A stretch of 54,697 bases of DNA from a virus (taxonomy: Duplodnaviria; Caudoviricetes). The notes under the pieces are model-generated. The model saw only the letters and a list, made by a program, of their open reading frames with translations, did not search any database and was not told where the DNA came from. Location: IMG/VR virus record IMGVR_UViG_3300049926_000074, positions 1 to 54,697 of that record; one strand, 5' to 3'. The position numbers were made by a program, and so were the translations under genes. This document shows positions 1 through 54,697 of the stretch, in pieces. Position 1 is the first letter of the stretch; each line of letters begins with the position of its first letter.

Positions 1-94
1 CCCACGCCGTGGCCGTCAGGCCAATGACTTCAGCACCAACGCGGAGAGCAGCGCCCAGCGCGCCCCGCGCACCTACTAGCCCTTGGAGGGCCGC

Positions 95-733
95 ATGAAC
101 AGCACTACGAAGACCGCGAGCACGCAGACGCTCACCGAGCAGTACGCGGCAGCGCGGAGTAAGAGCATCGTCAGTCAGGCGATCTGGACGCAGCGGATCG
201 TGGTCGGCGCGGTCGCGTTGATCGTCGTCGCGGTGATGGTGGCCAACTACTCGCACCAGAGCGAGTACCTCGCGCACCACGTGGACATGCTGACCGCCTA
301 CATCGTGCCGGCCGCCCTGGACCTGCTCACCGCGATGTGTGCAGTCATTCTGGCCCTGCCGGTCATGAGCAAGACGAGCAAGTGGTTCGCGCTCGGCGGT
401 CTGGTGTTCACCGTCGCCGGGTCGGGCACGCTCTCGTACCTTGCTCCCGGTGACCTGGTCGGTAAGTGTGTCGCTGGTGCCCTGGTCCTGCTGATCGCGG
501 TGGCCGAGTTCGTAGCCAACCACACTCACGTCGACTTCCGACTGCTGGCCGCCGCCGAGACCGAGTACGCACCGCCCGCCACCAAGGCGCGCAAGCCCAA
601 GACGGTCGCCCAGAAGGCCGCCATCGTCGCCAAGGCGAGCGCGACCCGGCAGTTGAACGCGGCGAAGGCCGCCGCTCCGGTCAGCCCGGGAGAGGTGCCG
701 ATCTCCGAGTTGAACGCGGACATGGCTGCGTGA
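95..733 (+). CDS. Multi-pass membrane protein (DUF2637-like) with Ala/Lys-rich tail
   Basis: GGAGG at 85-89 then ATG at 95; about four hydrophobic segments. Confidence 0.7.
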   Translation: MNSTTKTASTQTLTEQYAAARSKSIVSQAIWTQRIVVGAVALIVVAVMVANYSHQSEYLAHHVDMLTAYIVPAALDLLTAMCAVILALPVMSKTSKWFALGGLVFTVAGSGTLSYLAPGDLVGKCVAGALVLLIAVAEFVANHTHVDFRLLAAAETEYAPPATKARKPKTVAQKAAIVAKASATRQLNAAKAAAPVSPGEVPISELNADMAA

Positions 734-839
734 ACGCACAGAGCCTTCGGGCTTCCGTCCCGGCGCTCCGATGTGGAGCGCCGGGAGCGGTGGCCAAACG
801 GCCAGCACACAAGTCCCAGCAACCGGAAGGCACCGCGCG

Positions 840-1049
840 ATGGCGAACGTGAACGACGACGAGTACGAGACCCTGAACCTCGCCGACGAGAGCGAGTGGA
901 TGGATGAGGAAGACGGCGACAAAGAACGGGACGACCATCCCGCCGTGGCCGAGCCGATCGGGATGGCCGGGCTGGACAACGAGACGGCCGATGTGGTGAA
1001 CAAGGCACTGGCCGCTGGATATGTCGACCCAGTGGACTACGACGACTGA
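840..1049 (+). CDS. Small highly acidic protein (69 aa)
   Basis: GGAAGG RBS then ATG at 840; MANVNDDEYETLNLADESEWMDEEDGD. Confidence 0.7.
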   Translation: MANVNDDEYETLNLADESEWMDEEDGDKERDDHPAVAEPIGMAGLDNETADVVNKALAAGYVDPVDYDD

Positions 1050-1057
1050 CGCCAGAA

Positions 1058-1096
1058 GAGCCCCGCACCCACCCGAGAGGGCAGGTGCGGGGCTTC
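1058..1096. terminator. Hairpin between convergent transcription units
   Basis: GCCCCGCACC (1060-1069) / GGTGCGGGGC (1084-1093). Confidence 0.7.
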
Positions 1097-1149
1097 GTCA
1101 TGTCTGGACTATGAATCTCGCGGCCAGATGTAAAGCTTCCGGCCTTTTC

Positions 1150-1858
1150 CTATAAAAGCTGGTTGCCGCTCACCACGGACTCGTCCTCGCAGTACACCCA
1201 GTCGCCGTAGTACCCGCCGGAGATCACGTTGTTGATGATGACGTTGCCGGCGCCGCCGGTCGGGCAGCGCAGCGTGTACCCGCCGCCGATCAGCCGGTTG
1301 CCGTCGATCGTCAGACCGTCGAATGTGGACGAGGCGATGATGGCTGAGGTGGAGTTCGGCGTCTTGTTCTCGATCCAGTTGTGCCTGATCGTGATTGGGC
1401 TGCCGGCGCCGACGTAGACCTGAATCCCGTCCGTGTGGCCGAGCGGGTTCGACCGCTCGTACAGGTCGTGAACGTACGAATCTTCGATGTCGTTGCGGCC
1501 GTCCAGCGAGAACCCGTTCTCACAGCCGTGCACGTTCAGGCGCAGCGCCGCGAAGTTACCGCTCGCGCCCGTGCCCGGGGTGTTGAGACAGTCCAGCTCG
1601 CTGTCCTGGATCACCACCCCGGTACGCACCGGAGGCGTCGTCACAGCGGGCGACGTCGTATTCGGAGTCGTTGGCGGCGTCGTGACAGCGGGCGTCGTCC
1701 TACTTGGTGTCGGTGTCGCGCCGAGTAGCACCAGGATGGCCGTCTGGTCAGTGACGCATGCCTGGGCCCGGGTCCGTTGCGATGAGGGTGGCCGCCACGA
1801 AGACCACGACGACTGTAGCCAGCACCAGACCGACTATTGGGCGCTCTCTGCGGTGCAC
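1150..1858 (-). CDS. Pectin-lyase-like right-handed beta-helix protein; its signal peptide lies in a different frame (1748..1858)
   Basis: Thr/Pro linker, IEDSYVHDL, HTDGIQ, ITIRHNWI, LTIDGNRL; GAGGAG+GTG at 1858 opens MHRRERPIVGLVLATVVVVFVAATLIAT, one base out of frame with the rest. Confidence 0.6.
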
Positions 1859-1915
1859 GCGGCACTCCTCGTCGCCGCAGGGATCATGGCCGTCCTCGTA
1901 TGCTCCGCGCATGCG

Positions 1916-2140
1916 CTACTCCTTCACGAGCGAGGGTGAACTGGAGTCGGCGACCTTCGACGACAGCAGCGACGACAGAACAGACAGCACGGCGGCGCCG
2001 AGCGCGATGCCACCGGCCGCGCCCCAGTTGGCGTGCCAGGCGTCGAAAACCTGGTCCGCGCCGAAGTACAGGACCACCGCTTGCGCCACACTCTTGGTCG
2101 CGCGTTCGGCGGCGGCCTTCCAGAACTTGACGGTGAACAT
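1916..2140 (-). CDS. Holin (r1t-like)
   Basis: MFTVKFWKAAAERATKSVAQ...LSVLSSL...SPSL pattern; downstream of endolysin. Confidence 0.85.
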   Translation of the reverse strand: MFTVKFWKAAAERATKSVAQAVVLYFGADQVFDAWHANWGAAGGIALGAAVLSVLSSLLSSKVADSSSPSLVKE

Positions 2141-2167
2141 GTCGCCCCTTCGTCGTAGGTTGGTCGG

Positions 2168-2383
2168 ATGGATTGGGCCCCACCGGACACGTGCCTGCTC
2201 GGCCACAAGCTGATCCCGGGCGTCAACGTCAAGGTCAGCTGGACGCCGTGCGACTGCCCGAAGGCGACCGGTCGGCCGAAGGGCCACCTCTACCAGGCGT
2301 GCACCGAGCACTGGCTGGAGTGGCGGGAGAACAACTGCGACAACCTGGTCGACGGGAAGCGGATCAAGGGGAGCGAGGGCTAG
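2168..2383 (+). CDS. Small Cys/His-rich protein, antisense to the lysis cassette
   Basis: CLLGH, PCDC, GHLYQAC; TAGGTT ends 6 nt before the ATG (leaderless-type). Confidence 0.65.
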   Translation: MDWAPPDTCLLGHKLIPGVNVKVSWTPCDCPKATGRPKGHLYQACTEHWLEWRENNCDNLVDGKRIKGSEG

Positions 2384-2655
2384 CTCTGACGCTGGACCTT
2401 GATGAGCAGCCACAGCCGCTGAACCACCACAGCGTCCAGTGCCCCAAAGCCGAGGGCGAACAGCCACAGCGGTACCCGCCACCCAAGCCCGAGCCCGAGC
2501 AGCGAACCCAACTCGATCACCGTCACGACCATGAACGCCATCAGGTGGCGGCCCATCTCGGTCGCCCGCCACGGTGAACCCATCGCGTACAGCACGACGA
2601 ACGCGAAGCTCGTTAAGAAGGCCAGGGCCAACTCGACCTGAATCAACCCGGTCAC
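2380..2655 (-). CDS. Putative second holin-like membrane protein (3 TM)
   Basis: PWRATEMGRHLMAF motif, three hydrophobic segments, lysis cassette. Confidence 0.7.
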   Translation of the reverse strand: MTGLIQVELALAFLTSFAFVVLYAMGSPWRATEMGRHLMAFMVVTVIELGSLLGLGLGWRVPLWLFALGFGALDAVVVQRLWLLIKVQRQS

Positions 2656-2846
2656 GCGTGCCGCCCGTGGCCGAAGGCCTTCACGACCCGGGCCGCGAAC
2701 TCGTCCGCAGGCAACTCCGCCACCCGGTCCGCCATCCGCTCATACATCGGGGTGAGTTTCTGCGCGGCCGCCAGCTTCGCCTTCGAGTCGGCGGCCGCCG
2801 CCTTCGCCGTGCCGTTGGTCTTGTGTCGCATCCAGGGCCACCTCAT
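2652..2846 (-). CDS. Lysis-cassette hypothetical protein
   Basis: 4-nt overlaps with both neighbours. Confidence 0.65.
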   Translation of the reverse strand: MRWPWMRHKTNGTAKAAAADSKAKLAAAQKLTPMYERMADRVAELPADEFAARVVKAFGHGRHA

Positions 2847-3085
2847 ACCGGGTCCTTTGCCCGAACCGGCTCGGGTTCACGCGCCCGCCCGAGCAAGATT
2901 CCAATCTGCCCCTCACGCACGTCGGCCCGCGCCTCAGCGGCCACCGCTGCGGCCCGCCAGTCGTCGGCCCGGCGACGTTCCGCCGCGACCGCATCCGCGT
3001 GCAGGCGGTAGACCAGCCAGGCGATCGCGCCGGCTATGCCCGCGCCGCCGCCGGAGGCCAGCCATGGGGCGAGGCTGTCCCACAC
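2843..3085 (-). CDS. Lysis-cassette membrane protein (1 TM plus coiled coil)
   Basis: Hydrophobic N-terminus; directly after endolysin. Confidence 0.7.
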   Translation of the reverse strand: MWDSLAPWLASGGGAGIAGAIAWLVYRLHADAVAAERRRADDWRAAAVAAEARADVREGQIGILLGRAREPEPVRAKDPV

Positions 3086-3092
3086 CTAGGTC

Positions 3093-3980
3093 CTAGTCCT
3101 TCAGCCTTGCGGCGAGCTTGTCGGCCACCGCCGTGGCGATCGCATCAGCGAAACCGGCGTTGGCCAGAACCTGGCTCGCCAGCTCGCCCAGGTCGACGTT
3201 GATGGCCGGCTTGTCGAGCTTCTCCTCGATCCGGTTCAGGGCTTCCGTCAGCGGCACCGGGAACTCCTGAATCCCGCCCTTCCCATCGGTGACCGCATCG
3301 GTGTCGAGCTTCACCTTCGGATACAGGTTGAAGACGGCGTCGAGTTTGGCGTTCTGATTGAAGTCCATGTCGTCCTCCTGGGTAGTGGTGGAGCCGGCGC
3401 CGAGCAGCGCCCGAAGCTGAGCCGCTGTGCCCCGGTAGGCGTTGAAGTCGACGCGCTGGCCGCCGAACGCCTGCTTGTCGCTGTACTGCCAGATGACCGG
3501 CGTGACGCCGCCGTACGCCACCCAGCCCGGGCCGGAGTCGGTGTACCCGGCGGACGGGTAGCTCGAGGAGACGAGACTCAGGCCGGCCGCAGCGAGCGGG
3601 CGTAGGTCAGGGCTGCCGCTGTTCTGCCACACCCAACGGGGCGCGTACTCCAGCACGACCCGGCCGCCGAGCTTCCGGTACGGCGCGACGAACGCGAGGG
3701 TGTGGCCGACGTTGATGACGCCCTGCTCGTCGTCGATCATCAGCGCCACGTTGGGGCCGACCACCGCGTAGGCGTTGCGAGCCTGCGCTGCGGCGTCGGT
3801 GGTGTCCAGCCAGTGGTAGGCGGCGAACGGGATACCGAGCGCCGCCGCCTGGGCCTTGAAGCCTGCATAGGCCGGATCCCGATAGCTATTGCCCTGGGTG
3901 GCCTTGGCGATAACCGCCGGGGCGCCCTTGAGACTGAGGCCCGACTGGTAGTGGCTGACGTCGGGGAACTGGATTGTCAC
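3093..3980 (-). CDS. Endolysin, GH25 muramidase
   Basis: DVSHYQ, KATQG, AYHW, DDE, WQYSD, VDFN motifs; AGGAGG+GTG at 3980. Confidence 0.9.
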   Translation of the reverse strand: MTIQFPDVSHYQSGLSLKGAPAVIAKATQGNSYRDPAYAGFKAQAAALGIPFAAYHWLDTTDAAAQARNAYAVVGPNVALMIDDEQGVINVGHTLAFVAPYRKLGGRVVLEYAPRWVWQNSGSPDLRPLAAAGLSLVSSSYPSAGYTDSGPGWVAYGGVTPVIWQYSDKQAFGGQRVDFNAYRGTAAQLRALLGAGSTTTQEDDMDFNQNAKLDAVFNLYPKVKLDTDAVTDGKGGIQEFPVPLTEALNRIEEKLDKPAINVDLGELASQVLANAGFADAIATAVADKLAARLKD

Positions 3981-3988
3981 CGTGCCTC

Positions 3989-4492
3989 CTATGCCAGCCG
4001 GATGAGTTCGAGGAACGCCCCGGCGCGGACGATGGTGTTGGACGCGTTGAGCGTGTTCTGCGCCCACTGGACCTGCAGCGTCCCGGCCGTGCTGCTCACA
4101 ATGACCAGACCCCAGGCATCGAGTGCCTGGTTCGCGGCCGTGCCGCCGAGGCCGGAGACCCCACCGTTCGTAGCCACCCCATACGTGAACGCCGGCACGG
4201 TGGTGATGCCCTCGAACGACCAGAGCGGCAGCGTCGTGCCGGACGGAAACGTGAAGCCATATTTGAACCCGGGTGTGGCGTTGCTCTGGTACGGCAGGTG
4301 CAGTCTGGCCGAGTAGACGGCGTTCGCTGTGACGGAGACGAACAGCTCGTCGTCGTTCTGCAGCGTCGAGCTGGAAGAGATGGTCTCGTCTACGGTCTTG
4401 CGGGCGATGACCGGTCGGACTTCGGTGATCAGCGCCGACAGGACGGAGCCTCGAAGCTTGGCGCCGGCCGAGGGAACGGTGGTGAATGCCAT
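3989..4492 (-). CDS. Minor tail protein
   Basis: End of tail module; beta-rich; GTLQVQWAQ. Confidence 0.7.
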   Translation of the reverse strand: MAFTTVPSAGAKLRGSVLSALITEVRPVIARKTVDETISSSSTLQNDDELFVSVTANAVYSARLHLPYQSNATPGFKYGFTFPSGTTLPLWSFEGITTVPAFTYGVATNGGVSGLGGTAANQALDAWGLVIVSSTAGTLQVQWAQNTLNASNTIVRAGAFLELIRLA

Positions 4493-4500
4493 CGGCTACC

Positions 4501-6642
4501 TCACAGCGCCAGGATGTAGGGATAGGCCAGCGCGATGGTCGCGCCAGCGGTGTGCGCTTTCACCACGCCATTCACGGACCGGGTCACGGTCCAGGTCTGT
4601 GGAGCCGACGCGCCAGAGCATGCGGTCACCGTCACCAGTTCTCCCTCGATGAGGATCTGGCGCGGGAAGTCATCGGTCGCCGTGGTGTCCACAGGGGACG
4701 CGTCGATGGCCCAGGACGTCGCGGTCGTGTTGACCGTGGTGTGCAACGTGCACGTGTCCCAGTCCAGCCAGCCCAGCAACGGATCGGTGTCGCCGGACGT
4801 CGCCGCGAGCACGCCGACTGTGTGCGGCCCGTTGAGGCTGCAGTTCGCCGAGATGTCCCACCCGAACGGCTCCAGGGTCTCGCTGTAGCCCTCGACGATG
4901 ACGGAGACGGTGTCCGGGCCGATGTCCGTGGGCGGGTTCGCGACGGTCATCCGGAACGCTAGGTCCGCCGCGCACACCGCCGTGATCAGGCTCGGGCCGG
5001 CAGCCAGGTTCAGCGTCAGGGTCGGATACCGGTAGCCGGGGAAGGTGCCGAGGTGCAGCCGGTAGCCGGCGAGGTGGTAGGTCTGGTCGTCGGTGGCCAG
5101 GTTGTAGGTGACTGACTCGTCGCGGCGGCCGATGTTCGGGATGGACAGCTCGACGGCCGCGCTCTCCTCGGTCTGCCGCGAACTGCTCCCGCCGTCGCGC
5201 TTCACCTCGACGTCGTTGCGGGCGGCCTGATCGTCGTCGGTTGGCTCCAGCGGCGGGGCGACGTGGCCGGCCGTCGTGTAGTTCAGCGCCAGTTCGGCGG
5301 TGAGGTTCTCCCGCTCCGTGTGACCCTGCAGGACGAGGCCGAAGTCCAGGCCCTCGTAGAGGTAGCCCTGATCGGCTCCCTCGCATTCGCGCACGAGGTC
5401 CAGATAGGACTTCGTGGTCTGCGTGCCCATAGCCTGCGACTCGCTCGCGCCGCAGGTGGCCGGGATGCCCTCCTCGTCGGACAGGCGCAGGAACCGGGTA
5501 TGTGCCTGCTCGCCGAGGTAACCGTTCGTGGCCAGGTAGGTCGTCGCCGATACCCGGAACGGAGCCCAGAACGCGAGCTGCGTGAAGCACGGCACGTTCG
5601 CTGGTGTGGCCGTCGGCGACGACATGGGGCTGTTCACGACGATCCGGTCCGGCATCATCAGCGTGCCAACGAAACCGTCGTCGAAGATGCTGACGCCGTC
5701 GACGTAGAGCGTGAGGCGCAGCCCCGTACCAACCTGGTGACCGACGACCCGAAGGTGATAGGCCCGGCCAGCCTCGATCGCGCCCAGCCCGGACAGCGAC
5801 GAGAAGGCCCCGCTGCCGTCCGACGCGCAGATGAAGTCGGCCCAACCCACCACGCCGGCAAGGTTGGTGATGCCCACGCCCATCAGCGCCCCGGCGCCCG
5901 ACGACGCAGCGAAGGCGATGCCCTGGCATGTGCTGACCGTGACGGTGGGAATCACGTCCCAGCCGACGACGCACTCGAACTCCCAGCCGTTCGGCGCGGC
6001 CGCGATGGGCTGACCGGTGAACGCGGTGAACGTTCCACCGCCAGACAGATCAACAGCCCCGTCGGAGCCGGTCGCAATCGAGCCATTGAACACGGCCCCG
6101 TCGGTGAGGGGCGAGGTCGGAGCACCGCCGGACAGCGCGGAGGCGCCCTGCGTGGCGTCGGGCCCGTCCTCCAGCGGCCAGTACTGCGTCGGCGCCGCCT
6201 TCGTGATGGTGCGACGGAGTGCGGAGCGAAGCGGCGAGCGGCCCTGGCCGAGGCGGTACAACAGGCCCTTGGCTGCCAAGGGCGCGTACCGGTCGAGGCC
6301 GGACACGTCCCAGCGCGGCGGCAGCTCGGAGAAGAAGCCCGTGTAGCGCACGTGACCCTCAGCCGAGATCCGGACGGGGGTTCCCTTGCGCAGTTGGCCG
6401 TACCAGGCGCCGGACGGGTTGCGCGTGGACCAGCGGCCGTCGCGGTTGTCCGCCGTCATTGCCAGCGTCGAAGTGTCCGCAGTGGACGCCTCATCGGCTC
6501 GCCCTCGCGAGATGGCGATCTTGTCTCGGGTGTAGATCTTCGAGGTGACGTCGGTGAACGACCAGGTTCCCGGGGCAGCGGTCAGGTCGGCGCCGAGGGC
6601 TACCTCGGCGAGGACCGTCAGCGGCGTCGAGGGGAAGGCCAT
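4501..6642 (-). CDS. Minor tail protein (with LamG-like segment)
   Basis: Directly after tape measure; ISRGRADE, DNRDGRWS, YWPLEDG. Confidence 0.8.
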   Translation of the reverse strand: MAFPSTPLTVLAEVALGADLTAAPGTWSFTDVTSKIYTRDKIAISRGRADEASTADTSTLAMTADNRDGRWSTRNPSGAWYGQLRKGTPVRISAEGHVRYTGFFSELPPRWDVSGLDRYAPLAAKGLLYRLGQGRSPLRSALRRTITKAAPTQYWPLEDGPDATQGASALSGGAPTSPLTDGAVFNGSIATGSDGAVDLSGGGTFTAFTGQPIAAAPNGWEFECVVGWDVIPTVTVSTCQGIAFAASSGAGALMGVGITNLAGVVGWADFICASDGSGAFSSLSGLGAIEAGRAYHLRVVGHQVGTGLRLTLYVDGVSIFDDGFVGTLMMPDRIVVNSPMSSPTATPANVPCFTQLAFWAPFRVSATTYLATNGYLGEQAHTRFLRLSDEEGIPATCGASESQAMGTQTTKSYLDLVRECEGADQGYLYEGLDFGLVLQGHTERENLTAELALNYTTAGHVAPPLEPTDDDQAARNDVEVKRDGGSSSRQTEESAAVELSIPNIGRRDESVTYNLATDDQTYHLAGYRLHLGTFPGYRYPTLTLNLAAGPSLITAVCAADLAFRMTVANPPTDIGPDTVSVIVEGYSETLEPFGWDISANCSLNGPHTVGVLAATSGDTDPLLGWLDWDTCTLHTTVNTTATSWAIDASPVDTTATDDFPRQILIEGELVTVTACSGASAPQTWTVTRSVNGVVKAHTAGATIALAYPYILAL

Positions 6643-9058
6643 CAGCTACCGAACGCGATCTGCACGTCGCCGCCGCCGTCGGTGCGGACCATCTTGCGGA
6701 TGATCCCCTTCAGGCTGTCGGGCACGTTGCGGAAGTCGAGAATGACGCGCGTCGTACCGCCGGACGTCCCGCCCGACACGCCGCCCAGCTTCGACAGCGG
6801 GACCACGGCCTCGTCCTCGCCGCCATCGCCGGCCACAACCAGGCGACCGCCAGGCGTTGCCTGGACGACGCCACCCTTGGCCAGGTAAGGGATATTCGGC
6901 GTATCGAGGGTGACGCTGGGGATGGAGATGCCGAGGACGTTGCCGCCACCGAGGGTGAGGTGGAAGTCGTTCCAGAGACGAATCATCCAGTTCACGGCGC
7001 TCTTGAAGCTGTAGACGATGCCGTCCCAGAGGCCAGCAGCACCGGCCGTGATGCGGTCGCGGATACCGAGCACCGCGTCTATAAGCCATTGGATCTTGTC
7101 GTGGATCCAGACCACGGCGATCTCGAACCCGATCTTGATTAGAATCCAGGCCGCGATCCAGAAGTCACGGAAGGCGGCGCTGTGAGTCCACAGTAGATAG
7201 ATTCCCCCGACCAACGCGACGATGGCCAGGATGATGATCCCGATCGGGTTAGCGATGAAGGCGGCATTCAGGCCCCACTGGGCCACCGTCGCCTGACCCG
7301 TTGCGACCATCGTCGCCCGCATCGCCCCGGCCAGGGCGAAGTTGCTGATCGTCTGGGCGATGAGCAGCGGTATCCGGATCGTCTCCACGACCACGGCGCC
7401 AGCGACGAGGGCCTTGTAGGCGATGAATCCGGCGATGATGACCGGCAGCCAGGACGCGAAGGCGTGCAGGTGATCCGCCGCGAATCCGATCACGACACCG
7501 AACACCGAGAGTGTGTCGGTCGCCGCACCGCCGGCCGAGAACAGGTCGAGCAGGGTGGGGCCGAGATTGGTCAGCACGGCCCACAACTTCGCACCAACTT
7601 CGCGCAGGGTGGCGAACACCGCCGCGAGCTTGCCCTGGCCGGCCGGCGAGGCGAGGAAGTCGCTCAGCGCCTGCGTACCGGCCACCACTCCCGGCAGCCA
7701 GTCCGGGCCGGCGCTTCCCGCCCGGAAGATCGAGGCGATCGACGAGCCGACGTTCTTGGTGATCTCCCAGAGTTGGCCCAGCACCGTCAACGAGTTGGCG
7801 ATCCAGGTCTGCGCCTTCCCGGACTCGCGGGCGTTCGTCGCCCACCGGTCGAAGGAGTTGGCGATCCGCTCCACCCACGACCCGATGCTGGGAAGGAAGC
7901 CCGAGCCCACCACGGCGAACTGACGGAAGCCCGAGAGGAACGGCGCGAACGAGTTGCCGATGCGCTGCCAGAACGTCGCGGTGTTGCCCAGCGTCGTGTT
8001 GATGTCCCGCACGAACCCGGCCGAGGCGGCCAGCTGCGCCGTACCACGGAAAGCGTTGTTCCAGCCCTTACCAATCGCCGGCAACTGCTCGCGCATCACC
8101 GGCAGATAGACCTGCGACAACTGCTTCACGTCGGCGGCCACCCCGGCGAACACCGCCTGCTGAACGGCCTGCTGAACCGAACGCCACGACGGGGCGATCG
8201 CGCGGAGGACGTCGACGAGTTGCTTGCCAGCCACGCTCAGCTTCGCGTACGCGGCAGCCGCCGCGTCGACTCCGCCCGCGCCCTGGCCCGCCGTCTTCAG
8301 GGCTGCCTGAGCATCGGCCAGATCCTGCAGCGCCTTCGCCTGACGCTGTAGTGCCGCCTGGACCTCGTCAGAGCCTTCGACGCCGACGGTCGTACGGTGC
8401 TGATCCTCCGCCGTGAGGTCGGCGGTGTGCGCCCGGATCTCGATGAGTGACTGGTTGGCCTCGTCGAGAGCTAGCTGGGCATGCTGGATGGCCGAACGGT
8501 CACCGGAAGCTCGCGCCGCACGGAGCGCCTTCTCGGCGTCCGCAACGGCCATGACGCCGCCGCGCTCGTCCAAGGCGGCCCGGTTGAGCAGGCGGCTCAA
8601 CTCGATCAGTCGGTCGGCCGCCGTCTGTCGCGCGGCGTTGAGGTCGATCTGGGCCTGGGTACTCGCCTGCTGGGCAGACTGCACCCTGCGTTCGGCCGCC
8701 ACGATGGCTTGGCCGTTATTCGAGGTCCCGCCAGAGGATTGCTTCATGGCGGCCGCGAGCCCGGACGTGGCTAGCATCAGCACACCCACGCCGCCGGCCG
8801 CCGCAAGCGCGAGCGACGGCAGGACCGCGAGCAGACCGGCCAGCGGGGCCACGGCGGCCACGGCCGCGACACCTTGCGCGGCCAGCGCGGCATAGCCGGC
8901 GACCACAGTCGCGGTGGCCGCGACGGAGACGATCGACGAGGCTTTGATGCGCGACGCCATGCTCGTCGACGAGTCGGCGACCGACTTCATATGCGGACTG
9001 GCGGTGTCGCGGCCCTTCAGGAAATTGAAGAGCTATGAAGCAATGAGGTATCACTCAT
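6642..9058 (-). CDS. Tape measure protein; open frame 6642..8990, natural start probably 9058 but frameshifted by an 8-bp duplication
   Basis: Ala-rich helical protein; [14 protein letters not shown] and LAKGGVV motifs; [16 protein letters not shown]-terminus split across frames. Confidence 0.85.
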
Positions 9059-9708
9059 CGCTCGACCACCTCCTCAGCGAGCATGGCTCGCACCTCGGTG
9101 GCGTACTCTTCGGCCACCCAGCGGACAAGGTCGATTACCCGCTGGCCGTTAGGTTGCGGCTTCGCCCAGAGCTCGAGGTTCTCCGGGCGGTTGTCGTCGC
9201 GGATTCCGTTGATGTGGTGGACGTTCTCGAAGGCATGCAGACGTCGACCGAGAATGCCTTCCATGACCAGGCGATGTTCGGCGATCGTCGTCCCGTCAGC
9301 CTGCTGGATCCGGACGTAGCCGTTGCGGTCCTTCGTGCCGGTGCCCATCGAGCGACGACCAGGCGCATCGAGGGGGATGCCGACTCGGATCCGCGCATAA
9401 TGCCGGCCGCAATAGCCAGCGGTGCGAACCGCCTTCGCGCAGCCCGTTGCCTTGCACAGAGTCGTTGTAATCTCGCCCCGGTATCGGGCCGCCTGGTAGC
9501 AAGACTTACACAGCCCCAGGGCCTGGATCCGTTCTGCGCAACCCTTCGAGGCGCACTCTGCGCCCGTCCCGTGCCGGACGTACCTACGGATCGGCGTATC
9601 CATGTCAACGCCGCGCTTCATTCGGTCGTAGTGGACGGTGCAGTAACCCTTCGCGATTTGGGTTCGTTCGCAGACTCCGTGGGTGCACTCAAGCGAGGTG
9701 ACGCTCAC
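9055..9708 (-). CDS. HNH endonuclease with three N-terminal Cys/His zinc-finger-like repeats
   Basis: [26 protein letters not shown]; Cx4C..GYC..HY repeats. Confidence 0.9.
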
Positions 9709-9712
9709 ACCG

Positions 9713-10284
9713 TCACCCCCGCTTCGCTGCCTCGGCCTCTTTGTTCATGTGGTCGATTCGGTTCACGGCCTGCCGGAACTCCAGCAGCGTCAGCTCTTCC
9801 TGCTGTCGCGGTCCGATGTGGAACGCCTCAGCGATGGCTAGCCAATAGCGCTCACGGAGTCGTTGGAGGGGGCTTTTCCCCCGTCGTCCTCCGGTGCGGA
9901 AGCGATCTGCGCGTCGACCTGGGCGAGCATCAGTTCGCGCTGCATGTCGTCCATGCCGCCGACGTTCTCCAGCGTGGCCCGCAACTCGACCAACTCGGAC
10001 TTGGTGGCTTCGACCTTCAGCTCTCCGCGGCGAGGGTTCACGTCCTCGATGCGGAGCTTGCCGGGATGGTCGAGATCGAGCAGGTGCCACAGCAGCACGC
10101 GCCGGGCTGAGGCCTGCTCGCGCAAGACGGCCATGCGCCACTCCTCGAATGCGGCCTGCTTCTCGCCGATCGCCTTCGCGTAGCGACGCTCGATGAACTC
10201 GCAGCGGATCTCGAAGAGGTCATCCGGCTGGAAGTTCCAGGTGCGGGGTTCGGCTGAGCCCTTAGGTTTGTACGTAACGAGCAT
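9713..10284 (-). CDS. Tail assembly chaperone (short form 9838..10284; -1 frameshift extends to 9713)
   Basis: Upstream of tape measure; GGGGGAAAA slippery site at 9874-9882; -1 frame reads [23 protein letters not shown]. Confidence 0.85.
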
Positions 10285-10291
10285 TGGATGG

Positions 10292-10783
10292 TTAGCCTTT
10301 CGTGCGTACGTCGATGCGCTTCGCCATGCCGTCCATGGCTTTCTGTGCCGCCTGCCGCGCAGCCGGTTTGAACTTCGAGATGGTGTCGTCGAACCAGCCC
10401 GGCTTGCCGCGCTGTGTCACCCACACGTCCTGGCCGAATACCTGGTGTCGCCAGCCGCGCGCCTCGTTCAGCCGCTTCGGGGCGTTGTTGAAGCCGCGCG
10501 GCATGCCGAGCTTGTCGGCGCGGATGGAGACACCCGGATGCTTGCCGGTGAGACGAACCCGGATACGGGTGTGGTCAGCCACCGTGGTTCGCAGCCCTGG
10601 CAGGACTTCGCTGCTGCTTTCCATGCCGAGCAGCGACGCCTTCGCCGCCTCCAGTGCCGGCTTGGCGACGTCCTCCAGCTCGTGCACCAGGTCGCGATCG
10701 AGGGCTTGCCCGTCAGACTCCGCACGCAACGCGGTGACCAACCGGGCGAGACTCCTCTCGTCGACCTCGATGCGTTCGATCAT
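10292..10783 (-). CDS. Neck/tail completion protein (HK97 gp10-like)
   Basis: GWRHQVFGQDVWVTQ..PGWFD; TGATG overlap with the tube gene. Confidence 0.7.
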   Translation of the reverse strand: MIERIEVDERSLARLVTALRAESDGQALDRDLVHELEDVAKPALEAAKASLLGMESSSEVLPGLRTTVADHTRIRVRLTGKHPGVSIRADKLGMPRGFNNAPKRLNEARGWRHQVFGQDVWVTQRGKPGWFDDTISKFKPAARQAAQKAMDGMAKRIDVRTKG

Positions 10784-11199
10784 CAGGTCGAGGTGACTCG
10801 AGTCATCGGGCCCGACAGGTTGAAGGTGACGTCGACCTCGGCCACATCGCCGACTGAGCCGCTGATCGGCTTCCAGTTGCTGATCAGGATGTTGCCGCCG
10901 TACTGCGGGTTGGCGGTGGACACGATCGCCGAAGACGTGGGCCGGATCTTGAACGCCACGATCGAACGGCGCAGCGCCCACATCGCGGAGTCGAGCGCGG
11001 AAGCGGCGTAGTCGTTCTTGAACGTGATCCCGATCGACCCGGACTCGAGTCCTGCCAACAGTTCCTTGGCGCTGCCGGATCCGTATGTGGTGGTGTCCTT
11101 CTCCTCGAACTTGTCGTCCAGGTCCGCTTTGGACACGGACGCCGTGCGGTCGACGCCGTTGATTTCGACGTAGCAGTCAAGCAGCACCTGCTTGGCCAT
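10783..11199 (-). CDS. Tail tube protein
   Basis: DTTTYGS..LAGLES, NPQYGG, GSVGDVA motifs. Confidence 0.8.
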   Translation of the reverse strand: MAKQVLLDCYVEINGVDRTASVSKADLDDKFEEKDTTTYGSGSAKELLAGLESGSIGITFKNDYAASALDSAMWALRRSIVAFKIRPTSSAIVSTANPQYGGNILISNWKPISGSVGDVAEVDVTFNLSGPMTRVTST

Positions 11200-11264
11200 G
11201 GGTGCCTCCCGGGCATGGTTGTTGCCCGGACCGAGGTCGGCCGGGTGATGGTGGTGGGTGCGGT

Positions 11265-12011
11265 TTAGGCGATGCCGATGGCGGCGACGGCGAGGAACGA
11301 CATGCCGACACCGCCGTTGTCCGTGACGTCGAAGACGGCCCGGTACCAGGTGTGCGCGTTGGCACCCAGCGCGGTCCGAGTGATCTGTCCACCCACGGCC
11401 GAGACCGTGGTGAACGTCAGACGGGTCGTCGGCGAAGAGAAGGCGTTAGACGACGCGGACTGGATCGTGCAGGCGATCGTCGGCGCGAGTGTGCCCGCCA
11501 CGGACAGAACGTGCAGCGATGCGTAGACCCGCTGCGTCGCGGACGTGGCGCCAAGGTTCAGGCCCGTCCCGTTGCCGTCAGCGACGATGGCCGTACCGGG
11601 CGGCTGTGTGATCTGGCCCCGAACCAGCGGCCACGATCCGCCGGCGGTCAGCGTCCACGGGAAGACCTCACCGACCTGGCCGAACAGCTTGCTGTCCAGC
11701 CGTAGCGCCTGGGTCAGGTAGGCGTAGGCGCTGGCGTCCGCCGTCTCCGGCCCGATCGTCCACGCCTCGATGACGCGCCGGTTGGCCCACATCTCATCGT
11801 CGATCTTCCCCGGGTCGCCCGCGTCCCACAGACCCTCGGCGCCGATGGCCACCGTCTCGAGGCCGGCGAGGAGTTCCTCCGCGCCGCCGGAGCCGTAGGT
11901 GGTGGCCTTCTTCTCATCCATCGAGTCGACGAGCTCAATCTTGTTGCTCTGGCCCGTCAGGTCAGCCGGACCCACGAACGCCCGGACGTTGAGCAGCACC
12001 TGCTTAGCCAT
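11265..12011 (-). CDS. Tail-tube paralog with extra C-terminal domain
   Basis: Same MAKQVLL start and TTYGSG..ELLAGLE as the downstream tube gene. Confidence 0.7.
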   Translation of the reverse strand: MAKQVLLNVRAFVGPADLTGQSNKIELVDSMDEKKATTYGSGGAEELLAGLETVAIGAEGLWDAGDPGKIDDEMWANRRVIEAWTIGPETADASAYAYLTQALRLDSKLFGQVGEVFPWTLTAGGSWPLVRGQITQPPGTAIVADGNGTGLNLGATSATQRVYASLHVLSVAGTLAPTIACTIQSASSNAFSSPTTRLTFTTVSAVGGQITRTALGANAHTWYRAVFDVTDNGGVGMSFLAVAAIGIA

Positions 12012-12014
12012 TGG

Positions 12015-12446
12015 TCACCCCATCACGAAGACTGTGAATTCGAGCCCGTAGTACTGCTCCGCGCCGATCGTGAACAGCCGCGGTCCCTGCACCCGGCGCA
12101 GATACAGGTCGTCGCAGGCTCCGCTCAGCGCGCTCTGTCCTGGTGCGCCGCGCATGCTGTCAAACGCCGCGGCGATCGTCGACTCGCCGGTCGACGCCAG
12201 CCTGCGGATCTGCTGCTGTCCGCTCCGGTCGTCGGCCCGGGCCAGCATCAGGCGGCACGTGAGTGTCATCTCCATGAGGCTGTTGAACGACTTCTTGTAC
12301 TCGCCGGTGAACTCGGCCGTGAAGAAGTGCGGCGCGGTCAAGGCGTCCGGCGCGAACGGCGTGGCCGTGAGGCCATGTCCAGCCACCGTCAGCTCGGCGG
12401 CGGTGATGTTCGCGGCGATGGCTACGCATACAGCGTCGAGGTCCAT
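12015..12446 (-). CDS. Tail terminator / head-tail joining protein
   Basis: Position; LSGACDDLYL..YYGLEFTV. Confidence 0.7.
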   Translation of the reverse strand: MDLDAVCVAIAANITAAELTVAGHGLTATPFAPDALTAPHFFTAEFTGEYKKSFNSLMEMTLTCRLMLARADDRSGQQQIRRLASTGESTIAAAFDSMRGAPGQSALSGACDDLYLRRVQGPRLFTIGAEQYYGLEFTVFVMG

Positions 12447-13309
12447 CAGGCGGCCGAGAAATCGGTGTGCAGGTAGGCCAGTTGGGCCTTGACGTCGGGG
12501 TCCAGGTTCGGCACCCGAACCAGGCCCCAGTCCGAGTTGCCGGCGACGCCCTCGGGACTGTCCTTGCGACGGAACAGCCGGGAGGCCTGCAGCAGCGTCG
12601 CCTCGGCCACGGCGGTGGGCACGGCCGGCCAGCCCCAGCGGGCGGTGACACGAACCCGACGGTTGCGGCTCCACTCGCAGTTCAGCGCCACCAGCCACTC
12701 GATCGCTTCGAGCCTCGCCAGGGCGTTGTCCGGATACGTCTCGAAGCCGGTCAGCGAAGTCCAGGTGGTGCCATCGCCAACCTCGACGAGGATGCCGGCC
12801 GCGTCGGCACCAATGCTGTCGACGCGCAGGCGTTCGGTGCCGTCACGATGGCTTTGGACAATCCGGCCAGCGGTCGAGTACGTACGTACGCTCGCCGTGG
12901 TGTCGAGGTAGAAGCGGCGATCGTCGCAGTACTTCTCGACGCTCCGCGACGCGCTGTCGAGCTTCTCGGTCAGCAAGTCGTCGCGGGTGAGATCTTCGAT
13001 GTTAAGTGTGAACTTCAGTCGGGCGAGCGAGGCGTACAGGGCGGGCGCCGGATCGCCCGCATAGACCTCGCCGCGGTCGATATCTGTCACCGTGCCGCTG
13101 ACGTCCCACCGCCAGGACCAGGTACCCACGACGGTGAGTTCGAAGCTCGCGTCGTAGATGTTGGGCGCGGTCGGCGTGACAGTCGGAGTCGAGGAGGTGC
13201 CGTCCGGCGCGGTCACCGTGAGGACGACGGTAGCGGTGGTGGCCACGCCGGCCGCGTACGCCAGGTACTGCACGTTGACGCGATCGCCGACGTCCATTGT
13301 GGTGGTCAT
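12446..13309 (-). CDS. Head-tail connector (gp6-like) with N-terminal beta-sandwich extension
   Basis: YASLARLK, ASRSVEKYCD, VRVTARWGWPAVP, LDPDV. Confidence 0.85.
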   Translation of the reverse strand: MTTTMDVGDRVNVQYLAYAAGVATTATVVLTVTAPDGTSSTPTVTPTAPNIYDASFELTVVGTWSWRWDVSGTVTDIDRGEVYAGDPAPALYASLARLKFTLNIEDLTRDDLLTEKLDSASRSVEKYCDDRRFYLDTTASVRTYSTAGRIVQSHRDGTERLRVDSIGADAAGILVEVGDGTTWTSLTGFETYPDNALARLEAIEWLVALNCEWSRNRRVRVTARWGWPAVPTAVAEATLLQASRLFRRKDSPEGVAGNSDWGLVRVPNLDPDVKAQLAYLHTDFSAA

Positions 13310-14253
13310 AGCACGCCTCCTCTCGTCTGCGCGGTGAAGGTGCCCTCGGTGGTCTGGGAGACGAAGGTCTCGGTTCGCGTGGATGACGTCATGGGCGACC
13401 CGGTCCCGACACTGAGCACCGGGTCGACGTGGAGTCCGTCATTCCCGTGACCCATAAAGACGAACGCTCGGCGCGGCGACGACTGGCTGGCCACGACCAC
13501 GGGCGCCGGTGTTGGCGGCGTCCTGAAGTCCTCGAGGGAGGACCGGACCACGATCGCCGTCGAAATGGTGCGCTTCGGTTGGGCAGTCACCACCAGTGGT
13601 GACGGTGTCGACAGGTCTTGAAGCGACGGCGACCGCAACGTCAGCACCGTGGCCGCGGTGCGTTTCGGTTGGGTCGTAACCACGATCGGCGTGGGTGTCG
13701 TGGAGGAGACCCCGACGGCATCGAACAGCAGGTCGACGAAGTAGCACGTGCCGTTGCCGCTGGTGCTCGGGTAGTTGTTCGACGCTGAGTTGGCGCGGAA
13801 CACGCCCTGTCTAAGCGCGCCCAGCAGGACGGGGTCATCGCCGTTTGCGTCGGCCGTGAGATGGCCGCTGACCAAGTCGGCGGTGAAGAAGGTCAGTGTG
13901 GTGACGTAGCGGCCGGCGCTGTTGTTGATCGAGGCTCTGTACACCTTGCCGGTAACCACCGACACGGGCACCGTGAGTGCGATCGTGTTCCAGGTTCCGG
14001 CGGTGATCGAGCCGGACGCGACAGTCGACGTCACCCCGACCCGGGTACCAGCCGGTGCGCTGTCGGCGGCCTGGACCTCCCACAGTTCGCCGACGTAGTT
14101 GCCGGATACCGTGGACGTCGCGTAGAAGCGGATCGCGGTGACGGTACCGCTGACGGAGAACCGTATGCCCGTCGCCGTCGTGATGCCTGACGCGCCGCCG
14201 TCGGAGTTGTTGGCACCGGATGGGGTTTGAGCGGCGAACAGCGACTCCGACAT
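13306..14253 (-). CDS. DUF4082-like virion protein with Thr/Pro-rich repeats
   Basis: GIRFSVSGTVTAIRFY, GTWNTIAL, CYFVDLLF; three TPxP(I/L/V)VV repeats. Confidence 0.7.
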   Translation of the reverse strand: MSESLFAAQTPSGANNSDGGASGITTATGIRFSVSGTVTAIRFYATSTVSGNYVGELWEVQAADSAPAGTRVGVTSTVASGSITAGTWNTIALTVPVSVVTGKVYRASINNSAGRYVTTLTFFTADLVSGHLTADANGDDPVLLGALRQGVFRANSASNNYPSTSGNGTCYFVDLLFDAVGVSSTTPTPIVVTTQPKRTAATVLTLRSPSLQDLSTPSPLVVTAQPKRTISTAIVVRSSLEDFRTPPTPAPVVVASQSSPRRAFVFMGHGNDGLHVDPVLSVGTGSPMTSSTRTETFVSQTTEGTFTAQTRGGVL

Positions 14254-14259
14254 CGGAGG

Positions 14260-14733
14260 CTAGGCCCTCTCGAACACCATGGTCGCCCGCACGTTCACGA
14301 TCGCCGACGCGGTGCAACGCAGCACGAGACCGGTCGACACCGCGGTGTCGAAAGTCTGACCCTGCGCCCAGTCGCGGACGATCAGGCCACCGTTCGGGGT
14401 GAGGGTGAACGAGTCGATCGCGGTGAGCACGGTCGGTTCGGACGTGCTCGCGTAGAACCCGGTGAAGCCGGCCGTGATGCTGCGGCCGTAGACCTGGTTC
14501 ACGGTGCCCGTGCTGTTGGCGGTGCCTGGCGTCGAGTTGGTCGCGAGGGTTGACGTCATGATCTCGCAGAGCACCGGGGTATTCGAGGCGGTAACCCCAT
14601 CGAACCCGATCTCGATGGTGCGGAGGTCAATACCGAAGCTCGCGGGTGCGATGACACACAGGACGGTCTTGGCGGTAGCCGCGGCAAGAGCCACGGCGGC
14701 ACCGGTTTGGAGTGAGTAGCCAGCCTTGGCCAT
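14260..14733 (-). CDS. Putative virion structural protein
   Basis: Beta-rich, Ala/Thr-rich; in structural operon with GAGG RBS. Confidence 0.6.
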   Translation of the reverse strand: MAKAGYSLQTGAAVALAAATAKTVLCVIAPASFGIDLRTIEIGFDGVTASNTPVLCEIMTSTLATNSTPGTANSTGTVNQVYGRSITAGFTGFYASTSEPTVLTAIDSFTLTPNGGLIVRDWAQGQTFDTAVSTGLVLRCTASAIVNVRATMVFERA

Positions 14734-14734
14734 G

Positions 14735-15619
14735 TCAGTTGCCTCTCGTCATCAGTTCGATCATTTCCTCGAGGCCGGTCTCCGGACTCCAGTCGAGATC
14801 CTGCGCGAATCCGTTGCCGTCCCAGGCGATGCGGCTGGGCGCGATCTCGTCGAGGATCTTCGGCGCGGCCGGATCCACGTCGACCGCGTCGAACCACGAC
14901 AGGCCAACGGCGCGCAGCGCCGCCTCGGTCAGGTCGCGTACTGAGTGCTGCGTCCGCGTACACACGATCCAGTCGCCTGGTTCGTCCTGCTCGCCGATGC
15001 GTTGCAGCGCCCGCATGTAGTCCGGCGCGTAGCCCCAGTCCCGTCGGGAGCGCACATCACCGAGGACCAGGCGCTCACCGCTGCCGGCGGCGATACGGGC
15101 GATGGTCGAGCAGATCCGCCGCGCCAGGAACCGGGGGTCCTGCCGCGGCGAGGTGTGGCTGAACAGCACTGCGTTCGAGCAGTGCAGCACGCCGCGATAC
15201 CCGACCAGGGCGTCGTGCGCCAGCACCTTCGCCGAGCCGTACAGCCCGTACCGGTTCGGCTCGAACACCGCCGACGACGAGGCATGCACCAGGCGCGCAT
15301 TCGGAGCCTCGCGCACCATCGCGTCCAGCAGGCGGACCACGCCGACGCCGGACACCTCGGCCAGTAACGGTGGTTGAGGTGTGCCCCACCTTCCGCCGGG
15401 CGAGGTGACTGCGGCGAGGTTGTAGACCACGTCCGGCTTGGTTGTCCGGAGCGCGGTCTCCAACGACTCCTGATCGAGCAGGTCGCCAGACACGAGGCGG
15501 GCGGATGAGGTGGCGTTGTTCCGCCGCACCATGCCGAAGACCCCGTGACCATCGGCGAGGAGTTGCTCCGCCAGGTAGCTGCCGTCCTGGCCTGTCACTC
15601 CGAGGATGAGCGCTCTCAC
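14735..15619 (-). CDS. gmd: GDP-mannose 4,6-dehydratase-like SDR
   Basis: GVTGQDGSYL, VYNLAA, YGSAK, RDWGYAPDY. Confidence 0.85.
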   Translation of the reverse strand: MRALILGVTGQDGSYLAEQLLADGHGVFGMVRRNNATSSARLVSGDLLDQESLETALRTTKPDVVYNLAAVTSPGGRWGTPQPPLLAEVSGVGVVRLLDAMVREAPNARLVHASSSAVFEPNRYGLYGSAKVLAHDALVGYRGVLHCSNAVLFSHTSPRQDPRFLARRICSTIARIAAGSGERLVLGDVRSRRDWGYAPDYMRALQRIGEQDEPGDWIVCTRTQHSVRDLTEAALRAVGLSWFDAVDVDPAAPKILDEIAPSRIAWDGNGFAQDLDWSPETGLEEMIELMTRGN

Positions 15620-16812
15620 AGCAGCACCGGCCCGGGTATCGGGACGATCCAACGGTTGCCCGGGTTGGCGCTCATGATGGCGCGTGCGTAGTTCCAGGCC
15701 GAGAGCAAGTACGCGCTGGGCTGGTTCGCGGCGCGCTCTGTGACGCTCGGCGCCACGATCGGAATGCCAGTGCCAGGGATGAACCGCCCCTGCTTTGCCG
15801 GCGTCGAGTCCACACACCAACGGACCGTCGAGACATTCAGGCCGCAGAAGCTGAGCAGCGTCGTCAACTTGGCTGGCGCACCGTACGCCGCGATCGGGCC
15901 GCTCTGCTCGGCCAGCAGATCCAGAAGCCGCATACAGATCCGCTCGGCCCGGCCCTGCATGCCCTCGTAGGCACCGAAGGAATTGAGCCACAACTCCGAG
16001 CGCCGGATCGTCGAGACGATTGGGGTTGGCAAGTCGTTGCGGTGCGACAGCGTCGCTCGCAGCGAGCCGCCCTGTCTGTCGGTGAGTTCGGCATCGACGA
16101 CATAGAGCCCGTGCCTGCTGGCCGCATGCTCCAGGCTGGTCAGCGAGAAGAAGTTGCGGTGCTCGTGGTACACGAGGTCGAAGGCGTTGTTGACGATCAG
16201 GTCAGGCAGGTACTGCACCTCGACGAACCCGACCGTATGGTCGCCCATGAGGTGCGCCACGCCGGCCAGAAAGTCGGACACTTCCTCGACATGTGCAAGA
16301 ACATGGTTCGCAATGACTACACCGGGCCCGGCCGGGAACTCTTCGGCCACCAGGTCCCTGGCGACCTCGAGGCCGAACGCTTCTGGCGCCACGTTGAGTC
16401 CGCGCTCGGCAGCGACATCGACGGGTCCGGTCGATGGGTCAATGCCGAGGTGTCGTACGTGACCGAAATGCTGCAAGAGGTCGCCGTCGTTACAACCGAT
16501 CTCGACCACACCAGCGCGCACCCGGTCCGGGTAACGCGCTAGTACGTCGTCGGCGTACGCCTTGTGATATGCCGACAGCGGCGCGCTGGCCGAGGAGTAG
16601 AAGCTGTAGCCGGTGCCGAACAGCACGTTCGCCGGGACGACCTCCAGTAGCTGCACAAGCCGGCACTTGGCGCACACCGCGACCTGCAGCGGGTACGTCG
16701 GCGACACCTCGTCGGCGGTGGCGGTGTAGGCGTCGGCGATCGGCGACATGCCGAGGTCAAGGAACTGGTCCAGGTCCGTGTGGCCGCACGCGGCACAGGA
16801 GGTGCGCTTCAC
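15616..16812 (-). CDS. NDP-hexose C-methyltransferase (Zn-binding N-terminus, SAM domain)
   Basis: CAAC..FLDLG..CAKCRLVQL, EIGCNDG, YHEH, AYGAPAK, KQGRFIPGTGIPI. Confidence 0.9.
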   Translation of the reverse strand: MKRTSCAACGHTDLDQFLDLGMSPIADAYTATADEVSPTYPLQVAVCAKCRLVQLLEVVPANVLFGTGYSFYSSASAPLSAYHKAYADDVLARYPDRVRAGVVEIGCNDGDLLQHFGHVRHLGIDPSTGPVDVAAERGLNVAPEAFGLEVARDLVAEEFPAGPGVVIANHVLAHVEEVSDFLAGVAHLMGDHTVGFVEVQYLPDLIVNNAFDLVYHEHRNFFSLTSLEHAASRHGLYVVDAELTDRQGGSLRATLSHRNDLPTPIVSTIRRSELWLNSFGAYEGMQGRAERICMRLLDLLAEQSGPIAAYGAPAKLTTLLSFCGLNVSTVRWCVDSTPAKQGRFIPGTGIPIVAPSVTERAANQPSAYLLSAWNYARAIMSANPGNRWIVPIPGPVLL

Positions 16813-17426
16813 GACTCCTCCCACTTGGCCTGGAAGATGCCCTCCGCGACGTCCCACGCCTCGGCGATCTCGGGCGACTTGAACCCGATCGTGCTGTGGT
16901 GGTGCGTGTCCACGTCGGCCACCACCACCCGCTTGCCGTCCTCAAGGGCGGTCAGGCAGACGTCGTCGTAGCCCAGGAATCCCGGGTACCGAGTGTCGAA
17001 GCGCAGGTTCTCGATCGCCCACGGCGAGAACACCATGATGCTGCCCTCGATGAAGGCCACGTCGCCGGTGCGCGGGCCGAAGTCGAGCATCCCCGAGTCG
17101 GTCATCTGGCGGCCGACGGTTTCCGACTCCCACCACGCCAGCGACTTGCAGCCCTTGCCGCCGCAAACTCCGACCATGGCGACGTCCGGGTCGGCCAGGG
17201 CGTCGAGGAACTTGGCCTCGGCGTCCGGGTCGACGATCTCCAGGTCATCGTGGAGCAGGATTACGGCGTCCAGGTCGCGACCCTGGTAGGAGTCGAGGAT
17301 GGTGTTGTACGCGACCGTGAGCTGCGTCTGTCCGGAAAGGCCAAGGAGTGGACGGCCGCTCGTGCGGGGGATGACGTTGCGGCGCAGCTTCTCCCACGAA
17401 CCGACACAGGTGCCGTACCCGATCAC
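16809..17426 (-). CDS. Glycosyltransferase (GT-A fold)
   Basis: AYN..LLHDD, VGVCG, FD..F.GYDDVC. Confidence 0.8.
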   Translation of the reverse strand: MIGYGTCVGSWEKLRRNVIPRTSGRPLLGLSGQTQLTVAYNTILDSYQGRDLDAVILLHDDLEIVDPDAEAKFLDALADPDVAMVGVCGGKGCKSLAWWESETVGRQMTDSGMLDFGPRTGDVAFIEGSIMVFSPWAIENLRFDTRYPGFLGYDDVCLTALEDGKRVVVADVDTHHHSTIGFKSPEIAEAWDVAEGIFQAKWEES

Positions 17427-18946
17427 CGGTCCGCCCACTTCTTCTCGAAGGTGACCCGGTCGGCCTCCGCCTGCTCGGCCAGGACACCCACCGTCGACTG
17501 GACCGCGTTGGCGTTGATGACCAGCGGCCCGGGCGCGGCCAACACGCCGCCAGCATCGATCAATTGGCGTGCGAAGTCGTCGTCCCCGTACCACCACCGG
17601 AAGGATTCATCCGCCCGAACACCAAGCTCGCCGGCCGTCACGAACGCCCATGGACACATCCGCTTCTCGTGCGGGTACGGGTACTCGGTGACCAGTTCAT
17701 GGCGATGAACCGGAACTGTGCCTGTGTGTGCTGCCGCGAAAACAACTTCGTCACCGGGAGGTCGAAGCACCGTCGCGCAGACATCGAACCAGCCGGCGGG
17801 AACGATCGAGTCGTCGTTGAGAACGCCGATGTCCCAGCGTTCGTGGCCGGCGGCCTTCGCGTGCTCGGCCACGGCGTCGAACATGACGTTCCAGAATCGG
17901 TAGAGGTGCGGCGGCTGCTCGGGGTCGCGAAGGACCTCCACGACGGCGGGCAGTGCGGCCGGAGCGAGTTGCGCCCAGTCCACCGGCGGCTCCGACGCGT
18001 TGTCCAACACCACGATGTGGTCGACCTGCTTGCCCAGCGAACCCACCAGGGCAAGCAGCCGGTCCGGGCGGTTGTGAGTCGGGATGACCGCGTACCGGGG
18101 TACGGTCCGCTCCTCGGCCGGCAGGTTCTCGACCTCTTCCGGCGCCGGAGCCAAGGCCCGCTGCCGCCAGTAGTCCTGCTCCGACAGCCAGACGTTCTTG
18201 CGGTGCGTCGTCTGCACCCCGGTGTGGACGTGGACCGGGATCTCGACCCGCATCAGCCGCATACAGAACGACAGATCCTCGCCGACGAGCTCGCCCGTGG
18301 ATGGATTGGTCACCCGCGTGTACCAGGAGTCCCACCGCGGGTCGCCATCCTTGCGGACGTTCCCCTCGCGCTGGATTTCCTCGTAGGCGTCGCGCACCCG
18401 CTCGAAGACGGAGCGGTGGATCAGAATGCACGCCGAGCCAGTGCCACTCACCCGCGTCAGGGCATCGCGCGGGTAGTCCCAGCGAATCTGGAAACCGCCA
18501 CGGTCGCCCTCGAACGTCCAGTCCATGATGGTCGGCCACGCCACTGGTCGGTAGCCGCCAACACCATCGTGCTCACTCTCGCGCTGAGCGAAGCACATTC
18601 CGCCGACGATGGGTCGCTCAACCGGGTCGGCTGCGGCGAGCAGGCGGTCGATGGTGTCCGGCTCGAAGCCCATGTCAGTGTCGACCCACCACAACCAGTC
18701 GGCGTCGCCGGCGAGGAAGTCGAGCACCCCACCGTTGCGGGCCGCCGCCAGGTCGCCAGTGGTGCCCCGGCGGGCGACGAACCCACCCCGCCATACCCGA
18801 CCCGCGTTCGCGGCGTCGTAGCCCATCAGCTGGACGAAGGAGTGGAAGAAGGAGTAGTCCAGGCGGTCTTCGTGGACGTACGCCACGGCGACCGAGGGCC
18901 CCGGATCTGGCTCTGCCTTCTCAAGCTTGATTCGGTTCGACATCAC
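17423..18946 (-). CDS. Two-domain GT2-like glycosyltransferase
   Basis: Domain 1: ARN..WVDTDM..GEDLSFC; domain 2: VIPTHNR..LDNAS..LNDD..WWYGDDD. Confidence 0.85.
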   Translation of the reverse strand: MMSNRIKLEKAEPDPGPSVAVAYVHEDRLDYSFFHSFVQLMGYDAANAGRVWRGGFVARRGTTGDLAAARNGGVLDFLAGDADWLWWVDTDMGFEPDTIDRLLAAADPVERPIVGGMCFAQRESEHDGVGGYRPVAWPTIMDWTFEGDRGGFQIRWDYPRDALTRVSGTGSACILIHRSVFERVRDAYEEIQREGNVRKDGDPRWDSWYTRVTNPSTGELVGEDLSFCMRLMRVEIPVHVHTGVQTTHRKNVWLSEQDYWRQRALAPAPEEVENLPAEERTVPRYAVIPTHNRPDRLLALVGSLGKQVDHIVVLDNASEPPVDWAQLAPAALPAVVEVLRDPEQPPHLYRFWNVMFDAVAEHAKAAGHERWDIGVLNDDSIVPAGWFDVCATVLRPPGDEVVFAAAHTGTVPVHRHELVTEYPYPHEKRMCPWAFVTAGELGVRADESFRWWYGDDDFARQLIDAGGVLAAPGPLVINANAVQSTVGVLAEQAEADRVTFEKKWADR

Positions 18947-19018
18947 AGTCCTTTGAGGATGGTGCTGGATGGTTAACCTCCGGCCGACCGACCATCCAAA
19001 GCAGCCGGCCGGAGGGGA

Positions 19019-19195
19019 TCAGGTTTGTGCGGACTGTTGGCTCGCGGCGGCGACCATGGCGCAGATCAACTGCATCGCCTGTATCGATGTGAAACCCGCA
19101 CCGACATAGGCGGTGTACAACTCGTGCATCTGCGCAGCGCCCTCGGCGAGGGCCGTTATCGGCGACGGCGGCATGACGCTGGACTTCTCAGCCAC
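19019..19195 (-). CDS. Small phage protein (58 aa; not in ORF track)
   Basis: GAAGGA+GTG; MAEKSSVMPPSPITALAEGAAQMHELYTAYVGAGFT..QAMQL. Confidence 0.7.
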   Translation of the reverse strand: MAEKSSVMPPSPITALAEGAAQMHELYTAYVGAGFTSIQAMQLICAMVAAASQQSAQT

Positions 19196-19409
19196 CGTCC
19201 TTCACCTCAGTGCCGTCCAGGGTTTCCACGACGTCCAGGAGCCGCTCGTCGCCGAAGTAGCGGACGTGCAGCACGGGCACCATGCCCGGCTGAAGATCGA
19301 TCACGATGCGGCTGATCCGATGGGCGTCGGTGAGGATGCCGGCAGCAACGAGCGCGTCAGTGACCTTCTCGGACATGAGGAGCTTCGGACGGTCAGCCAC
19401 GGCGGGCAC
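19188..19409 (-). CDS. Hypothetical protein
   Basis: Fills operon gap; RIVIDL..GDERLLDV. Confidence 0.6.
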   Translation of the reverse strand: MPAVADRPKLLMSEKVTDALVAAGILTDAHRISRIVIDLQPGMVPVLHVRYFGDERLLDVVETLDGTEVKDGG

Positions 19410-19650
19410 TCCGCTTCTCGCCGGGGTTCGCGGTGGCCTCTTCGACCTCGTTCAGCTCCGCGTCGTACCCCGGCGGTGGCGAGGATGGCGAGTAGAAAAG
19501 CCCCCAGCGGGCGTCTGGTGAGAACAGGCCGGGGCGGGCGCGCACGACCGGGTCGGCCACTGGCCAGTGACTCCCCTTGATGACGGGCACACCCTCGCCA
19601 GAGGGAAGTGCGACGGTCTCCGAACCCATGGCGTAGACGACTTCGATCAT
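19393..19650 (-). CDS. Head-associated hypothetical protein
   Basis: DPVVRARPGLF and VEEATANPGEKR, typical of genes after actinophage capsids. Confidence 0.7.
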   Translation of the reverse strand: MIEVVYAMGSETVALPSGEGVPVIKGSHWPVADPVVRARPGLFSPDARWGLFYSPSSPPPGYDAELNEVEEATANPGEKRSARRG

Positions 19651-19667
19651 TGGATGGTTACCTTTCG

Positions 19668-19901
19668 TCAGGCTCGGTAGCCGAGCAGTGCGAGTTGTTC
19701 GTCGATGGCGGCGATCTCGGCGGAGTTGTCCGCCTCCTCCGACGGTGCTCCCATGAGATGTGCGCGTTTCGACGCCAGGAACTGCACGTCCGGGTTGCTG
19801 GAGCTTCCTGTCAGCAGCAGGGCTGGCGGGGACTCGACCGACTTTGCTGGTTTGGCGCTCTGAGACGTCCTGGTGGCCTTGTCGGCGTTGGTCAGGGCCA
19901 C
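19668..19901 (-). CDS. Head-associated hypothetical protein
   Basis: AAGGA+GTG; ends IAAIDEQLALLGY. Confidence 0.65.
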   Translation of the reverse strand: MALTNADKATRTSQSAKPAKSVESPPALLLTGSSSNPDVQFLASKRAHLMGAPSEEADNSAEIAAIDEQLALLGYRA

Positions 19902-19928
19902 GGCGTTTTCCTTTCATGGGGCATACAG

Positions 19929-19959
19929 AAGGCCCGGGAGGCGATGCCTTCCGGGCCTT
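19929..19959 (-). terminator. Hairpin after the capsid/HNH genes
   Basis: AAGGCCCGG / CCGGGCCTT stem. Confidence 0.65.
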
Positions 19960-19975
19960 GGGGTTGGTGCGAGAA

Positions 19976-20536
19976 CTAGGTCTTGGCGAGTTCGGCGATC
20001 AAATCGGGGTAGTTCTGGATGACCCACCGCGCGAGATCGATGGCACGCTGGCCGTTGGGCTGTGGCTTGATCCAGAGCTCAAGGTTCTCGGCTCGATTGT
20101 CATGACGGATGCCGTTGACGTGGTGGACCGTCTCGTGCGCTTCCATCGGGCGACCGAGGATGCGCTCCATAACGAGGCGATGTTCCTGAATGTAGTGAGG
20201 CCGACGTGCGCCGGGGTAGTCCGGGCGGAAGACGAGCACATAGCCATCGCGATTGATCCGCGTGTCGCCAATCGATCGGGCGCGACGAGTCGAGTGGACT
20301 AGGCCCACGTCGCCGCTACGAGTCAGTCTGTCGTAGTGGAGCGTGCACAGACCCTTGGCTCTGATGGGACGTTCGCACCGTTCGACTCGGCATGTCCGCC
20401 CGACTCGCGCAAACTGCGTCACCACGATATCGCCAGTGCGGCGAAGCCGGTAGTAGTGCAACTTGCAGTAACCCTTTGCGGTGTGCTCGCGTTCACAACC
20501 GCTGGCGGAGCAGACGCCTCTTGTACGCTGTGCCAT
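19976..20536 (-). CDS. HNH endonuclease with two zinc-finger-like repeats (paralog of 9055..9708)
   Basis: EHRLVME..VHHVNGIRHDNRAENLELW..PQPNGQR. Confidence 0.9.
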   Translation of the reverse strand: MAQRTRGVCSASGCEREHTAKGYCKLHYYRLRRTGDIVVTQFARVGRTCRVERCERPIRAKGLCTLHYDRLTRSGDVGLVHSTRRARSIGDTRINRDGYVLVFRPDYPGARRPHYIQEHRLVMERILGRPMEAHETVHHVNGIRHDNRAENLELWIKPQPNGQRAIDLARWVIQNYPDLIAELAKT

Positions 20537-20628
20537 GTCGGGCACCTTCCACGGAGGTTCCGGCAGACGGCGGGGAGTTGCTGCTCCCCGCCGTCCCTTG
20601 TAGACCTAAGTCTACCGCGTCGCCGAGA

Positions 20629-22110
20629 TCAGGCCGTGTTCACGAGGAGACGGAAGGCGCTTGTGTTGACAACGCCGCCGCCGATCCTGGAATAGGCGAA
20701 CCATCCCCTTTGTCCGGAAGGCAGGTTGTTCGCCGTTGCGAACAAGTGTGGAATAAGTTCAACGCTCATGCCCGTTCTACGTGCGATGAGGTAGTTCGAG
20801 AAGTCCCCGATGACCGCGAGTCCGCTGTTCGCCGAGGTCGACGTGGTGGTATTGGGCATGTACGGGGATTCATAGACGCTTCGACCCAGCAGGGTGTCCA
20901 TCCACGCCGCCGGCAGGTTGACGGTGTATGCGTGGTAAACGTTCGACTGGCCAAGCTGGCGCATCTTGTCGTTCACGTTCACGTTCATGAGCCAAGACGC
21001 GTTGAACCGGAAGCGCTGCGGCACGGCCTCGTAGGCGGTGTACGGGTCGAGGGGCCCGAAGTTCGTGCCAGACGTCTGGACGCCGACCCGGTTGCCGGCC
21101 GAGGCCGATAGGACGGTCAGGACGCCAAAGGGTTCATTGGTGCCGGAGCCACGGGTGAACTTGTCGATGAGCAGCTCGTCATAACCTTCACTGAGCAAGC
21201 CGGACATCTCGGATGCAAAGGAGGGATAATCCTCTCCGATCTCGATCGAGAACGGAATAAAGCCGCGAGCGGTGTAAACGCTCACTGTCGGTTGGAGCAT
21301 CGATGGTGCATCATCGGAAACCTCGTTGGCTTCCTGATCGAAGGACCAGGTGACGCCAGCCGAGGTAACGCCCTTCCAGGTATTCGTGTTCACGTCCGTC
21401 TGCTTGGCGATCTGCATGAACGGATTCCGCGAGCCCTGCGCCGTCAACATGATCGACGGGTCGATGAACACGGGCACGCCGTAGCCACCGGAGCCAGACG
21501 AAGACGACGCTGCCCGGTACTCGGCGTACGCCTTCATCGCGTCCCGCTCGTCGTCCTCAAGGAACATCTTCGCATCGGGGTCGGTGACCACCTTCAACCA
21601 CGCGGTGCGGTAAGCCTCGTTCTCAGTAACGACGATGCGCCGAGCCACGTCCACGTTGGTGCGGATCTGCTGTTCGACGTGGTCCTTCTCCTCGGAGCGT
21701 AGGTGCGCTGAGGATCTGCGGTCGTCCAGCGTACGGAGTGCCATGTCGCGGACTTCGCTGTTCAGCATGCGGGTAACGCCGTTGCCGCCGTCGATGCCGT
21801 TGCGGATGTTGGCATAGACGCGCTTGACGGCGTCAGGGCGGCGCGAGAACACCTCGGACACGGCCCGGTGGTTCTCGATCTTCTTGAGGGCATCGGCGCG
21901 GACCGCGAGACCGTAGGCGAATGCCTTCTCCTCGGCGTCACTGAGGTCGCGAAGTTCGCCGGTATCTTCCTGGTGGATGGAGCGCAGATGCGCGTCGAGT
22001 ACCTCGACGAGGTTGCGCAGCTCTTCGGGGCTCTTGTGGCTGGTCTCCTCGAACTTGCCATCGGAGACCGAGTCGAGGGTCTTGTCCCTCAACTCTTCGA
22101 CATTGAACAC
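20629..22110 (-). CDS. Major capsid protein, HK97 fold, with N-terminal delta domain
   Basis: Coiled-coil N-terminus, GGYGVP, GSGTNEPFG, TLLGRSV, GDFSNY, RIGG. Confidence 0.95.
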   Translation of the reverse strand: MFNVEELRDKTLDSVSDGKFEETSHKSPEELRNLVEVLDAHLRSIHQEDTGELRDLSDAEEKAFAYGLAVRADALKKIENHRAVSEVFSRRPDAVKRVYANIRNGIDGGNGVTRMLNSEVRDMALRTLDDRRSSAHLRSEEKDHVEQQIRTNVDVARRIVVTENEAYRTAWLKVVTDPDAKMFLEDDERDAMKAYAEYRAASSSSGSGGYGVPVFIDPSIMLTAQGSRNPFMQIAKQTDVNTNTWKGVTSAGVTWSFDQEANEVSDDAPSMLQPTVSVYTARGFIPFSIEIGEDYPSFASEMSGLLSEGYDELLIDKFTRGSGTNEPFGVLTVLSASAGNRVGVQTSGTNFGPLDPYTAYEAVPQRFRFNASWLMNVNVNDKMRQLGQSNVYHAYTVNLPAAWMDTLLGRSVYESPYMPNTTTSTSANSGLAVIGDFSNYLIARRTGMSVELIPHLFATANNLPSGQRGWFAYSRIGGGVVNTSAFRLLVNTA

Positions 22111-22123
22111 GATGCTTCCTCTT

Positions 22124-22876
22124 TCAGGGGAGGGTGACTGGATTGCGCAGGGTCCGGAGGGCCCTTATGCGTGCGAGTTGTGCTGGGTTCGGTGCGTCGC
22201 CCTCCCTGGGCTCCACATCGGATTCACCGCCACCCGCGCTCCTCGCGCTGGGTCGCCCGGCGAAGTTGAGATCCGTGGCGAGGCCAGCTTGGGCTCTCAG
22301 CTCACGGATGAGTTCGGCCCGTTCCTCAGGGGTGAACGTTGCCAGGATTGAACGGACGGATACGGTGGTTGAGGCGTAGGCAGGGAAGACGACTGGCCCG
22401 GCCTCGGGGACGTCGGCATCGGCAACCCGGCGCAGATCCATGCCGCCGTTGCGGCGTTCCCACTGGTCGCCGCCCTTGCTCACCTTGAACCGGAACGACA
22501 TGCCCCTGATGGCCTTGTGCTCGATGGCTTGCCGGACTGGCTCCACCACGGGGTTGTCAAACAGTTCGCCGCGTACGAAGTAGCCCTTGCCGTCTGGTTC
22601 CCACGTGTCGTACTTGCCGATGGGCACCGTGCCGACCCGAGGGTCCTTGCCGTGGTCGAACTGCATCACCGGGTAGCCGCTGTCGCGCAACGACCGGTCG
22701 GCGAATCCGGGCAGCATCTCCTCTTCGAAGTCCCCGGCGTGGTCCGGGATCCGGGTGCGAGTGTTGAAGACGGCGACATGGCCTTCGAGGGTGCGGCCGT
22801 TGCGGCCAGCGGAGCGGAGTTCGAACTCGTAGGCTCGGACGGCGAATCCGATGTCCCGGGTCAGGGCATGCGTCAT
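22124..22876 (-). CDS. HK97-family prohead protease
   Basis: LEGHVAVFN, FEE..PG, FDH, GMSFRF, PAY. Confidence 0.95.
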   Translation of the reverse strand: MTHALTRDIGFAVRAYEFELRSAGRNGRTLEGHVAVFNTRTRIPDHAGDFEEEMLPGFADRSLRDSGYPVMQFDHGKDPRVGTVPIGKYDTWEPDGKGYFVRGELFDNPVVEPVRQAIEHKAIRGMSFRFKVSKGGDQWERRNGGMDLRRVADADVPEAGPVVFPAYASTTVSVRSILATFTPEERAELIRELRAQAGLATDLNFAGRPSARSAGGGESDVEPREGDAPNPAQLARIRALRTLRNPVTLP

Positions 22877-22927
22877 TACCCACGCACCACCTTTCGGTAC
22901 GCGGGCGGGTGCCCGAGATCAGTTGGT

Positions 22928-25900
22928 TTAGCCGGGGCCGATGCGGTTGCCGCGCGGCGGCTTGCCGTGGGCTACGCGGTTCTTGTCGTCGCCGGGCCAG
23001 TAGTGGAAGACGTCATGGAAGAAGCTGGCCGCGAGCCGCTTCGCCATCTCTGGCGGCACGTGCTCTTCGAGGAGATGTTCCAACGTCGTCCAGGGTGTGG
23101 CTGAGTCGACCCAGCGGGCGCGACCCTTGGGGTCGACCGTCCAGTAGTGGTGGAGCTGATCGTGACCCGGCGTGACGTCGTGACCAAGCGCGCGGGTTGT
23201 GATGCCGGCCAGGGCTAGTCCGCAGTCGCGGGCCGCCGAGGTCCTCCGCTTGCGCGGCGCGGCTTTCGTGGTAGGCGCCGCGCCCGGAAGCGACCGCGGC
23301 GACGGGTCCTCGATCATGACGGCGTGCTTGGCCTGGTCGCCGATCACCACGGCCGCGTCGCGGTCCGCCTGGGTCAGCGTCTTCTGGTTGGACTCGGGCA
23401 CGATGTTCGCCCCGGGCTCTTGCTCCAGCCGCTTCAGCGAGGCGTCTACCTCGTGCCGGTTCGTGTCCTCGCCGAGCTGGTTGCGCAGGTCGGCCAAACC
23501 GACCCACGCGCCCGGACTCGCGGCGAGATGGGCGTACGCAGCCCGCACCCGGTTGTCGATCTGGACTGCGCGAATGGCTGGGTCGGTCGACAGGCCGTTC
23601 GCGCCGGTCAGAGCGTCGAGCGCCTTCCTGGCCGGACTCTGTAGATCCGCGTTCTTGATTGCCAAAGCATCGTTTCGAACGCCAACGGTCGCATCCACGA
23701 TCGACTGCTGATACTCGGTCTTGTTCCGCTCTGGCGCCACGTCGAGTGCCTTCGCGACGGCCTTCAACTCAGCGAGCGTCAGGCCTGCGAGAAGTCCATG
23801 GGCCTCGTCGCGGGACTTCGCGTCGGCAAGACCGGCCACGACCTCATCAGTCGATGCCGCTGGTCGCGGTGCTGATGGTGCGGCCTTCTTGACCGCCTTC
23901 GCCGGCGCCGCTACCTCAGGCTTGCCACCCTCGCCCTTCGGGAGCGGGCGAGGCGATGGGTCGCCGATCCAGATGGCATGGTTGTCCTCGTTGCCGATAC
24001 GCAACGCCGCCGCCCGGTCCCGAGGCTTCAACGCCTTCGTGTTCGCCACCGGGATGATGCGGACACGTCCAGGATCGTTGTAGTCGGCCGATAGCAGCAT
24101 CTTCGTTAGGGCCGCGTCCTGTTCCTCGCGGGACAAGTCCCCAAGGTTGTCCCGCAGATCGGCCAGGCCAACCCAGGTGCCGGGCTTCGCGGCGAGCTTC
24201 GAATACGCCTCGCGGACACGGTTGTCGACCTCGACCGCGCGCACTGCGGGATCTGTTGACAAGGCGGCCGGCGCCGCCTTGTTGGCCGGCGCCCGAGGAC
24301 GATCCGGGTTGATCCTTCGGTATCGGTCGACGCCCGGCGTAGCCGAGGTGGGCATCGGGAGCGGCGACGGATCCTGGAAGGACACGGCGTGATGGTCCTC
24401 GCCGCCCATATGCAGCGCCGCTGCCCGATCCCGCTCGGTTAGCGCCTTGATGTTGGCGATCGGGATGATGCGTGCCCCACCCGGCAGGTCCGCGTTGGCC
24501 AGCCGTTTGAGCGCGGCATCCTGCTCCGAGCGAGGGATATCGGACATTTCGTCCCGCAGGTCCGCGATGGCGACCCAGCCGCCGTTCGGGCGGGCTGCGG
24601 CATAGGCCGCACGGAGCCGGTTGTCCACCTCGGCATCACGCAGGGACCGATTCGCCAGATCCGCCAGCGCGGCAGCCTGACGAGCCTTCTGTTCGGCGTC
24701 GAGTTTGGCGTACCACTCGGGCGTGTGCGGAGCCGGTTCGGTACCCCGCCCTGCATCGCGGGCCCGGGCTTTGGCCACCTTCGCAGGTGCGGCCTTCTTC
24801 GCCGGAGCCACACCCTGCTCCTTGGCCGCCCAGTCCGCCAGCTCCGTCTCGCCGTTGTCGCTGGCCCACTTCTCCAGCCCAGCCAGCTCCGGCGCGGTCA
24901 TCACGCGGGCGCCGCGCACACCGGAGTCGGACTCCTCGTACAGGCTGACCTTGCCGTCGGCTTCGTGATAGACGGCCACGTCCTTGTTGCGGAGCTTCGA
25001 GGGCTCGGCCTTCGGCAGCGGGCGCGGCGACGGGTCCTCAATGGCCAGGATCTGATGGGGGGTGCCGCCGAGATCAAGTGCGGCCTCGCGATCACGACGG
25101 CCGGGGGGTTTGAAGGTATCGAGCCGAACGCCCATGTCGAGCGGATCCAGCCGAACACCCTTCTGTCGAGACAACCTCAGCAAAGCCGCGTCAGTGTCTT
25201 CACGACTCAAGTCGCCGAGGTTGTCGCGGAGGTCGGACAGGTGAACCCAGCCACCGGCCAGCTTGGGCAGATCCCGGTACGCCGCGCGGATCTTGTTCTC
25301 GACCTCGACCTCGCGGACGAGCTTCGGATCGGGCTTGCCGTCGCCCTTGAGCGTGAACTTCGCCGACGGCTTCGGCCTAGCCTTGTCCGCCGCGTCGACC
25401 TCGCGGAACGACTGGCGAGCATGTTCGAGAATCGCGTCCTTGATCTCCTTCTCGGACGCGCCGCGACGCATGGCCGGCATGCCGTCGGCCTCCAGCGCCT
25501 TGGCTGCGCGGCGAACCTGCTCGCGGTCGAACTTCGCCAGCGGATCGTCCGGGCCGTCGCCCTTGAGGAAGTCGTGCAGAGCAGCGCCCATGATGGCCGT
25601 CAACTTCGCGAACCGGCCACCCTTACCGCGCGGGTGCTTGGCCGCCTGCTCGACGGACCAGGCCCGCTCCTCGTCGCCCGACAGGCTACGGATCGCAGCA
25701 ACCAGCACCTCGGTGTTCTCGTCGAGGGTGTTGTCCTCGAGGGGGACATCACGGACCTCGATGCCGAGCAGCCGCAGATCCCGGTGACGAAGGGCGGCAG
25801 GCGTGGTTGTGTCCTGACGGATCGCGGCACCCTTGCGTCCCGCCTGGTCCTCAATAGGGCCAAGGCAGATGTAACCGTTAGACCAACCGTCCCGGACCAA

Positions 25901-26056
25901 CCCGGCCGCTAAAGCGTCCCGATCTGGCGTCAGCCGAATGAGTGCTGCGAAAATGTTCGGAGCAGCACCCTCGAAGGTCCCCCGGCCAGTTTCGTCGACA
26001 CTGACAGATCCACCGCTGCCAGCATCGGATCCGACGACCCGCAGTTCTCGCCGCAT
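22928..26056 (-). CDS. Large multidomain head-region protein with four ~100-aa repeats (probable internal/ejected protein)
   Basis: Four xRxAY..WVx(L/I)xDLR..DA(A/S)L..DRxAA..DPSP repeats; HPRGKGGRF motif; AK-rich linkers. Confidence 0.8.
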   Translation of the reverse strand: MRRELRVVGSDAGSGGSVSVDETGRGTFEGAAPNIFAALIRLTPDRDALAAGLVRDGWSNGYICLGPIEDQAGRKGAAIRQDTTTPAALRHRDLRLLGIEVRDVPLEDNTLDENTEVLVAAIRSLSGDEERAWSVEQAAKHPRGKGGRFAKLTAIMGAALHDFLKGDGPDDPLAKFDREQVRRAAKALEADGMPAMRRGASEKEIKDAILEHARQSFREVDAADKARPKPSAKFTLKGDGKPDPKLVREVEVENKIRAAYRDLPKLAGGWVHLSDLRDNLGDLSREDTDAALLRLSRQKGVRLDPLDMGVRLDTFKPPGRRDREAALDLGGTPHQILAIEDPSPRPLPKAEPSKLRNKDVAVYHEADGKVSLYEESDSGVRGARVMTAPELAGLEKWASDNGETELADWAAKEQGVAPAKKAAPAKVAKARARDAGRGTEPAPHTPEWYAKLDAEQKARQAAALADLANRSLRDAEVDNRLRAAYAAARPNGGWVAIADLRDEMSDIPRSEQDAALKRLANADLPGGARIIPIANIKALTERDRAAALHMGGEDHHAVSFQDPSPLPMPTSATPGVDRYRRINPDRPRAPANKAAPAALSTDPAVRAVEVDNRVREAYSKLAAKPGTWVGLADLRDNLGDLSREEQDAALTKMLLSADYNDPGRVRIIPVANTKALKPRDRAAALRIGNEDNHAIWIGDPSPRPLPKGEGGKPEVAAPAKAVKKAAPSAPRPAASTDEVVAGLADAKSRDEAHGLLAGLTLAELKAVAKALDVAPERNKTEYQQSIVDATVGVRNDALAIKNADLQSPARKALDALTGANGLSTDPAIRAVQIDNRVRAAYAHLAASPGAWVGLADLRNQLGEDTNRHEVDASLKRLEQEPGANIVPESNQKTLTQADRDAAVVIGDQAKHAVMIEDPSPRSLPGAAPTTKAAPRKRRTSAARDCGLALAGITTRALGHDVTPGHDQLHHYWTVDPKGRARWVDSATPWTTLEHLLEEHVPPEMAKRLAASFFHDVFHYWPGDDKNRVAHGKPPRGNRIGPG

Positions 26057-26058
26057 GT

Positions 26059-26883
26059 CTAGGCCACCCTTCTGGTGGTCCCGACCGCACGCGGCTCAAA
26101 GATCGCGAGGTTCTCCATCATGGTGTCAAACCAGTCCAGACGGTGAAGCCGCTCGAACTCCGGCCGCAAAGATTCCAGGCGCTGTCGAATCAACGTCAGA
26201 TCGCCGGGCGAAATATCGATGTGCTCCGCCCAGTTGTTGTGGGCCTCGTTGGAGAATTCATCCGAGAAGTAGCCGAGGCCATTGCTCGCATGGTGTCCGA
26301 AAGACAGCGCGTGATCGATCGCGACAATCCCGCCGTCGTCCTGGAGGAGAAAGTTGCCGGCGTGACGGTCCGGGTTTCCTGCGAGTAGATCGAATAGACC
26401 AAGGAGTCGGCCCTGGTCGGAGTTCACTACCTCTTCCGGCGGCGCGACCCAGGGCGAAATTGAGCTGTGATCGATGTGTCGGCCATCCATGAATTCCATT
26501 TGGAGTTCTGTCGGTCCCGCGCGGTACACGGCCGGCGCGCGAACACCAACCGCGTTGGCTACGAGTGACCCGAGTTCCTCGGCGTCTGCCTGATGGACAC
26601 CGGTGATTCCCTCGGCGTCGCGGGGCGTTTTGTGAATCGTGACAGTGCCATCGGCGTGAGTCTCTCGCGCGGTGCCACCCATGAAGCCGCCGTTGCCCTC
26701 GGACTTCACAACCAGCGACCCAGCGGATTCCCTCACGCGTCGAGCACGGCCGCTCAGTGATTCCCAATTGCCCACGGCTCCAATCGGGATCCAGCCATGC
26801 TTGTAGTGCTGGCCCGGGTGCGGATGACCGCGCAGTTCGATACCCGCGAGGCGAAGAGTCCGATCGCGGGTCAAGGTGTCCAC
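26059..26883 (-). CDS. HipA/PI3-PI4-kinase-fold kinase
   Basis: IHK..AEELGS, FDLLAGNPDRHAGNFL, IDHALSF. Confidence 0.85.
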   Translation of the reverse strand: MDTLTRDRTLRLAGIELRGHPHPGQHYKHGWIPIGAVGNWESLSGRARRVRESAGSLVVKSEGNGGFMGGTARETHADGTVTIHKTPRDAEGITGVHQADAEELGSLVANAVGVRAPAVYRAGPTELQMEFMDGRHIDHSSISPWVAPPEEVVNSDQGRLLGLFDLLAGNPDRHAGNFLLQDDGGIVAIDHALSFGHHASNGLGYFSDEFSNEAHNNWAEHIDISPGDLTLIRQRLESLRPEFERLHRLDWFDTMMENLAIFEPRAVGTTRRVA

Positions 26884-26886
26884 GGT

Positions 26887-28365
26887 TCACCCCTTCGCAG
26901 GTGCGGGCTTGGCGGACTTCACTGGCGGCGCCGGCTTGCGGGGTGCCGCACCGGGATCGGTCGGTGCGACTGGTGCCGAAGTGTCAGTGGGCTGGCTGGC
27001 TACCATTCCCGGCGGCTGAAGCTGCACACTCAGGTTGCCGGTGTGCTTCAGTCGCGACACGTCACCGGTCTGCACCGCCTCAACCGACGACTCCGGCGTG
27101 AACCCGGCGTTGACATACGCCACGATCGACGCCTGCTTGATTTGCTCGATCTCCGCCGCGTCCTTCGAGTCCTCGCGGAGGATCGGCATGTCGTCGGTCA
27201 GGTACCACAACTCGGCGTCGTTCGGGACCTTCGTCACCGACGCCAACGACGCGGCCAGATCCTGCAGGGTCGGATAGATCCAGGTGTCCGCCATGATGCG
27301 GCGCGCCATGCCGAAGTTGCCGGCGTTCAGGCTCGATCCGGCCAAGCCCTCCGAGATACCTAACACTGACGCGGGAACGCGGGACAGATAGGAGATCCTG
27401 GTTTCGCCAGCGCCCATGATGGCCTTCAGGTCCATCTGCTGCCAGTTCGAGCCGACCACCGTGGCGTCAGCACCTGCAGTCAGGTAGAGCGTCTTGAAGG
27501 CGTTGCGGACTCCGGTGTGGTTCGACTCGATCATGTCGACGATCTCGTCGAACTGCCCCTTGGTCATCGCCGGGATGCCCTTGACCACAAGATTCGGGCT
27601 CGCGCCGTTCTTCCAGAACTGAAGCTTGTGCTCGGTGGCCGCCTGGTCGCCCTGCATGTCCCGAATTGCTGGCGTCAGCCACGACATCCCGATGCCGCCA
27701 CCCTCGGGATCCGGCATGGGCGACCAGTGGGCGACTTCATCGGGCAGCAGGGTCTGCACTCGGTGGAACATCCCAGCGACCGCGCCATTGCCCGGAGCGG
27801 TTAGACCACCGTTGGCGTAGACGTAGCCGACGACCTCGCCGTCCAGCGCCGTAGCCGCGTCCTGCGGCTCCTGCTCGCTGCCGTAGACGATCGCCGTCCA
27901 ATCCGGCCGTAGGACTCGCAGCCGGCCGGCCGTACGGTTCGTCACGTAGGCATTGCCGGCCAAGCCGGCGTGCCACTCCATCTTCGTTATCAGCTCACCC
28001 GTGGTGCCGTTCGGCCACGGGCGCTCGAGCAGCGACAGGTCCCGGTTCCCGAACGTCTTGCGCGGACCGCCAGCGGATGGCCGCGACCGGAACGTGAACC
28101 GGGCCTGCGACAGAACCAGCGCCCGCACCATCTCGGCCGCGAACGCCGGCGGACACCTGCGCAGCGCGGCCGCGTAGCTCGGCAGCGTCGCCATGATCTC
28201 CGTGACGCGCATGCCCGGAGAGGTCATGTTCAGACCCTGGATGCCGCCGAACTGGTTCAAGGCTGGCTGGAGGAAGTCGCTGTACCAGGTGTCGATGGAG
28301 TTCCGCTCTTCAACGCCGGTTCCACCACGGCGCGCGAGGCGGGCCTGCACGCGATCAGCCAACAC
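26887..28365 (-). CDS. Portal protein (HK97-like); start uncertain (28362-28392)
   Basis: GNAY, LRPD, EVAH, FWKNGASP; directly after terminase. Confidence 0.9.
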   Translation of the reverse strand: MLADRVQARLARRGGTGVEERNSIDTWYSDFLQPALNQFGGIQGLNMTSPGMRVTEIMATLPSYAAALRRCPPAFAAEMVRALVLSQARFTFRSRPSAGGPRKTFGNRDLSLLERPWPNGTTGELITKMEWHAGLAGNAYVTNRTAGRLRVLRPDWTAIVYGSEQEPQDAATALDGEVVGYVYANGGLTAPGNGAVAGMFHRVQTLLPDEVAHWSPMPDPEGGGIGMSWLTPAIRDMQGDQAATEHKLQFWKNGASPNLVVKGIPAMTKGQFDEIVDMIESNHTGVRNAFKTLYLTAGADATVVGSNWQQMDLKAIMGAGETRISYLSRVPASVLGISEGLAGSSLNAGNFGMARRIMADTWIYPTLQDLAASLASVTKVPNDAELWYLTDDMPILREDSKDAAEIEQIKQASIVAYVNAGFTPESSVEAVQTGDVSRLKHTGNLSVQLQPPGMVASQPTDTSAPVAPTDPGAAPRKPAPPVKSAKPAPAKG

Positions 28366-28561
28366 GCGAATACCTGTCCCGCACGTCGGCATAGCCGGTC
28401 TGAGTGGCGGCGACGGCGAAGCGATACGCGATGACGGCGGCCGCGGCAGTCGAGCCGGCGACCAGGAACGGCAGAGCCAGCAGGCTCAGCAGCAACGGCA
28501 TTACCCGGACACGGGTACGCCAGTCAGCGATCCGGGCCACCGAGTAGTCGAGCGCGGTCAC
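28355..28561 (-). CDS. Small membrane protein between terminase and portal
   Basis: AAGGAGG+GTG; hydrophobic core. Confidence 0.65.
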   Translation of the reverse strand: MTALDYSVARIADWRTRVRVMPLLLSLLALPFLVAGSTAAAAVIAYRFAVAATQTGYADVRDRYSRVG

Positions 28562-28574
28562 GGCGGCCTCCTTG

Positions 28575-30194
28575 CTAGCGGTAGGCGCCGAAGAAGGCGG
28601 GAGGCGGAGCCAGGAAGCCGTCTTCGATGGCTTGCCCGCGGGCATGGTGGGCGAGCACGGCGGCCACAGCCAGGTCGATGAGCATTCCGTCGCCGCGTTT
28701 GGCCATCTTCAGGTAGTGGGTGGCGACGTTGTCTTCCTCGCCAGGCCGAGCCTTCTTCTTGCCGCCCTTAACCAACACGGCGTTCTTCATGTGTCGGGCC
28801 AGGCTTGGCGAGCCGTCGTGCGTGATCTCGCCCTCGGCGAAGGAGGTCTGGAACCGCTCTATCGCCTTGTCCATGCGTTGCTCGACGTTGGTCGGGAACT
28901 CCACGATCTTGTCGGGGAAGGCCGCGGACCAGTTGTCGAGGTAGTCCTGCCATCGGTACGGGTCCGCGAACAGGTAGCTGACCCGATATGCCGCGAACGT
29001 GTCGCGGACTACGCGGTCCACCTCGGCGCCCGGAACTTTCCAGTCCTTCGGGGCATCGGGTGGCCGCTCCCAGACCCGCAGACAGAACAGGCGGCCGTCG
29101 GACAGCCGGGACGCGACCAACGCGGTCGCATCGTGGTACTTCGAGCCGTCGAAGCCCAGCGCGATCGCTTCGTCCTTGACTAGTGGCGCGTCATCAAGGC
29201 CGGCCAGGGCCCAGCGGATCGGGTCAACGAACACCGACTCACCGACGACGATCTCGTTCAGGAAGAACCGGCGCCGATCAGCCTCGAGGTGTCGGGCCGA
29301 TCGGACCTCGTGGAAGATGCGGCCCTTGATGTTCACCCAGCCGCCGCGCTCGCGTGCGGAGTCGCCGTACTGGCGCATCAGCTCCGCATACAACGCCTCG
29401 TCGTCCTGGAGGTCCTCGACGCGGTGCGGCTCGACGGTGTCGACATATACCCGCTCGTCACCGGACTCCGCGGTCACCTGCGCCTCGGAGCCCTCCGTCG
29501 GGTCCCAGGCGTTGGTGAGCTCCAGCCAACGCCCATCCATGCCGGCGACGTTGCGCTTCACGGCGCCACACACTTTCCGGTGCCCGCCCTGCAGGGTGAA
29601 CAGGTGGGACTCGGTGATCGTCACGAACGACATCGGCGCGCCAAGGCGGGCCCGGGCGCTCGTCGTGACTGGCTCGATCTTTCCGCCCGAGGGGAGGTTG
29701 ACCCGCGTCTCGCCGGCATCCATGCCGGGCAGGTTGATCAGCGGTCCGAGCCGAATCATGCTCAGCAACGGCCGCCAGGTGTTGTCCGTCTGGTCCTCGC
29801 TGGTGCCAAGACAGGCCATCAGCGGCGTTGGGTACGGAGCGCCGACCGGCTCACCATCAGCGTTCCAACCGTCGAACCGGCCAGGGCCGAGCGCCTCGCC
29901 GAGAATCATCCCGGCGCCGAACGGGTCCTTGCCCCACTTCTGGCTGCGTCGCAACTGGCCGCCGGTGAATCTCAGCGCATCCGGCGCGGGCCAAGGTTCG
30001 GCATACGGGTACAGGCGATAAAAGTGGATCAGGAACTTCCACATCTCGTCCGTCAGCAGGAATGGCTCACCCTGCCGGTAGCCGTCCGGGATGACGACGT
30101 GCGCTTCGATCCATTCGCCCATGTCGTACCCGAGCGTTGGGAACTCACCCGGCTCATTGGGACCGCGCCAGCCGGAGCCTCTGCGCCGCGGCAT
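28575..30194 (-). CDS. terL: Terminase large subunit
   Basis: RSQKWGKD Walker A variant, GFDGS..DATA and IDLAVA nuclease motifs. Confidence 0.92.
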   Translation of the reverse strand: MPRRRGSGWRGPNEPGEFPTLGYDMGEWIEAHVVIPDGYRQGEPFLLTDEMWKFLIHFYRLYPYAEPWPAPDALRFTGGQLRRSQKWGKDPFGAGMILGEALGPGRFDGWNADGEPVGAPYPTPLMACLGTSEDQTDNTWRPLLSMIRLGPLINLPGMDAGETRVNLPSGGKIEPVTTSARARLGAPMSFVTITESHLFTLQGGHRKVCGAVKRNVAGMDGRWLELTNAWDPTEGSEAQVTAESGDERVYVDTVEPHRVEDLQDDEALYAELMRQYGDSARERGGWVNIKGRIFHEVRSARHLEADRRRFFLNEIVVGESVFVDPIRWALAGLDDAPLVKDEAIALGFDGSKYHDATALVASRLSDGRLFCLRVWERPPDAPKDWKVPGAEVDRVVRDTFAAYRVSYLFADPYRWQDYLDNWSAAFPDKIVEFPTNVEQRMDKAIERFQTSFAEGEITHDGSPSLARHMKNAVLVKGGKKKARPGEEDNVATHYLKMAKRGDGMLIDLAVAAVLAHHARGQAIEDGFLAPPPAFFGAYR

Positions 30195-30613
30195 CAGCCG
30201 ACCGCCTTGACGCGACCTCTCGCGCTGGTGGCCGCCTTCGCGTCGCGCTTCTCGGCCACCTCGTCAGTGACGACCTGCCACAACAGCATTCGCATCGACT
30301 TCGGAGTCAGACCGAGGCGGTCCTCGAGTTGGCGGGCCTCCGACATGCAGTCCTTGTTGAGTTGCTCGGCGCCCACGAGCGTTCGGGCATAGCGGGCCAC
30401 GACGCGCTTCCAGCCGAGGCGTTCCCATTCAACAGCCTGAGGTGTCTTCCAGAGTTCGCGCCAGATCGTCAGCTCGCGCTTCGTCAACTCTGGATCATCG
30501 GAGGTGCCCAGCGGCCAGGTCGGCGTCGCACCCTTGCGGCCCTCGGCCGGCAGCAGGAGCGGGCCGACGCGCACGTTGCGCCGGACCGGATCAGTTTTGG
30601 GAGTCGCGGGCAT
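30194..30613 (-). CDS. terS: Terminase small subunit
   Basis: WRELWKTPQA, EARQLEDRLGLTP; TGATG overlap with terL. Confidence 0.85.
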   Translation of the reverse strand: MPATPKTDPVRRNVRVGPLLLPAEGRKGATPTWPLGTSDDPELTKRELTIWRELWKTPQAVEWERLGWKRVVARYARTLVGAEQLNKDCMSEARQLEDRLGLTPKSMRMLLWQVVTDEVAEKRDAKAATSARGRVKAVG

Positions 30614-30740
30614 GACTCACCCCCGGCGCAGTCCAGATCGTGGGAACCGTACAGACGGCGAGAAGCCTGATCGTGGGGTCGCGGGTCGAGGCACATTTCC
30701 GTGTCGACCCCACCCCGGGGTCCTGCTCACATCTACGCAT
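30614..30740. other. Probable packaging (cos) region
   Basis: Non-coding gap between HNH and terS; G/C tracts; CCCACGATC repeated on the minus strand. Confidence 0.4.
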
Positions 30741-31059
30741 GTGATTTGCGTGAGTTGCATGATCTACATAGGACTATGAGTTCCTGCTCCTCACTGCCAC
30801 CACGCACCACCTCGACCGGGTGGTCTGCCGTGAGGTCAGTAGAGGGATGAGGATCTATCAGATAGCCGGGGCATACATGCCCATAGGTACGTATCCACTG
30901 TGCTACTGCCTGTGCCCTACGTTGCTTCTCCGCCCACGTGTATGGGCGGACATCACGCTTGCTCTGCAGGGTGGCCCTGCTACGGACCCTCCTGTGGGAG
31001 GGGCATCTGGTGCCCCTGGATATGGCCCCACAGTCCAGACATGCCTTCAGTGGGGGCAT
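30733..31059 (-). CDS. Packaging-associated HNH endonuclease (HK97 gp74-like)
   Basis: CLDCG..RCPSH, TADH, LCRSCNSRK; just upstream of terS. Confidence 0.85.
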   Translation of the reverse strand: MPPLKACLDCGAISRGTRCPSHRRVRSRATLQSKRDVRPYTWAEKQRRAQAVAQWIRTYGHVCPGYLIDPHPSTDLTADHPVEVVRGGSEEQELIVLCRSCNSRKSHA

Positions 31060-31229
31060 GAGAGTGGGGCTTCCGGGAGAAGGTCTCTGCTGGGGGCCTG
31101 CCCTACCAGGGAGGAGCATGTCGCCTCCCGAAGTTCCCGGCAGGCCCGATCTACGTCGACGTGCCAACGCCAGAAAACGAGCTTGCCCGCCAGCCAGGAA
31201 CTCTCATCCAGGAAGGCGGCGCGGAAACC

Positions 31230-31262
31230 GCGAAGGTCCCGCGAGTAGTACGGGACCTTCGC
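31230..31262. terminator. Strong hairpin
   Basis: GCGAAGGTCCCG / CGGGACCTTCGC. Confidence 0.65.
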
Positions 31263-31276
31263 CATGACCGGATTGC

Positions 31277-31783
31277 TCAGACGTCCGGGGTGACTTCTTC
31301 CGGAGCGCCCGCGACGATCTCGAACGTCGCGACGTCTCCGGCGACGACCTGGAACGCGAGCACGCCCTGTCCGCCGGTCGTACCGTCGGCCTTCGTCGCG
31401 GTCGCGGTCACGGTGGCTACGCCCAGCGCGCCAGTCGCGGCGGCTTCGGCGGTGCCGTCGCCGTTGTCGGTGAGGGCGACGATCGACGAGTCGTCCACGC
31501 TGAACGCGAAGGTGCCGTCGAACGTGGCCGGGTTGCCGATCTCGTCCTCGGCGCTGATGGACAGAGCGACCTTCTTGTCGGCCTGGAGATCCATGTGCAG
31601 GTCCACCTTTCCTGGCGGGTACTTGTAGACCGGCGGCAGTCCTGCCGTCCGGTCGGCTGGTGTGGTGTCTCGGACTGCGCCGACCGTCCACACGAGGTGC
31701 AGCGGGGCAGGTGGTCGCAGGCCGGGGATTTCGGCACCGGCCACGAGGACCAGATCGCCGAACGGGATCCGCAGCATGGCCAC
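31277..31783 (-). CDS. Ig-like domain protein
   Basis: DEIGNPA, SVDDSSIV, GVATVTATA; GGAGG+GTG. Confidence 0.65.
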   Translation of the reverse strand: MAMLRIPFGDLVLVAGAEIPGLRPPAPLHLVWTVGAVRDTTPADRTAGLPPVYKYPPGKVDLHMDLQADKKVALSISAEDEIGNPATFDGTFAFSVDDSSIVALTDNGDGTAEAAATGALGVATVTATATKADGTTGGQGVLAFQVVAGDVATFEIVAGAPEEVTPDV

Positions 31784-31832
31784 GGTGTCCTCCCGTCTGA
31801 TGGTTGGGCGGGAAGTCCCCAGAGACGACGAA

Positions 31833-31906
31833 TGCCCGGCCTCGAAATGAGGTCCGGGCAGAGTGGTGACACCGCACATGATCCGTCGCGTGATCATCCG
31901 TGTCAA
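31833..31906 (-). promoter_or_regulatory. Putative late promoter (TTGACA) followed by a hairpin
   Basis: TTGACA at 31906-31901; ATGATC..GATCAT dyad; TGCCCGG/CCGGGCA stem at 31833-31860. Confidence 0.45.
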
Positions 31907-32067
31907 GCAGCCACCCGGTCGGGCTCGCGATACCTCTGACCGTCTGGTCCGTCCTGACACTTTCGGTCAGGGCACGAAGTGCAGATCGGCCCACCGTCGG
32001 CGTCGAGCCGGAAGCGGTGGCTATCCGCATGATGCCCGCATAGCTTGCAGATCGGTTCCTCGCTCAC
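31903..32067 (-). CDS. Small Cys/His protein (54 aa; not in ORF track)
   Basis: GTGA overlap with upstream stop; CKLCGH..H..CTSC..C. Confidence 0.55.
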   Translation of the reverse strand: MSEEPICKLCGHHADSHRFRLDADGGPICTSCPDRKCQDGPDGQRYREPDRVAA

Positions 32068-32801
32068 GCCGCAATCCTCTCAAGTACGTCCAGCACGTCT
32101 CCGACCCGATACAGCGGCCGGTCGCGCTGGTCCCGCCCATGGGCCAGCAGTCGCCCGCGACGCACGTACCCGTAGATCATGTCCGCCGTCACGGGCTCAC
32201 CCAACGCGCTGGCCGCCGACGCGATCCACCCGGCGTGTGCCAGGACGTCACGCGCCTGCTCCAGCAGCCACGCCTTACGCTCCCGGGCGTCGTACGTCGC
32301 CCCGCAGTCCTGACACCGCACCGTTGCCGCCAGCGTCGCCGCGTAGAGCTCACTGCCGCACGCGCAGGGTCCGGCGTACCACCGGGGCACCGGGATGTCG
32401 ATCGTGCGCCTGACGAGCCGACACGCGTAGTCCAGCTCGTCGAACGCCTCCTCGGCCTCGGGCCGGTACCGGAGCCAGCCCGTCTGTCCGGCCAACCAAG
32501 CCGCCGCCTCGCCGTCGATGGCCTTGCCGCGTTCCTCGCTGACGTGCCGCGCCCAGGTCGTGAACGTGTTATTCACCGCGTCCTCGGCCTCGGCCGCCTC
32601 CAGGTTCACCGGCAGCGGGTTCTCGCCGTTGCCGCGCCCTCCCTGACCGATGCGGTCGAGCCTGGCCACCGTGACGACCAGCTCGGGCATCAGCTCGGCG
32701 GCCACGGTGAGGTCGCGGGCCAGCCGGTCGGCGCAGACGGCGCAGCAGTACGCCGTGTCGGGCATCGGCCGGGCGCAACGAGCGCAGGTGGGCTGGGTCA
32801 C
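32064..32801 (-). CDS. Zn-finger plus C-terminal HTH protein, probable late-gene regulator
   Basis: CARC..CAVC, CAC..CQDC, IYGYVRRGRL..LYRVGDV; last large early gene. Confidence 0.7.
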   Translation of the reverse strand: MTQPTCARCARPMPDTAYCCAVCADRLARDLTVAAELMPELVVTVARLDRIGQGGRGNGENPLPVNLEAAEAEDAVNNTFTTWARHVSEERGKAIDGEAAAWLAGQTGWLRYRPEAEEAFDELDYACRLVRRTIDIPVPRWYAGPCACGSELYAATLAATVRCQDCGATYDARERKAWLLEQARDVLAHAGWIASAASALGEPVTADMIYGYVRRGRLLAHGRDQRDRPLYRVGDVLDVLERIAA

Positions 32802-33019
32802 TCCCGCGCCTCCATCCACTCGTAGCCGCAGGCCGGGCACAGGAACCGCCGGTCGCGGTCGGGCAGGGTCGTGACCTCGACCCGGTCGGCGTGGGCACAG
32901 TCGCTGTCCTCGGTGACCGGAGCGGGCGGGCAATCGCACCATTCGACGCCATCGCTGACCCAGAAGGCACACCAATCCTCATGGTCCTCGGGACGATGCC
33001 CCCTCGGCGGCTCAGCCAC
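32798..33019 (-). CDS. Small Zn-ribbon protein
   Basis: CAH..FLCPACGYEW. Confidence 0.55.
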   Translation of the reverse strand: MAEPPRGHRPEDHEDWCAFWVSDGVEWCDCPPAPVTEDSDCAHADRVEVTTLPDRDRRFLCPACGYEWMEARE

Positions 33020-33365
33020 GGCCGGCCTCCATTTCGCGGCGAGCGATCTCGGCCTTGATCTCGGCCCCACGGGCGAGACCGAGGCGCGGATCGTGGACTG
33101 CGGCCATCTGGGCGCGGCCACACCAGGAGCAGTCCGGGCCGCTGCCGAGCGATGGGTGCGGTTGATCCCGCGCCGTTTGGCATGGGCAGGGATCGGCCGC
33201 CGCCTGTCGCCGTCCTTCGGCCACAGCGAGCGGCCAGACGGCGTCGACAGCGGCCTTGGCTGCCCTGGTCGCGGCGAGCCTTGCCGCCATGTCGTCGTCA
33301 TCGTGGCGGGATGCAATGGCAGCCCGCGCCGCCGCCTCGTACGCGGCCTCGGTGGGCTCAGACAT
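33012..33365 (-). CDS. Hypothetical protein
   Basis: Operon overlaps; CPC..CSWC. Confidence 0.6.
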   Translation of the reverse strand: MSEPTEAAYEAAARAAIASRHDDDDMAARLAATRAAKAAVDAVWPLAVAEGRRQAAADPCPCQTARDQPHPSLGSGPDCSWCGRAQMAAVHDPRLGLARGAEIKAEIARREMEAGRG

Positions 33366-34752
33366 CGCGCACCACCAACGGCTCGCTCCGCAGCGCGATC
33401 GTTGGTGTCGGCCCGGTTGTGTTCATCGCCGTAATCCACTCCGCGTCGTTGCCGCACCGGGGGCAGGGCACTGGTAGCGGCGGCGTGGCGATGTACCCGC
33501 AGCCGCCGTGTCGCCAGAGCCGCTGTGTGCCCTCCTGCGCCTCCACCGTGTCCGTACCCGCCACCGCGCCCTGATCGTCGCCCTGGGGCTCGCTGGGCGG
33601 GCCGGACGGGGCCATCTGGTCGACGGCGCTACCATCGGTCTGCGGCCCGCCCGTGGAGTTGGGAACTTGTGGTGAGAGACCTCTCGTGGGGCGGGCCGCA
33701 TCATGCGCTGCCATCTGGTCGACGGCGGCGATGAGGGCGGCACGGCGAACCTTCTGTTCCTCCAGCCATGCCGAGCAGTTCTCCATGGCCGCGCTGCGCC
33801 CGGACTCGATCTCAACGAACCTCAGGACCGCCTCGACCAACGGGCCGAGGGCGGACCGTTCGGCCTGCGCCGCGTTCCTGGCCTGCCTCATGTTCGCTGC
33901 TGCCGTCCGTGCATGGTCCCGCTTGTCCAGTGCCGCATTCCGTTCGGCCATGAGGTCGTCGACGATCGCGTGCGCCTTGGCCCGGTCGGTGGCGAGCCGC
34001 GCGGCCTCGGCATGGAGAGCGGCGAGGTCGGCGCGGGCCTGGTCCCGTTCGGTCATGGCCTGCGACAGCAGCAGGTCGGACTCCCACTCCGGCAGGCGCT
34101 CGATGTCAGCCTCCTCGACGGCTGGATCTATGGCTAGCGCCGCTCGCAGCCGCCTCAACGCCGGGGCGACGAACCGGGACCACGGCGTCCACTCAGGCCG
34201 GTCGGTCCACCTGGCCTCATCGGTGTACGGAACATCGAGGCGGTCCGCCACAGCGATCAGCGCCGACGTGAGCCCCCGAGCGGCCCGTCCCGCTTCTGCC
34301 CGCTCGCCCTCCAGCCGCGCCACCTCCGCCCGTAGCGTCTCCACCTCGGTCACCAACGCGGCGATGACCGACCGGTGGTCCTCGTTCGGGCAGATGCACG
34401 GGTACGGCAGGTCGAGGTCGTGGGAGCAGAAGCGCAGCCACTTGGTGCGGATGTCCTGGAGGTCGTCGACGGGCTCGGCGGTGGCTGGCGTGGGACCAAG
34501 CCGCTCCAGCACGAACATCACCATCGCGGCGGCGTTGTCCATCTCGTCGCGGACTGGGTGGTGGCTGACGCCATTTCCATCGTCGCACTCCCAGAACTCG
34601 CCGTTGAACTCGCAGAGGCCGGCGTGCTCCTGGGTTTCGGCAGCGGCGATCTGGCCGGGTTCGTAGCCGAGGTGGGCCATCCAGGCATGCGTGATGCGAC
34701 GTGCGCTGTCGGCCAGGTCGGCGTTGGGGTCGGTGATGTCGGGGGCGCTCAT
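33358..34752 (-). CDS. Mosaic coiled-coil hypothetical protein
   Basis: 464-aa ORF coupled to neighbours; several Cys motifs. Confidence 0.65.
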   Translation of the reverse strand: MSAPDITDPNADLADSARRITHAWMAHLGYEPGQIAAAETQEHAGLCEFNGEFWECDDGNGVSHHPVRDEMDNAAAMVMFVLERLGPTPATAEPVDDLQDIRTKWLRFCSHDLDLPYPCICPNEDHRSVIAALVTEVETLRAEVARLEGERAEAGRAARGLTSALIAVADRLDVPYTDEARWTDRPEWTPWSRFVAPALRRLRAALAIDPAVEEADIERLPEWESDLLLSQAMTERDQARADLAALHAEAARLATDRAKAHAIVDDLMAERNAALDKRDHARTAAANMRQARNAAQAERSALGPLVEAVLRFVEIESGRSAAMENCSAWLEEQKVRRAALIAAVDQMAAHDAARPTRGLSPQVPNSTGGPQTDGSAVDQMAPSGPPSEPQGDDQGAVAGTDTVEAQEGTQRLWRHGGCGYIATPPLPVPCPRCGNDAEWITAMNTTGPTPTIALRSEPLVVRDV

Positions 34753-34988
34753 GCCTGCACCTCGGCTTCGATCTGGTCGGCCCGTTCGCGGATCAGCGCC
34801 GAGATGATGGACGGCGGCATCGGGAACGTCGGCCCGTTGTCGACCAGATCGGCGAGTAGTCGGAATGCGACTACCAGGCCAGCGGCCACGATCCTGTCGC
34901 GGTTGGCGGTACCGAGGTCGCGGCCACCCAGGCGCATCGCGGCGTCCTCGGTGGCATCGGCGGCGGGGCCAAGAATCGGGTCGCTCAT
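34749..34988 (-). CDS. Hypothetical protein
   Basis: AAGGAG RBS; ATGA overlap. Confidence 0.6.
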   Translation of the reverse strand: MSDPILGPAADATEDAAMRLGGRDLGTANRDRIVAAGLVVAFRLLADLVDNGPTFPMPPSIISALIRERADQIEAEVQA

Positions 34989-35025
34989 CGTGTCGTCGCT
35001 CCTTCGTGGTCGCGGGTGGTGGCGG

Positions 35026-35715
35026 TCATGCGGGGCTCAGCTCCTCGGCTCGGCACAGGCCGCAATTGCCGGCGGGTTGACCGCGGTGAACGCGGCACTT
35101 CGGCGCCTTGGCGATGCGGGCGGCCTTGGCGACCTGCCAGCGGGCCAGGGTTTTGCGTGCCTCGGCGCAGGCTCCGCACGGCGACGGGTCTGGGTTGTCG
35201 AGGTGCTTTTCGCATCGAGGAGGGGGCTCTGGGCTGGCGGGGTTCGGAGTCGGCGGGTCGGGCTCGCGCGCAGGTACGCGCGTCCCTTCCCTTCCCTTCC
35301 TTTCCCTTCCCTTCCCCGCGATAGCTGTATCGGCATCTTCCGGTAGGACTACGGTAGGAGTAGCGGAGCCATTGACGGTTGCCTTGTCTGGCGGTGGGAT
35401 CCGGCTCGCGGTGGGCTTCTGGATGGCCTGGTGAGCACGCCAATTCGTGATCTCCAGGTAGCGCTGACCGTCCACTTCGTAGCGCACAATGCGCCCGTGT
35501 CCGGCCAGCGTCTCCAGGTCCTCCTCGATGTCGGCGAGTGACACCGGATCCAACGGCCAGATATCCGCCTTGATCAGCCGAGCATGATCCTTCGCACGGC
35601 CCTGGTCGTCGCATTGCGTCCAGAGGCCGATCCATGTCAGGCGCGCACGCAGTGGCAGCGCCGACACGTCGTCAGACCGGAAGAAACTCGGCTTGATCGT
35701 TCGGATACGTGCCAT
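35026..35715 (-). CDS. Replication initiator (DnaD/lambda-O-like N-terminus)
   Basis: MARIRTIKPSFF..RLTWIGLWTQCDDQGR..NWRAHQ; GKGRE linker; C-terminal Cys/His motifs. Confidence 0.85.
   Translation of the reverse strand: MARIRTIKPSFFRSDDVSALPLRARLTWIGLWTQCDDQGRAKDHARLIKADIWPLDPVSLADIEEDLETLAGHGRIVRYEVDGQRYLEITNWRAHQAIQKPTASRIPPPDKATVNGSATPTVVLPEDADTAIAGKGRERKGREGTRVPAREPDPPTPNPASPEPPPRCEKHLDNPDPSPCGACAEARKTLARWQVAKAARIAKAPKCRVHRGQPAGNCGLCRAEELSPA
35284..35362. repeat. CCCTT pentamer tract and 11-bp iteron-like repeats inside rep (candidate origin)
   Basis: (CCCTT)n at 35284-35317; CGGTAGGACTA CGGTAGGAGTA at 35341-35362. Confidence 0.5.
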
Positions 35716-37025
35716 TAGCCGACCGGGTACTCGTTCAGGGGCAGCCCCGGGCGACCGTTGTACAGATTGGGCTTCCAGTGCACGGCGCAGCCGGCCTCCT
35801 TGGCCTGGGCGGTGATGCGGCACACCCACTCCCACGGCGGCGCGAAGGAGGCGACAGTGCCGTCCGGCTGCCTGGTCTCGGTCTGAGCGCCGATGACGAC
35901 CCAGTCGAACATGGACAGGTCGGTGAACTCGAGCGGCTCGTTCAGGGGCTCCAGTGAGAGCCACTTGTGCTTGACGCCATCGATCTTCCTGAAGGCATCC
36001 TCGGCGATCCGAACGCGCTTCTGTTCGTCGACCGACGTGCCAACCCAGGCGTTCGGCGGGAGGTCCAGGCCCACGTACCGGGCCGGGAACTTCGTCAGCA
36101 GCAGGTACTCCCAGAACGGGTTGGCGAGCATCGACGCGTGGACCTGAGCAATCCACTCATCCGGCACCCACCGTCCATAAAGGTCAGCCATGGAGCAGAC
36201 GAACACTCTCCGATATGCGCAGGATGGGCACTCGACAGAGCAGTCGTCCAGCGGATGGCCGCGATGCTTCTCCGGAATCGTCGTGTTCGCGGGCGCGTCC
36301 AGGCGCTCGTGGTGGAAAAGCGGTGTGAACCCGACCGGGAAGCCATCGGTGAACCGGTGTGCGATCGCCCGGGCGTAGCAGTAGGTGCAGCCGTGCAGGC
36401 ACCCGGTGACCGGGTTCCACGACCAGCCAGCCCAGGAGATGCCCTCGCCGTCCGTCTGGTTGAACGTGGCCTTGCTCGCCGGCTGGGGGTAGGGCACCGC
36501 CTCGCCAGTGTTGGTGCGCAGGGTGAGCATGATGGGCGTCGGTCGTGGCGCCGGCGGTTCGACGGGGCCAGCAAACGGCTTCGTGGGCGGGATCATCTTC
36601 GCCGCTATTCGCGTCTCGATCTGCTCAGCGATCTCCGGCGGCAACGGATCGGGTTCTGTGGGTGGGATGAACTCGGGCAGCAGTTCGCCATGATCACGTT
36701 GCCCGTCATTTGACGGCCTAAATGATCTTTCGACGGTGGAGGCGCTGGTTCCCAATGCTCGACCTATGGCCGTAGGGCCCATCTCCGGATAATCCGTCTT
36801 CAGTTGCCGTGCCGCCCAGTCGTAGAGCGTCCCCTGTAGACGGAAGCCTTCGAAGCCCTCGCCGTGCCACCAGTCGGCGAACTTGGCGTATCCCATGCCG
36901 ATCCAGATCTGGCCGTCGATGGCGGCCTGAAGGTCGGCCTCGAGGTTGCCGAGCCCGCGCTTGATTCGGCCGCTAAGGACCTCGGCGTCCGCCGGTGACA
37001 GCACCGGCACCAAAACGTCTGTCAT
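35715..37025 (-). CDS. DUF5131 (Gp37Gp68) radical-SAM-like protein with N-terminal HTH domain
   Basis: SWNPVTGCLHGCTYCYA, VFVCSMADL, LLLTK, SLEPL, DWVVIG. Confidence 0.9.
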   Translation of the reverse strand: MTDVLVPVLSPADAEVLSGRIKRGLGNLEADLQAAIDGQIWIGMGYAKFADWWHGEGFEGFRLQGTLYDWAARQLKTDYPEMGPTAIGRALGTSASTVERSFRPSNDGQRDHGELLPEFIPPTEPDPLPPEIAEQIETRIAAKMIPPTKPFAGPVEPPAPRPTPIMLTLRTNTGEAVPYPQPASKATFNQTDGEGISWAGWSWNPVTGCLHGCTYCYARAIAHRFTDGFPVGFTPLFHHERLDAPANTTIPEKHRGHPLDDCSVECPSCAYRRVFVCSMADLYGRWVPDEWIAQVHASMLANPFWEYLLLTKFPARYVGLDLPPNAWVGTSVDEQKRVRIAEDAFRKIDGVKHKWLSLEPLNEPLEFTDLSMFDWVVIGAQTETRQPDGTVASFAPPWEWVCRITAQAKEAGCAVHWKPNLYNGRPGLPLNEYPVG

Positions 37026-38017
37026 GACGCCTTCCCGTGAATATCGCAGTGGCACTGATGGCAGATCGCGATCAGGTTCTCGGGCACGTCGAACTCACCC
37101 CACGGCGGATACCGCAGGTGATGCGGATCCTTCGGAGGATGCAGCTGGCAACGCTCACAACGCCCCGCGGCGCGGGCGAACACCTCAGTCCGGACCTTCA
37201 GGAATCTCGGGTGTCTCAGGTACTCCGCGTAGGTCGAGTAGGCCGGCCCAGTCTCCAGCGGCAGCGGCAGCGGCACGTTCGTGGCCGCCTGGAGCTCCCG
37301 GCTCGTCAACGTCAGCCGATCCATGATGCGGGCGCCGTGCTCCGTGTCGAGGCGGTGGAAGCCCCGCCGCTTCCACTCCGGCAGGTTCACCCAGTTCGAC
37401 CAGAGGATGAACGTCCACTGCCAAGCGCCGACCGGCTCCCGGATCAGTACGACCTTCTTCGGGATGGCCGCGACGTGGTCCGCCAGTAGTGGGCGGCTCG
37501 GGTCGACACCGCGGCGCCGCTTGTACTGCGTCGCCGATACGTACGACAGCAGGTCCACCTTCGGCAGAAGCGTCGCGGCCCTGCTGAGTAGCTGGTGCGG
37601 GATCTCGTCGCGGATCGGGTCGGAGTAGACAAGCCCGTAGCGGCGGCTCTGCCGTCCCAGGCCATCGAGCCACCGCCCGAATCCGTCCTCGCAGCGGCCA
37701 GAGTGGACGATCGCAGATGGCGAGCCGGCCACCGCGTGCGCCAGCCGCGCAGCGGTCTCGGCATCCTTCTCGAACAGCAATGCCTCGTACGCCAGGTTCA
37801 GCCGTCGCGCGGTCTCATCGACTATCAGCGGACTGCCGAGGAAGCGGCGGTCGCCGAATTCGAGGTGTCCGGGTCCGGCGTAGAGGTCGGCGTATAGGTA
37901 GGTCGGTCCGCCGTACTTGGCGAGGATCGACTTACAGATCTGCATGTGCATGGCCATGATGCCCGCGAAGTCGTGTTCCTTCTCCTCGGTTTCGGCGCTA
38001 ATCCATGAGTCGCTCAT
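37022..38017 (-). CDS. tcmP: TcmP-like SAM methyltransferase fold fused to a C-terminal HNH nuclease
   Basis: YADLYAGPG..GSPL, LFEKD, YSDP; then CERC..HH..ENLIAICHQCHCDIH. Confidence 0.75.
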   Translation of the reverse strand: MSDSWISAETEEKEHDFAGIMAMHMQICKSILAKYGGPTYLYADLYAGPGHLEFGDRRFLGSPLIVDETARRLNLAYEALLFEKDAETAARLAHAVAGSPSAIVHSGRCEDGFGRWLDGLGRQSRRYGLVYSDPIRDEIPHQLLSRAATLLPKVDLLSYVSATQYKRRRGVDPSRPLLADHVAAIPKKVVLIREPVGAWQWTFILWSNWVNLPEWKRRGFHRLDTEHGARIMDRLTLTSRELQAATNVPLPLPLETGPAYSTYAEYLRHPRFLKVRTEVFARAAGRCERCQLHPPKDPHHLRYPPWGEFDVPENLIAICHQCHCDIHGKAS

Positions 38018-38078
38018 GACACCTCCTCTCGGTGGTAGGTAAGGACTTGCGACCGTAGAGCGCGGCCAGGTTCGACCG

Positions 38079-38276
38079 CTACGGATCAGTGGATATCCGG
38101 TGGATAACCTGTGGATAATCGGTGGGTTCTGCGTCGTCGGGTAGCTCTTTGCCGACGAGGATTCGGCGTCGCTTCTCCACCAGCTCGTACTCGCTGGGCG
38201 GCGACGGGTCCGGCTCATCGGGCCGGGGCTTCCGTCGCCGCCGTGGCGCGTACCGTTCGGCGGTCAGGTCATCCAT
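38079..38276 (-). CDS. Hypothetical protein
   Basis: Coupled to upstream gene; 3' end overlaps DnaA-box-like motifs. Confidence 0.5.
   Translation of the reverse strand: MDDLTAERYAPRRRRKPRPDEPDPSPPSEYELVEKRRRILVGKELPDDAEPTDYPQVIHRISTDP
38088..38118 (-). promoter_or_regulatory. Three DnaA-box-like motifs at 11-bp period
   Basis: TTATCCACA (38110-38118, consensus), TTATCCACC (38099-38107), ATATCCACT (38088-38096). Confidence 0.6.
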
Positions 38277-38604
38277 CGGCCGGATCGGGCTGAGTGCCCG
38301 TCTCGACCCAGCCGGCGAACATGACCGCTATCTCCAGCAGATCGCGCTCCCCCGCGTCGGAGCCGACGGCGAACCGCGCCGCACTGTCCAACGCCCTGGC
38401 CCGGATCTCCTGCGCGGCGCTCAGTTCGAAGTCCGGGAAGGGCTCTGCGCCGAACTCGCGGGCGTTGGCGTGCTCGTCGAGGGCGAGTAGTACGGCCTTG
38501 GCCATGTGGACGTAGTCGTGGAGCTCCAGGCCATGAACCTGGGTCTCCAGCGCCTTGGCGACTACGGCCTGACGGTCGGTGGCCGCCAGGATGTCGATGT
38601 TCAT
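38269..38604 (-). CDS. Hypothetical protein
   Basis: ATGA overlap. Confidence 0.6.
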   Translation of the reverse strand: MNIDILAATDRQAVVAKALETQVHGLELHDYVHMAKAVLLALDEHANAREFGAEPFPDFELSAAQEIRARALDSAARFAVGSDAGERDLLEIAVMFAGWVETGTQPDPADG

Positions 38605-38804
38605 TCGGTCTCGCTCTCCCCGACTCGTCGCCGGTGTTCTGCTGTCGCTTCACTGGTGTCCGGGACGTCGTGCACCCGGTTGTTCTCGGGCATGGAGCAC
38701 ACCTCGCCGTGCTCGCCGGTGACGTACCGGCAGCGACGGATGCGGTCCAGCCAGTCGGTGCCGTCGTCGACGAAGACGTGCGTCGGATAGATCTCAACCG
38801 GCAT
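38601..38804 (-). CDS. Small Cys/His protein
   Basis: HVF..C..CSMPENNRVH. Confidence 0.6.
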   Translation of the reverse strand: MPVEIYPTHVFVDDGTDWLDRIRRCRYVTGEHGEVCSMPENNRVHDVPDTSEATAEHRRRVGESETE

Positions 38805-39051
38805 CGGGCACCATCCCGGGCTCGCTACGTGGAGTCGTCTCGGCGAGGAGGCGGTCGCGGTGGACCAGGCAGACCCTGACGTCCGTCCGGTCGTCGCCGT
38901 TGTAAAGCGCGACGATCTGGCGCGCCTGCCGGACGCACACCTCCCGGTCGTCCGGTGCGGCGACCAGCGTGCCCCAGTCGCATCCGAGCAGGGCGTGGCC
39001 GCGCTCGTGGCCGAGCAGACGCACGGCGGCGTTGAGTGCGGCGTCAGACAA
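38794..39051 (-). CDS. Small Cys/His protein
   Basis: GGAGG+TTG; C..C..CLVH. Confidence 0.55.
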   Translation of the reverse strand: MSDAALNAAVRLLGHERGHALLGCDWGTLVAAPDDREVCVRQARQIVALYNGDDRTDVRVCLVHRDRLLAETTPRSEPGMVPDAG

Positions 39052-39514
39052 GGCGCACCTCCGCCGTCTCGACGTACGGCCCGATCCGGATCACGACACC
39101 GGGCGTCGACAGCGCGTCGCGGTCCTCGCCTGCCCACACCTTCGCGAGCCTCCGATACTCCACGATGAGCGAGTCATCGCGGATCACCCCGGCGTCCTTC
39201 AGCGCGTCCTCGGTGGACCGTGCGAGCTTCGACAGGTCCGGGATGGTGGCCGGCCGGGTCGGGGCGTCGTCGCGGAGCAGGTGCGCGTTGCGGCCGGTCC
39301 GGTAGTGGCTCTTCGGGCGGACGAACGTGAACACCATGTCGACCTCGAGCGGGCCGTCGAGTGGTGCCTCGCCGCTCATCTGGAGCACGGCGTCGCTGCG
39401 GACCGCGTCACGCCACGGCTTCACGTGCTTCGACGACTCGACCATGATGCCGCGCCCGACGTGGCGTTTCGATCCTTGGGGAGCTGGCCGGCCCAGCGTG
39501 ACGAGCGTGATCAT
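39044..39514 (-). CDS. rusA: RusA Holliday junction resolvase
   Basis: PAPQGSK, RPKSH, PDLSKLARSTEDAL, DDSLIV. Confidence 0.92.
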   Translation of the reverse strand: MITLVTLGRPAPQGSKRHVGRGIMVESSKHVKPWRDAVRSDAVLQMSGEAPLDGPLEVDMVFTFVRPKSHYRTGRNAHLLRDDAPTRPATIPDLSKLARSTEDALKDAGVIRDDSLIVEYRRLAKVWAGEDRDALSTPGVVIRIGPYVETAEVRLV

Positions 39515-39903
39515 GGCTGGTCCTCCGGTAGGAGCGCGACCCGGAAGCCGAGGGCCTTTGCCCAGCGCACCAGGTGGTCAGCGTTCGGCGCGTGAGTGCC
39601 GGCCTCCCACGTGCAGATGTTGCTGCTGTGGTTGCCCATGCGCTCGGCGACCTGCCGCAGGGTCAGGCCCTGCTTGCCCCTCGCCTCCCAGAGTTGAAGC
39701 GTGAGGCTTTGGCTGGGCCGCTCCCCGATCATCAGAGTGATGTGGATGCTCGGAGTGCGACCCGGACCGGCCGACGGTTCTTCCCGCGCGCTCTCCAACG
39801 CGCCCGCCGGCCGGCCCGAGATTGAGGCCGGACCGTGGCCTGATTCGCTTTCGTGGCCGGATGCGCTGCTCGGGCCACGGTCCGGAGATTGTTGGGTGGT
39901 CAT
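39511..39903 (-). CDS. XRE-family HTH protein
   Basis: QGLTLRQVAERMG..ICTWEAG..WAKALG. Confidence 0.75.
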   Translation of the reverse strand: MTTQQSPDRGPSSASGHESESGHGPASISGRPAGALESAREEPSAGPGRTPSIHITLMIGERPSQSLTLQLWEARGKQGLTLRQVAERMGNHSSNICTWEAGTHAPNADHLVRWAKALGFRVALLPEDQP

Positions 39904-40196
39904 GCGACGTCCTTCGCGCTGCGCCCGTTGACCACGATCTCGGGCGCGGCCTGCTCGGCCAGCCGTAGAGCGGTCTCCAGGTCGAAGCGGTGCCCGGCCA
40001 GCCACTCGTCCTCGCGCTCGCTCGGCCGCACCTCGAAGTCCCACTCGCCGTCGGCGCCGAGGCAGAAGCGGTGACGGACCACGGCCCAGCGTCCTTCACC
40101 GCGGTACTCGACGTTGATCGCGTACGTACCGTGGTTGATGTTGTCCTCGGCCAGCACGGAGACTTCGTACTGCGTGACCCGCGTCGTGGTCTTCAC
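39900..40196 (-). CDS. Conserved-looking actinophage hypothetical protein
   Basis: WDFEVRPSEREDEWLAGHRFDLETAL. Confidence 0.7.
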   Translation of the reverse strand: MKTTTRVTQYEVSVLAEDNINHGTYAINVEYRGEGRWAVVRHRFCLGADGEWDFEVRPSEREDEWLAGHRFDLETALRLAEQAAPEIVVNGRSAKDVA

Positions 40197-41065
40197 TCGA
40201 CACCATCCGACGGCGGCTCGGGGTCCATCGCGTCCAGCTTGTCGATGACGCGGCGGGCCTCATCCCTCGTCAGCTCGTTGCGTGACTCGATCTCGTGGCC
40301 GATGGTCACCGCGATGAACGCCAGCGCGGCGTCCCGGTCCGCGTAGCCGCGTTCCTTCAGCAGCGCGAACATCTTCCGCTGCTGCGGCATGGACATCATG
40401 CCGTGGTCGGGCTCAGGTTCGTCGGGCTCGGCGGCCGGCGTCGGTTCGCCCAGGATCTCGGCCGCGGTGACCCGCGTCGCGGTGGGTGCCGGACTGAACG
40501 ACGGTTCGCCATCCAGCTCCTCGACGGCGTACGGGATGCCGTGGATGGCATCGGCGGCGATGAGCCGGCACACCTCCACCGTGGCCCGCGCGGTGAGCAT
40601 GTTGCGCGGGTTCTTCTTGTACTGGGCGTTCGACAGCAGCTCGGCCGTCTTGGCCCGCTCGGCGGTCCACTCGGACGTTTCGATCCGGTCGCTGCCTTTG
40701 CGGCGACCACACACCACGACGCGGGTCGCGCTGGCCTCGTCGACCCAGATCTGGTGACCCTTCGACTGCACCACGGCCCGCAGCGCGATCGCGTACATGG
40801 CGGGCGTACCGCCGATGACGTAGATGCTGCGGAGCGACGCCATCGGCGACAGGCCGAGTTCGTGGCCGGTGAGGATCGCCGCGGTGGCCTCGGCCGGGTT
40901 GCCGCGGAAGTGCTTGGGTACGAACGACGTCTCGCACAGGCTCTTCGCGATCGCGGCGGCGGCCCGGGCCTCGGCGGCCCAGTCGGCGAGCGTGGCCAGG
41001 ACGGCGGTCTCGCGTACGGCGATCGCGCTGGTCTGGTCCTCGCGTACGGCAACTTCGGTGGTCAC
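40193..41065 (-). CDS. RecT-like ssDNA annealing protein
   Basis: ELGLSPMASL..VIGGTP..A..P..ML.ARA; follows RecE-like gene. Confidence 0.75.
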   Translation of the reverse strand: MTTEVAVREDQTSAIAVRETAVLATLADWAAEARAAAAIAKSLCETSFVPKHFRGNPAEATAAILTGHELGLSPMASLRSIYVIGGTPAMYAIALRAVVQSKGHQIWVDEASATRVVVCGRRKGSDRIETSEWTAERAKTAELLSNAQYKKNPRNMLTARATVEVCRLIAADAIHGIPYAVEELDGEPSFSPAPTATRVTAAEILGEPTPAAEPDEPEPDHGMMSMPQQRKMFALLKERGYADRDAALAFIAVTIGHEIESRNELTRDEARRVIDKLDAMDPEPPSDGVE

Positions 41066-41901
41066 AAGGTCTCCTCGTGTTGGTACGCCAGCCAACGCGG
41101 CGGCGAGAGGGTGGGAATGTCGTCGGTGGGGTAGCCCGGCCAGATGCCGGACTCGGTGCAGTCGCGGTAGATCTCGCGGGCGCGGGCGATGCGGGCCCGG
41201 CCGATGGCCAGGTACTCGTCGTCGCACTGGACCACGTTGACCAGGTACGGCGGGTCCTTCTCCTGCGCCATGAACAGGAATCCAGCCTCGACGCCCGTCA
41301 CGGCCGCGATGCCGTCGAGGTAGTGGGCGGCCTGGATGTAGTAGCCGTACGTCGCGATCGCCCGGCGTAGGGCGTCATTGCTCGCGTCGGTGGTGGTCTT
41401 GTAGTCCGCCACGATCCGACCGGTTCGGTAGTCGATCATCGCCCGACACATGACCCCGGTCCGCTCGTCGCGCCACACCACGGTCTGCTCGGCGACGCCG
41501 CCCGAACTGAGCAGCGGCCCGGCGAGCGGGTGCCGGCGGAGTTGCTCGGCCATGGCGCGAACGGCGTCCCAGTCGGCCGGACGAAGCGGCACGGCACCTG
41601 CGGTGCGGATCGCGGCGACGTGTTCCTTGATGGCCTTGGTGCGCCACTCGTCGGCATCGACGCGGACCAGCTCGGGGCCGGCGCCGAGGACGAGCTGGTG
41701 TGCCGCGTGCCCGAGGTCGTACTCCTTCTTCGGGGCCGATGGGTGGTCCTGGTCGTACCGGAACCGGGCTGGCGACGCCAGCAGCCGCCGGGCGCCGGTC
41801 GACGACAGCGAACCGCCCTCGACCGGGTCACGGTGGTACTGCTCGGCGGGAATGTCGTACAGCCCTGCGACCGTGATGGATTCGGTCAGCGTCGCGCTCA
41901 C
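41062..41901 (-). CDS. RecE-like PD-(D/E)XK exonuclease
   Basis: LSST, GHAAH..VL, CRAMID, DYKTT, YGYYIQAAHY. Confidence 0.88.
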   Translation of the reverse strand: MSATLTESITVAGLYDIPAEQYHRDPVEGGSLSSTGARRLLASPARFRYDQDHPSAPKKEYDLGHAAHQLVLGAGPELVRVDADEWRTKAIKEHVAAIRTAGAVPLRPADWDAVRAMAEQLRRHPLAGPLLSSGGVAEQTVVWRDERTGVMCRAMIDYRTGRIVADYKTTTDASNDALRRAIATYGYYIQAAHYLDGIAAVTGVEAGFLFMAQEKDPPYLVNVVQCDDEYLAIGRARIARAREIYRDCTESGIWPGYPTDDIPTLSPPRWLAYQHEETL

Positions 41902-42122
41902 CGGTCGTCTCGTCTCTTCGCCGCGGCCTCGTCCTCACACGCGCACCGATCGCATTCCGGCGGCGTATCAGTCGGCTCCCCGCACACGCCGCAGCAGCAG
42001 TCGGGGCACGGGGAGCTCGGCGGATCGCCGTCGAGTTCGTCGAGGATGGACGTACCGACGACACGCTCGCCCTCGCAGGTCGGGCACACCGACGGCGCGG
42101 GGACGAGCAGTGGCCGCCTCAT
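41898..42122 (-). CDS. Small Cys-rich protein
   Basis: CPTC, CPDCCCGVC, CDRC. Confidence 0.6.
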   Translation of the reverse strand: MRRPLLVPAPSVCPTCEGERVVGTSILDELDGDPPSSPCPDCCCGVCGEPTDTPPECDRCACEDEAAAKRRDDR

Positions 42123-43039
42123 GCCTCCGCTCCCATCACGAGCCGTCCGATGTGCTCGGAGACTTGGGGGACGACGGCGTTGCCGAGGGCTCTAAGTCGG
42201 TCCACCCGTCCGGGAACCCCATAAGCCACTCGACCCACGTTGGGTTCAGCGGCCCACCAAGTTCCTCGGGCAGGGACAGGCCAGTCTGTGACTTCGCCTC
42301 GCGCCGATGCTGGGCCGCGACCGACAGTCCGCCGCGGGCTCCATCCTTCGCCAGCGGTGTCGGCAACAGTCGCCAGTCCCGGCGCCGCGATGAGCGCCCC
42401 GTCCTGATCGCCGCCAGTAGATCTCCGCGGCCGCCCCGGTCGCCGTCCGTCGGCCTCGGTGTCGGCCAGGACGCCTCGCGGGCCATCTGCGAAAGTGTTG
42501 GCCGGATAAGGGCGTTCGGTGACGGTGACCGGTTGGTGCCGCCCTCGCTGGCCGTTGGGGTGGGCAACGATGAAGACGCGGTTGCGTCTGTGAAGCGCGC
42601 CGACCGCCGACGCGGGAATGCAGTCCCATTCCGCGTCATACCCGATTGAGGCCAGGTCTGCGAGTACGTCTCCCATTCCCCGTCCAAGGAGACCCGGGAC
42701 GTTCTCCAGGATCGCGTAGCGCGGTCGTAGGTCGCGAATGACCACGTGCGCTGCCGGCCAGAGCCACCGCGCGTCTTGCTGGGCGAGGCCGAGACCGGCG
42801 AGGGAAACGGGTTGGCAGGGGAATCCGCCGGCGACAACGTCAACGGGAGGACGGGTTCCTCCCAGCCACCACTCCACTGCGGTGCGGACGTCGTCATGCT
42901 TCGGGACCTCCGGCCAATGCTTCGCGAGTACCTGACGGCAGAACGGGTCGATCTCGACCTGGCCGACGACGGTCATGCCGGCGCGTTCCAGCCCCAACTC
43001 CAGGCCACCGATACCGGAGAACAGTGAGAGGACGTTCAT
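42119..43039 (-). CDS. DNA cytosine-C5 methyltransferase, alpha polypeptide
   Basis: FSGIGG (I), GFPCQ (IV), ENV (VI), HRRNR (VIII), LGNAV (X); no motif IX in this frame. Confidence 0.92.
   Translation of the reverse strand: MNVLSLFSGIGGLELGLERAGMTVVGQVEIDPFCRQVLAKHWPEVPKHDDVRTAVEWWLGGTRPPVDVVAGGFPCQPVSLAGLGLAQQDARWLWPAAHVVIRDLRPRYAILENVPGLLGRGMGDVLADLASIGYDAEWDCIPASAVGALHRRNRVFIVAHPNGQRGRHQPVTVTERPYPANTFADGPRGVLADTEADGRRPGRPRRSTGGDQDGALIAAPGLATVADTAGEGWSPRRTVGRGPASARGEVTDWPVPARGTWWAAEPNVGRVAYGVPGRVDRLRALGNAVVPQVSEHIGRLVMGAEA
42136..42897 (-). CDS. Overprinted C5-MTase beta polypeptide (target-recognition region plus motif IX)
   Basis: Alternate frame inside the MTase: WPQSGMTRNG, three PTP modules, LNPTWVEWLMGFPDGWT. 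Confidence 0.75.
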   Translation of the reverse strand: MTTSAPQWSGGWEEPVLPLTLSPADSPANPFPSPVSASPSKTRGGSGRQRTWSFATYDRATRSWRTSRVSLDGEWETYSQTWPQSGMTRNGTAFPRRRSARFTDATASSSLPTPTASEGGTNRSPSPNALIRPTLSQMAREASWPTPRPTDGDRGGRGDLLAAIRTGRSSRRRDWRLLPTPLAKDGARGGLSVAAQHRREAKSQTGLSLPEELGGPLNPTWVEWLMGFPDGWTDLEPSATPSSPKSPSTSDGS

Positions 43040-43461
43040 GGCTTCACCGTCGGGATCTCGATCTGGGCCTCGCGCAGGGACAGCGGCGGGTCGATCTCGC
43101 CTTCGCCGGGTACGAGTTCGCCCGGAGTGTCGCCGGGCCGGGCCGGCTGCCAGGTGTCAACCGCCGGGCAGACAAGGCCGACGCAGCCACGCTCGCAGTC
43201 ACGGCACCTGTCGTCGTACAGCGCCTCGGGTAGCGCCGCCATCCGCCCGTAGTCGGCGACGATGAACCGCCCATCGTGGTGGCTGTCCAGCGTGAACGTG
43301 TCCGCCCGGTCGAGGTCCGGCGTCGGGTCCTCCACCGCGAGCACCGGCCTGTCGTGGCGCCGCCGTGGCACCGCCAGGAGGGCTCCGACGAGGATGAGCA
43401 GCGCGCAGCCGCTGAGGATCCAGAGGAGCTGAGGCAGGGTCATGGGGATGCCGTCGATCAT
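43036..43461 (-). CDS. Membrane-anchored hypothetical protein
   Basis: N-terminal TM; Cys cluster. Confidence 0.6.
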   Translation of the reverse strand: MIDGIPMTLPQLLWILSGCALLILVGALLAVPRRRHDRPVLAVEDPTPDLDRADTFTLDSHHDGRFIVADYGRMAALPEALYDDRCRDCERGCVGLVCPAVDTWQPARPGDTPGELVPGEGEIDPPLSLREAQIEIPTVKP

Positions 43462-43988
43462 GATGTGGCCTCCCGCTCCGCGTTGTCGGCGGCGGTGTTG
43501 AGGGCGCGGGCCATCTCGCGGGCCATGGCCGGCGTCAGATCCACTCCGCGACTGGTGTTGACGCGGCAGGCGCCCCATGGTCGTGGCGACTCGTGTACCT
43601 CGATGCGGCAGCCGTCGCGGTCGCGGTGGTCCCACGGCAGGTTCACCGGCTCCGGGGCCTCGACGAGCGTCCGCAGTGGACCATCGTCGCGGGTCAGCTC
43701 CACCCAGTCGGCGCCGAGGTCGTCGACGGTGCAGCACCAGTCACCCCGATAGGCGTCGACGTGCTGCCAGGCCCGGTCGTGGCGGTCGAGGACAACGGCG
43801 CCGAGGCCGGGCTCGGGCGGTAGCGGCGGCTTGACTCTGGTGAGCAGCCCAACCGCGACGCAGACCAGGCAGCCGTCGATGAGGAACGCCACGGTGCCGG
43901 CGGGCGCTTCGGCTGCGATGGGAGTACCGCGAGGGTGCTCCTCCAGCTCGCCACCGCCGAGCACCTCGGGCAGCTTGTACTTCGTCAT
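43458..43988 (-). CDS. Hypothetical protein
   Basis: ATGA overlaps; LTPAMAREMARAL. Confidence 0.65.
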   Translation of the reverse strand: MTKYKLPEVLGGGELEEHPRGTPIAAEAPAGTVAFLIDGCLVCVAVGLLTRVKPPLPPEPGLGAVVLDRHDRAWQHVDAYRGDWCCTVDDLGADWVELTRDDGPLRTLVEAPEPVNLPWDHRDRDGCRIEVHESPRPWGACRVNTSRGVDLTPAMAREMARALNTAADNAEREATS

Positions 43989-44371
43989 GACGACTCCCGG
44001 AGGATCGCGCGGGCGAGGGCGAAGACGCGCTGGTACGGGAAGTTGATTTCGTGGTCGGCGACGATCTCGTCCAGCCAGTCGGCCAGCGCGAGCGCCACCG
44101 GCGGGTGCATCAGGGCGATGTACTGCGAGTCGACAACCGCCTGCCCGAGCGGCCAGCCCTCCGCGGGTGCGTCGAGGCTCATGTCGGCGATCCTGTATCC
44201 GCCCGGCATGGCGTCGCCTTCGTCCCGCCAGCGCAGTTCGACGCAAACGATGTGGCGATCTAAGTGGTCTCGTTGGAATGCCGTCCAGGGTTCTGCGGGG
44301 TGGCTCGACGTGGCGATGGTCGCGTGGCTGCGTAGCACCTTCGCCGCCCGCTTCAACAGGTCCGCGCTCAC
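43985..44371 (-). CDS. Ead/Ea22-like protein
   Basis: EPW..YIALMHPPVALALADWLD. Confidence 0.65.
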   Translation of the reverse strand: MSADLLKRAAKVLRSHATIATSSHPAEPWTAFQRDHLDRHIVCVELRWRDEGDAMPGGYRIADMSLDAPAEGWPLGQAVVDSQYIALMHPPVALALADWLDEIVADHEINFPYQRVFALARAILRESS

Positions 44372-44739
44372 GCCGCCGCCCGCCTCTCCCGATGTGACCC
44401 GGCGCCGAGCTGCACCAGCTCCACGCCGACGATGCGGGCGAACTCGGCGCGTACGAACTCGTGGGTGTCGGCCGCGCCGTGCAGTCGTGCCCGCTGGCCG
44501 ATGGTCGGCGGCTTGGGTGCCTCCAGCGGTGTCAGGATCGGCCTGGGTGCGGCGTCGACCACGCGGGCCATGCGCTGCCAGTTGGCGGAGACGAACTCGA
44601 ATGTGGACGGTTCGCGCCAGCCGCGACGGTGCCGGCCGGTGGGGCGCCACAGCTCGGCCACGGCGGAGATGGCGAGGGTGAGCCAGTACTCGGCGACGGG
44701 GCTGACGGTGGCGATGACGGCGGTCAGGGCGGGGATCAT
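44368..44739 (-). CDS. Hypothetical protein
   Basis: Operon coupling. Confidence 0.55.
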   Translation of the reverse strand: MIPALTAVIATVSPVAEYWLTLAISAVAELWRPTGRHRRGWREPSTFEFVSANWQRMARVVDAAPRPILTPLEAPKPPTIGQRARLHGAADTHEFVRAEFARIVGVELVQLGAGSHRERRAAA

Positions 44740-45098
44740 GAGGTCTTCCTCCAGCTACGTAGGCGCAGCCACAGCCGCGTCGTCCAACTCGTGTTGCAGG
44801 GGCACGTGATCGGTCCGTAGCCACCGAGGTAGACGGCGCAGTTCGGGCAGTTCCACCGAACGCAATTGCCGTGCTTGCACAGGCTGGTGACGTGGTTCGG
44901 TGCGCCATCGACGTCGTAGGACCAGATGTCGCAGCTGCGGCAGTGCTGGGCTTTGTGGATGGCCGCGTGGCCGTCCGGGGTGGCGAGTAGTCCGCACGCC
45001 ATCGAGCAGAGGTCGTCGCAGTCGCCCTCGCCGTGTCGCTGACGGGGCGTCGCCCGGGCGCAGTCCGCGCAGTTGGGATCGATAGCGATGCAACTCAC
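44736..45098 (-). CDS. Cys-rich protein
   Basis: Multiple CxxC motifs. Confidence 0.55.
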   Translation of the reverse strand: MSCIAIDPNCADCARATPRQRHGEGDCDDLCSMACGLLATPDGHAAIHKAQHCRSCDIWSYDVDGAPNHVTSLCKHGNCVRWNCPNCAVYLGGYGPITCPCNTSWTTRLWLRLRSWRKTS

Positions 45099-45469
45099 GT
45101 GGCGCTCCGATCGATTCGTGGTCCAACCTGCGGCATCTGCTGGGTGGGTGCCTGGAATGCCACCGTCGCCTCGGCCGGCGGCCCGGGGCGCGGCATCGGC
45201 CCGCGTGGCGGTAGGCCGTAGCCCTGCCGTAGTCGCGCGTTGGCCTCGCCGAGACGTTCGTTGCGGGCGTCGAGGTCGGCGCCCAGGGTGAGCAGGTTCC
45301 TGTTCGTGGCCGCCAGCAGCTTGTTGGCCTTCGACAGTCGGGAGCCGACGACAGCGGCGGCGACGACCGCGACCAGCGCGATGAGCAGCGCCAGCAGCGT
45401 GACCGCGAACAGCGCGGCGGGGGCGACCGTGGACGCGGTGTCGCCGGTGAGGTAGGAGGGCAGGGTCAT
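45095..45469 (-). CDS. Membrane protein with coiled coil
   Basis: TM segment then heptads. Confidence 0.6.
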   Translation of the reverse strand: MTLPSYLTGDTASTVAPAALFAVTLLALLIALVAVVAAAVVGSRLSKANKLLAATNRNLLTLGADLDARNERLGEANARLRQGYGLPPRGPMPRPGPPAEATVAFQAPTQQMPQVGPRIDRSAT

Positions 45470-45537
45470 CGGGGGCCCTCCGAGACGCAGAGGGCCAGGA
45501 TGGCGACGCCGATGAGGCAGAGGACGAAGAGGATCAC
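45466..45537 (-). CDS. 23-aa hydrophobic micropeptide (not in ORF track)
   Basis: GTGA and ATGA overlaps at both ends; MILFVLCLIGVAILALCVSEGPR. Confidence 0.5.
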   Translation of the reverse strand: MILFVLCLIGVAILALCVSEGPR

Positions 45538-45770
45538 GGCGTCACCACCGGGCTGGGAATGCCTTCGATGAACCCGCGTAGACCCCTCGCCCCGCCGATC
45601 AGCAGCTCACCCGTCGCGAGCATCAGGAGATCAGCGGACAAGATGTCGGCCGTACCGGGGTGCTTGTTCAGGTCGCTGACGAGCGAGGCCAACGCGCCGC
45701 CCCCGTCGTTGAACTCGATGTACTCCATGGCCCGGTTGCGCGCCCATTCGAAGTGCTCGACGGCGTTCAC
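45534..45770 (-). CDS. Conserved-looking phage hypothetical protein
   Basis: EHFEWARNRAMEY..SDLNKHPGT. Confidence 0.7.
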   Translation of the reverse strand: MNAVEHFEWARNRAMEYIEFNDGGGALASLVSDLNKHPGTADILSADLLMLATGELLIGGARGLRGFIEGIPSPVVTP

Positions 45771-46087
45771 AGCGTCACCACCATCGCGGCGGCCAACTCG
45801 GCCCGGGTCGGCTGCACCGCACCCACGAGACGGAGCCAGGGCCGTACCTGGTCGGTGGAGGTCAGCACCAGGTGCGCCCGCTCAGCCCCGCCGACCCGGT
45901 AGGCGATGGCCACGTAGGCGACGCTGGAGGAGTCGGCGATGGACAACTCGACGAGCTTGTCCCGCAGCACCCACGTGTGACTGCGGGAGTACAGCGACAT
46001 GACCTCGGACGGGTCGTACCGCCACTTGGCGAGGGCGGCCCGGAGGTCGGCGACGACCCGAGGGATGGTGGGGACCGGCAATGTCAT
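45767..46087 (-). CDS. Hypothetical protein
   Basis: Operon coupling. Confidence 0.6.
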   Translation of the reverse strand: MTLPVPTIPRVVADLRAALAKWRYDPSEVMSLYSRSHTWVLRDKLVELSIADSSSVAYVAIAYRVGGAERAHLVLTSTDQVRPWLRLVGAVQPTRAELAAAMVVTL

Positions 46088-46599
46088 GACGACACCGCCG
46101 CGCGAGCCTCAAGCTCGTCCAGCTTGCAGTCGCAGCCACCGCTGTTCGCGTAGCAGCCCGTCGGGTAGTGCGACGAGACGAAGTGATCGCAGCAGTTCGC
46201 CTCGGGGTTCGGGTCGTCGCTGACAGCCGGCGGGCGCGCCTTGAGTTCGTCCAGTTCGGCGCGGAGCCGGGTCACCTCTGCGAGCCGTTCCCGCTCGGCC
46301 GGCGAGGCGACCGACGAGAACACCGAGAACACCACCGTGCCAAGCGTTCCGCTGGCATCGTGGTGGTAGCTGACGCCGTCGCTCATCACTCGTACGGTGC
46401 CGGCCTTGCCGACTACGGCCTGGCCGATCGCGTCGATAGTGGCGATCTTCTGCTCGTCGTCGTCGGTGCCGGACGGCTGGATGTCGACCCGCACCCACAG
46501 CCGGTTCAGCGGCATTTCGGCGAGAGTGTCGAGCGAGTCGGCGATGGCGCGCAGTTCGGTCGCGATCGTCGTGACCTGTGGGATGCTGCTCTCGGACAT
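46084..46599 (-). CDS. Hypothetical protein
   Basis: GGAG+ATG at 46599; C-terminal Cys cluster. Confidence 0.6.
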   Translation of the reverse strand: MSESSIPQVTTIATELRAIADSLDTLAEMPLNRLWVRVDIQPSGTDDDEQKIATIDAIGQAVVGKAGTVRVMSDGVSYHHDASGTLGTVVFSVFSSVASPAERERLAEVTRLRAELDELKARPPAVSDDPNPEANCCDHFVSSHYPTGCYANSGGCDCKLDELEARAAVSS

Positions 46600-46706
46600 C
46601 AGTGCTCCATTCGTGGTGGTGTCCATGGGGCCCCGGATCACACCCGGGGCCTTTCCTGCGTTTGAGGGGGCGGGTCGCCGTTGATAGCGGCGGCCCGCCC
46701 GTCGCC

Positions 46707-47054
46707 CTACCTGCTCGACCTGCTGGTAGGCGACTCCGCTGCCGGCGCGCTGGGGAGCTGCGCGGGCGCGGACGTCTTGGGGAATCGGTGAAGACGCGGC
46801 CGGGCATGCCGGTCGCAGGGGCCGCAGTACCCAGCGATGTGGGTACGGATCGAGCCGCGCTCCGGTGGCTTCGACACGAACTCGAGCGGGCGGCGGATCC
46901 GCTCGCCGGTCGCGCCGTGGGTCAGGACGCCCTGAGCGCGGAGGCTCTCGCGGTTCGTCATGCGCGCGAAGCGGTAGAGCTGCCGCGGGGTTCGACGGCT
47001 CGCACGGTAGATGTCGAGGCGCCGCTCGCTGGTCATCGGTAGGGCCTGGCTCAT
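46707..47054 (-). CDS. Basic hypothetical protein
   Basis: ATGA overlap. Confidence 0.5.
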   Translation of the reverse strand: MSQALPMTSERRLDIYRASRRTPRQLYRFARMTNRESLRAQGVLTHGATGERIRRPLEFVSKPPERGSIRTHIAGYCGPCDRHARPRLHRFPKTSAPAQLPSAPAAESPTSRSSR

Positions 47055-47386
47055 CGGGCACCTGCCGCCAGCGACCGGCGCGGCAACTCGGCCAGCACGC
47101 CCCGGGCCAACGCGACCGGGATTTCGAAGAGCACCTTCCCGTCGGCGCAGGCGCGGCCGGACGGGTGACGGTGCATGGGCACCGCCGTTCCCGGGCAGTT
47201 GCGTGGTTGGTCCGGTCCGTGTTCTATGACGTGCGGCCCGTGGGTTGATCCCTGGCCGCAGCGGGCGATGCGATACGCCGGGTTGAAGGTCGGGTCGGGC
47301 GCACCATTCGCAACGGAATCGGACGCTGCGCCGGCCATCGGCGGGACCGTTGGGGGCTCGCCAGGGGGCTGGGTTGGGCCGGTCAT
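47051..47386 (-). CDS. Hypothetical protein
   Basis: ATGA overlap; C..H..H..CPG. Confidence 0.5.
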   Translation of the reverse strand: MTGPTQPPGEPPTVPPMAGAASDSVANGAPDPTFNPAYRIARCGQGSTHGPHVIEHGPDQPRNCPGTAVPMHRHPSGRACADGKVLFEIPVALARGVLAELPRRSLAAGAR

Positions 47387-47652
47387 GCGGCCCTCGCCTT
47401 CGAGGTGCGGCGCGCCACGAACTCGGCCACGGCGGACTCGGGGATGCGGGTCTTGGCCCGGCCGATGCCCACCTGGACAGACCGCAGGTCCCGCCGCGCG
47501 ATGAGGTTGTAGATGTGCTGCGGCGTGCATCGCCACAACGCGGCCACCTCGGCCACCGGCAGCAGCGCCTCGGCCTTCTTAGGTCCCGATGGAGGCGGCG
47601 GCGTACGCGGCCCGGGTGGCGGCGGGTTGGTGGGCGGGGGCTGCGACTTCAT
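47383..47652 (-). CDS. Excisionase-like HTH (HTH_17)
   Basis: LLPVAEVAALWRC..IYNLI..TRIPESAVAEF. Confidence 0.8.
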   Translation of the reverse strand: MKSQPPPTNPPPPGPRTPPPPSGPKKAEALLPVAEVAALWRCTPQHIYNLIARRDLRSVQVGIGRAKTRIPESAVAEFVARRTSKARAA

Positions 47653-47882
47653 GACGCCAGCCGCCCCGTGGTCGTGTTGGTCTTGATGTATTCCTCGATG
47701 GATGCGCCATGCACACGCAGAGCCCGGCCTGCCTTGACGGCGGACAACTCGCCGCGGTCGACCAGGTAGCGGACCATGCGGTCGCTCAGGGACAGCATTC
47801 GAGCCGTGTCCTTGATGGTGTACAGCAGGCGCCCTTGGTCGATGGCGTTCGTGCCATCAGTTGCGCGTCCAGTGGCATGCAT
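47649..47882 (-). CDS. Cro/excisionase-like HTH (HTH_17), probably leaderless
   Basis: LYTIKDTARMLSLS..VRYLVDRGEL..SIEEYI. Confidence 0.8.
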   Translation of the reverse strand: MHATGRATDGTNAIDQGRLLYTIKDTARMLSLSDRMVRYLVDRGELSAVKAGRALRVHGASIEEYIKTNTTTGRLAS

Positions 47883-47889
47883 GCGAGTG

Positions 47890-47918
47890 ACGATAGCCAG
47901 TGGCACGGATGGCAGCAA
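47890..47918 (-). promoter_or_regulatory. Early lytic promoter
   Basis: TTGCTG-17 bp-TATCGT, then 7 nt before the ATG at 47882. Confidence 0.6.
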
Positions 47919-48101
47919 CTCATACGTTCGGGTGATTCTGAGCGTCGGCTCCACGGTTAATCTATGAACATGACTCGACGTGGTGCACTTGGCGTAGCTG
48001 AACGGATGATGCTACGGAAGCAGCGTGTGGACCGGTGGCAGCTACGCCACTGTGAGCGGCCGACCGTCATCAAGCCCGTCACCAGGCAATATGGTGCATC
48101 C

Positions 48102-48509
48102 ATGCCATCAGCAGCCGACCGCGTGCGCTTCGCTCGCTTTGTAGAGCGTGCACTTTCGAGCGCCCGTGAACGGGGGATGACCGACCCGCAGATCGAGAAA
48201 GCCACCGGCATCCGCGCCTCAACTTTTCATCGCTGGCGGCGTGGCGAGGTCGCCCCCACGGTGGACAAGGTCAAGCAGTTCTGCGCCGGCCTCGGCCTGC
48301 CCGCCGATCAGGCCCTGGCCGCGCTCGGCATGGGCCCACGGGAAGCCACCCCCGAACCGCCGATGGATCCCGACGTCCTCGCGCTGCTCCGCAAGCTCGA
48401 AGACCCGAACACGAACGCCGAGACCAAGGAGTTCATCCGGACCACGCTCCGGCATCTCGTCGCCATGCCGGTACAGAAGCGGACCCGGCGACCACGAAAG
48501 GCAGGCTGA
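48102..48509 (+). CDS. Immunity repressor (XRE HTH), probably leaderless
   Basis: IEKATGIRASTFHRWRRG; divergent from the early operon; TATGGT ends 6 nt before the ATG. Confidence 0.85.
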   Translation: MPSAADRVRFARFVERALSSARERGMTDPQIEKATGIRASTFHRWRRGEVAPTVDKVKQFCAGLGLPADQALAALGMGPREATPEPPMDPDVLALLRKLEDPNTNAETKEFIRTTLRHLVAMPVQKRTRRPRKAG

Positions 48510-49666
48510 TGGCCTACATACGCAAGCTGCCGTCGGGGAAGTGGCAGGCTACCGTCCGGCACCCCAGCGGGAAACGTCTGACCAAAACCGACGCGTTGAA
48601 GAAGGTCGTCGCCGAGTGGGCCAAAGGCCTCGAAGCCGGCTTCGACCGCGGCGACATGCGGGACCCGCGCGCCGGCCACATCACCATCGGCGAGTGGTAC
48701 GCCCGGTGGATCGCCGCTCGAGGTGTGGAGGTGGTGACGCGGGACAAGCTCGAGTCCGCGTGGCGAACCCACTGCGCTCCGATGTGGGCGACCTGGCCCA
48801 TGGACGCGGTGACGCACCTCGAGGCCCAGGAGTGGATCCGGGTGCTCGAGCGGAAGCGCCGGGCCAAGCACCGCGGCCTACCCGGCGACGACGACTCGCC
48901 GGTGCTCGCGGCCAGCACGGTGCACATATCGGCACACCTCATGTCCAGCCTGTACCGGGCCGCCGTCAACGAACGCCCGCCCATCGTGGTGTCCAACCCG
49001 TTCGCGCGCCTGGACCTGCCCGAGGTTCCGCCGATGCCCATCGAGTACTACGAGCACGATGAGGCCGAGGCTCTGCTCGAAGCGGCGTGGAAGCTGCGCC
49101 CGGACGAGCCGCAGTGGCCGGCGCTGATGGAGCTGGGCATGTGGGTCGGGCTGCGCCCGGGCGAGATCTTCGGACTCACCGGCGACCGGGTCGACTGGCT
49201 ACGGTGGCGGATCGAGGTCACGCAGGTGATGACCCGCCGCGGGCTCCGCGAGTACCCGAAGACGCGGAAGAGTCACCGCACCGTGCCGGTCCCGGACGGT
49301 CGGTTGCGGATCCTGCTGCCGAAGCTGATGGAGGGCCGGCCGCTCGACGCCCTCGTCTTCACCCGGCCGCAGGGTGGCCCGATCGACGACCCCGGGTTCC
49401 GGCACCGCATCTGGCACCCCGCGGTGGTGGCCGCCGGGATCCGCCGGTTTCCGCCGAAGTCGATGCGGCACACCGCGGCGAGCTGGCTGGTCCAGGACGG
49501 CGTTCCGCTGTACGACGTGCAGGCCCTGCTGGGTCATGAGTCGTTCACCACCACTCAGCGGTACGCCCATCTGGCACCAGGGACGCACGACAAGGTCCAG
49601 GAATCGTGGCGACGCACCAGCGACGCACGCGGCCCCAAGAACGAGAAAGGCCGCAGGCCGGCATAG
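48509..49666 (+). CDS. int: Tyrosine integrase
   Basis: GLRPGE, K, K-S-M-R (HxxR variant), LLGH, RYAH. Confidence 0.95.
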   Translation: MAYIRKLPSGKWQATVRHPSGKRLTKTDALKKVVAEWAKGLEAGFDRGDMRDPRAGHITIGEWYARWIAARGVEVVTRDKLESAWRTHCAPMWATWPMDAVTHLEAQEWIRVLERKRRAKHRGLPGDDDSPVLAASTVHISAHLMSSLYRAAVNERPPIVVSNPFARLDLPEVPPMPIEYYEHDEAEALLEAAWKLRPDEPQWPALMELGMWVGLRPGEIFGLTGDRVDWLRWRIEVTQVMTRRGLREYPKTRKSHRTVPVPDGRLRILLPKLMEGRPLDALVFTRPQGGPIDDPGFRHRIWHPAVVAAGIRRFPPKSMRHTAASWLVQDGVPLYDVQALLGHESFTTTQRYAHLAPGTHDKVQESWRRTSDARGPKNEKGRRPA

Positions 49667-49680
49667 CCGGTGGCCTGCGG
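49651..49680. terminator. Hairpin at integrase end / downstream of the reconstituted tRNA
   Basis: CCGCAGGCC / GGCCTGCGG. Confidence 0.6.
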
Positions 49681-49689
49681 CGGAACCAT

Positions 49690-49737
49690 TGAGCCGACGC
49701 CGGGACTCGAACCCGGAACCGCCCGATTACAAGTCGG
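49690..49737 (-). other. attP core: 3' half of tRNA-Thr(UGU)
   Basis: Minus strand CCGA-CTTGTAA-TCGG, CCGGGTTCGAGTCCCGG T-arm, acceptor 3' strand; no 5' half. Confidence 0.88.
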
Positions 49738-49854
49738 AGGAACACCAGGTCAGCGGTTCCTGCCAACCGCTGACCTGCTACTTCTTCCAACTGGCGTCAA
49801 CTGATGTCCACTGGCGAGACACTGCCGTGACGCACCCCTGACGCACGACCGGGG

Positions 49855-50271
49855 TCAGTCGTCGACGGCCGAGAGGCGCCGGGTCAGCCGCTCGGCGACC
49901 TCAATCGCGCCGCGGTCCACGCCGTTGGCCACCACCGCGCTGGCCCGGTAGACGCCGGACGGGCGCGGGATCTCGGTAGTCAACTCGCCCGCGCACAGGT
50001 GCTCCCGGATCGCGCCGAGCTGCTTGACCACCTCGGCGAGCTGCTCGGCCTGCGCGTCGAACGGAGCCATGCGCCGCCGGTCGCGCCGGTCATTCAATTC
50101 ACAGTCGGCCGTGAATATGATACCGGCCGCGAAGACGGTGAGCGCGACCGAGTTGATCTGCTGCGGAACCATCGAGTGGTCGACGGCCCGCCATGAGAAC
50201 AGGAACACCACGTAGAACCCGGCTCCCACGGCAATGATGATTAGCCATCGGAACGGGGACATTTTGGCCAT
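49855..50271 (-). CDS. Two-TM membrane protein
   Basis: GGAGGAG upstream; two hydrophobic segments plus coiled coil. Confidence 0.65.
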   Translation of the reverse strand: MAKMSPFRWLIIIAVGAGFYVVFLFSWRAVDHSMVPQQINSVALTVFAAGIIFTADCELNDRRDRRRMAPFDAQAEQLAEVVKQLGAIREHLCAGELTTEIPRPSGVYRASAVVANGVDRGAIEVAERLTRRLSAVDD

Positions 50272-50515
50272 AAGAGAAACGCTCCTCCAGGGTTAGGGGG
50301 ATGGGGACGGATGTCGGCTGCGGGGTCTCGGCAACCAACGGGAGAGGGCTCTTTCTACGCCCCGTGATCGTCCAATAACAGCCCTGTGACCCGTGGGAGC
50401 GTGTGCTCTGTCCGGACGGCCGATAAATGTCTGACCGGCAGGGCGGGCGTAAGACGGCCGAAAGGCATGTTGCGAATCAAGGCTCCGAAACGATGATCGG
50501 CCGTCCCGCCGGGGG

Positions 50516-50920
50516 TCACACCGGCCGAAAGATGTGGTGGTCTGCGGGATAGACGACCGTTGCGTCATCAATGGTCGAGACCACCACGACGTACGCCCCG
50601 AGCGGTAGGGCCAGGTCGGCGCGTTCGACTGGAGTGGCACGGCGGACCAGCAGCGTGGAACCCAGCTCCAGCAGCACCTCGGTGCGTTCCACCGGCACCG
50701 CCACCCGTGTCGGGTACCCGTGGCGTACCACGACGAGGCCCTCTTGGCGGAGCAAATCGATCGCCCGACGTGCCGTCCCGTTCGCGCAGCCATACGCCTG
50801 GACGAGGTCCCGTTCGCTCGGCACCCTGGCCCCGGGCTGCAGCCGGCTGCTCTCGATCTGCTCGCGCAGGATCGCGGCCAACTCGTGGTAGCCGATCCCG
50901 TCGGGCCGGGCGATCATCAC
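50516..50920 (-). CDS. GntR-family winged-helix regulator
   Basis: YHELAAILREQI..PSERDL..TARRAI.LL..EGLV. Confidence 0.85.
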   Translation of the reverse strand: MMIARPDGIGYHELAAILREQIESSRLQPGARVPSERDLVQAYGCANGTARRAIDLLRQEGLVVVRHGYPTRVAVPVERTEVLLELGSTLLVRRATPVERADLALPLGAYVVVVSTIDDATVVYPADHHIFRPV

Positions 50921-50974
50921 CGGGACGCTACGGAGAATGTCCGGGTCCGCTACTCCTGTACCTCTGTACAGGAG

Positions 50975-51220
50975 TTAGGGCGTATTGGCGCCGGTCGGTA
51001 CGACGTATGTGCCCTTGCCCCGCACGGTCACCACCAGCCCACGCTCCCGCAGCACTCCCACGGCGGCTCGCACGGTGTCTCGGGCGATTCCGAACTCCTG
51101 CTGAATGTGAGACTCGCTCGGGATCGGCCGGTCCGGGAGGTACGTGCCGTCCGTGATGCGGGCCGCGATCACGTCCGCGACCTGCACGTATATGGGCGTC
51201 GCCGACTCGCGGTTGATCAC
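50975..51220 (-). CDS. GntR-family winged-helix regulator (DNA-binding domain only)
   Basis: PIYVQVAD..IPSE..GLVVTVRGKGTYV. Confidence 0.88.
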   Translation of the reverse strand: MINRESATPIYVQVADVIAARITDGTYLPDRPIPSESHIQQEFGIARDTVRAAVGVLRERGLVVTVRGKGTYVVPTGANTP

Positions 51221-51386
51221 ACACCCGACGCTAGGTGACGACACCCGTACCCAGTGCGGGATCCCTGACGGTAGACAGGTACCGACAGGTAGTCGTACGG
51301 TCTGTACCTGGCCAACCACATAAGTCAGGCCCGGACGGCGAGGGAACGCCGCGACCCGGGCCCTAAGCCGGGAGGTAACCCCGACC

Positions 51387-51698
51387 ATGACCGATAGCGT
51401 AAGGGCCGATATGGGCGGCCACATCAGCGGATCGCAGGTGGATCCGCCCGGCCAGATCGTCGACTTCGCCCAGCTGGCGATTCAGATGTTCGCCGGGGAC
51501 GGACCCCACAGCCGTGCCGACGTGCTCGACCTGATCGGGCACTGGTACCGCAACAGCGAAATGTCTGACGATGACGTGCGGGCGCTGCTGGAGCGGTACC
51601 CGCCGGCTGCGGTGCGACAGACCGCCACCCAGGACGCCCCGGGTCAACAGTATCTGCGGTACCCGTCGGCCCCGATCACCCGCGAGCCGCAGTCATGA
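51387..51698 (+). CDS. Hypothetical protein
   Basis: GGAGG RBS; divergent from GntR. Confidence 0.6.
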   Translation: MTDSVRADMGGHISGSQVDPPGQIVDFAQLAIQMFAGDGPHSRADVLDLIGHWYRNSEMSDDDVRALLERYPPAAVRQTATQDAPGQQYLRYPSAPITREPQS

Positions 51699-51853
51699 CC
51701 CGCGACGACCAGATCCGGAGCCTGCGCCTGCGTCATCGCCCCGAGCGCACGTGGTGGGGGCGCCGCACCGGGTGGTGTCGGTGCGGGGAGCGGATCGGCG
51801 GCGAGACCTGTTGGATCCTGGCGCAGAGCCTCGCGAGCTACGGCGCGATCTGA
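51695..51853 (+). CDS. Small Cys/His protein (52 aa; not in ORF track)
   Basis: ATGA and TGATG coupling; RHRP..WCRCG..CW. Confidence 0.55.
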   Translation: MTRDDQIRSLRLRHRPERTWWGRRTGWCRCGERIGGETCWILAQSLASYGAI

Positions 51854-52107
51854 TGGCCACCATCGAGCACAGGAGCGAGCAACCCAGTTGGGATTGCCAG
51901 ACCTGCGGCGCTCCCTGGCCGTGCCCGTCAGCCGTCGAGCGCATGCTGGACTTGTACCAGGGCCGGGACCGCGAGGATCTCGGCCAATATCTCGGTAAGA
52001 CGTACGTGCGGATGGCGGCCGACCTGCCGGATGTCGCGTCGGCCATCCTCCTCTGGCGCCTATTTGGATGGGTGCCACGAAGCACTCGGGCCGCCAGTCC
52101 CCACTGA
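51853..52107 (+). CDS. Small Zn-binding protein of a family I associate with Micromonosporaceae
   Basis: H..PSWDCQTCGAPWPC..RLFGWV. Confidence 0.7.
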   Translation: MATIEHRSEQPSWDCQTCGAPWPCPSAVERMLDLYQGRDREDLGQYLGKTYVRMAADLPDVASAILLWRLFGWVPRSTRAASPH

Positions 52108-52156
52108 GACTCCGGCGGCGGCCATCCCCCCGTGTGGTCGCCGCCGGACCCCTACC

Positions 52157-53023
52157 TCAGTGCAGGAGTGCCCACCCGCAGATGACTGCCACGATCAGTA
52201 CCGGGATGAGCAGCAGCACCAACGTGGCGCCCTCGGTCCACATGCTCAGCGTCAGCAGGCGGCGGAGCGTGCGGTTGGTTCCAGGCGACAGGCCAGCCCC
52301 GACGACATAGCGTTGCGGCGCGGGAGTCGGCGCGGGTCCAGGCGCTACAAACGGGATCGACGCCGACGGCCATGGATCCGAACCCGGGCCGGACTGCCGC
52401 ACCGGCTGGGATGGCGCGATCCGGGTACGCTCGACGGCTTCGACGATCCGGACGAAGGCGGGCCGGTTGGACGCCTGGAACCCGACGACGCACTTGCCGC
52501 CCCCACGCAGGCCGATTGTCAGGTTTCCGGTCGCGGGCAGTATGGCCGTCACCGCGATGGTGGCCAGCCGGCCGAGGTCGACCTCTTGCACGATGCGGTC
52601 GCCGACGTAGACACGCACGGTGTGCCCGTCGAAGGTGACTGCGTTGCCCTTGATGCCGTAGGCGATGAGCGGTTGAGCTGGCGTGGCCCACAGTTCGATC
52701 GGGTGCCAGGGCAGTCCGGCGCGGGCGCGAAGGATCGTGTCGATGAAGGCGGCGAACTCTTTGCGGTTCCCGTGGGTGAAGACGACGGCGCGGGCTCGGT
52801 CACCGTGGTGGACGATCTCGGCGACGCCGTTGACAAGTCGCGTGGAGGGACGGACGTTGATGGCGTCGACCGCCCCGAGCGGGATCTTCTCCAGGTGCGC
52901 CTTATTCCGGAACACCCAGATGGCGGTGCCGTCGAAGGCGAGGCTGTGGATGTAGCCGTGGGCTCGGAGTGGCTCGCTGGCGCGCCTCTGCGTATCGGTC
53001 ACCTGGCCGAGTGTGGCAATCAC
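52157..53023 (-). CDS. Tandem PH-like (DUF4429-like) domains with C-terminal TM
   Basis: Two similar domains (AHGYIHSLAFDG / AYGIKGNAVTFDG); hydrophobic C-terminus. Confidence 0.6.
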   Translation of the reverse strand: MIATLGQVTDTQRRASEPLRAHGYIHSLAFDGTAIWVFRNKAHLEKIPLGAVDAINVRPSTRLVNGVAEIVHHGDRARAVVFTHGNRKEFAAFIDTILRARAGLPWHPIELWATPAQPLIAYGIKGNAVTFDGHTVRVYVGDRIVQEVDLGRLATIAVTAILPATGNLTIGLRGGGKCVVGFQASNRPAFVRIVEAVERTRIAPSQPVRQSGPGSDPWPSASIPFVAPGPAPTPAPQRYVVGAGLSPGTNRTLRRLLTLSMWTEGATLVLLLIPVLIVAVICGWALLH

Positions 53024-53580
53024 GCCTCTTGATCGCTGTCCGCCGTTCGGCCAACGATCCGCCTCACCTCCTCGTGGGTGTACTCCGCGTCGACGATGCG
53101 GCGAATCTGCTCGCGGGTGTAGTCGGTCACCTTGACGATGTCGACCTGCCGCACCCCAACGCCCATCTCGGCGCGGATGAGATCGGCCAGCGCCGCGCGG
53201 GCTGCCTCGAGTTCGAGCTGAGCTTCCTGGCGCACCCGCGCGGCGGCCACGAGGGCGGCCGAGGCCGTGCTCCTTGTTCGCGGTGGGCGGCCGGCATGCC
53301 AGGGCGCAGCCAGATAGGCCCCAGCTACCTCTTGTGGAACTAGACCTGGCCGACCTAGTAGCGTGTTGCATCGACTACAGAGCAGACCGCGCACGGCGTG
53401 CATGCCGATCTTTTCGTCATGGTCGATTACCAGGATGCCGTGTGGCGTAGCGGAGCCCTCGACGCCACAGATCTGGCAACGGCCGATCGCCATGGTGAAG
53501 AGCGCCTCGAACTGGGCGCATGACATCTCGTAGGCGGCATGTCGGCATGGGTCGTGGTGCCGCGAGGCCAACTGAGTCAT
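53020..53580 (-). CDS. Endonuclease VII-like domain fused to a C-terminal HTH
   Basis: CQIC..IDHD..VRGLLCSRCNTLLG; RQVDIVKVTDYTREQIRRI. Confidence 0.8.
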   Translation of the reverse strand: MTQLASRHHDPCRHAAYEMSCAQFEALFTMAIGRCQICGVEGSATPHGILVIDHDEKIGMHAVRGLLCSRCNTLLGRPGLVPQEVAGAYLAAPWHAGRPPRTRSTASAALVAAARVRQEAQLELEAARAALADLIRAEMGVGVRQVDIVKVTDYTREQIRRIVDAEYTHEEVRRIVGRTADSDQEA

Positions 53581-53753
53581 CCGATCTCGACCTCCGGCCG
53601 TTTCGGCATCTTGGCGCCGGTCTCGCGGACGTACCAACGCATGAAGTCGCGGATCACGGCGGACCGGTCGGGTTCGGCCACGATGCCGAACGCCTCCCAG
53701 AGTTCTTCATCGACGCGGAGCCGCCGCAGTGGCGTCTTGGGCTGGTTGGGCAT
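53577..53753 (-). CDS. Ribbon-helix-helix repressor
   Basis: MPNQPKTPLRRLRVDEELW..RSAVIRDFMRWY; GGAGG RBS. Confidence 0.8.
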   Translation of the reverse strand: MPNQPKTPLRRLRVDEELWEAFGIVAEPDRSAVIRDFMRWYVRETGAKMPKRPEVEIG

Positions 53754-53763
53754 GCTGCCTCCC

Positions 53764-53825
53764 GGGTGTGGGTACGCCTGAGGGTACACCTAGCCTTGCG
53801 GGTGTGGGTACACCTCTGCTACACT
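53764..53825 (+). promoter_or_regulatory. SigA-type promoter overlapped by direct-repeat operators
   Basis: TTGCGG-18 bp-TACACT with extended TG; GGGTGTGGGTAC at 53764 and 53800; GGGTACACCT at 53782. Confidence 0.65.
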
Positions 53826-53969
53826 TAGAGACATGAGGGAGAACGGCCCCCTCAGAAATTTGAAAACTGAATCCGACGCACACAGTCGAGAAGCTCGCCG
53901 GCCCCTCACAGACCGGGCGGTGAGCGCGAACCCCCCGCACCAAGCGGGGGGCGAACAGGGGAGAACGAC

Positions 53970-54185
53970 ATGACGCAGGTCGAGAGCATGCAGACGATCG
54001 TCAAGCGGTTCCGCAGCGAGGGCAAGAACATCCGCGAGGCCCAGGCCGAATGGACGCGGCAAGGCCGTGAGGCGGTACGGGAGCAGGAAGACAACATCCT
54101 GGCCAACAAGGATGCCTACCCCGCCGAAATCGTCGAGCAGATCGAAGACCACCGCGCTGCGGGGAACTACACCACGCAGGGCTGA
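53970..54185 (+). CDS. Small hypothetical protein
   Basis: GGGAG RBS. Confidence 0.7.
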   Translation: MTQVESMQTIVKRFRSEGKNIREAQAEWTRQGREAVREQEDNILANKDAYPAEIVEQIEDHRAAGNYTTQG

Positions 54186-54246
54186 TCCGGGCGAGGGCTG
54201 GGAATGCCGATAACACTCCCAGCCCTCAACGCCAAGGTACACAACA

Positions 54247-54338
54247 CGGCGGTAGAGGTTTCTCCCAGTCCGGCCACACCGGACCGTTGCGACGGTCACA
54301 GGTCCCGGATGGGCAGGGTTCGACTCCCTGGCCGCCAC
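54247..54338 (+). ncRNA. tRNA-like structured RNA
   Basis: CGGCGGT/GCCGCCA acceptor-like stem, CAGGG-TTCGACT-CCCTG T-arm, long internal helix. Confidence 0.55.
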
Positions 54339-54370
54339 GCAGAAAGCATCAACGACAGGAAGGCACCGAG

Positions 54371-54541
54371 ATGGACGACATCCTCCGCGACGAGTTCCGG
54401 CGCTCCGGCTACTGGGACGCGATCCTCGACCTGGGTGACCTCCTCCAGGAGGCCGTCGGCACGCCGGAGTTCGAGGCGATCGAGGCCGTAGTTGTGAAGA
54501 TGCGGGCCCGCCGCAAGGAGCGTTTCCCCAGCACGTCCTGA
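54371..54541 (+). CDS. Small hypothetical protein (56 aa)
   Basis: AGGAAGG+ATG; MDDILRDEFRRSGYWD. Confidence 0.65.
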   Translation: MDDILRDEFRRSGYWDAILDLGDLLQEAVGTPEFEAIEAVVVKMRARRKERFPSTS

Positions 54542-54570
54542 CACCTCCGGTGGGGCTCGGCACGTCCGAG

Positions 54571-54697
54571 CCCACGCCGTGGCCGTCAGGCCAATGACTT
54601 CAGCACCAACGCGGAGAGCAGCGCCCAGCGCGCCCCGCGCACCTACTAGCCCTTGGAGGGCCGCATGAACAGCACTACGAAGACCGCGAGCACGCAG
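54571..54697 (+). repeat. 127-bp terminal overlap identical to 1..127 (circular assembly overlap)
   Basis: Exact identity with the first 127 bases; the copy ends inside a gene. Confidence 0.95.

What the first reader, a model, noticed from the sequence alone, without database searches (positions are those of the whole stretch)
22124..26883. Candidate capsid cargo-loading system: shared packaging tag plus cleavage site on non-structural proteins between portal and protease
Seen: the kinase starts RDRTLRLAGIELR-G. The 1042-aa protein has RHRDLRLLGIEVR-D (LRLLGIEVR at 25751-25777) and a degenerate RDCGLALAGITTR-A (about 23190-23230) ahead of its last domain. The protease ends RIRALRTL. ExR sites also sit at likely maturation points: capsid EYR-A just before GGYGVP, portal EER-N, protease ELR-S, and EER-AW in the large protein. 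Established: the HK97 protease is encapsidated through a C-terminal peptide and removes the capsid delta domain, and T4 loads internal proteins through a cleavable targeting sequence. Inference: RxRxLRL is a portable encapsidation tag copied from the protease, and GIExR releases the cargo for injection.
Basis: partly seen in the sequence, partly recalled or inferred. Interest (0 to 1): 0.85.

Follow-up and report, generated by a model that had tools for sequence, protein, structure and literature searches.

The report
Shared leader peptide on phage head cargo
A complete temperate actinobacterial phage carries, between its portal and head-protease genes, enzymes that begin with a short conserved leader peptide which recurs in front of many unrelated enzyme domains in related phages and resembles the tail of the head protease, so it probably directs proteins into the capsid for delivery with the DNA.

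Summary
The shared motif is real. It is the first half (A: RxRxLxLxG[IV]) of a two-part leader.

- **Portability:** In related viral and metagenomic sequences the leader precedes ADP-ribosyltransferase, NUDIX, GNAT, zeta-toxin, zincin-like and kinase-like domains. It often occurs several times within one polyprotein.
- **Location:** It lies in a variable island between portal and S78 protease. That island is at least 1 kb in 32 of 64 non-redundant loci.
- **Link to the protease:** A profile built only from cargo A motifs also picks out protease C-termini (21 of 72, against 0 of 117 capsid/portal C-termini). It also picks out one helix of the capsid delta domain.
- **Selection:** B1 is under purifying selection at the peptide level.
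- **Structure:** AlphaFold2 leaves the kinase's first 40 residues disordered.

Cleavage after ExR is plausible. The capsid carries EYR|A at the position and spacing of the HK97 maturation site. But ExR as a tripeptide is not enriched, and P1 Arg is not universal.

No result here shows encapsidation, cleavage or injection.

Verdict: a new variant of phage cargo-targeting/polyvalent-protein systems. Interpretation partly supported.

The parts
26887..28392 (-). Portal protein (501 aa). A conserved N-terminal E-x-R sits at aa 28-30 (28303-28311).
   Evidence: Pfam Phage_portal E=4.5e-26. E-x-R lies three residues before D-x-W in 40 of 40 unique related portals.
26059..26883 (-). Cargo 1: protein-kinase-like enzyme (274 aa) with a 40-residue N-terminal leader.
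   Evidence: Weak Pfam PI3_PI4_kinase and ABC1 hits, both below cut-off. AF2 model pLDDT 77.8, pTM 0.79, with residues 1-40 below pLDDT 50. Foldseek top hits are PRPK/Bud32, RIO kinases, macrolide phosphotransferases and CtkA, with 264 hits at E<=0.001.
26830..26868 (-). Leader part A on the kinase: RDRTLRLAGIELR (aa 6-18), ending in the candidate cleavage site ELR|G.
   Evidence: Recurs at the N-termini of unrelated proteins P0012, P0013, P0014, P0019 and others.
26785..26829 (-). Leader part B1 on the kinase: GHPHPGQHYKHGWIP (aa 19-33).
   Evidence: Core of a profile that finds 57 cluster representatives at E<=0.001 in 1.84 billion proteins. Among 12 DNA copies there are 412 synonymous against 130 non-synonymous codon differences.
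22928..26056 (-). Cargo 2: 1042-aa modular protein. Order: N-domain, junction (A, acidic linker, B2), HeH/SAP-like segment, four ~95-aa repeats, degenerate A, C-terminal domain.
   Evidence: No Pfam family above cut-off. C-terminus hits phrog_29860 'virion structural protein' and phrog_6439. Repeat boundaries.
25751..25789 (-). Leader part A inside the large protein: RHRDLRLLGIEVR (aa 90-102), ending EVR|D.
   Evidence: The same internal junction type is seen in P0015, P0018, P0023, P0037, L022 and L060.
25610..25672 (-). EER|AW (aa 129-133) followed by the B2 motif HPRGKGGRF (aa 141-149).
   Evidence: The pattern R-[ASD]-[FW]-x-P..HP[RH]..GG.F recurs in relatives. [ED]xR lies within 16 aa upstream in 17 of 40 unique B2 contexts, against 747 of 5000 background windows.
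23285..25309 (-). Four tandem ~95-aa repeats (aa 250-348, 475-569, 608-706, 831-924), function unknown. One such repeat precedes B1 plus the kinase in homologue P0007.
   Evidence: No Pfam or PHROG hit. The atlas gave no usable hit.
23192..23230 (-). Degenerate A motif RDCGLALAGITTR (aa 943-955) ahead of the last domain.
   Evidence: Homologous proteins carry a canonical A here, for example in L035, L022 and L003.
22931..23191 (-). C-terminal 'HHYWT' domain (aa 956-1042), ending in a B-like HGKPPRGNRIGPG.
   Evidence: phrog_29860 and phrog_6439. Found in 158 cultured-phage records, 150 of them Gordonia, in genes annotated capsid maturation protease, virion structural protein or RNA ligase. In L018 the same domain runs straight into B1.
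22124..22876 (-). S78 prohead serine protease (250 aa). The C-terminal tail aa 230-250 (22127-22189) contains RIRALRTL (22148-22171).
   Evidence: Pfam Peptidase_S78 E=4.8e-20. Tail types and profile test. The window's own tail scores only 2.3 bits.
20629..22110 (-). Major capsid protein with a 199-aa delta (scaffold) domain. Predicted maturation site EYR|A at 21514-21522. A-like helix SEVRDMALRTLDDR at aa 118-131 (21718-21759).
   Evidence: Pfam Phage_capsid from aa 208. E-[YF]-R is nearly invariant in relatives. The spacing to G-x-x-hydrophobic-P equals that of HK97. The delta segment reaches >=5 bits in 23 of 90 related capsids, but not in the window's own. Helix 117-129 appears in a low-confidence AF2 model.
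28575..30194 (-). Large terminase, upstream boundary of the head module.
   Evidence: phrog_19179 and phrog_9.

Best explanation
The window is a complete temperate siphophage genome of a high-G+C (actinobacterial-type) host. Its portal-to-protease interval is a variable cargo island. The island encodes non-structural enzymes that are loaded into the procapsid and delivered with the DNA.

Each cargo module is preceded by a disordered leader of about 35-80 residues with three parts.
1. **Motif A** (D..xRxRxLxLxG[IV]). It is homologous to the C-terminal tail of the S78 prohead protease and to one helix of the capsid delta domain. I infer that it docks the cargo to the scaffold or inner surface of the assembling procapsid, as the protease tail is thought to do.
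2. **A basic site** (often [ED]-x-R followed by G, A, S or D). It resembles the capsid's own E-Y-R|A maturation site. I infer that the prohead protease cuts here. That would separate polyprotein modules and detach them from the tag.
3. **Motif B** (GHPHPGQxYKHGWIP, or R-A-[FW]-[ND]-P..HPR..GG.F). After such a cut it would form the new N-terminus of each mature module. Its role is unknown. Possibilities are retention, DNA or portal contact, or ejection.

**Shown here:** the anatomy, portability, genomic position, purifying selection, the disorder of the leader, the kinase-like fold, and the family-level similarity to protease tails.

**Inferred only:** binding, cleavage, packaging and injection.
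For: **Head-module context.** Terminase, portal, S78 protease and HK97-type capsid are confirmed. The record is a 100%-complete virus with terminal repeats.

**Portability.**
- Homologue search of the kinase returned two proteins that share only the first ~35 residues. One is an ADP-ribosyltransferase, the other is unknown.
- Viral and metagenome scans gave leaders immediately after the portal gene, and repeated inside polyproteins.
- The tag profile found 57 representatives at E<=0.001. Two of them are low-complexity false hits.
- 51 of the 57 were scanned with Pfam, and 23 had a family: ART 7, PG_binding_1 5, GNAT 4, NUDIX 3, portal fusions 3, Zeta_toxin 2, and 2H ligase, ATLF-like zincin, S78 protease fusion and DUF6582 one each.

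**Cargo island.**
- In 64 non-redundant loci the portal-to-protease gap runs from 3 bp to 6.8 kb.
- 32 of 64 loci have a gap of at least 1 kb, and 26 of those 32 carry at least one of A, B1, B2 or the C-domain.
- Motif counts in 115 kb of island against 812 kb of the rest: A 22/12, B1 5/1, B2 23/4, C-domain 19/0.

**Protease link.**
- An HMM built from 47 cargo A motifs scores >=5 bits on 21 of 72 unique protease C-termini. It does so on 0 of 117 capsid/portal C-termini and 12 of 1315 internal windows.
- The internal hits are one delta-domain helix, in 23 of 90 capsids, plus a portal-cargo fusion.
- The L092 and L038 tails are near-identical to cargo leaders.

**Selection.** Among 12 DNA copies of B1, 412 codon differences are synonymous and 130 non-synonymous across 1056 codon pairs.

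**Disorder.** Leader residues 1-40 have pLDDT below 50 next to a confident kinase fold.

**Cleavage plausibility.**
- The capsid E-[YF]-R is nearly invariant. It lies nine residues before G-x-x-hydrophobic-P, as does the basic residue before the mature HK97 N-terminus (the HK97 site itself is recalled).
- [ED]xR follows 28 of 49 A motifs within 12 residues, and precedes 17 of 40 B2 motifs. Background is 747 of 5000 windows.
- When extra residues separate A from B1, an E-x-R still abuts B1.
Against: - No experiment and no structure bears on binding, cleavage or packaging.
- In the window alone, the protease tail versus delta domain is not significant (545 of 2000 shuffles reach the score). The window's tail scores 2.3 bits with the A profile, and its capsid helix is below 5 bits.
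- ExR is not enriched or depleted in cargo as a whole: 25 observed against 21.6 expected.
- In the wider B1 family P1 is Arg in only 38 of 62 contexts. A, K, E and P also occur.
- Co-variation of each protease tail with its own locus's C-domain leader is marginal. Mean self score is 19.5 against 17.7 +/- 1.07 when permuted, and 253 of 5000 permutations reach it. A whole group of 'DDYDLFLL' leaders sits with non-matching tails.
- Portal-cargo and protease-cargo fusions keep the junction although they need no targeting. That fits a release site better than a tag.
- Sequences in the profile tests are related, so the p-values overstate independence.
- The claim that the HK97 protease tail is an encapsidation signal rests on my recall of Duda et al. 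2013. That paper was not held.
Confidence: 0.5

Rival explanations
1. The junction is only a polyprotein processing and recognition signal for the prohead protease. Motif A is a substrate-docking element. Its likeness to the protease tail and to a delta-domain segment reflects autoprocessing or pseudo-substrate and scaffold-digestion sites. Cargo enters the head by another route, such as portal contact, bulk capture or the C-terminal domain.
For: - Junctions recur between domains of polyproteins.
- They persist in portal-cargo and cargo-protease fusions, where targeting is redundant.
- The window's delta domain has RMLNSEVRD aligned to RLLGIEVRD of the large protein. Only 52 of 2000 shuffles reach that score.
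- All 5 ExR of the capsid lie in the delta domain and none in the mature part.
Against: - Protease tails carry A at the extreme C-terminus with no residue after it to cleave.
- Many stand-alone cargo genes begin with M-D-x-x-x-R-x-R, so A is N-terminal and would be lost after a cut. That is the layout of a removable targeting peptide.
- ExR is not a strict feature.
Confidence: 0.2
2. The leader acts at delivery rather than at loading. B1/B2, and perhaps A, bind the portal, the DNA end or the tail channel. That would let cargo leave the head with the genome, functionally replacing the MuF/gp7 type of portal-associated head protein.
For: - Leader genes always start directly after the portal gene, or are fused to it.
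- No MuF domain was found in the window's two cargo proteins.
- B1 is the most conserved element, and it would stay on the mature protein if cleavage is after ExR.
- SAP/HeH-like DNA-binding segments follow B2.
Against: - Nothing links B1 to the portal beyond gene order.
- It does not explain why A resembles protease tails.
- No sequence match to any solved structure.
Confidence: 0.15
3. The conserved leader is mainly a recombination junction. It would resemble the conserved pre-toxin boundaries of polymorphic toxin systems, which allow effector cassettes to be swapped, and would have no assembly role of its own.
For: - The island is highly mosaic, with the same leader before many different domains.
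- Truncated remnants exist, for example the L006 small ORF that joins A to the last 25 residues of the C-domain.
Against: - DNA identity is not conserved. Four-fold sites of the invariant Pro and Gly codons use three or four different codons, and 412 of 542 codon differences are synonymous.
- That shows selection on the peptide, not on a DNA crossover site.
- It also does not explain the likeness to protease tails.
Confidence: 0.08
4. Chance resemblance of Arg/Leu-rich low-complexity peptides in a high-G+C proteome.
For: BLASTP within the window gives only E=0.096. Out-of-frame Arg-rich ORFs produce some regex hits, and L020 and L021 are spurious.
Against: - The profile search of 1.84 billion proteins finds the tag at E down to 1e-16.
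- Hits are position-specific: N-termini or domain boundaries in the portal-protease island.
- Controls: 0 of 117 and 12 of 1315.
Confidence: 0.02

Closest known systems
Phage T4 capsid targeting sequence (CTS) of internal proteins IPI-III and Alt
   Same: A short N-terminal propeptide directs non-structural proteins, including an ADP-ribosyltransferase, into the prohead. The prohead protease then removes it, and the proteins are ejected with the DNA (described in the introduction of PMC7411985, passages read).
   Different: T4 uses a different protease family (gp21) and a separate scaffold core. There is no sequence relation. Here the tag is shared with the protease's own tail, is followed by a second conserved motif, and is reused inside polyproteins. 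Function here is inferred only.
HK97 gp4 protease C-terminal encapsidation peptide (Duda, Oh & Hendrix 2013)
   Same: Same protease family (S78) and the same portal-protease-capsid-with-delta-domain layout. A C-terminal peptide of the protease is held to bring it into the prohead.
   Different: The HK97 claim is recalled, because the paper was not held. HK97 has no cargo genes between portal and protease. Its tail shows no significant likeness to its delta domain (162 of 2000 shuffles). Use of a protease-tail-like peptide on other proteins turned up in none of my searches.
Polyvalent proteins of phages and conjugative elements (Iyer, Burroughs, Anand, de Souza & Aravind 2017, PMC5512222)
   Same: Multidomain proteins encoded beside portal and terminase. 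They combine ART, NUDIX, GNAT, 2H, kinase, zincin and SAP domains, include portal fusions, and are predicted to be packaged and injected (abstract and passages read).
   Different: That paper proposes processing by zincin-like metallopeptidase domains. The passages I read do not mention this leader or junction, or the prohead protease as processor. I did not read the whole text or its supplementary site. Its kinase family is from other phyla.
MuF polymorphic toxins of temperate phages (Jamet et al. 2017, PMC5576092)
   Same: A conserved N-terminal head-incorporation module next to the portal gene, with variable C-terminal toxin or effector domains (search listing and abstract start only).
   Different: The conserved module there is the folded MuF domain. 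Here it is a disordered peptide of about 35 residues, and no MuF domain was detected in the window's cargo.
Propeptides of giant-phage (SPN3US/phiKZ-type) ejection proteins
   Same: N-terminal propeptides proposed to target head proteins, and a protease C-terminal propeptide proposed to target the protease. All are removed by the prohead protease (PMC7411985, passages read).
   Different: Unrelated sequences and protease specificity. No shared motif between protease and cargo is reported in the passages read.
Herpesvirus protease-scaffold arrangement
   Same: The protease enters the procapsid because it carries the same capsid-binding C-terminus as the scaffold protein. That C-terminus is then cut off by the protease (PMC12474303, passages read).
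   Different: There the sharing comes from nested genes. Here three separate genes (capsid delta domain, protease, cargo) carry similar short peptides.

Membership tests
Polyvalent / packaged effector proteins of phages (Iyer et al. 2017) | Encoded in a (pro)phage next to portal-terminase packaging genes | tested here: met
   Both genes lie between portal and S78 protease. The same holds in related loci.
Polyvalent / packaged effector proteins of phages (Iyer et al. 2017) | Two or more effector-type domains in one polypeptide, drawn from the ART, NUDIX, GNAT, 2H, kinase, peptidase and DNA-binding repertoire | tested here: inconclusive
   Relatives meet it, for example L003 with NUDIX, kinase-like and ART domains, and P0026 with portal, NUDIX and ART. 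In the window, the kinase-like protein has a single domain, and the 1042-aa protein is modular but has no recognised catalytic domain.
Polyvalent / packaged effector proteins of phages (Iyer et al. 2017) | Physically packaged in the virion and transferred to the host | not testable with these tools
   The only hint is the PHROG label 'virion structural protein' for the C-terminal domain family and the same GenBank annotation in Gordonia phages.
T4-type capsid targeting sequence | Short N-terminal peptide sufficient to bring a foreign protein into the prohead | not testable with these tools
   Only portability across natural proteins is shown.
T4-type capsid targeting sequence | Removed by the prohead protease at a defined site | not testable with these tools
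   The candidate site [ED]-x-R is like the capsid's E-Y-R|A, but it is not universal.
HK97-type protease-tail encapsidation signal | Sequence homology of the cargo tag to the protease C-terminal tail | tested here: met
   At family level the cargo-only profile hits 21 of 72 tails, against 0 of 117 and 12 of 1315 controls. In the window itself the match is weak (2.3 bits).
HK97-type protease-tail encapsidation signal | Tail and tag bind the same site of the capsid or delta domain | not testable with these tools
The AF2 capsid model was too poor to use, with pLDDT 52.8.
MuF polymorphic toxins | N-terminal MuF (Phage_Mu_F) domain | tested here: not met
   No MuF hit in P0003 or P0004 at E<=0.1.
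Protein kinase-like superfamily (cargo 1) | Bilobal kinase fold with a catalytic-loop D/N and a metal-binding D | tested here: met
   Foldseek hits to PRPK/Bud32, RIO, Mph and CtkA kinases. GNPDRHxGN and IDHA are conserved in 7 homologues, with invariant D172, N177 and D190. Pfam hits are below cut-off. Activity and substrate are untested.
Caudovirus prohead protease S78 / HK97-type capsid with delta domain | Pfam family match and portal-protease-capsid gene order | tested here: met
   PF04586 E=4.8e-20. PF05065 E=2.3e-31 starting at aa 208, after a helical 199-aa N-terminal domain.

The most novel reading that the evidence does not exclude
Scaffold mimicry as a modular loading code. Cargo leaders and the protease tail are copies of one helix of the capsid's own delta (scaffold) domain. 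They would slip into the scaffold bundles under the capsomers during assembly. Any protein given this roughly 15-residue peptide, plus an E-x-R release site, would then be packed into an HK97-type head. The strongly conserved GHPHPGQxYKHGWIP peptide left on every mature module would be a second, separate signal for exit through the portal and tail with the DNA. Together they would form a two-signal 'load and eject' address system that phages use to shuffle anti-host enzymes.
Probability: 0.2. Interest if true: 0.85.

Novelty: new variant of a known kind. Interest (0 to 1): 0.72.

Why it matters
How HK97-like phages, the commonest capsid type, choose which non-structural proteins go into the head is largely unknown outside T4 and the giant phages.

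A short, portable, sequence-defined leader shared by the protease and by dozens of effector domains would give a directly testable loading rule. The effector domains include ADP-ribosyltransferase, NUDIX, GNAT, zeta-toxin kinase, 2H phosphoesterase, zincin and kinase-like types.

It would also give a way to find packaged anti-defence or host-takeover enzymes in metagenomes by their address label. And it could serve as a tool for loading foreign proteins into HK97-type capsids or related nanocompartments.

It would further add prohead-protease junctions as a processing route for polyvalent proteins.

Tried and rejected
- **Complex prediction.** Complex prediction (capsid alignment A6 with tag alignment A7) was not available. 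No binding test was done.
- **Capsid fold.** AF2 of the capsid with 43 sequences gave pLDDT 52.8 and pTM 0.34. That is too poor to place the A-like helix, so no fold search was run on it.
- **ExR depletion in folded cargo.** The window's large protein has 3 ExR against 5.5 expected, all in the first 131 residues. Over 7 cargo proteins the count is 25 against 21.6, so the idea was dropped.
- **Co-variation of the capsid site with the cargo site.** Impossible, because E-[YF]-R is nearly invariant.
- **Co-variation of protease tail with own leader.** Marginal: 253 of 5000 permutations reach the observed score.
- **HK97 tail versus delta domain.** Not significant.
- **Genome-collection scan by portal.** Gave 8 loci. 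None had the B1 tag, and only L006 had A motifs.
- **Tag profile in sampled genomes.** Found in 0 of 401 sampled genomes of one actinobacterial class at E<=1e-4. The tool warns that this shows nothing without a positive control.
- **Cultured-phage collection.** No match to the junction region. Only 3 records matched the kinase domain.
- **PDB sequence search with the tag.** Nothing at E<=10.
- **ESM atlas on a repeat.** No usable hit.
- **Earlier scan notes.** None.
- **Papers.** Duda 2013 and Veesler 2014 were not held. Searches for a described junction motif or for protease-tail tags on cargo turned up none. Those searches cover only the open library.
- **Tat signal.** Rejected by eye, with no call testing it, because the leader has no twin-arginine pair and no hydrophobic core.

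Full report
**What the window is**

The 54,697-bp window is a whole virus record with direct terminal repeats, rated 100% complete. PHROG scans show a temperate siphophage.
- Integrase at 48509-49666.
- RecT-like and RusA-like genes.
- Tape-measure protein at 6642-8990.
- Major tail proteins.
- Endolysin at 3093-4067.

The head module lies on the minus strand:
- large terminase, 28575-30194
- portal, 26887-28392 (PF04860)
- a 274-aa protein, 26059-26883
- a 1042-aa protein, 22928-26056
- S78 prohead protease, 22124-22876 (PF04586)
- HK97-type capsid, 20629-22110 (PF05065 from residue 208, after a 199-residue helical delta domain)

**Checking the observation**

Within the window, the kinase and large-protein motifs share 9 of 13 residues. 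That level was reached by 1 of 300 shuffles. BLASTP gives only E=0.096.

The ExR tripeptide is near expectation in each head protein. The exception is that all five ExR in the capsid lie in the delta domain.

**The motif is a portable leader, and it has a second half**

A homologue search with the kinase-like protein returned 8 proteins at E<=0.001 among 1679 candidates, itself included.
- Two of them (P0012, P0013) share only the first ~35 residues. One continues into an ADP-ribosyltransferase domain, the other into an unknown domain.
- The shared piece is motif A plus a strongly conserved GHPHPGQHYKHGWIP, which I call B1.
- Another kinase homologue (P0007) has B1 but no A. It is preceded by one copy of the repeat found four times in the window's large protein.

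A scan of viral contigs with the 50-residue leader gave 4 loci from 92 candidate stretches.
- In three of them the leader ORF starts directly after the portal gene. In the fourth (L003) the contig starts just upstream of the leader ORF, so no portal is visible.
- L003 has a 1724-residue polyprotein with three junctions and NUDIX, kinase-like and ADP-ribosyltransferase domains.
- L002 has two junctions, a peptidoglycan-binding domain and the same C-terminal domain as the window's large protein.

A metagenome scan gave 9 loci from 291 stretches.
- Two are duplicates of earlier contigs.
- Two are out-of-frame false hits.
- One (L013) is a polyprotein in which a zincin-like module and an ADP-ribosyltransferase module are each preceded by A plus B1.

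A profile of 11 leaders was searched against 1.84 billion cluster representatives. It found 57 proteins at E<=0.001, nine of them at <=1e-10. Two are low-complexity false hits.

I Pfam-scanned 51 of the 57, and 23 had a family:

| Pfam family | Proteins |
|---|---|
| ADP-ribosyltransferase | 7 |
| PG_binding_1 | 5 |
| GNAT | 4 |
| NUDIX | 3 |
| SAP/Rho_N-type | 3 |
| Phage_portal (portal-cargo fusions, leader at the joint) | 3 |
| Zeta_toxin | 2 |
| 2H/RNA-ligase | 1 |
| ATLF-like zincin | 1 |
| Peptidase_S78 (cargo-protease fusion) | 1 |
| DUF6582 | 1 |

A second kind of B motif (B2) follows many internal junctions.

They carry a canonical A at the same place before the same last domain.

**A variable cargo island**

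A protease alignment retrieved 270 relatives from viral contigs, and the best 80 were kept.

In 64 non-redundant loci with both portal and protease, the gap between them ranges from 3 bp to 6.8 kb.
- 32 of 64 have a gap of at least 1 kb.
- Of these, 10 carry A, 5 carry B1, 17 carry B2 and 17 carry the C-terminal domain. 26 carry at least one.

Motif counts in 115 kb of island against 812 kb of remaining sequence:

| Motif | Island | Rest |
|---|---|---|
| A | 22 | 12 |
| B1 | 5 | 1 |
| B2 | 23 | 4 |
| C-domain | 19 | 0 |

**Relation to the protease tail and the delta domain**

Protease C-termini in these loci fall into a few types.
- Some are almost the cargo leader itself. The L092 and L038-40 tails against the L003, window and L006 leaders are examples.
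- An HMM built only from 47 unique cargo A motifs scores >=5 bits on 21 of 72 unique protease C-terminal 24-mers.
- It does so on 0 of 117 capsid/portal C-termini and on 12 of 1315 random internal windows.
- The Mann-Whitney p of 5e-30 overstates independence, because the sequences are related.

Scanning the whole proteins shows where the internal hits fall.
- They are one delta-domain helix (consensus EARDRALRxLDDR), in 23 of 90 capsids.
- Two more are junctions in a portal-cargo fusion.
- In proteases, only the tail is hit.

The window itself is a weak member of this pattern.
- Its tail scores 2.3 bits.
- Its capsid helix (residues 118-131) stays below 5 bits.
- Its tail versus its own delta domain is not significant (545 of 2000 shuffles).

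Each tail matches its own locus's C-domain leader only marginally better than other loci's. Mean scores are 19.5 against 17.7 +/- 1.07, and 253 of 5000 permutations reach the observed value. There are striking matches (L025, L044, L003, L046). There is also a whole group of leaders that do not match their tails.

**Peptide-level selection and disorder**

In 12 DNA copies of the 16-codon R-G-B1 core, the invariant Pro and Gly codons use three or four synonymous forms. Of the codon differences, 412 are synonymous and 130 are not. The peptide is therefore what is conserved, not a DNA crossover site.

AlphaFold2 on the kinase-like protein (7-sequence alignment) gives pLDDT 77.8 and pTM 0.79. Residues 1-40 fall below pLDDT 50. 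Foldseek places residues 41-274 among protein-kinase-like folds.

**The cleavage idea**

The capsid E-[YF]-R followed by A, T or V is nearly invariant. It lies nine residues before G-x-x-hydrophobic-P. That is the same spacing as the basic residue before the mature N-terminus in HK97 (sequence; the HK97 site is recalled). The D3 paper's statement of a 102-residue scaffold domain in HK97 agrees with this.

A close solved homologue (PDB 9lw6, E=7e-68) has EVR-A at the aligned place. I found no paper for that entry.

[ED]xR follows 28 of 49 A motifs within 12 residues and precedes 17 of 40 B2 motifs. Background is 747 of 5000 windows. Where extra residues separate A from B1, an E-x-R still abuts B1.

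Against this, P1 is Arg in only 38 of 62 unique B1 contexts, with acidic P3 in 20 and acidic P2 in 13. ExR as such is not enriched in cargo.

The portal E-x-R is present in 40 of 40 unique portals. The segment before it is itself conserved, so it may simply be structural. The protease ELR-S lies in the conserved S78 core.

**Comparison with what is known**

The system works like the T4 capsid-targeting sequence and the giant-phage propeptides (PMC7411985, passages).

It fits the gene content of the polyvalent proteins of Iyer et al. (PMC5512222, abstract and passages). Those authors propose zincin peptidases as processors. The passages I read do not describe this leader.

It occupies the genomic place of MuF toxins (PMC5576092, listing and abstract start only), but it lacks a MuF domain.

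The sharing of one peptide by scaffold, protease and cargo recalls the herpesvirus protease-scaffold arrangement (PMC12474303, passages).

D3 and HK97 procapsid structures show that delta domains form coiled-coil towers plus a P-domain-bound region (PMC12749128, passages). That gives a plausible docking place, but nothing here tests it.

**Limits**

The family is so far almost wholly metagenomic.
- The junction region has no match in 50,697 cultured-phage records.
- The tag was not found in 401 sampled genomes.
- The closest cultured capsids are about 38% identical: Gordonia phages and Mycobacterium phage Che9c.
- The C-terminal domain of the large protein does occur in 158 cultured-phage records, mostly Gordonia. 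There it sits in genes annotated as capsid maturation protease or virion structural protein.

**Verdict**

The targeting-plus-cleavage reading is the best available explanation, but it is unproven.

Noticed in passing
window 17423-18946 (minus strand), with neighbours 13306-16857: A glycosyltransferase-like gene (phrog_34859) and several unassigned genes sit between the capsid and the head-tail adaptor. Related loci L005 and L011 also have glycosyltransferase- and methyltransferase-like ORFs after the capsid. This may indicate virion glycosylation.
   Followed up: no
L002 7180-8430, L003 5963-6994, L005, L006; protein P0024: Many related S78 proteases carry an N-terminal DUF6582 extension that the window's protease lacks. 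In P0024 a free DUF6582 ends in EYR and runs straight into a B1 motif, so DUF6582 also behaves like a cargo module.
   Followed up: partly
P0017, P0026, P0068; L044 2018-4795; P0039: Natural fusions exist of portal to cargo, with the leader at the joint. One fusion joins a PG-binding domain, B1 and S78 protease in a single protein.
   Followed up: partly
window 23285-25309 (minus strand): Four tandem ~95-residue repeats in the large protein (VDNRVRxAY...DPSPRPLP) have no family match. One copy precedes the kinase in homologue P0007. They may form a winged-helix-like DNA- or protein-binding unit.
   Followed up: partly
window 22931-23191 (minus strand); L101 (Gordonia phage Wizard gp16): The 'HHYWT' C-terminal domain is widespread in Gordonia phages. 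It is often fused to a different type of capsid maturation protease, and is preceded there by an A-like stretch. In L018 it is followed directly by B1 and another domain.
   Followed up: partly
window 28303-28311 (minus strand) and 40 related portals: An E-x-R three residues before D-x-W is invariant in this portal family, after a conserved short N-terminal helix (GLLERI-type). Whether the portal is N-terminally processed is open.
   Followed up: partly
L006 6886-7269: A small ORF joins an A motif directly to the last ~25 residues of the C-terminal domain. It looks like a deletion remnant of a cargo module.
   Followed up: no
window 25418-25561 (minus strand): A conserved segment follows B2 (GDGPDDPL.F.R.Q...AA.A.G......GAS...I.A.IL). 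It recurs in L002, L003, L006, L011 and P0011 and resembles HeH/SAP/Rho_N DNA-binding motifs. SAP or Rho_N Pfam hits occur in relatives P0042 and P0065.
   Followed up: partly
L020 1582-1947, L021 1493-1849: Two metagenome contigs contain NLRLAGIELRGHPH inside an Arg/Pro/Ala-rich ORF that looks like an out-of-frame reading. I treated this as a chance or frame artefact.
   Followed up: no
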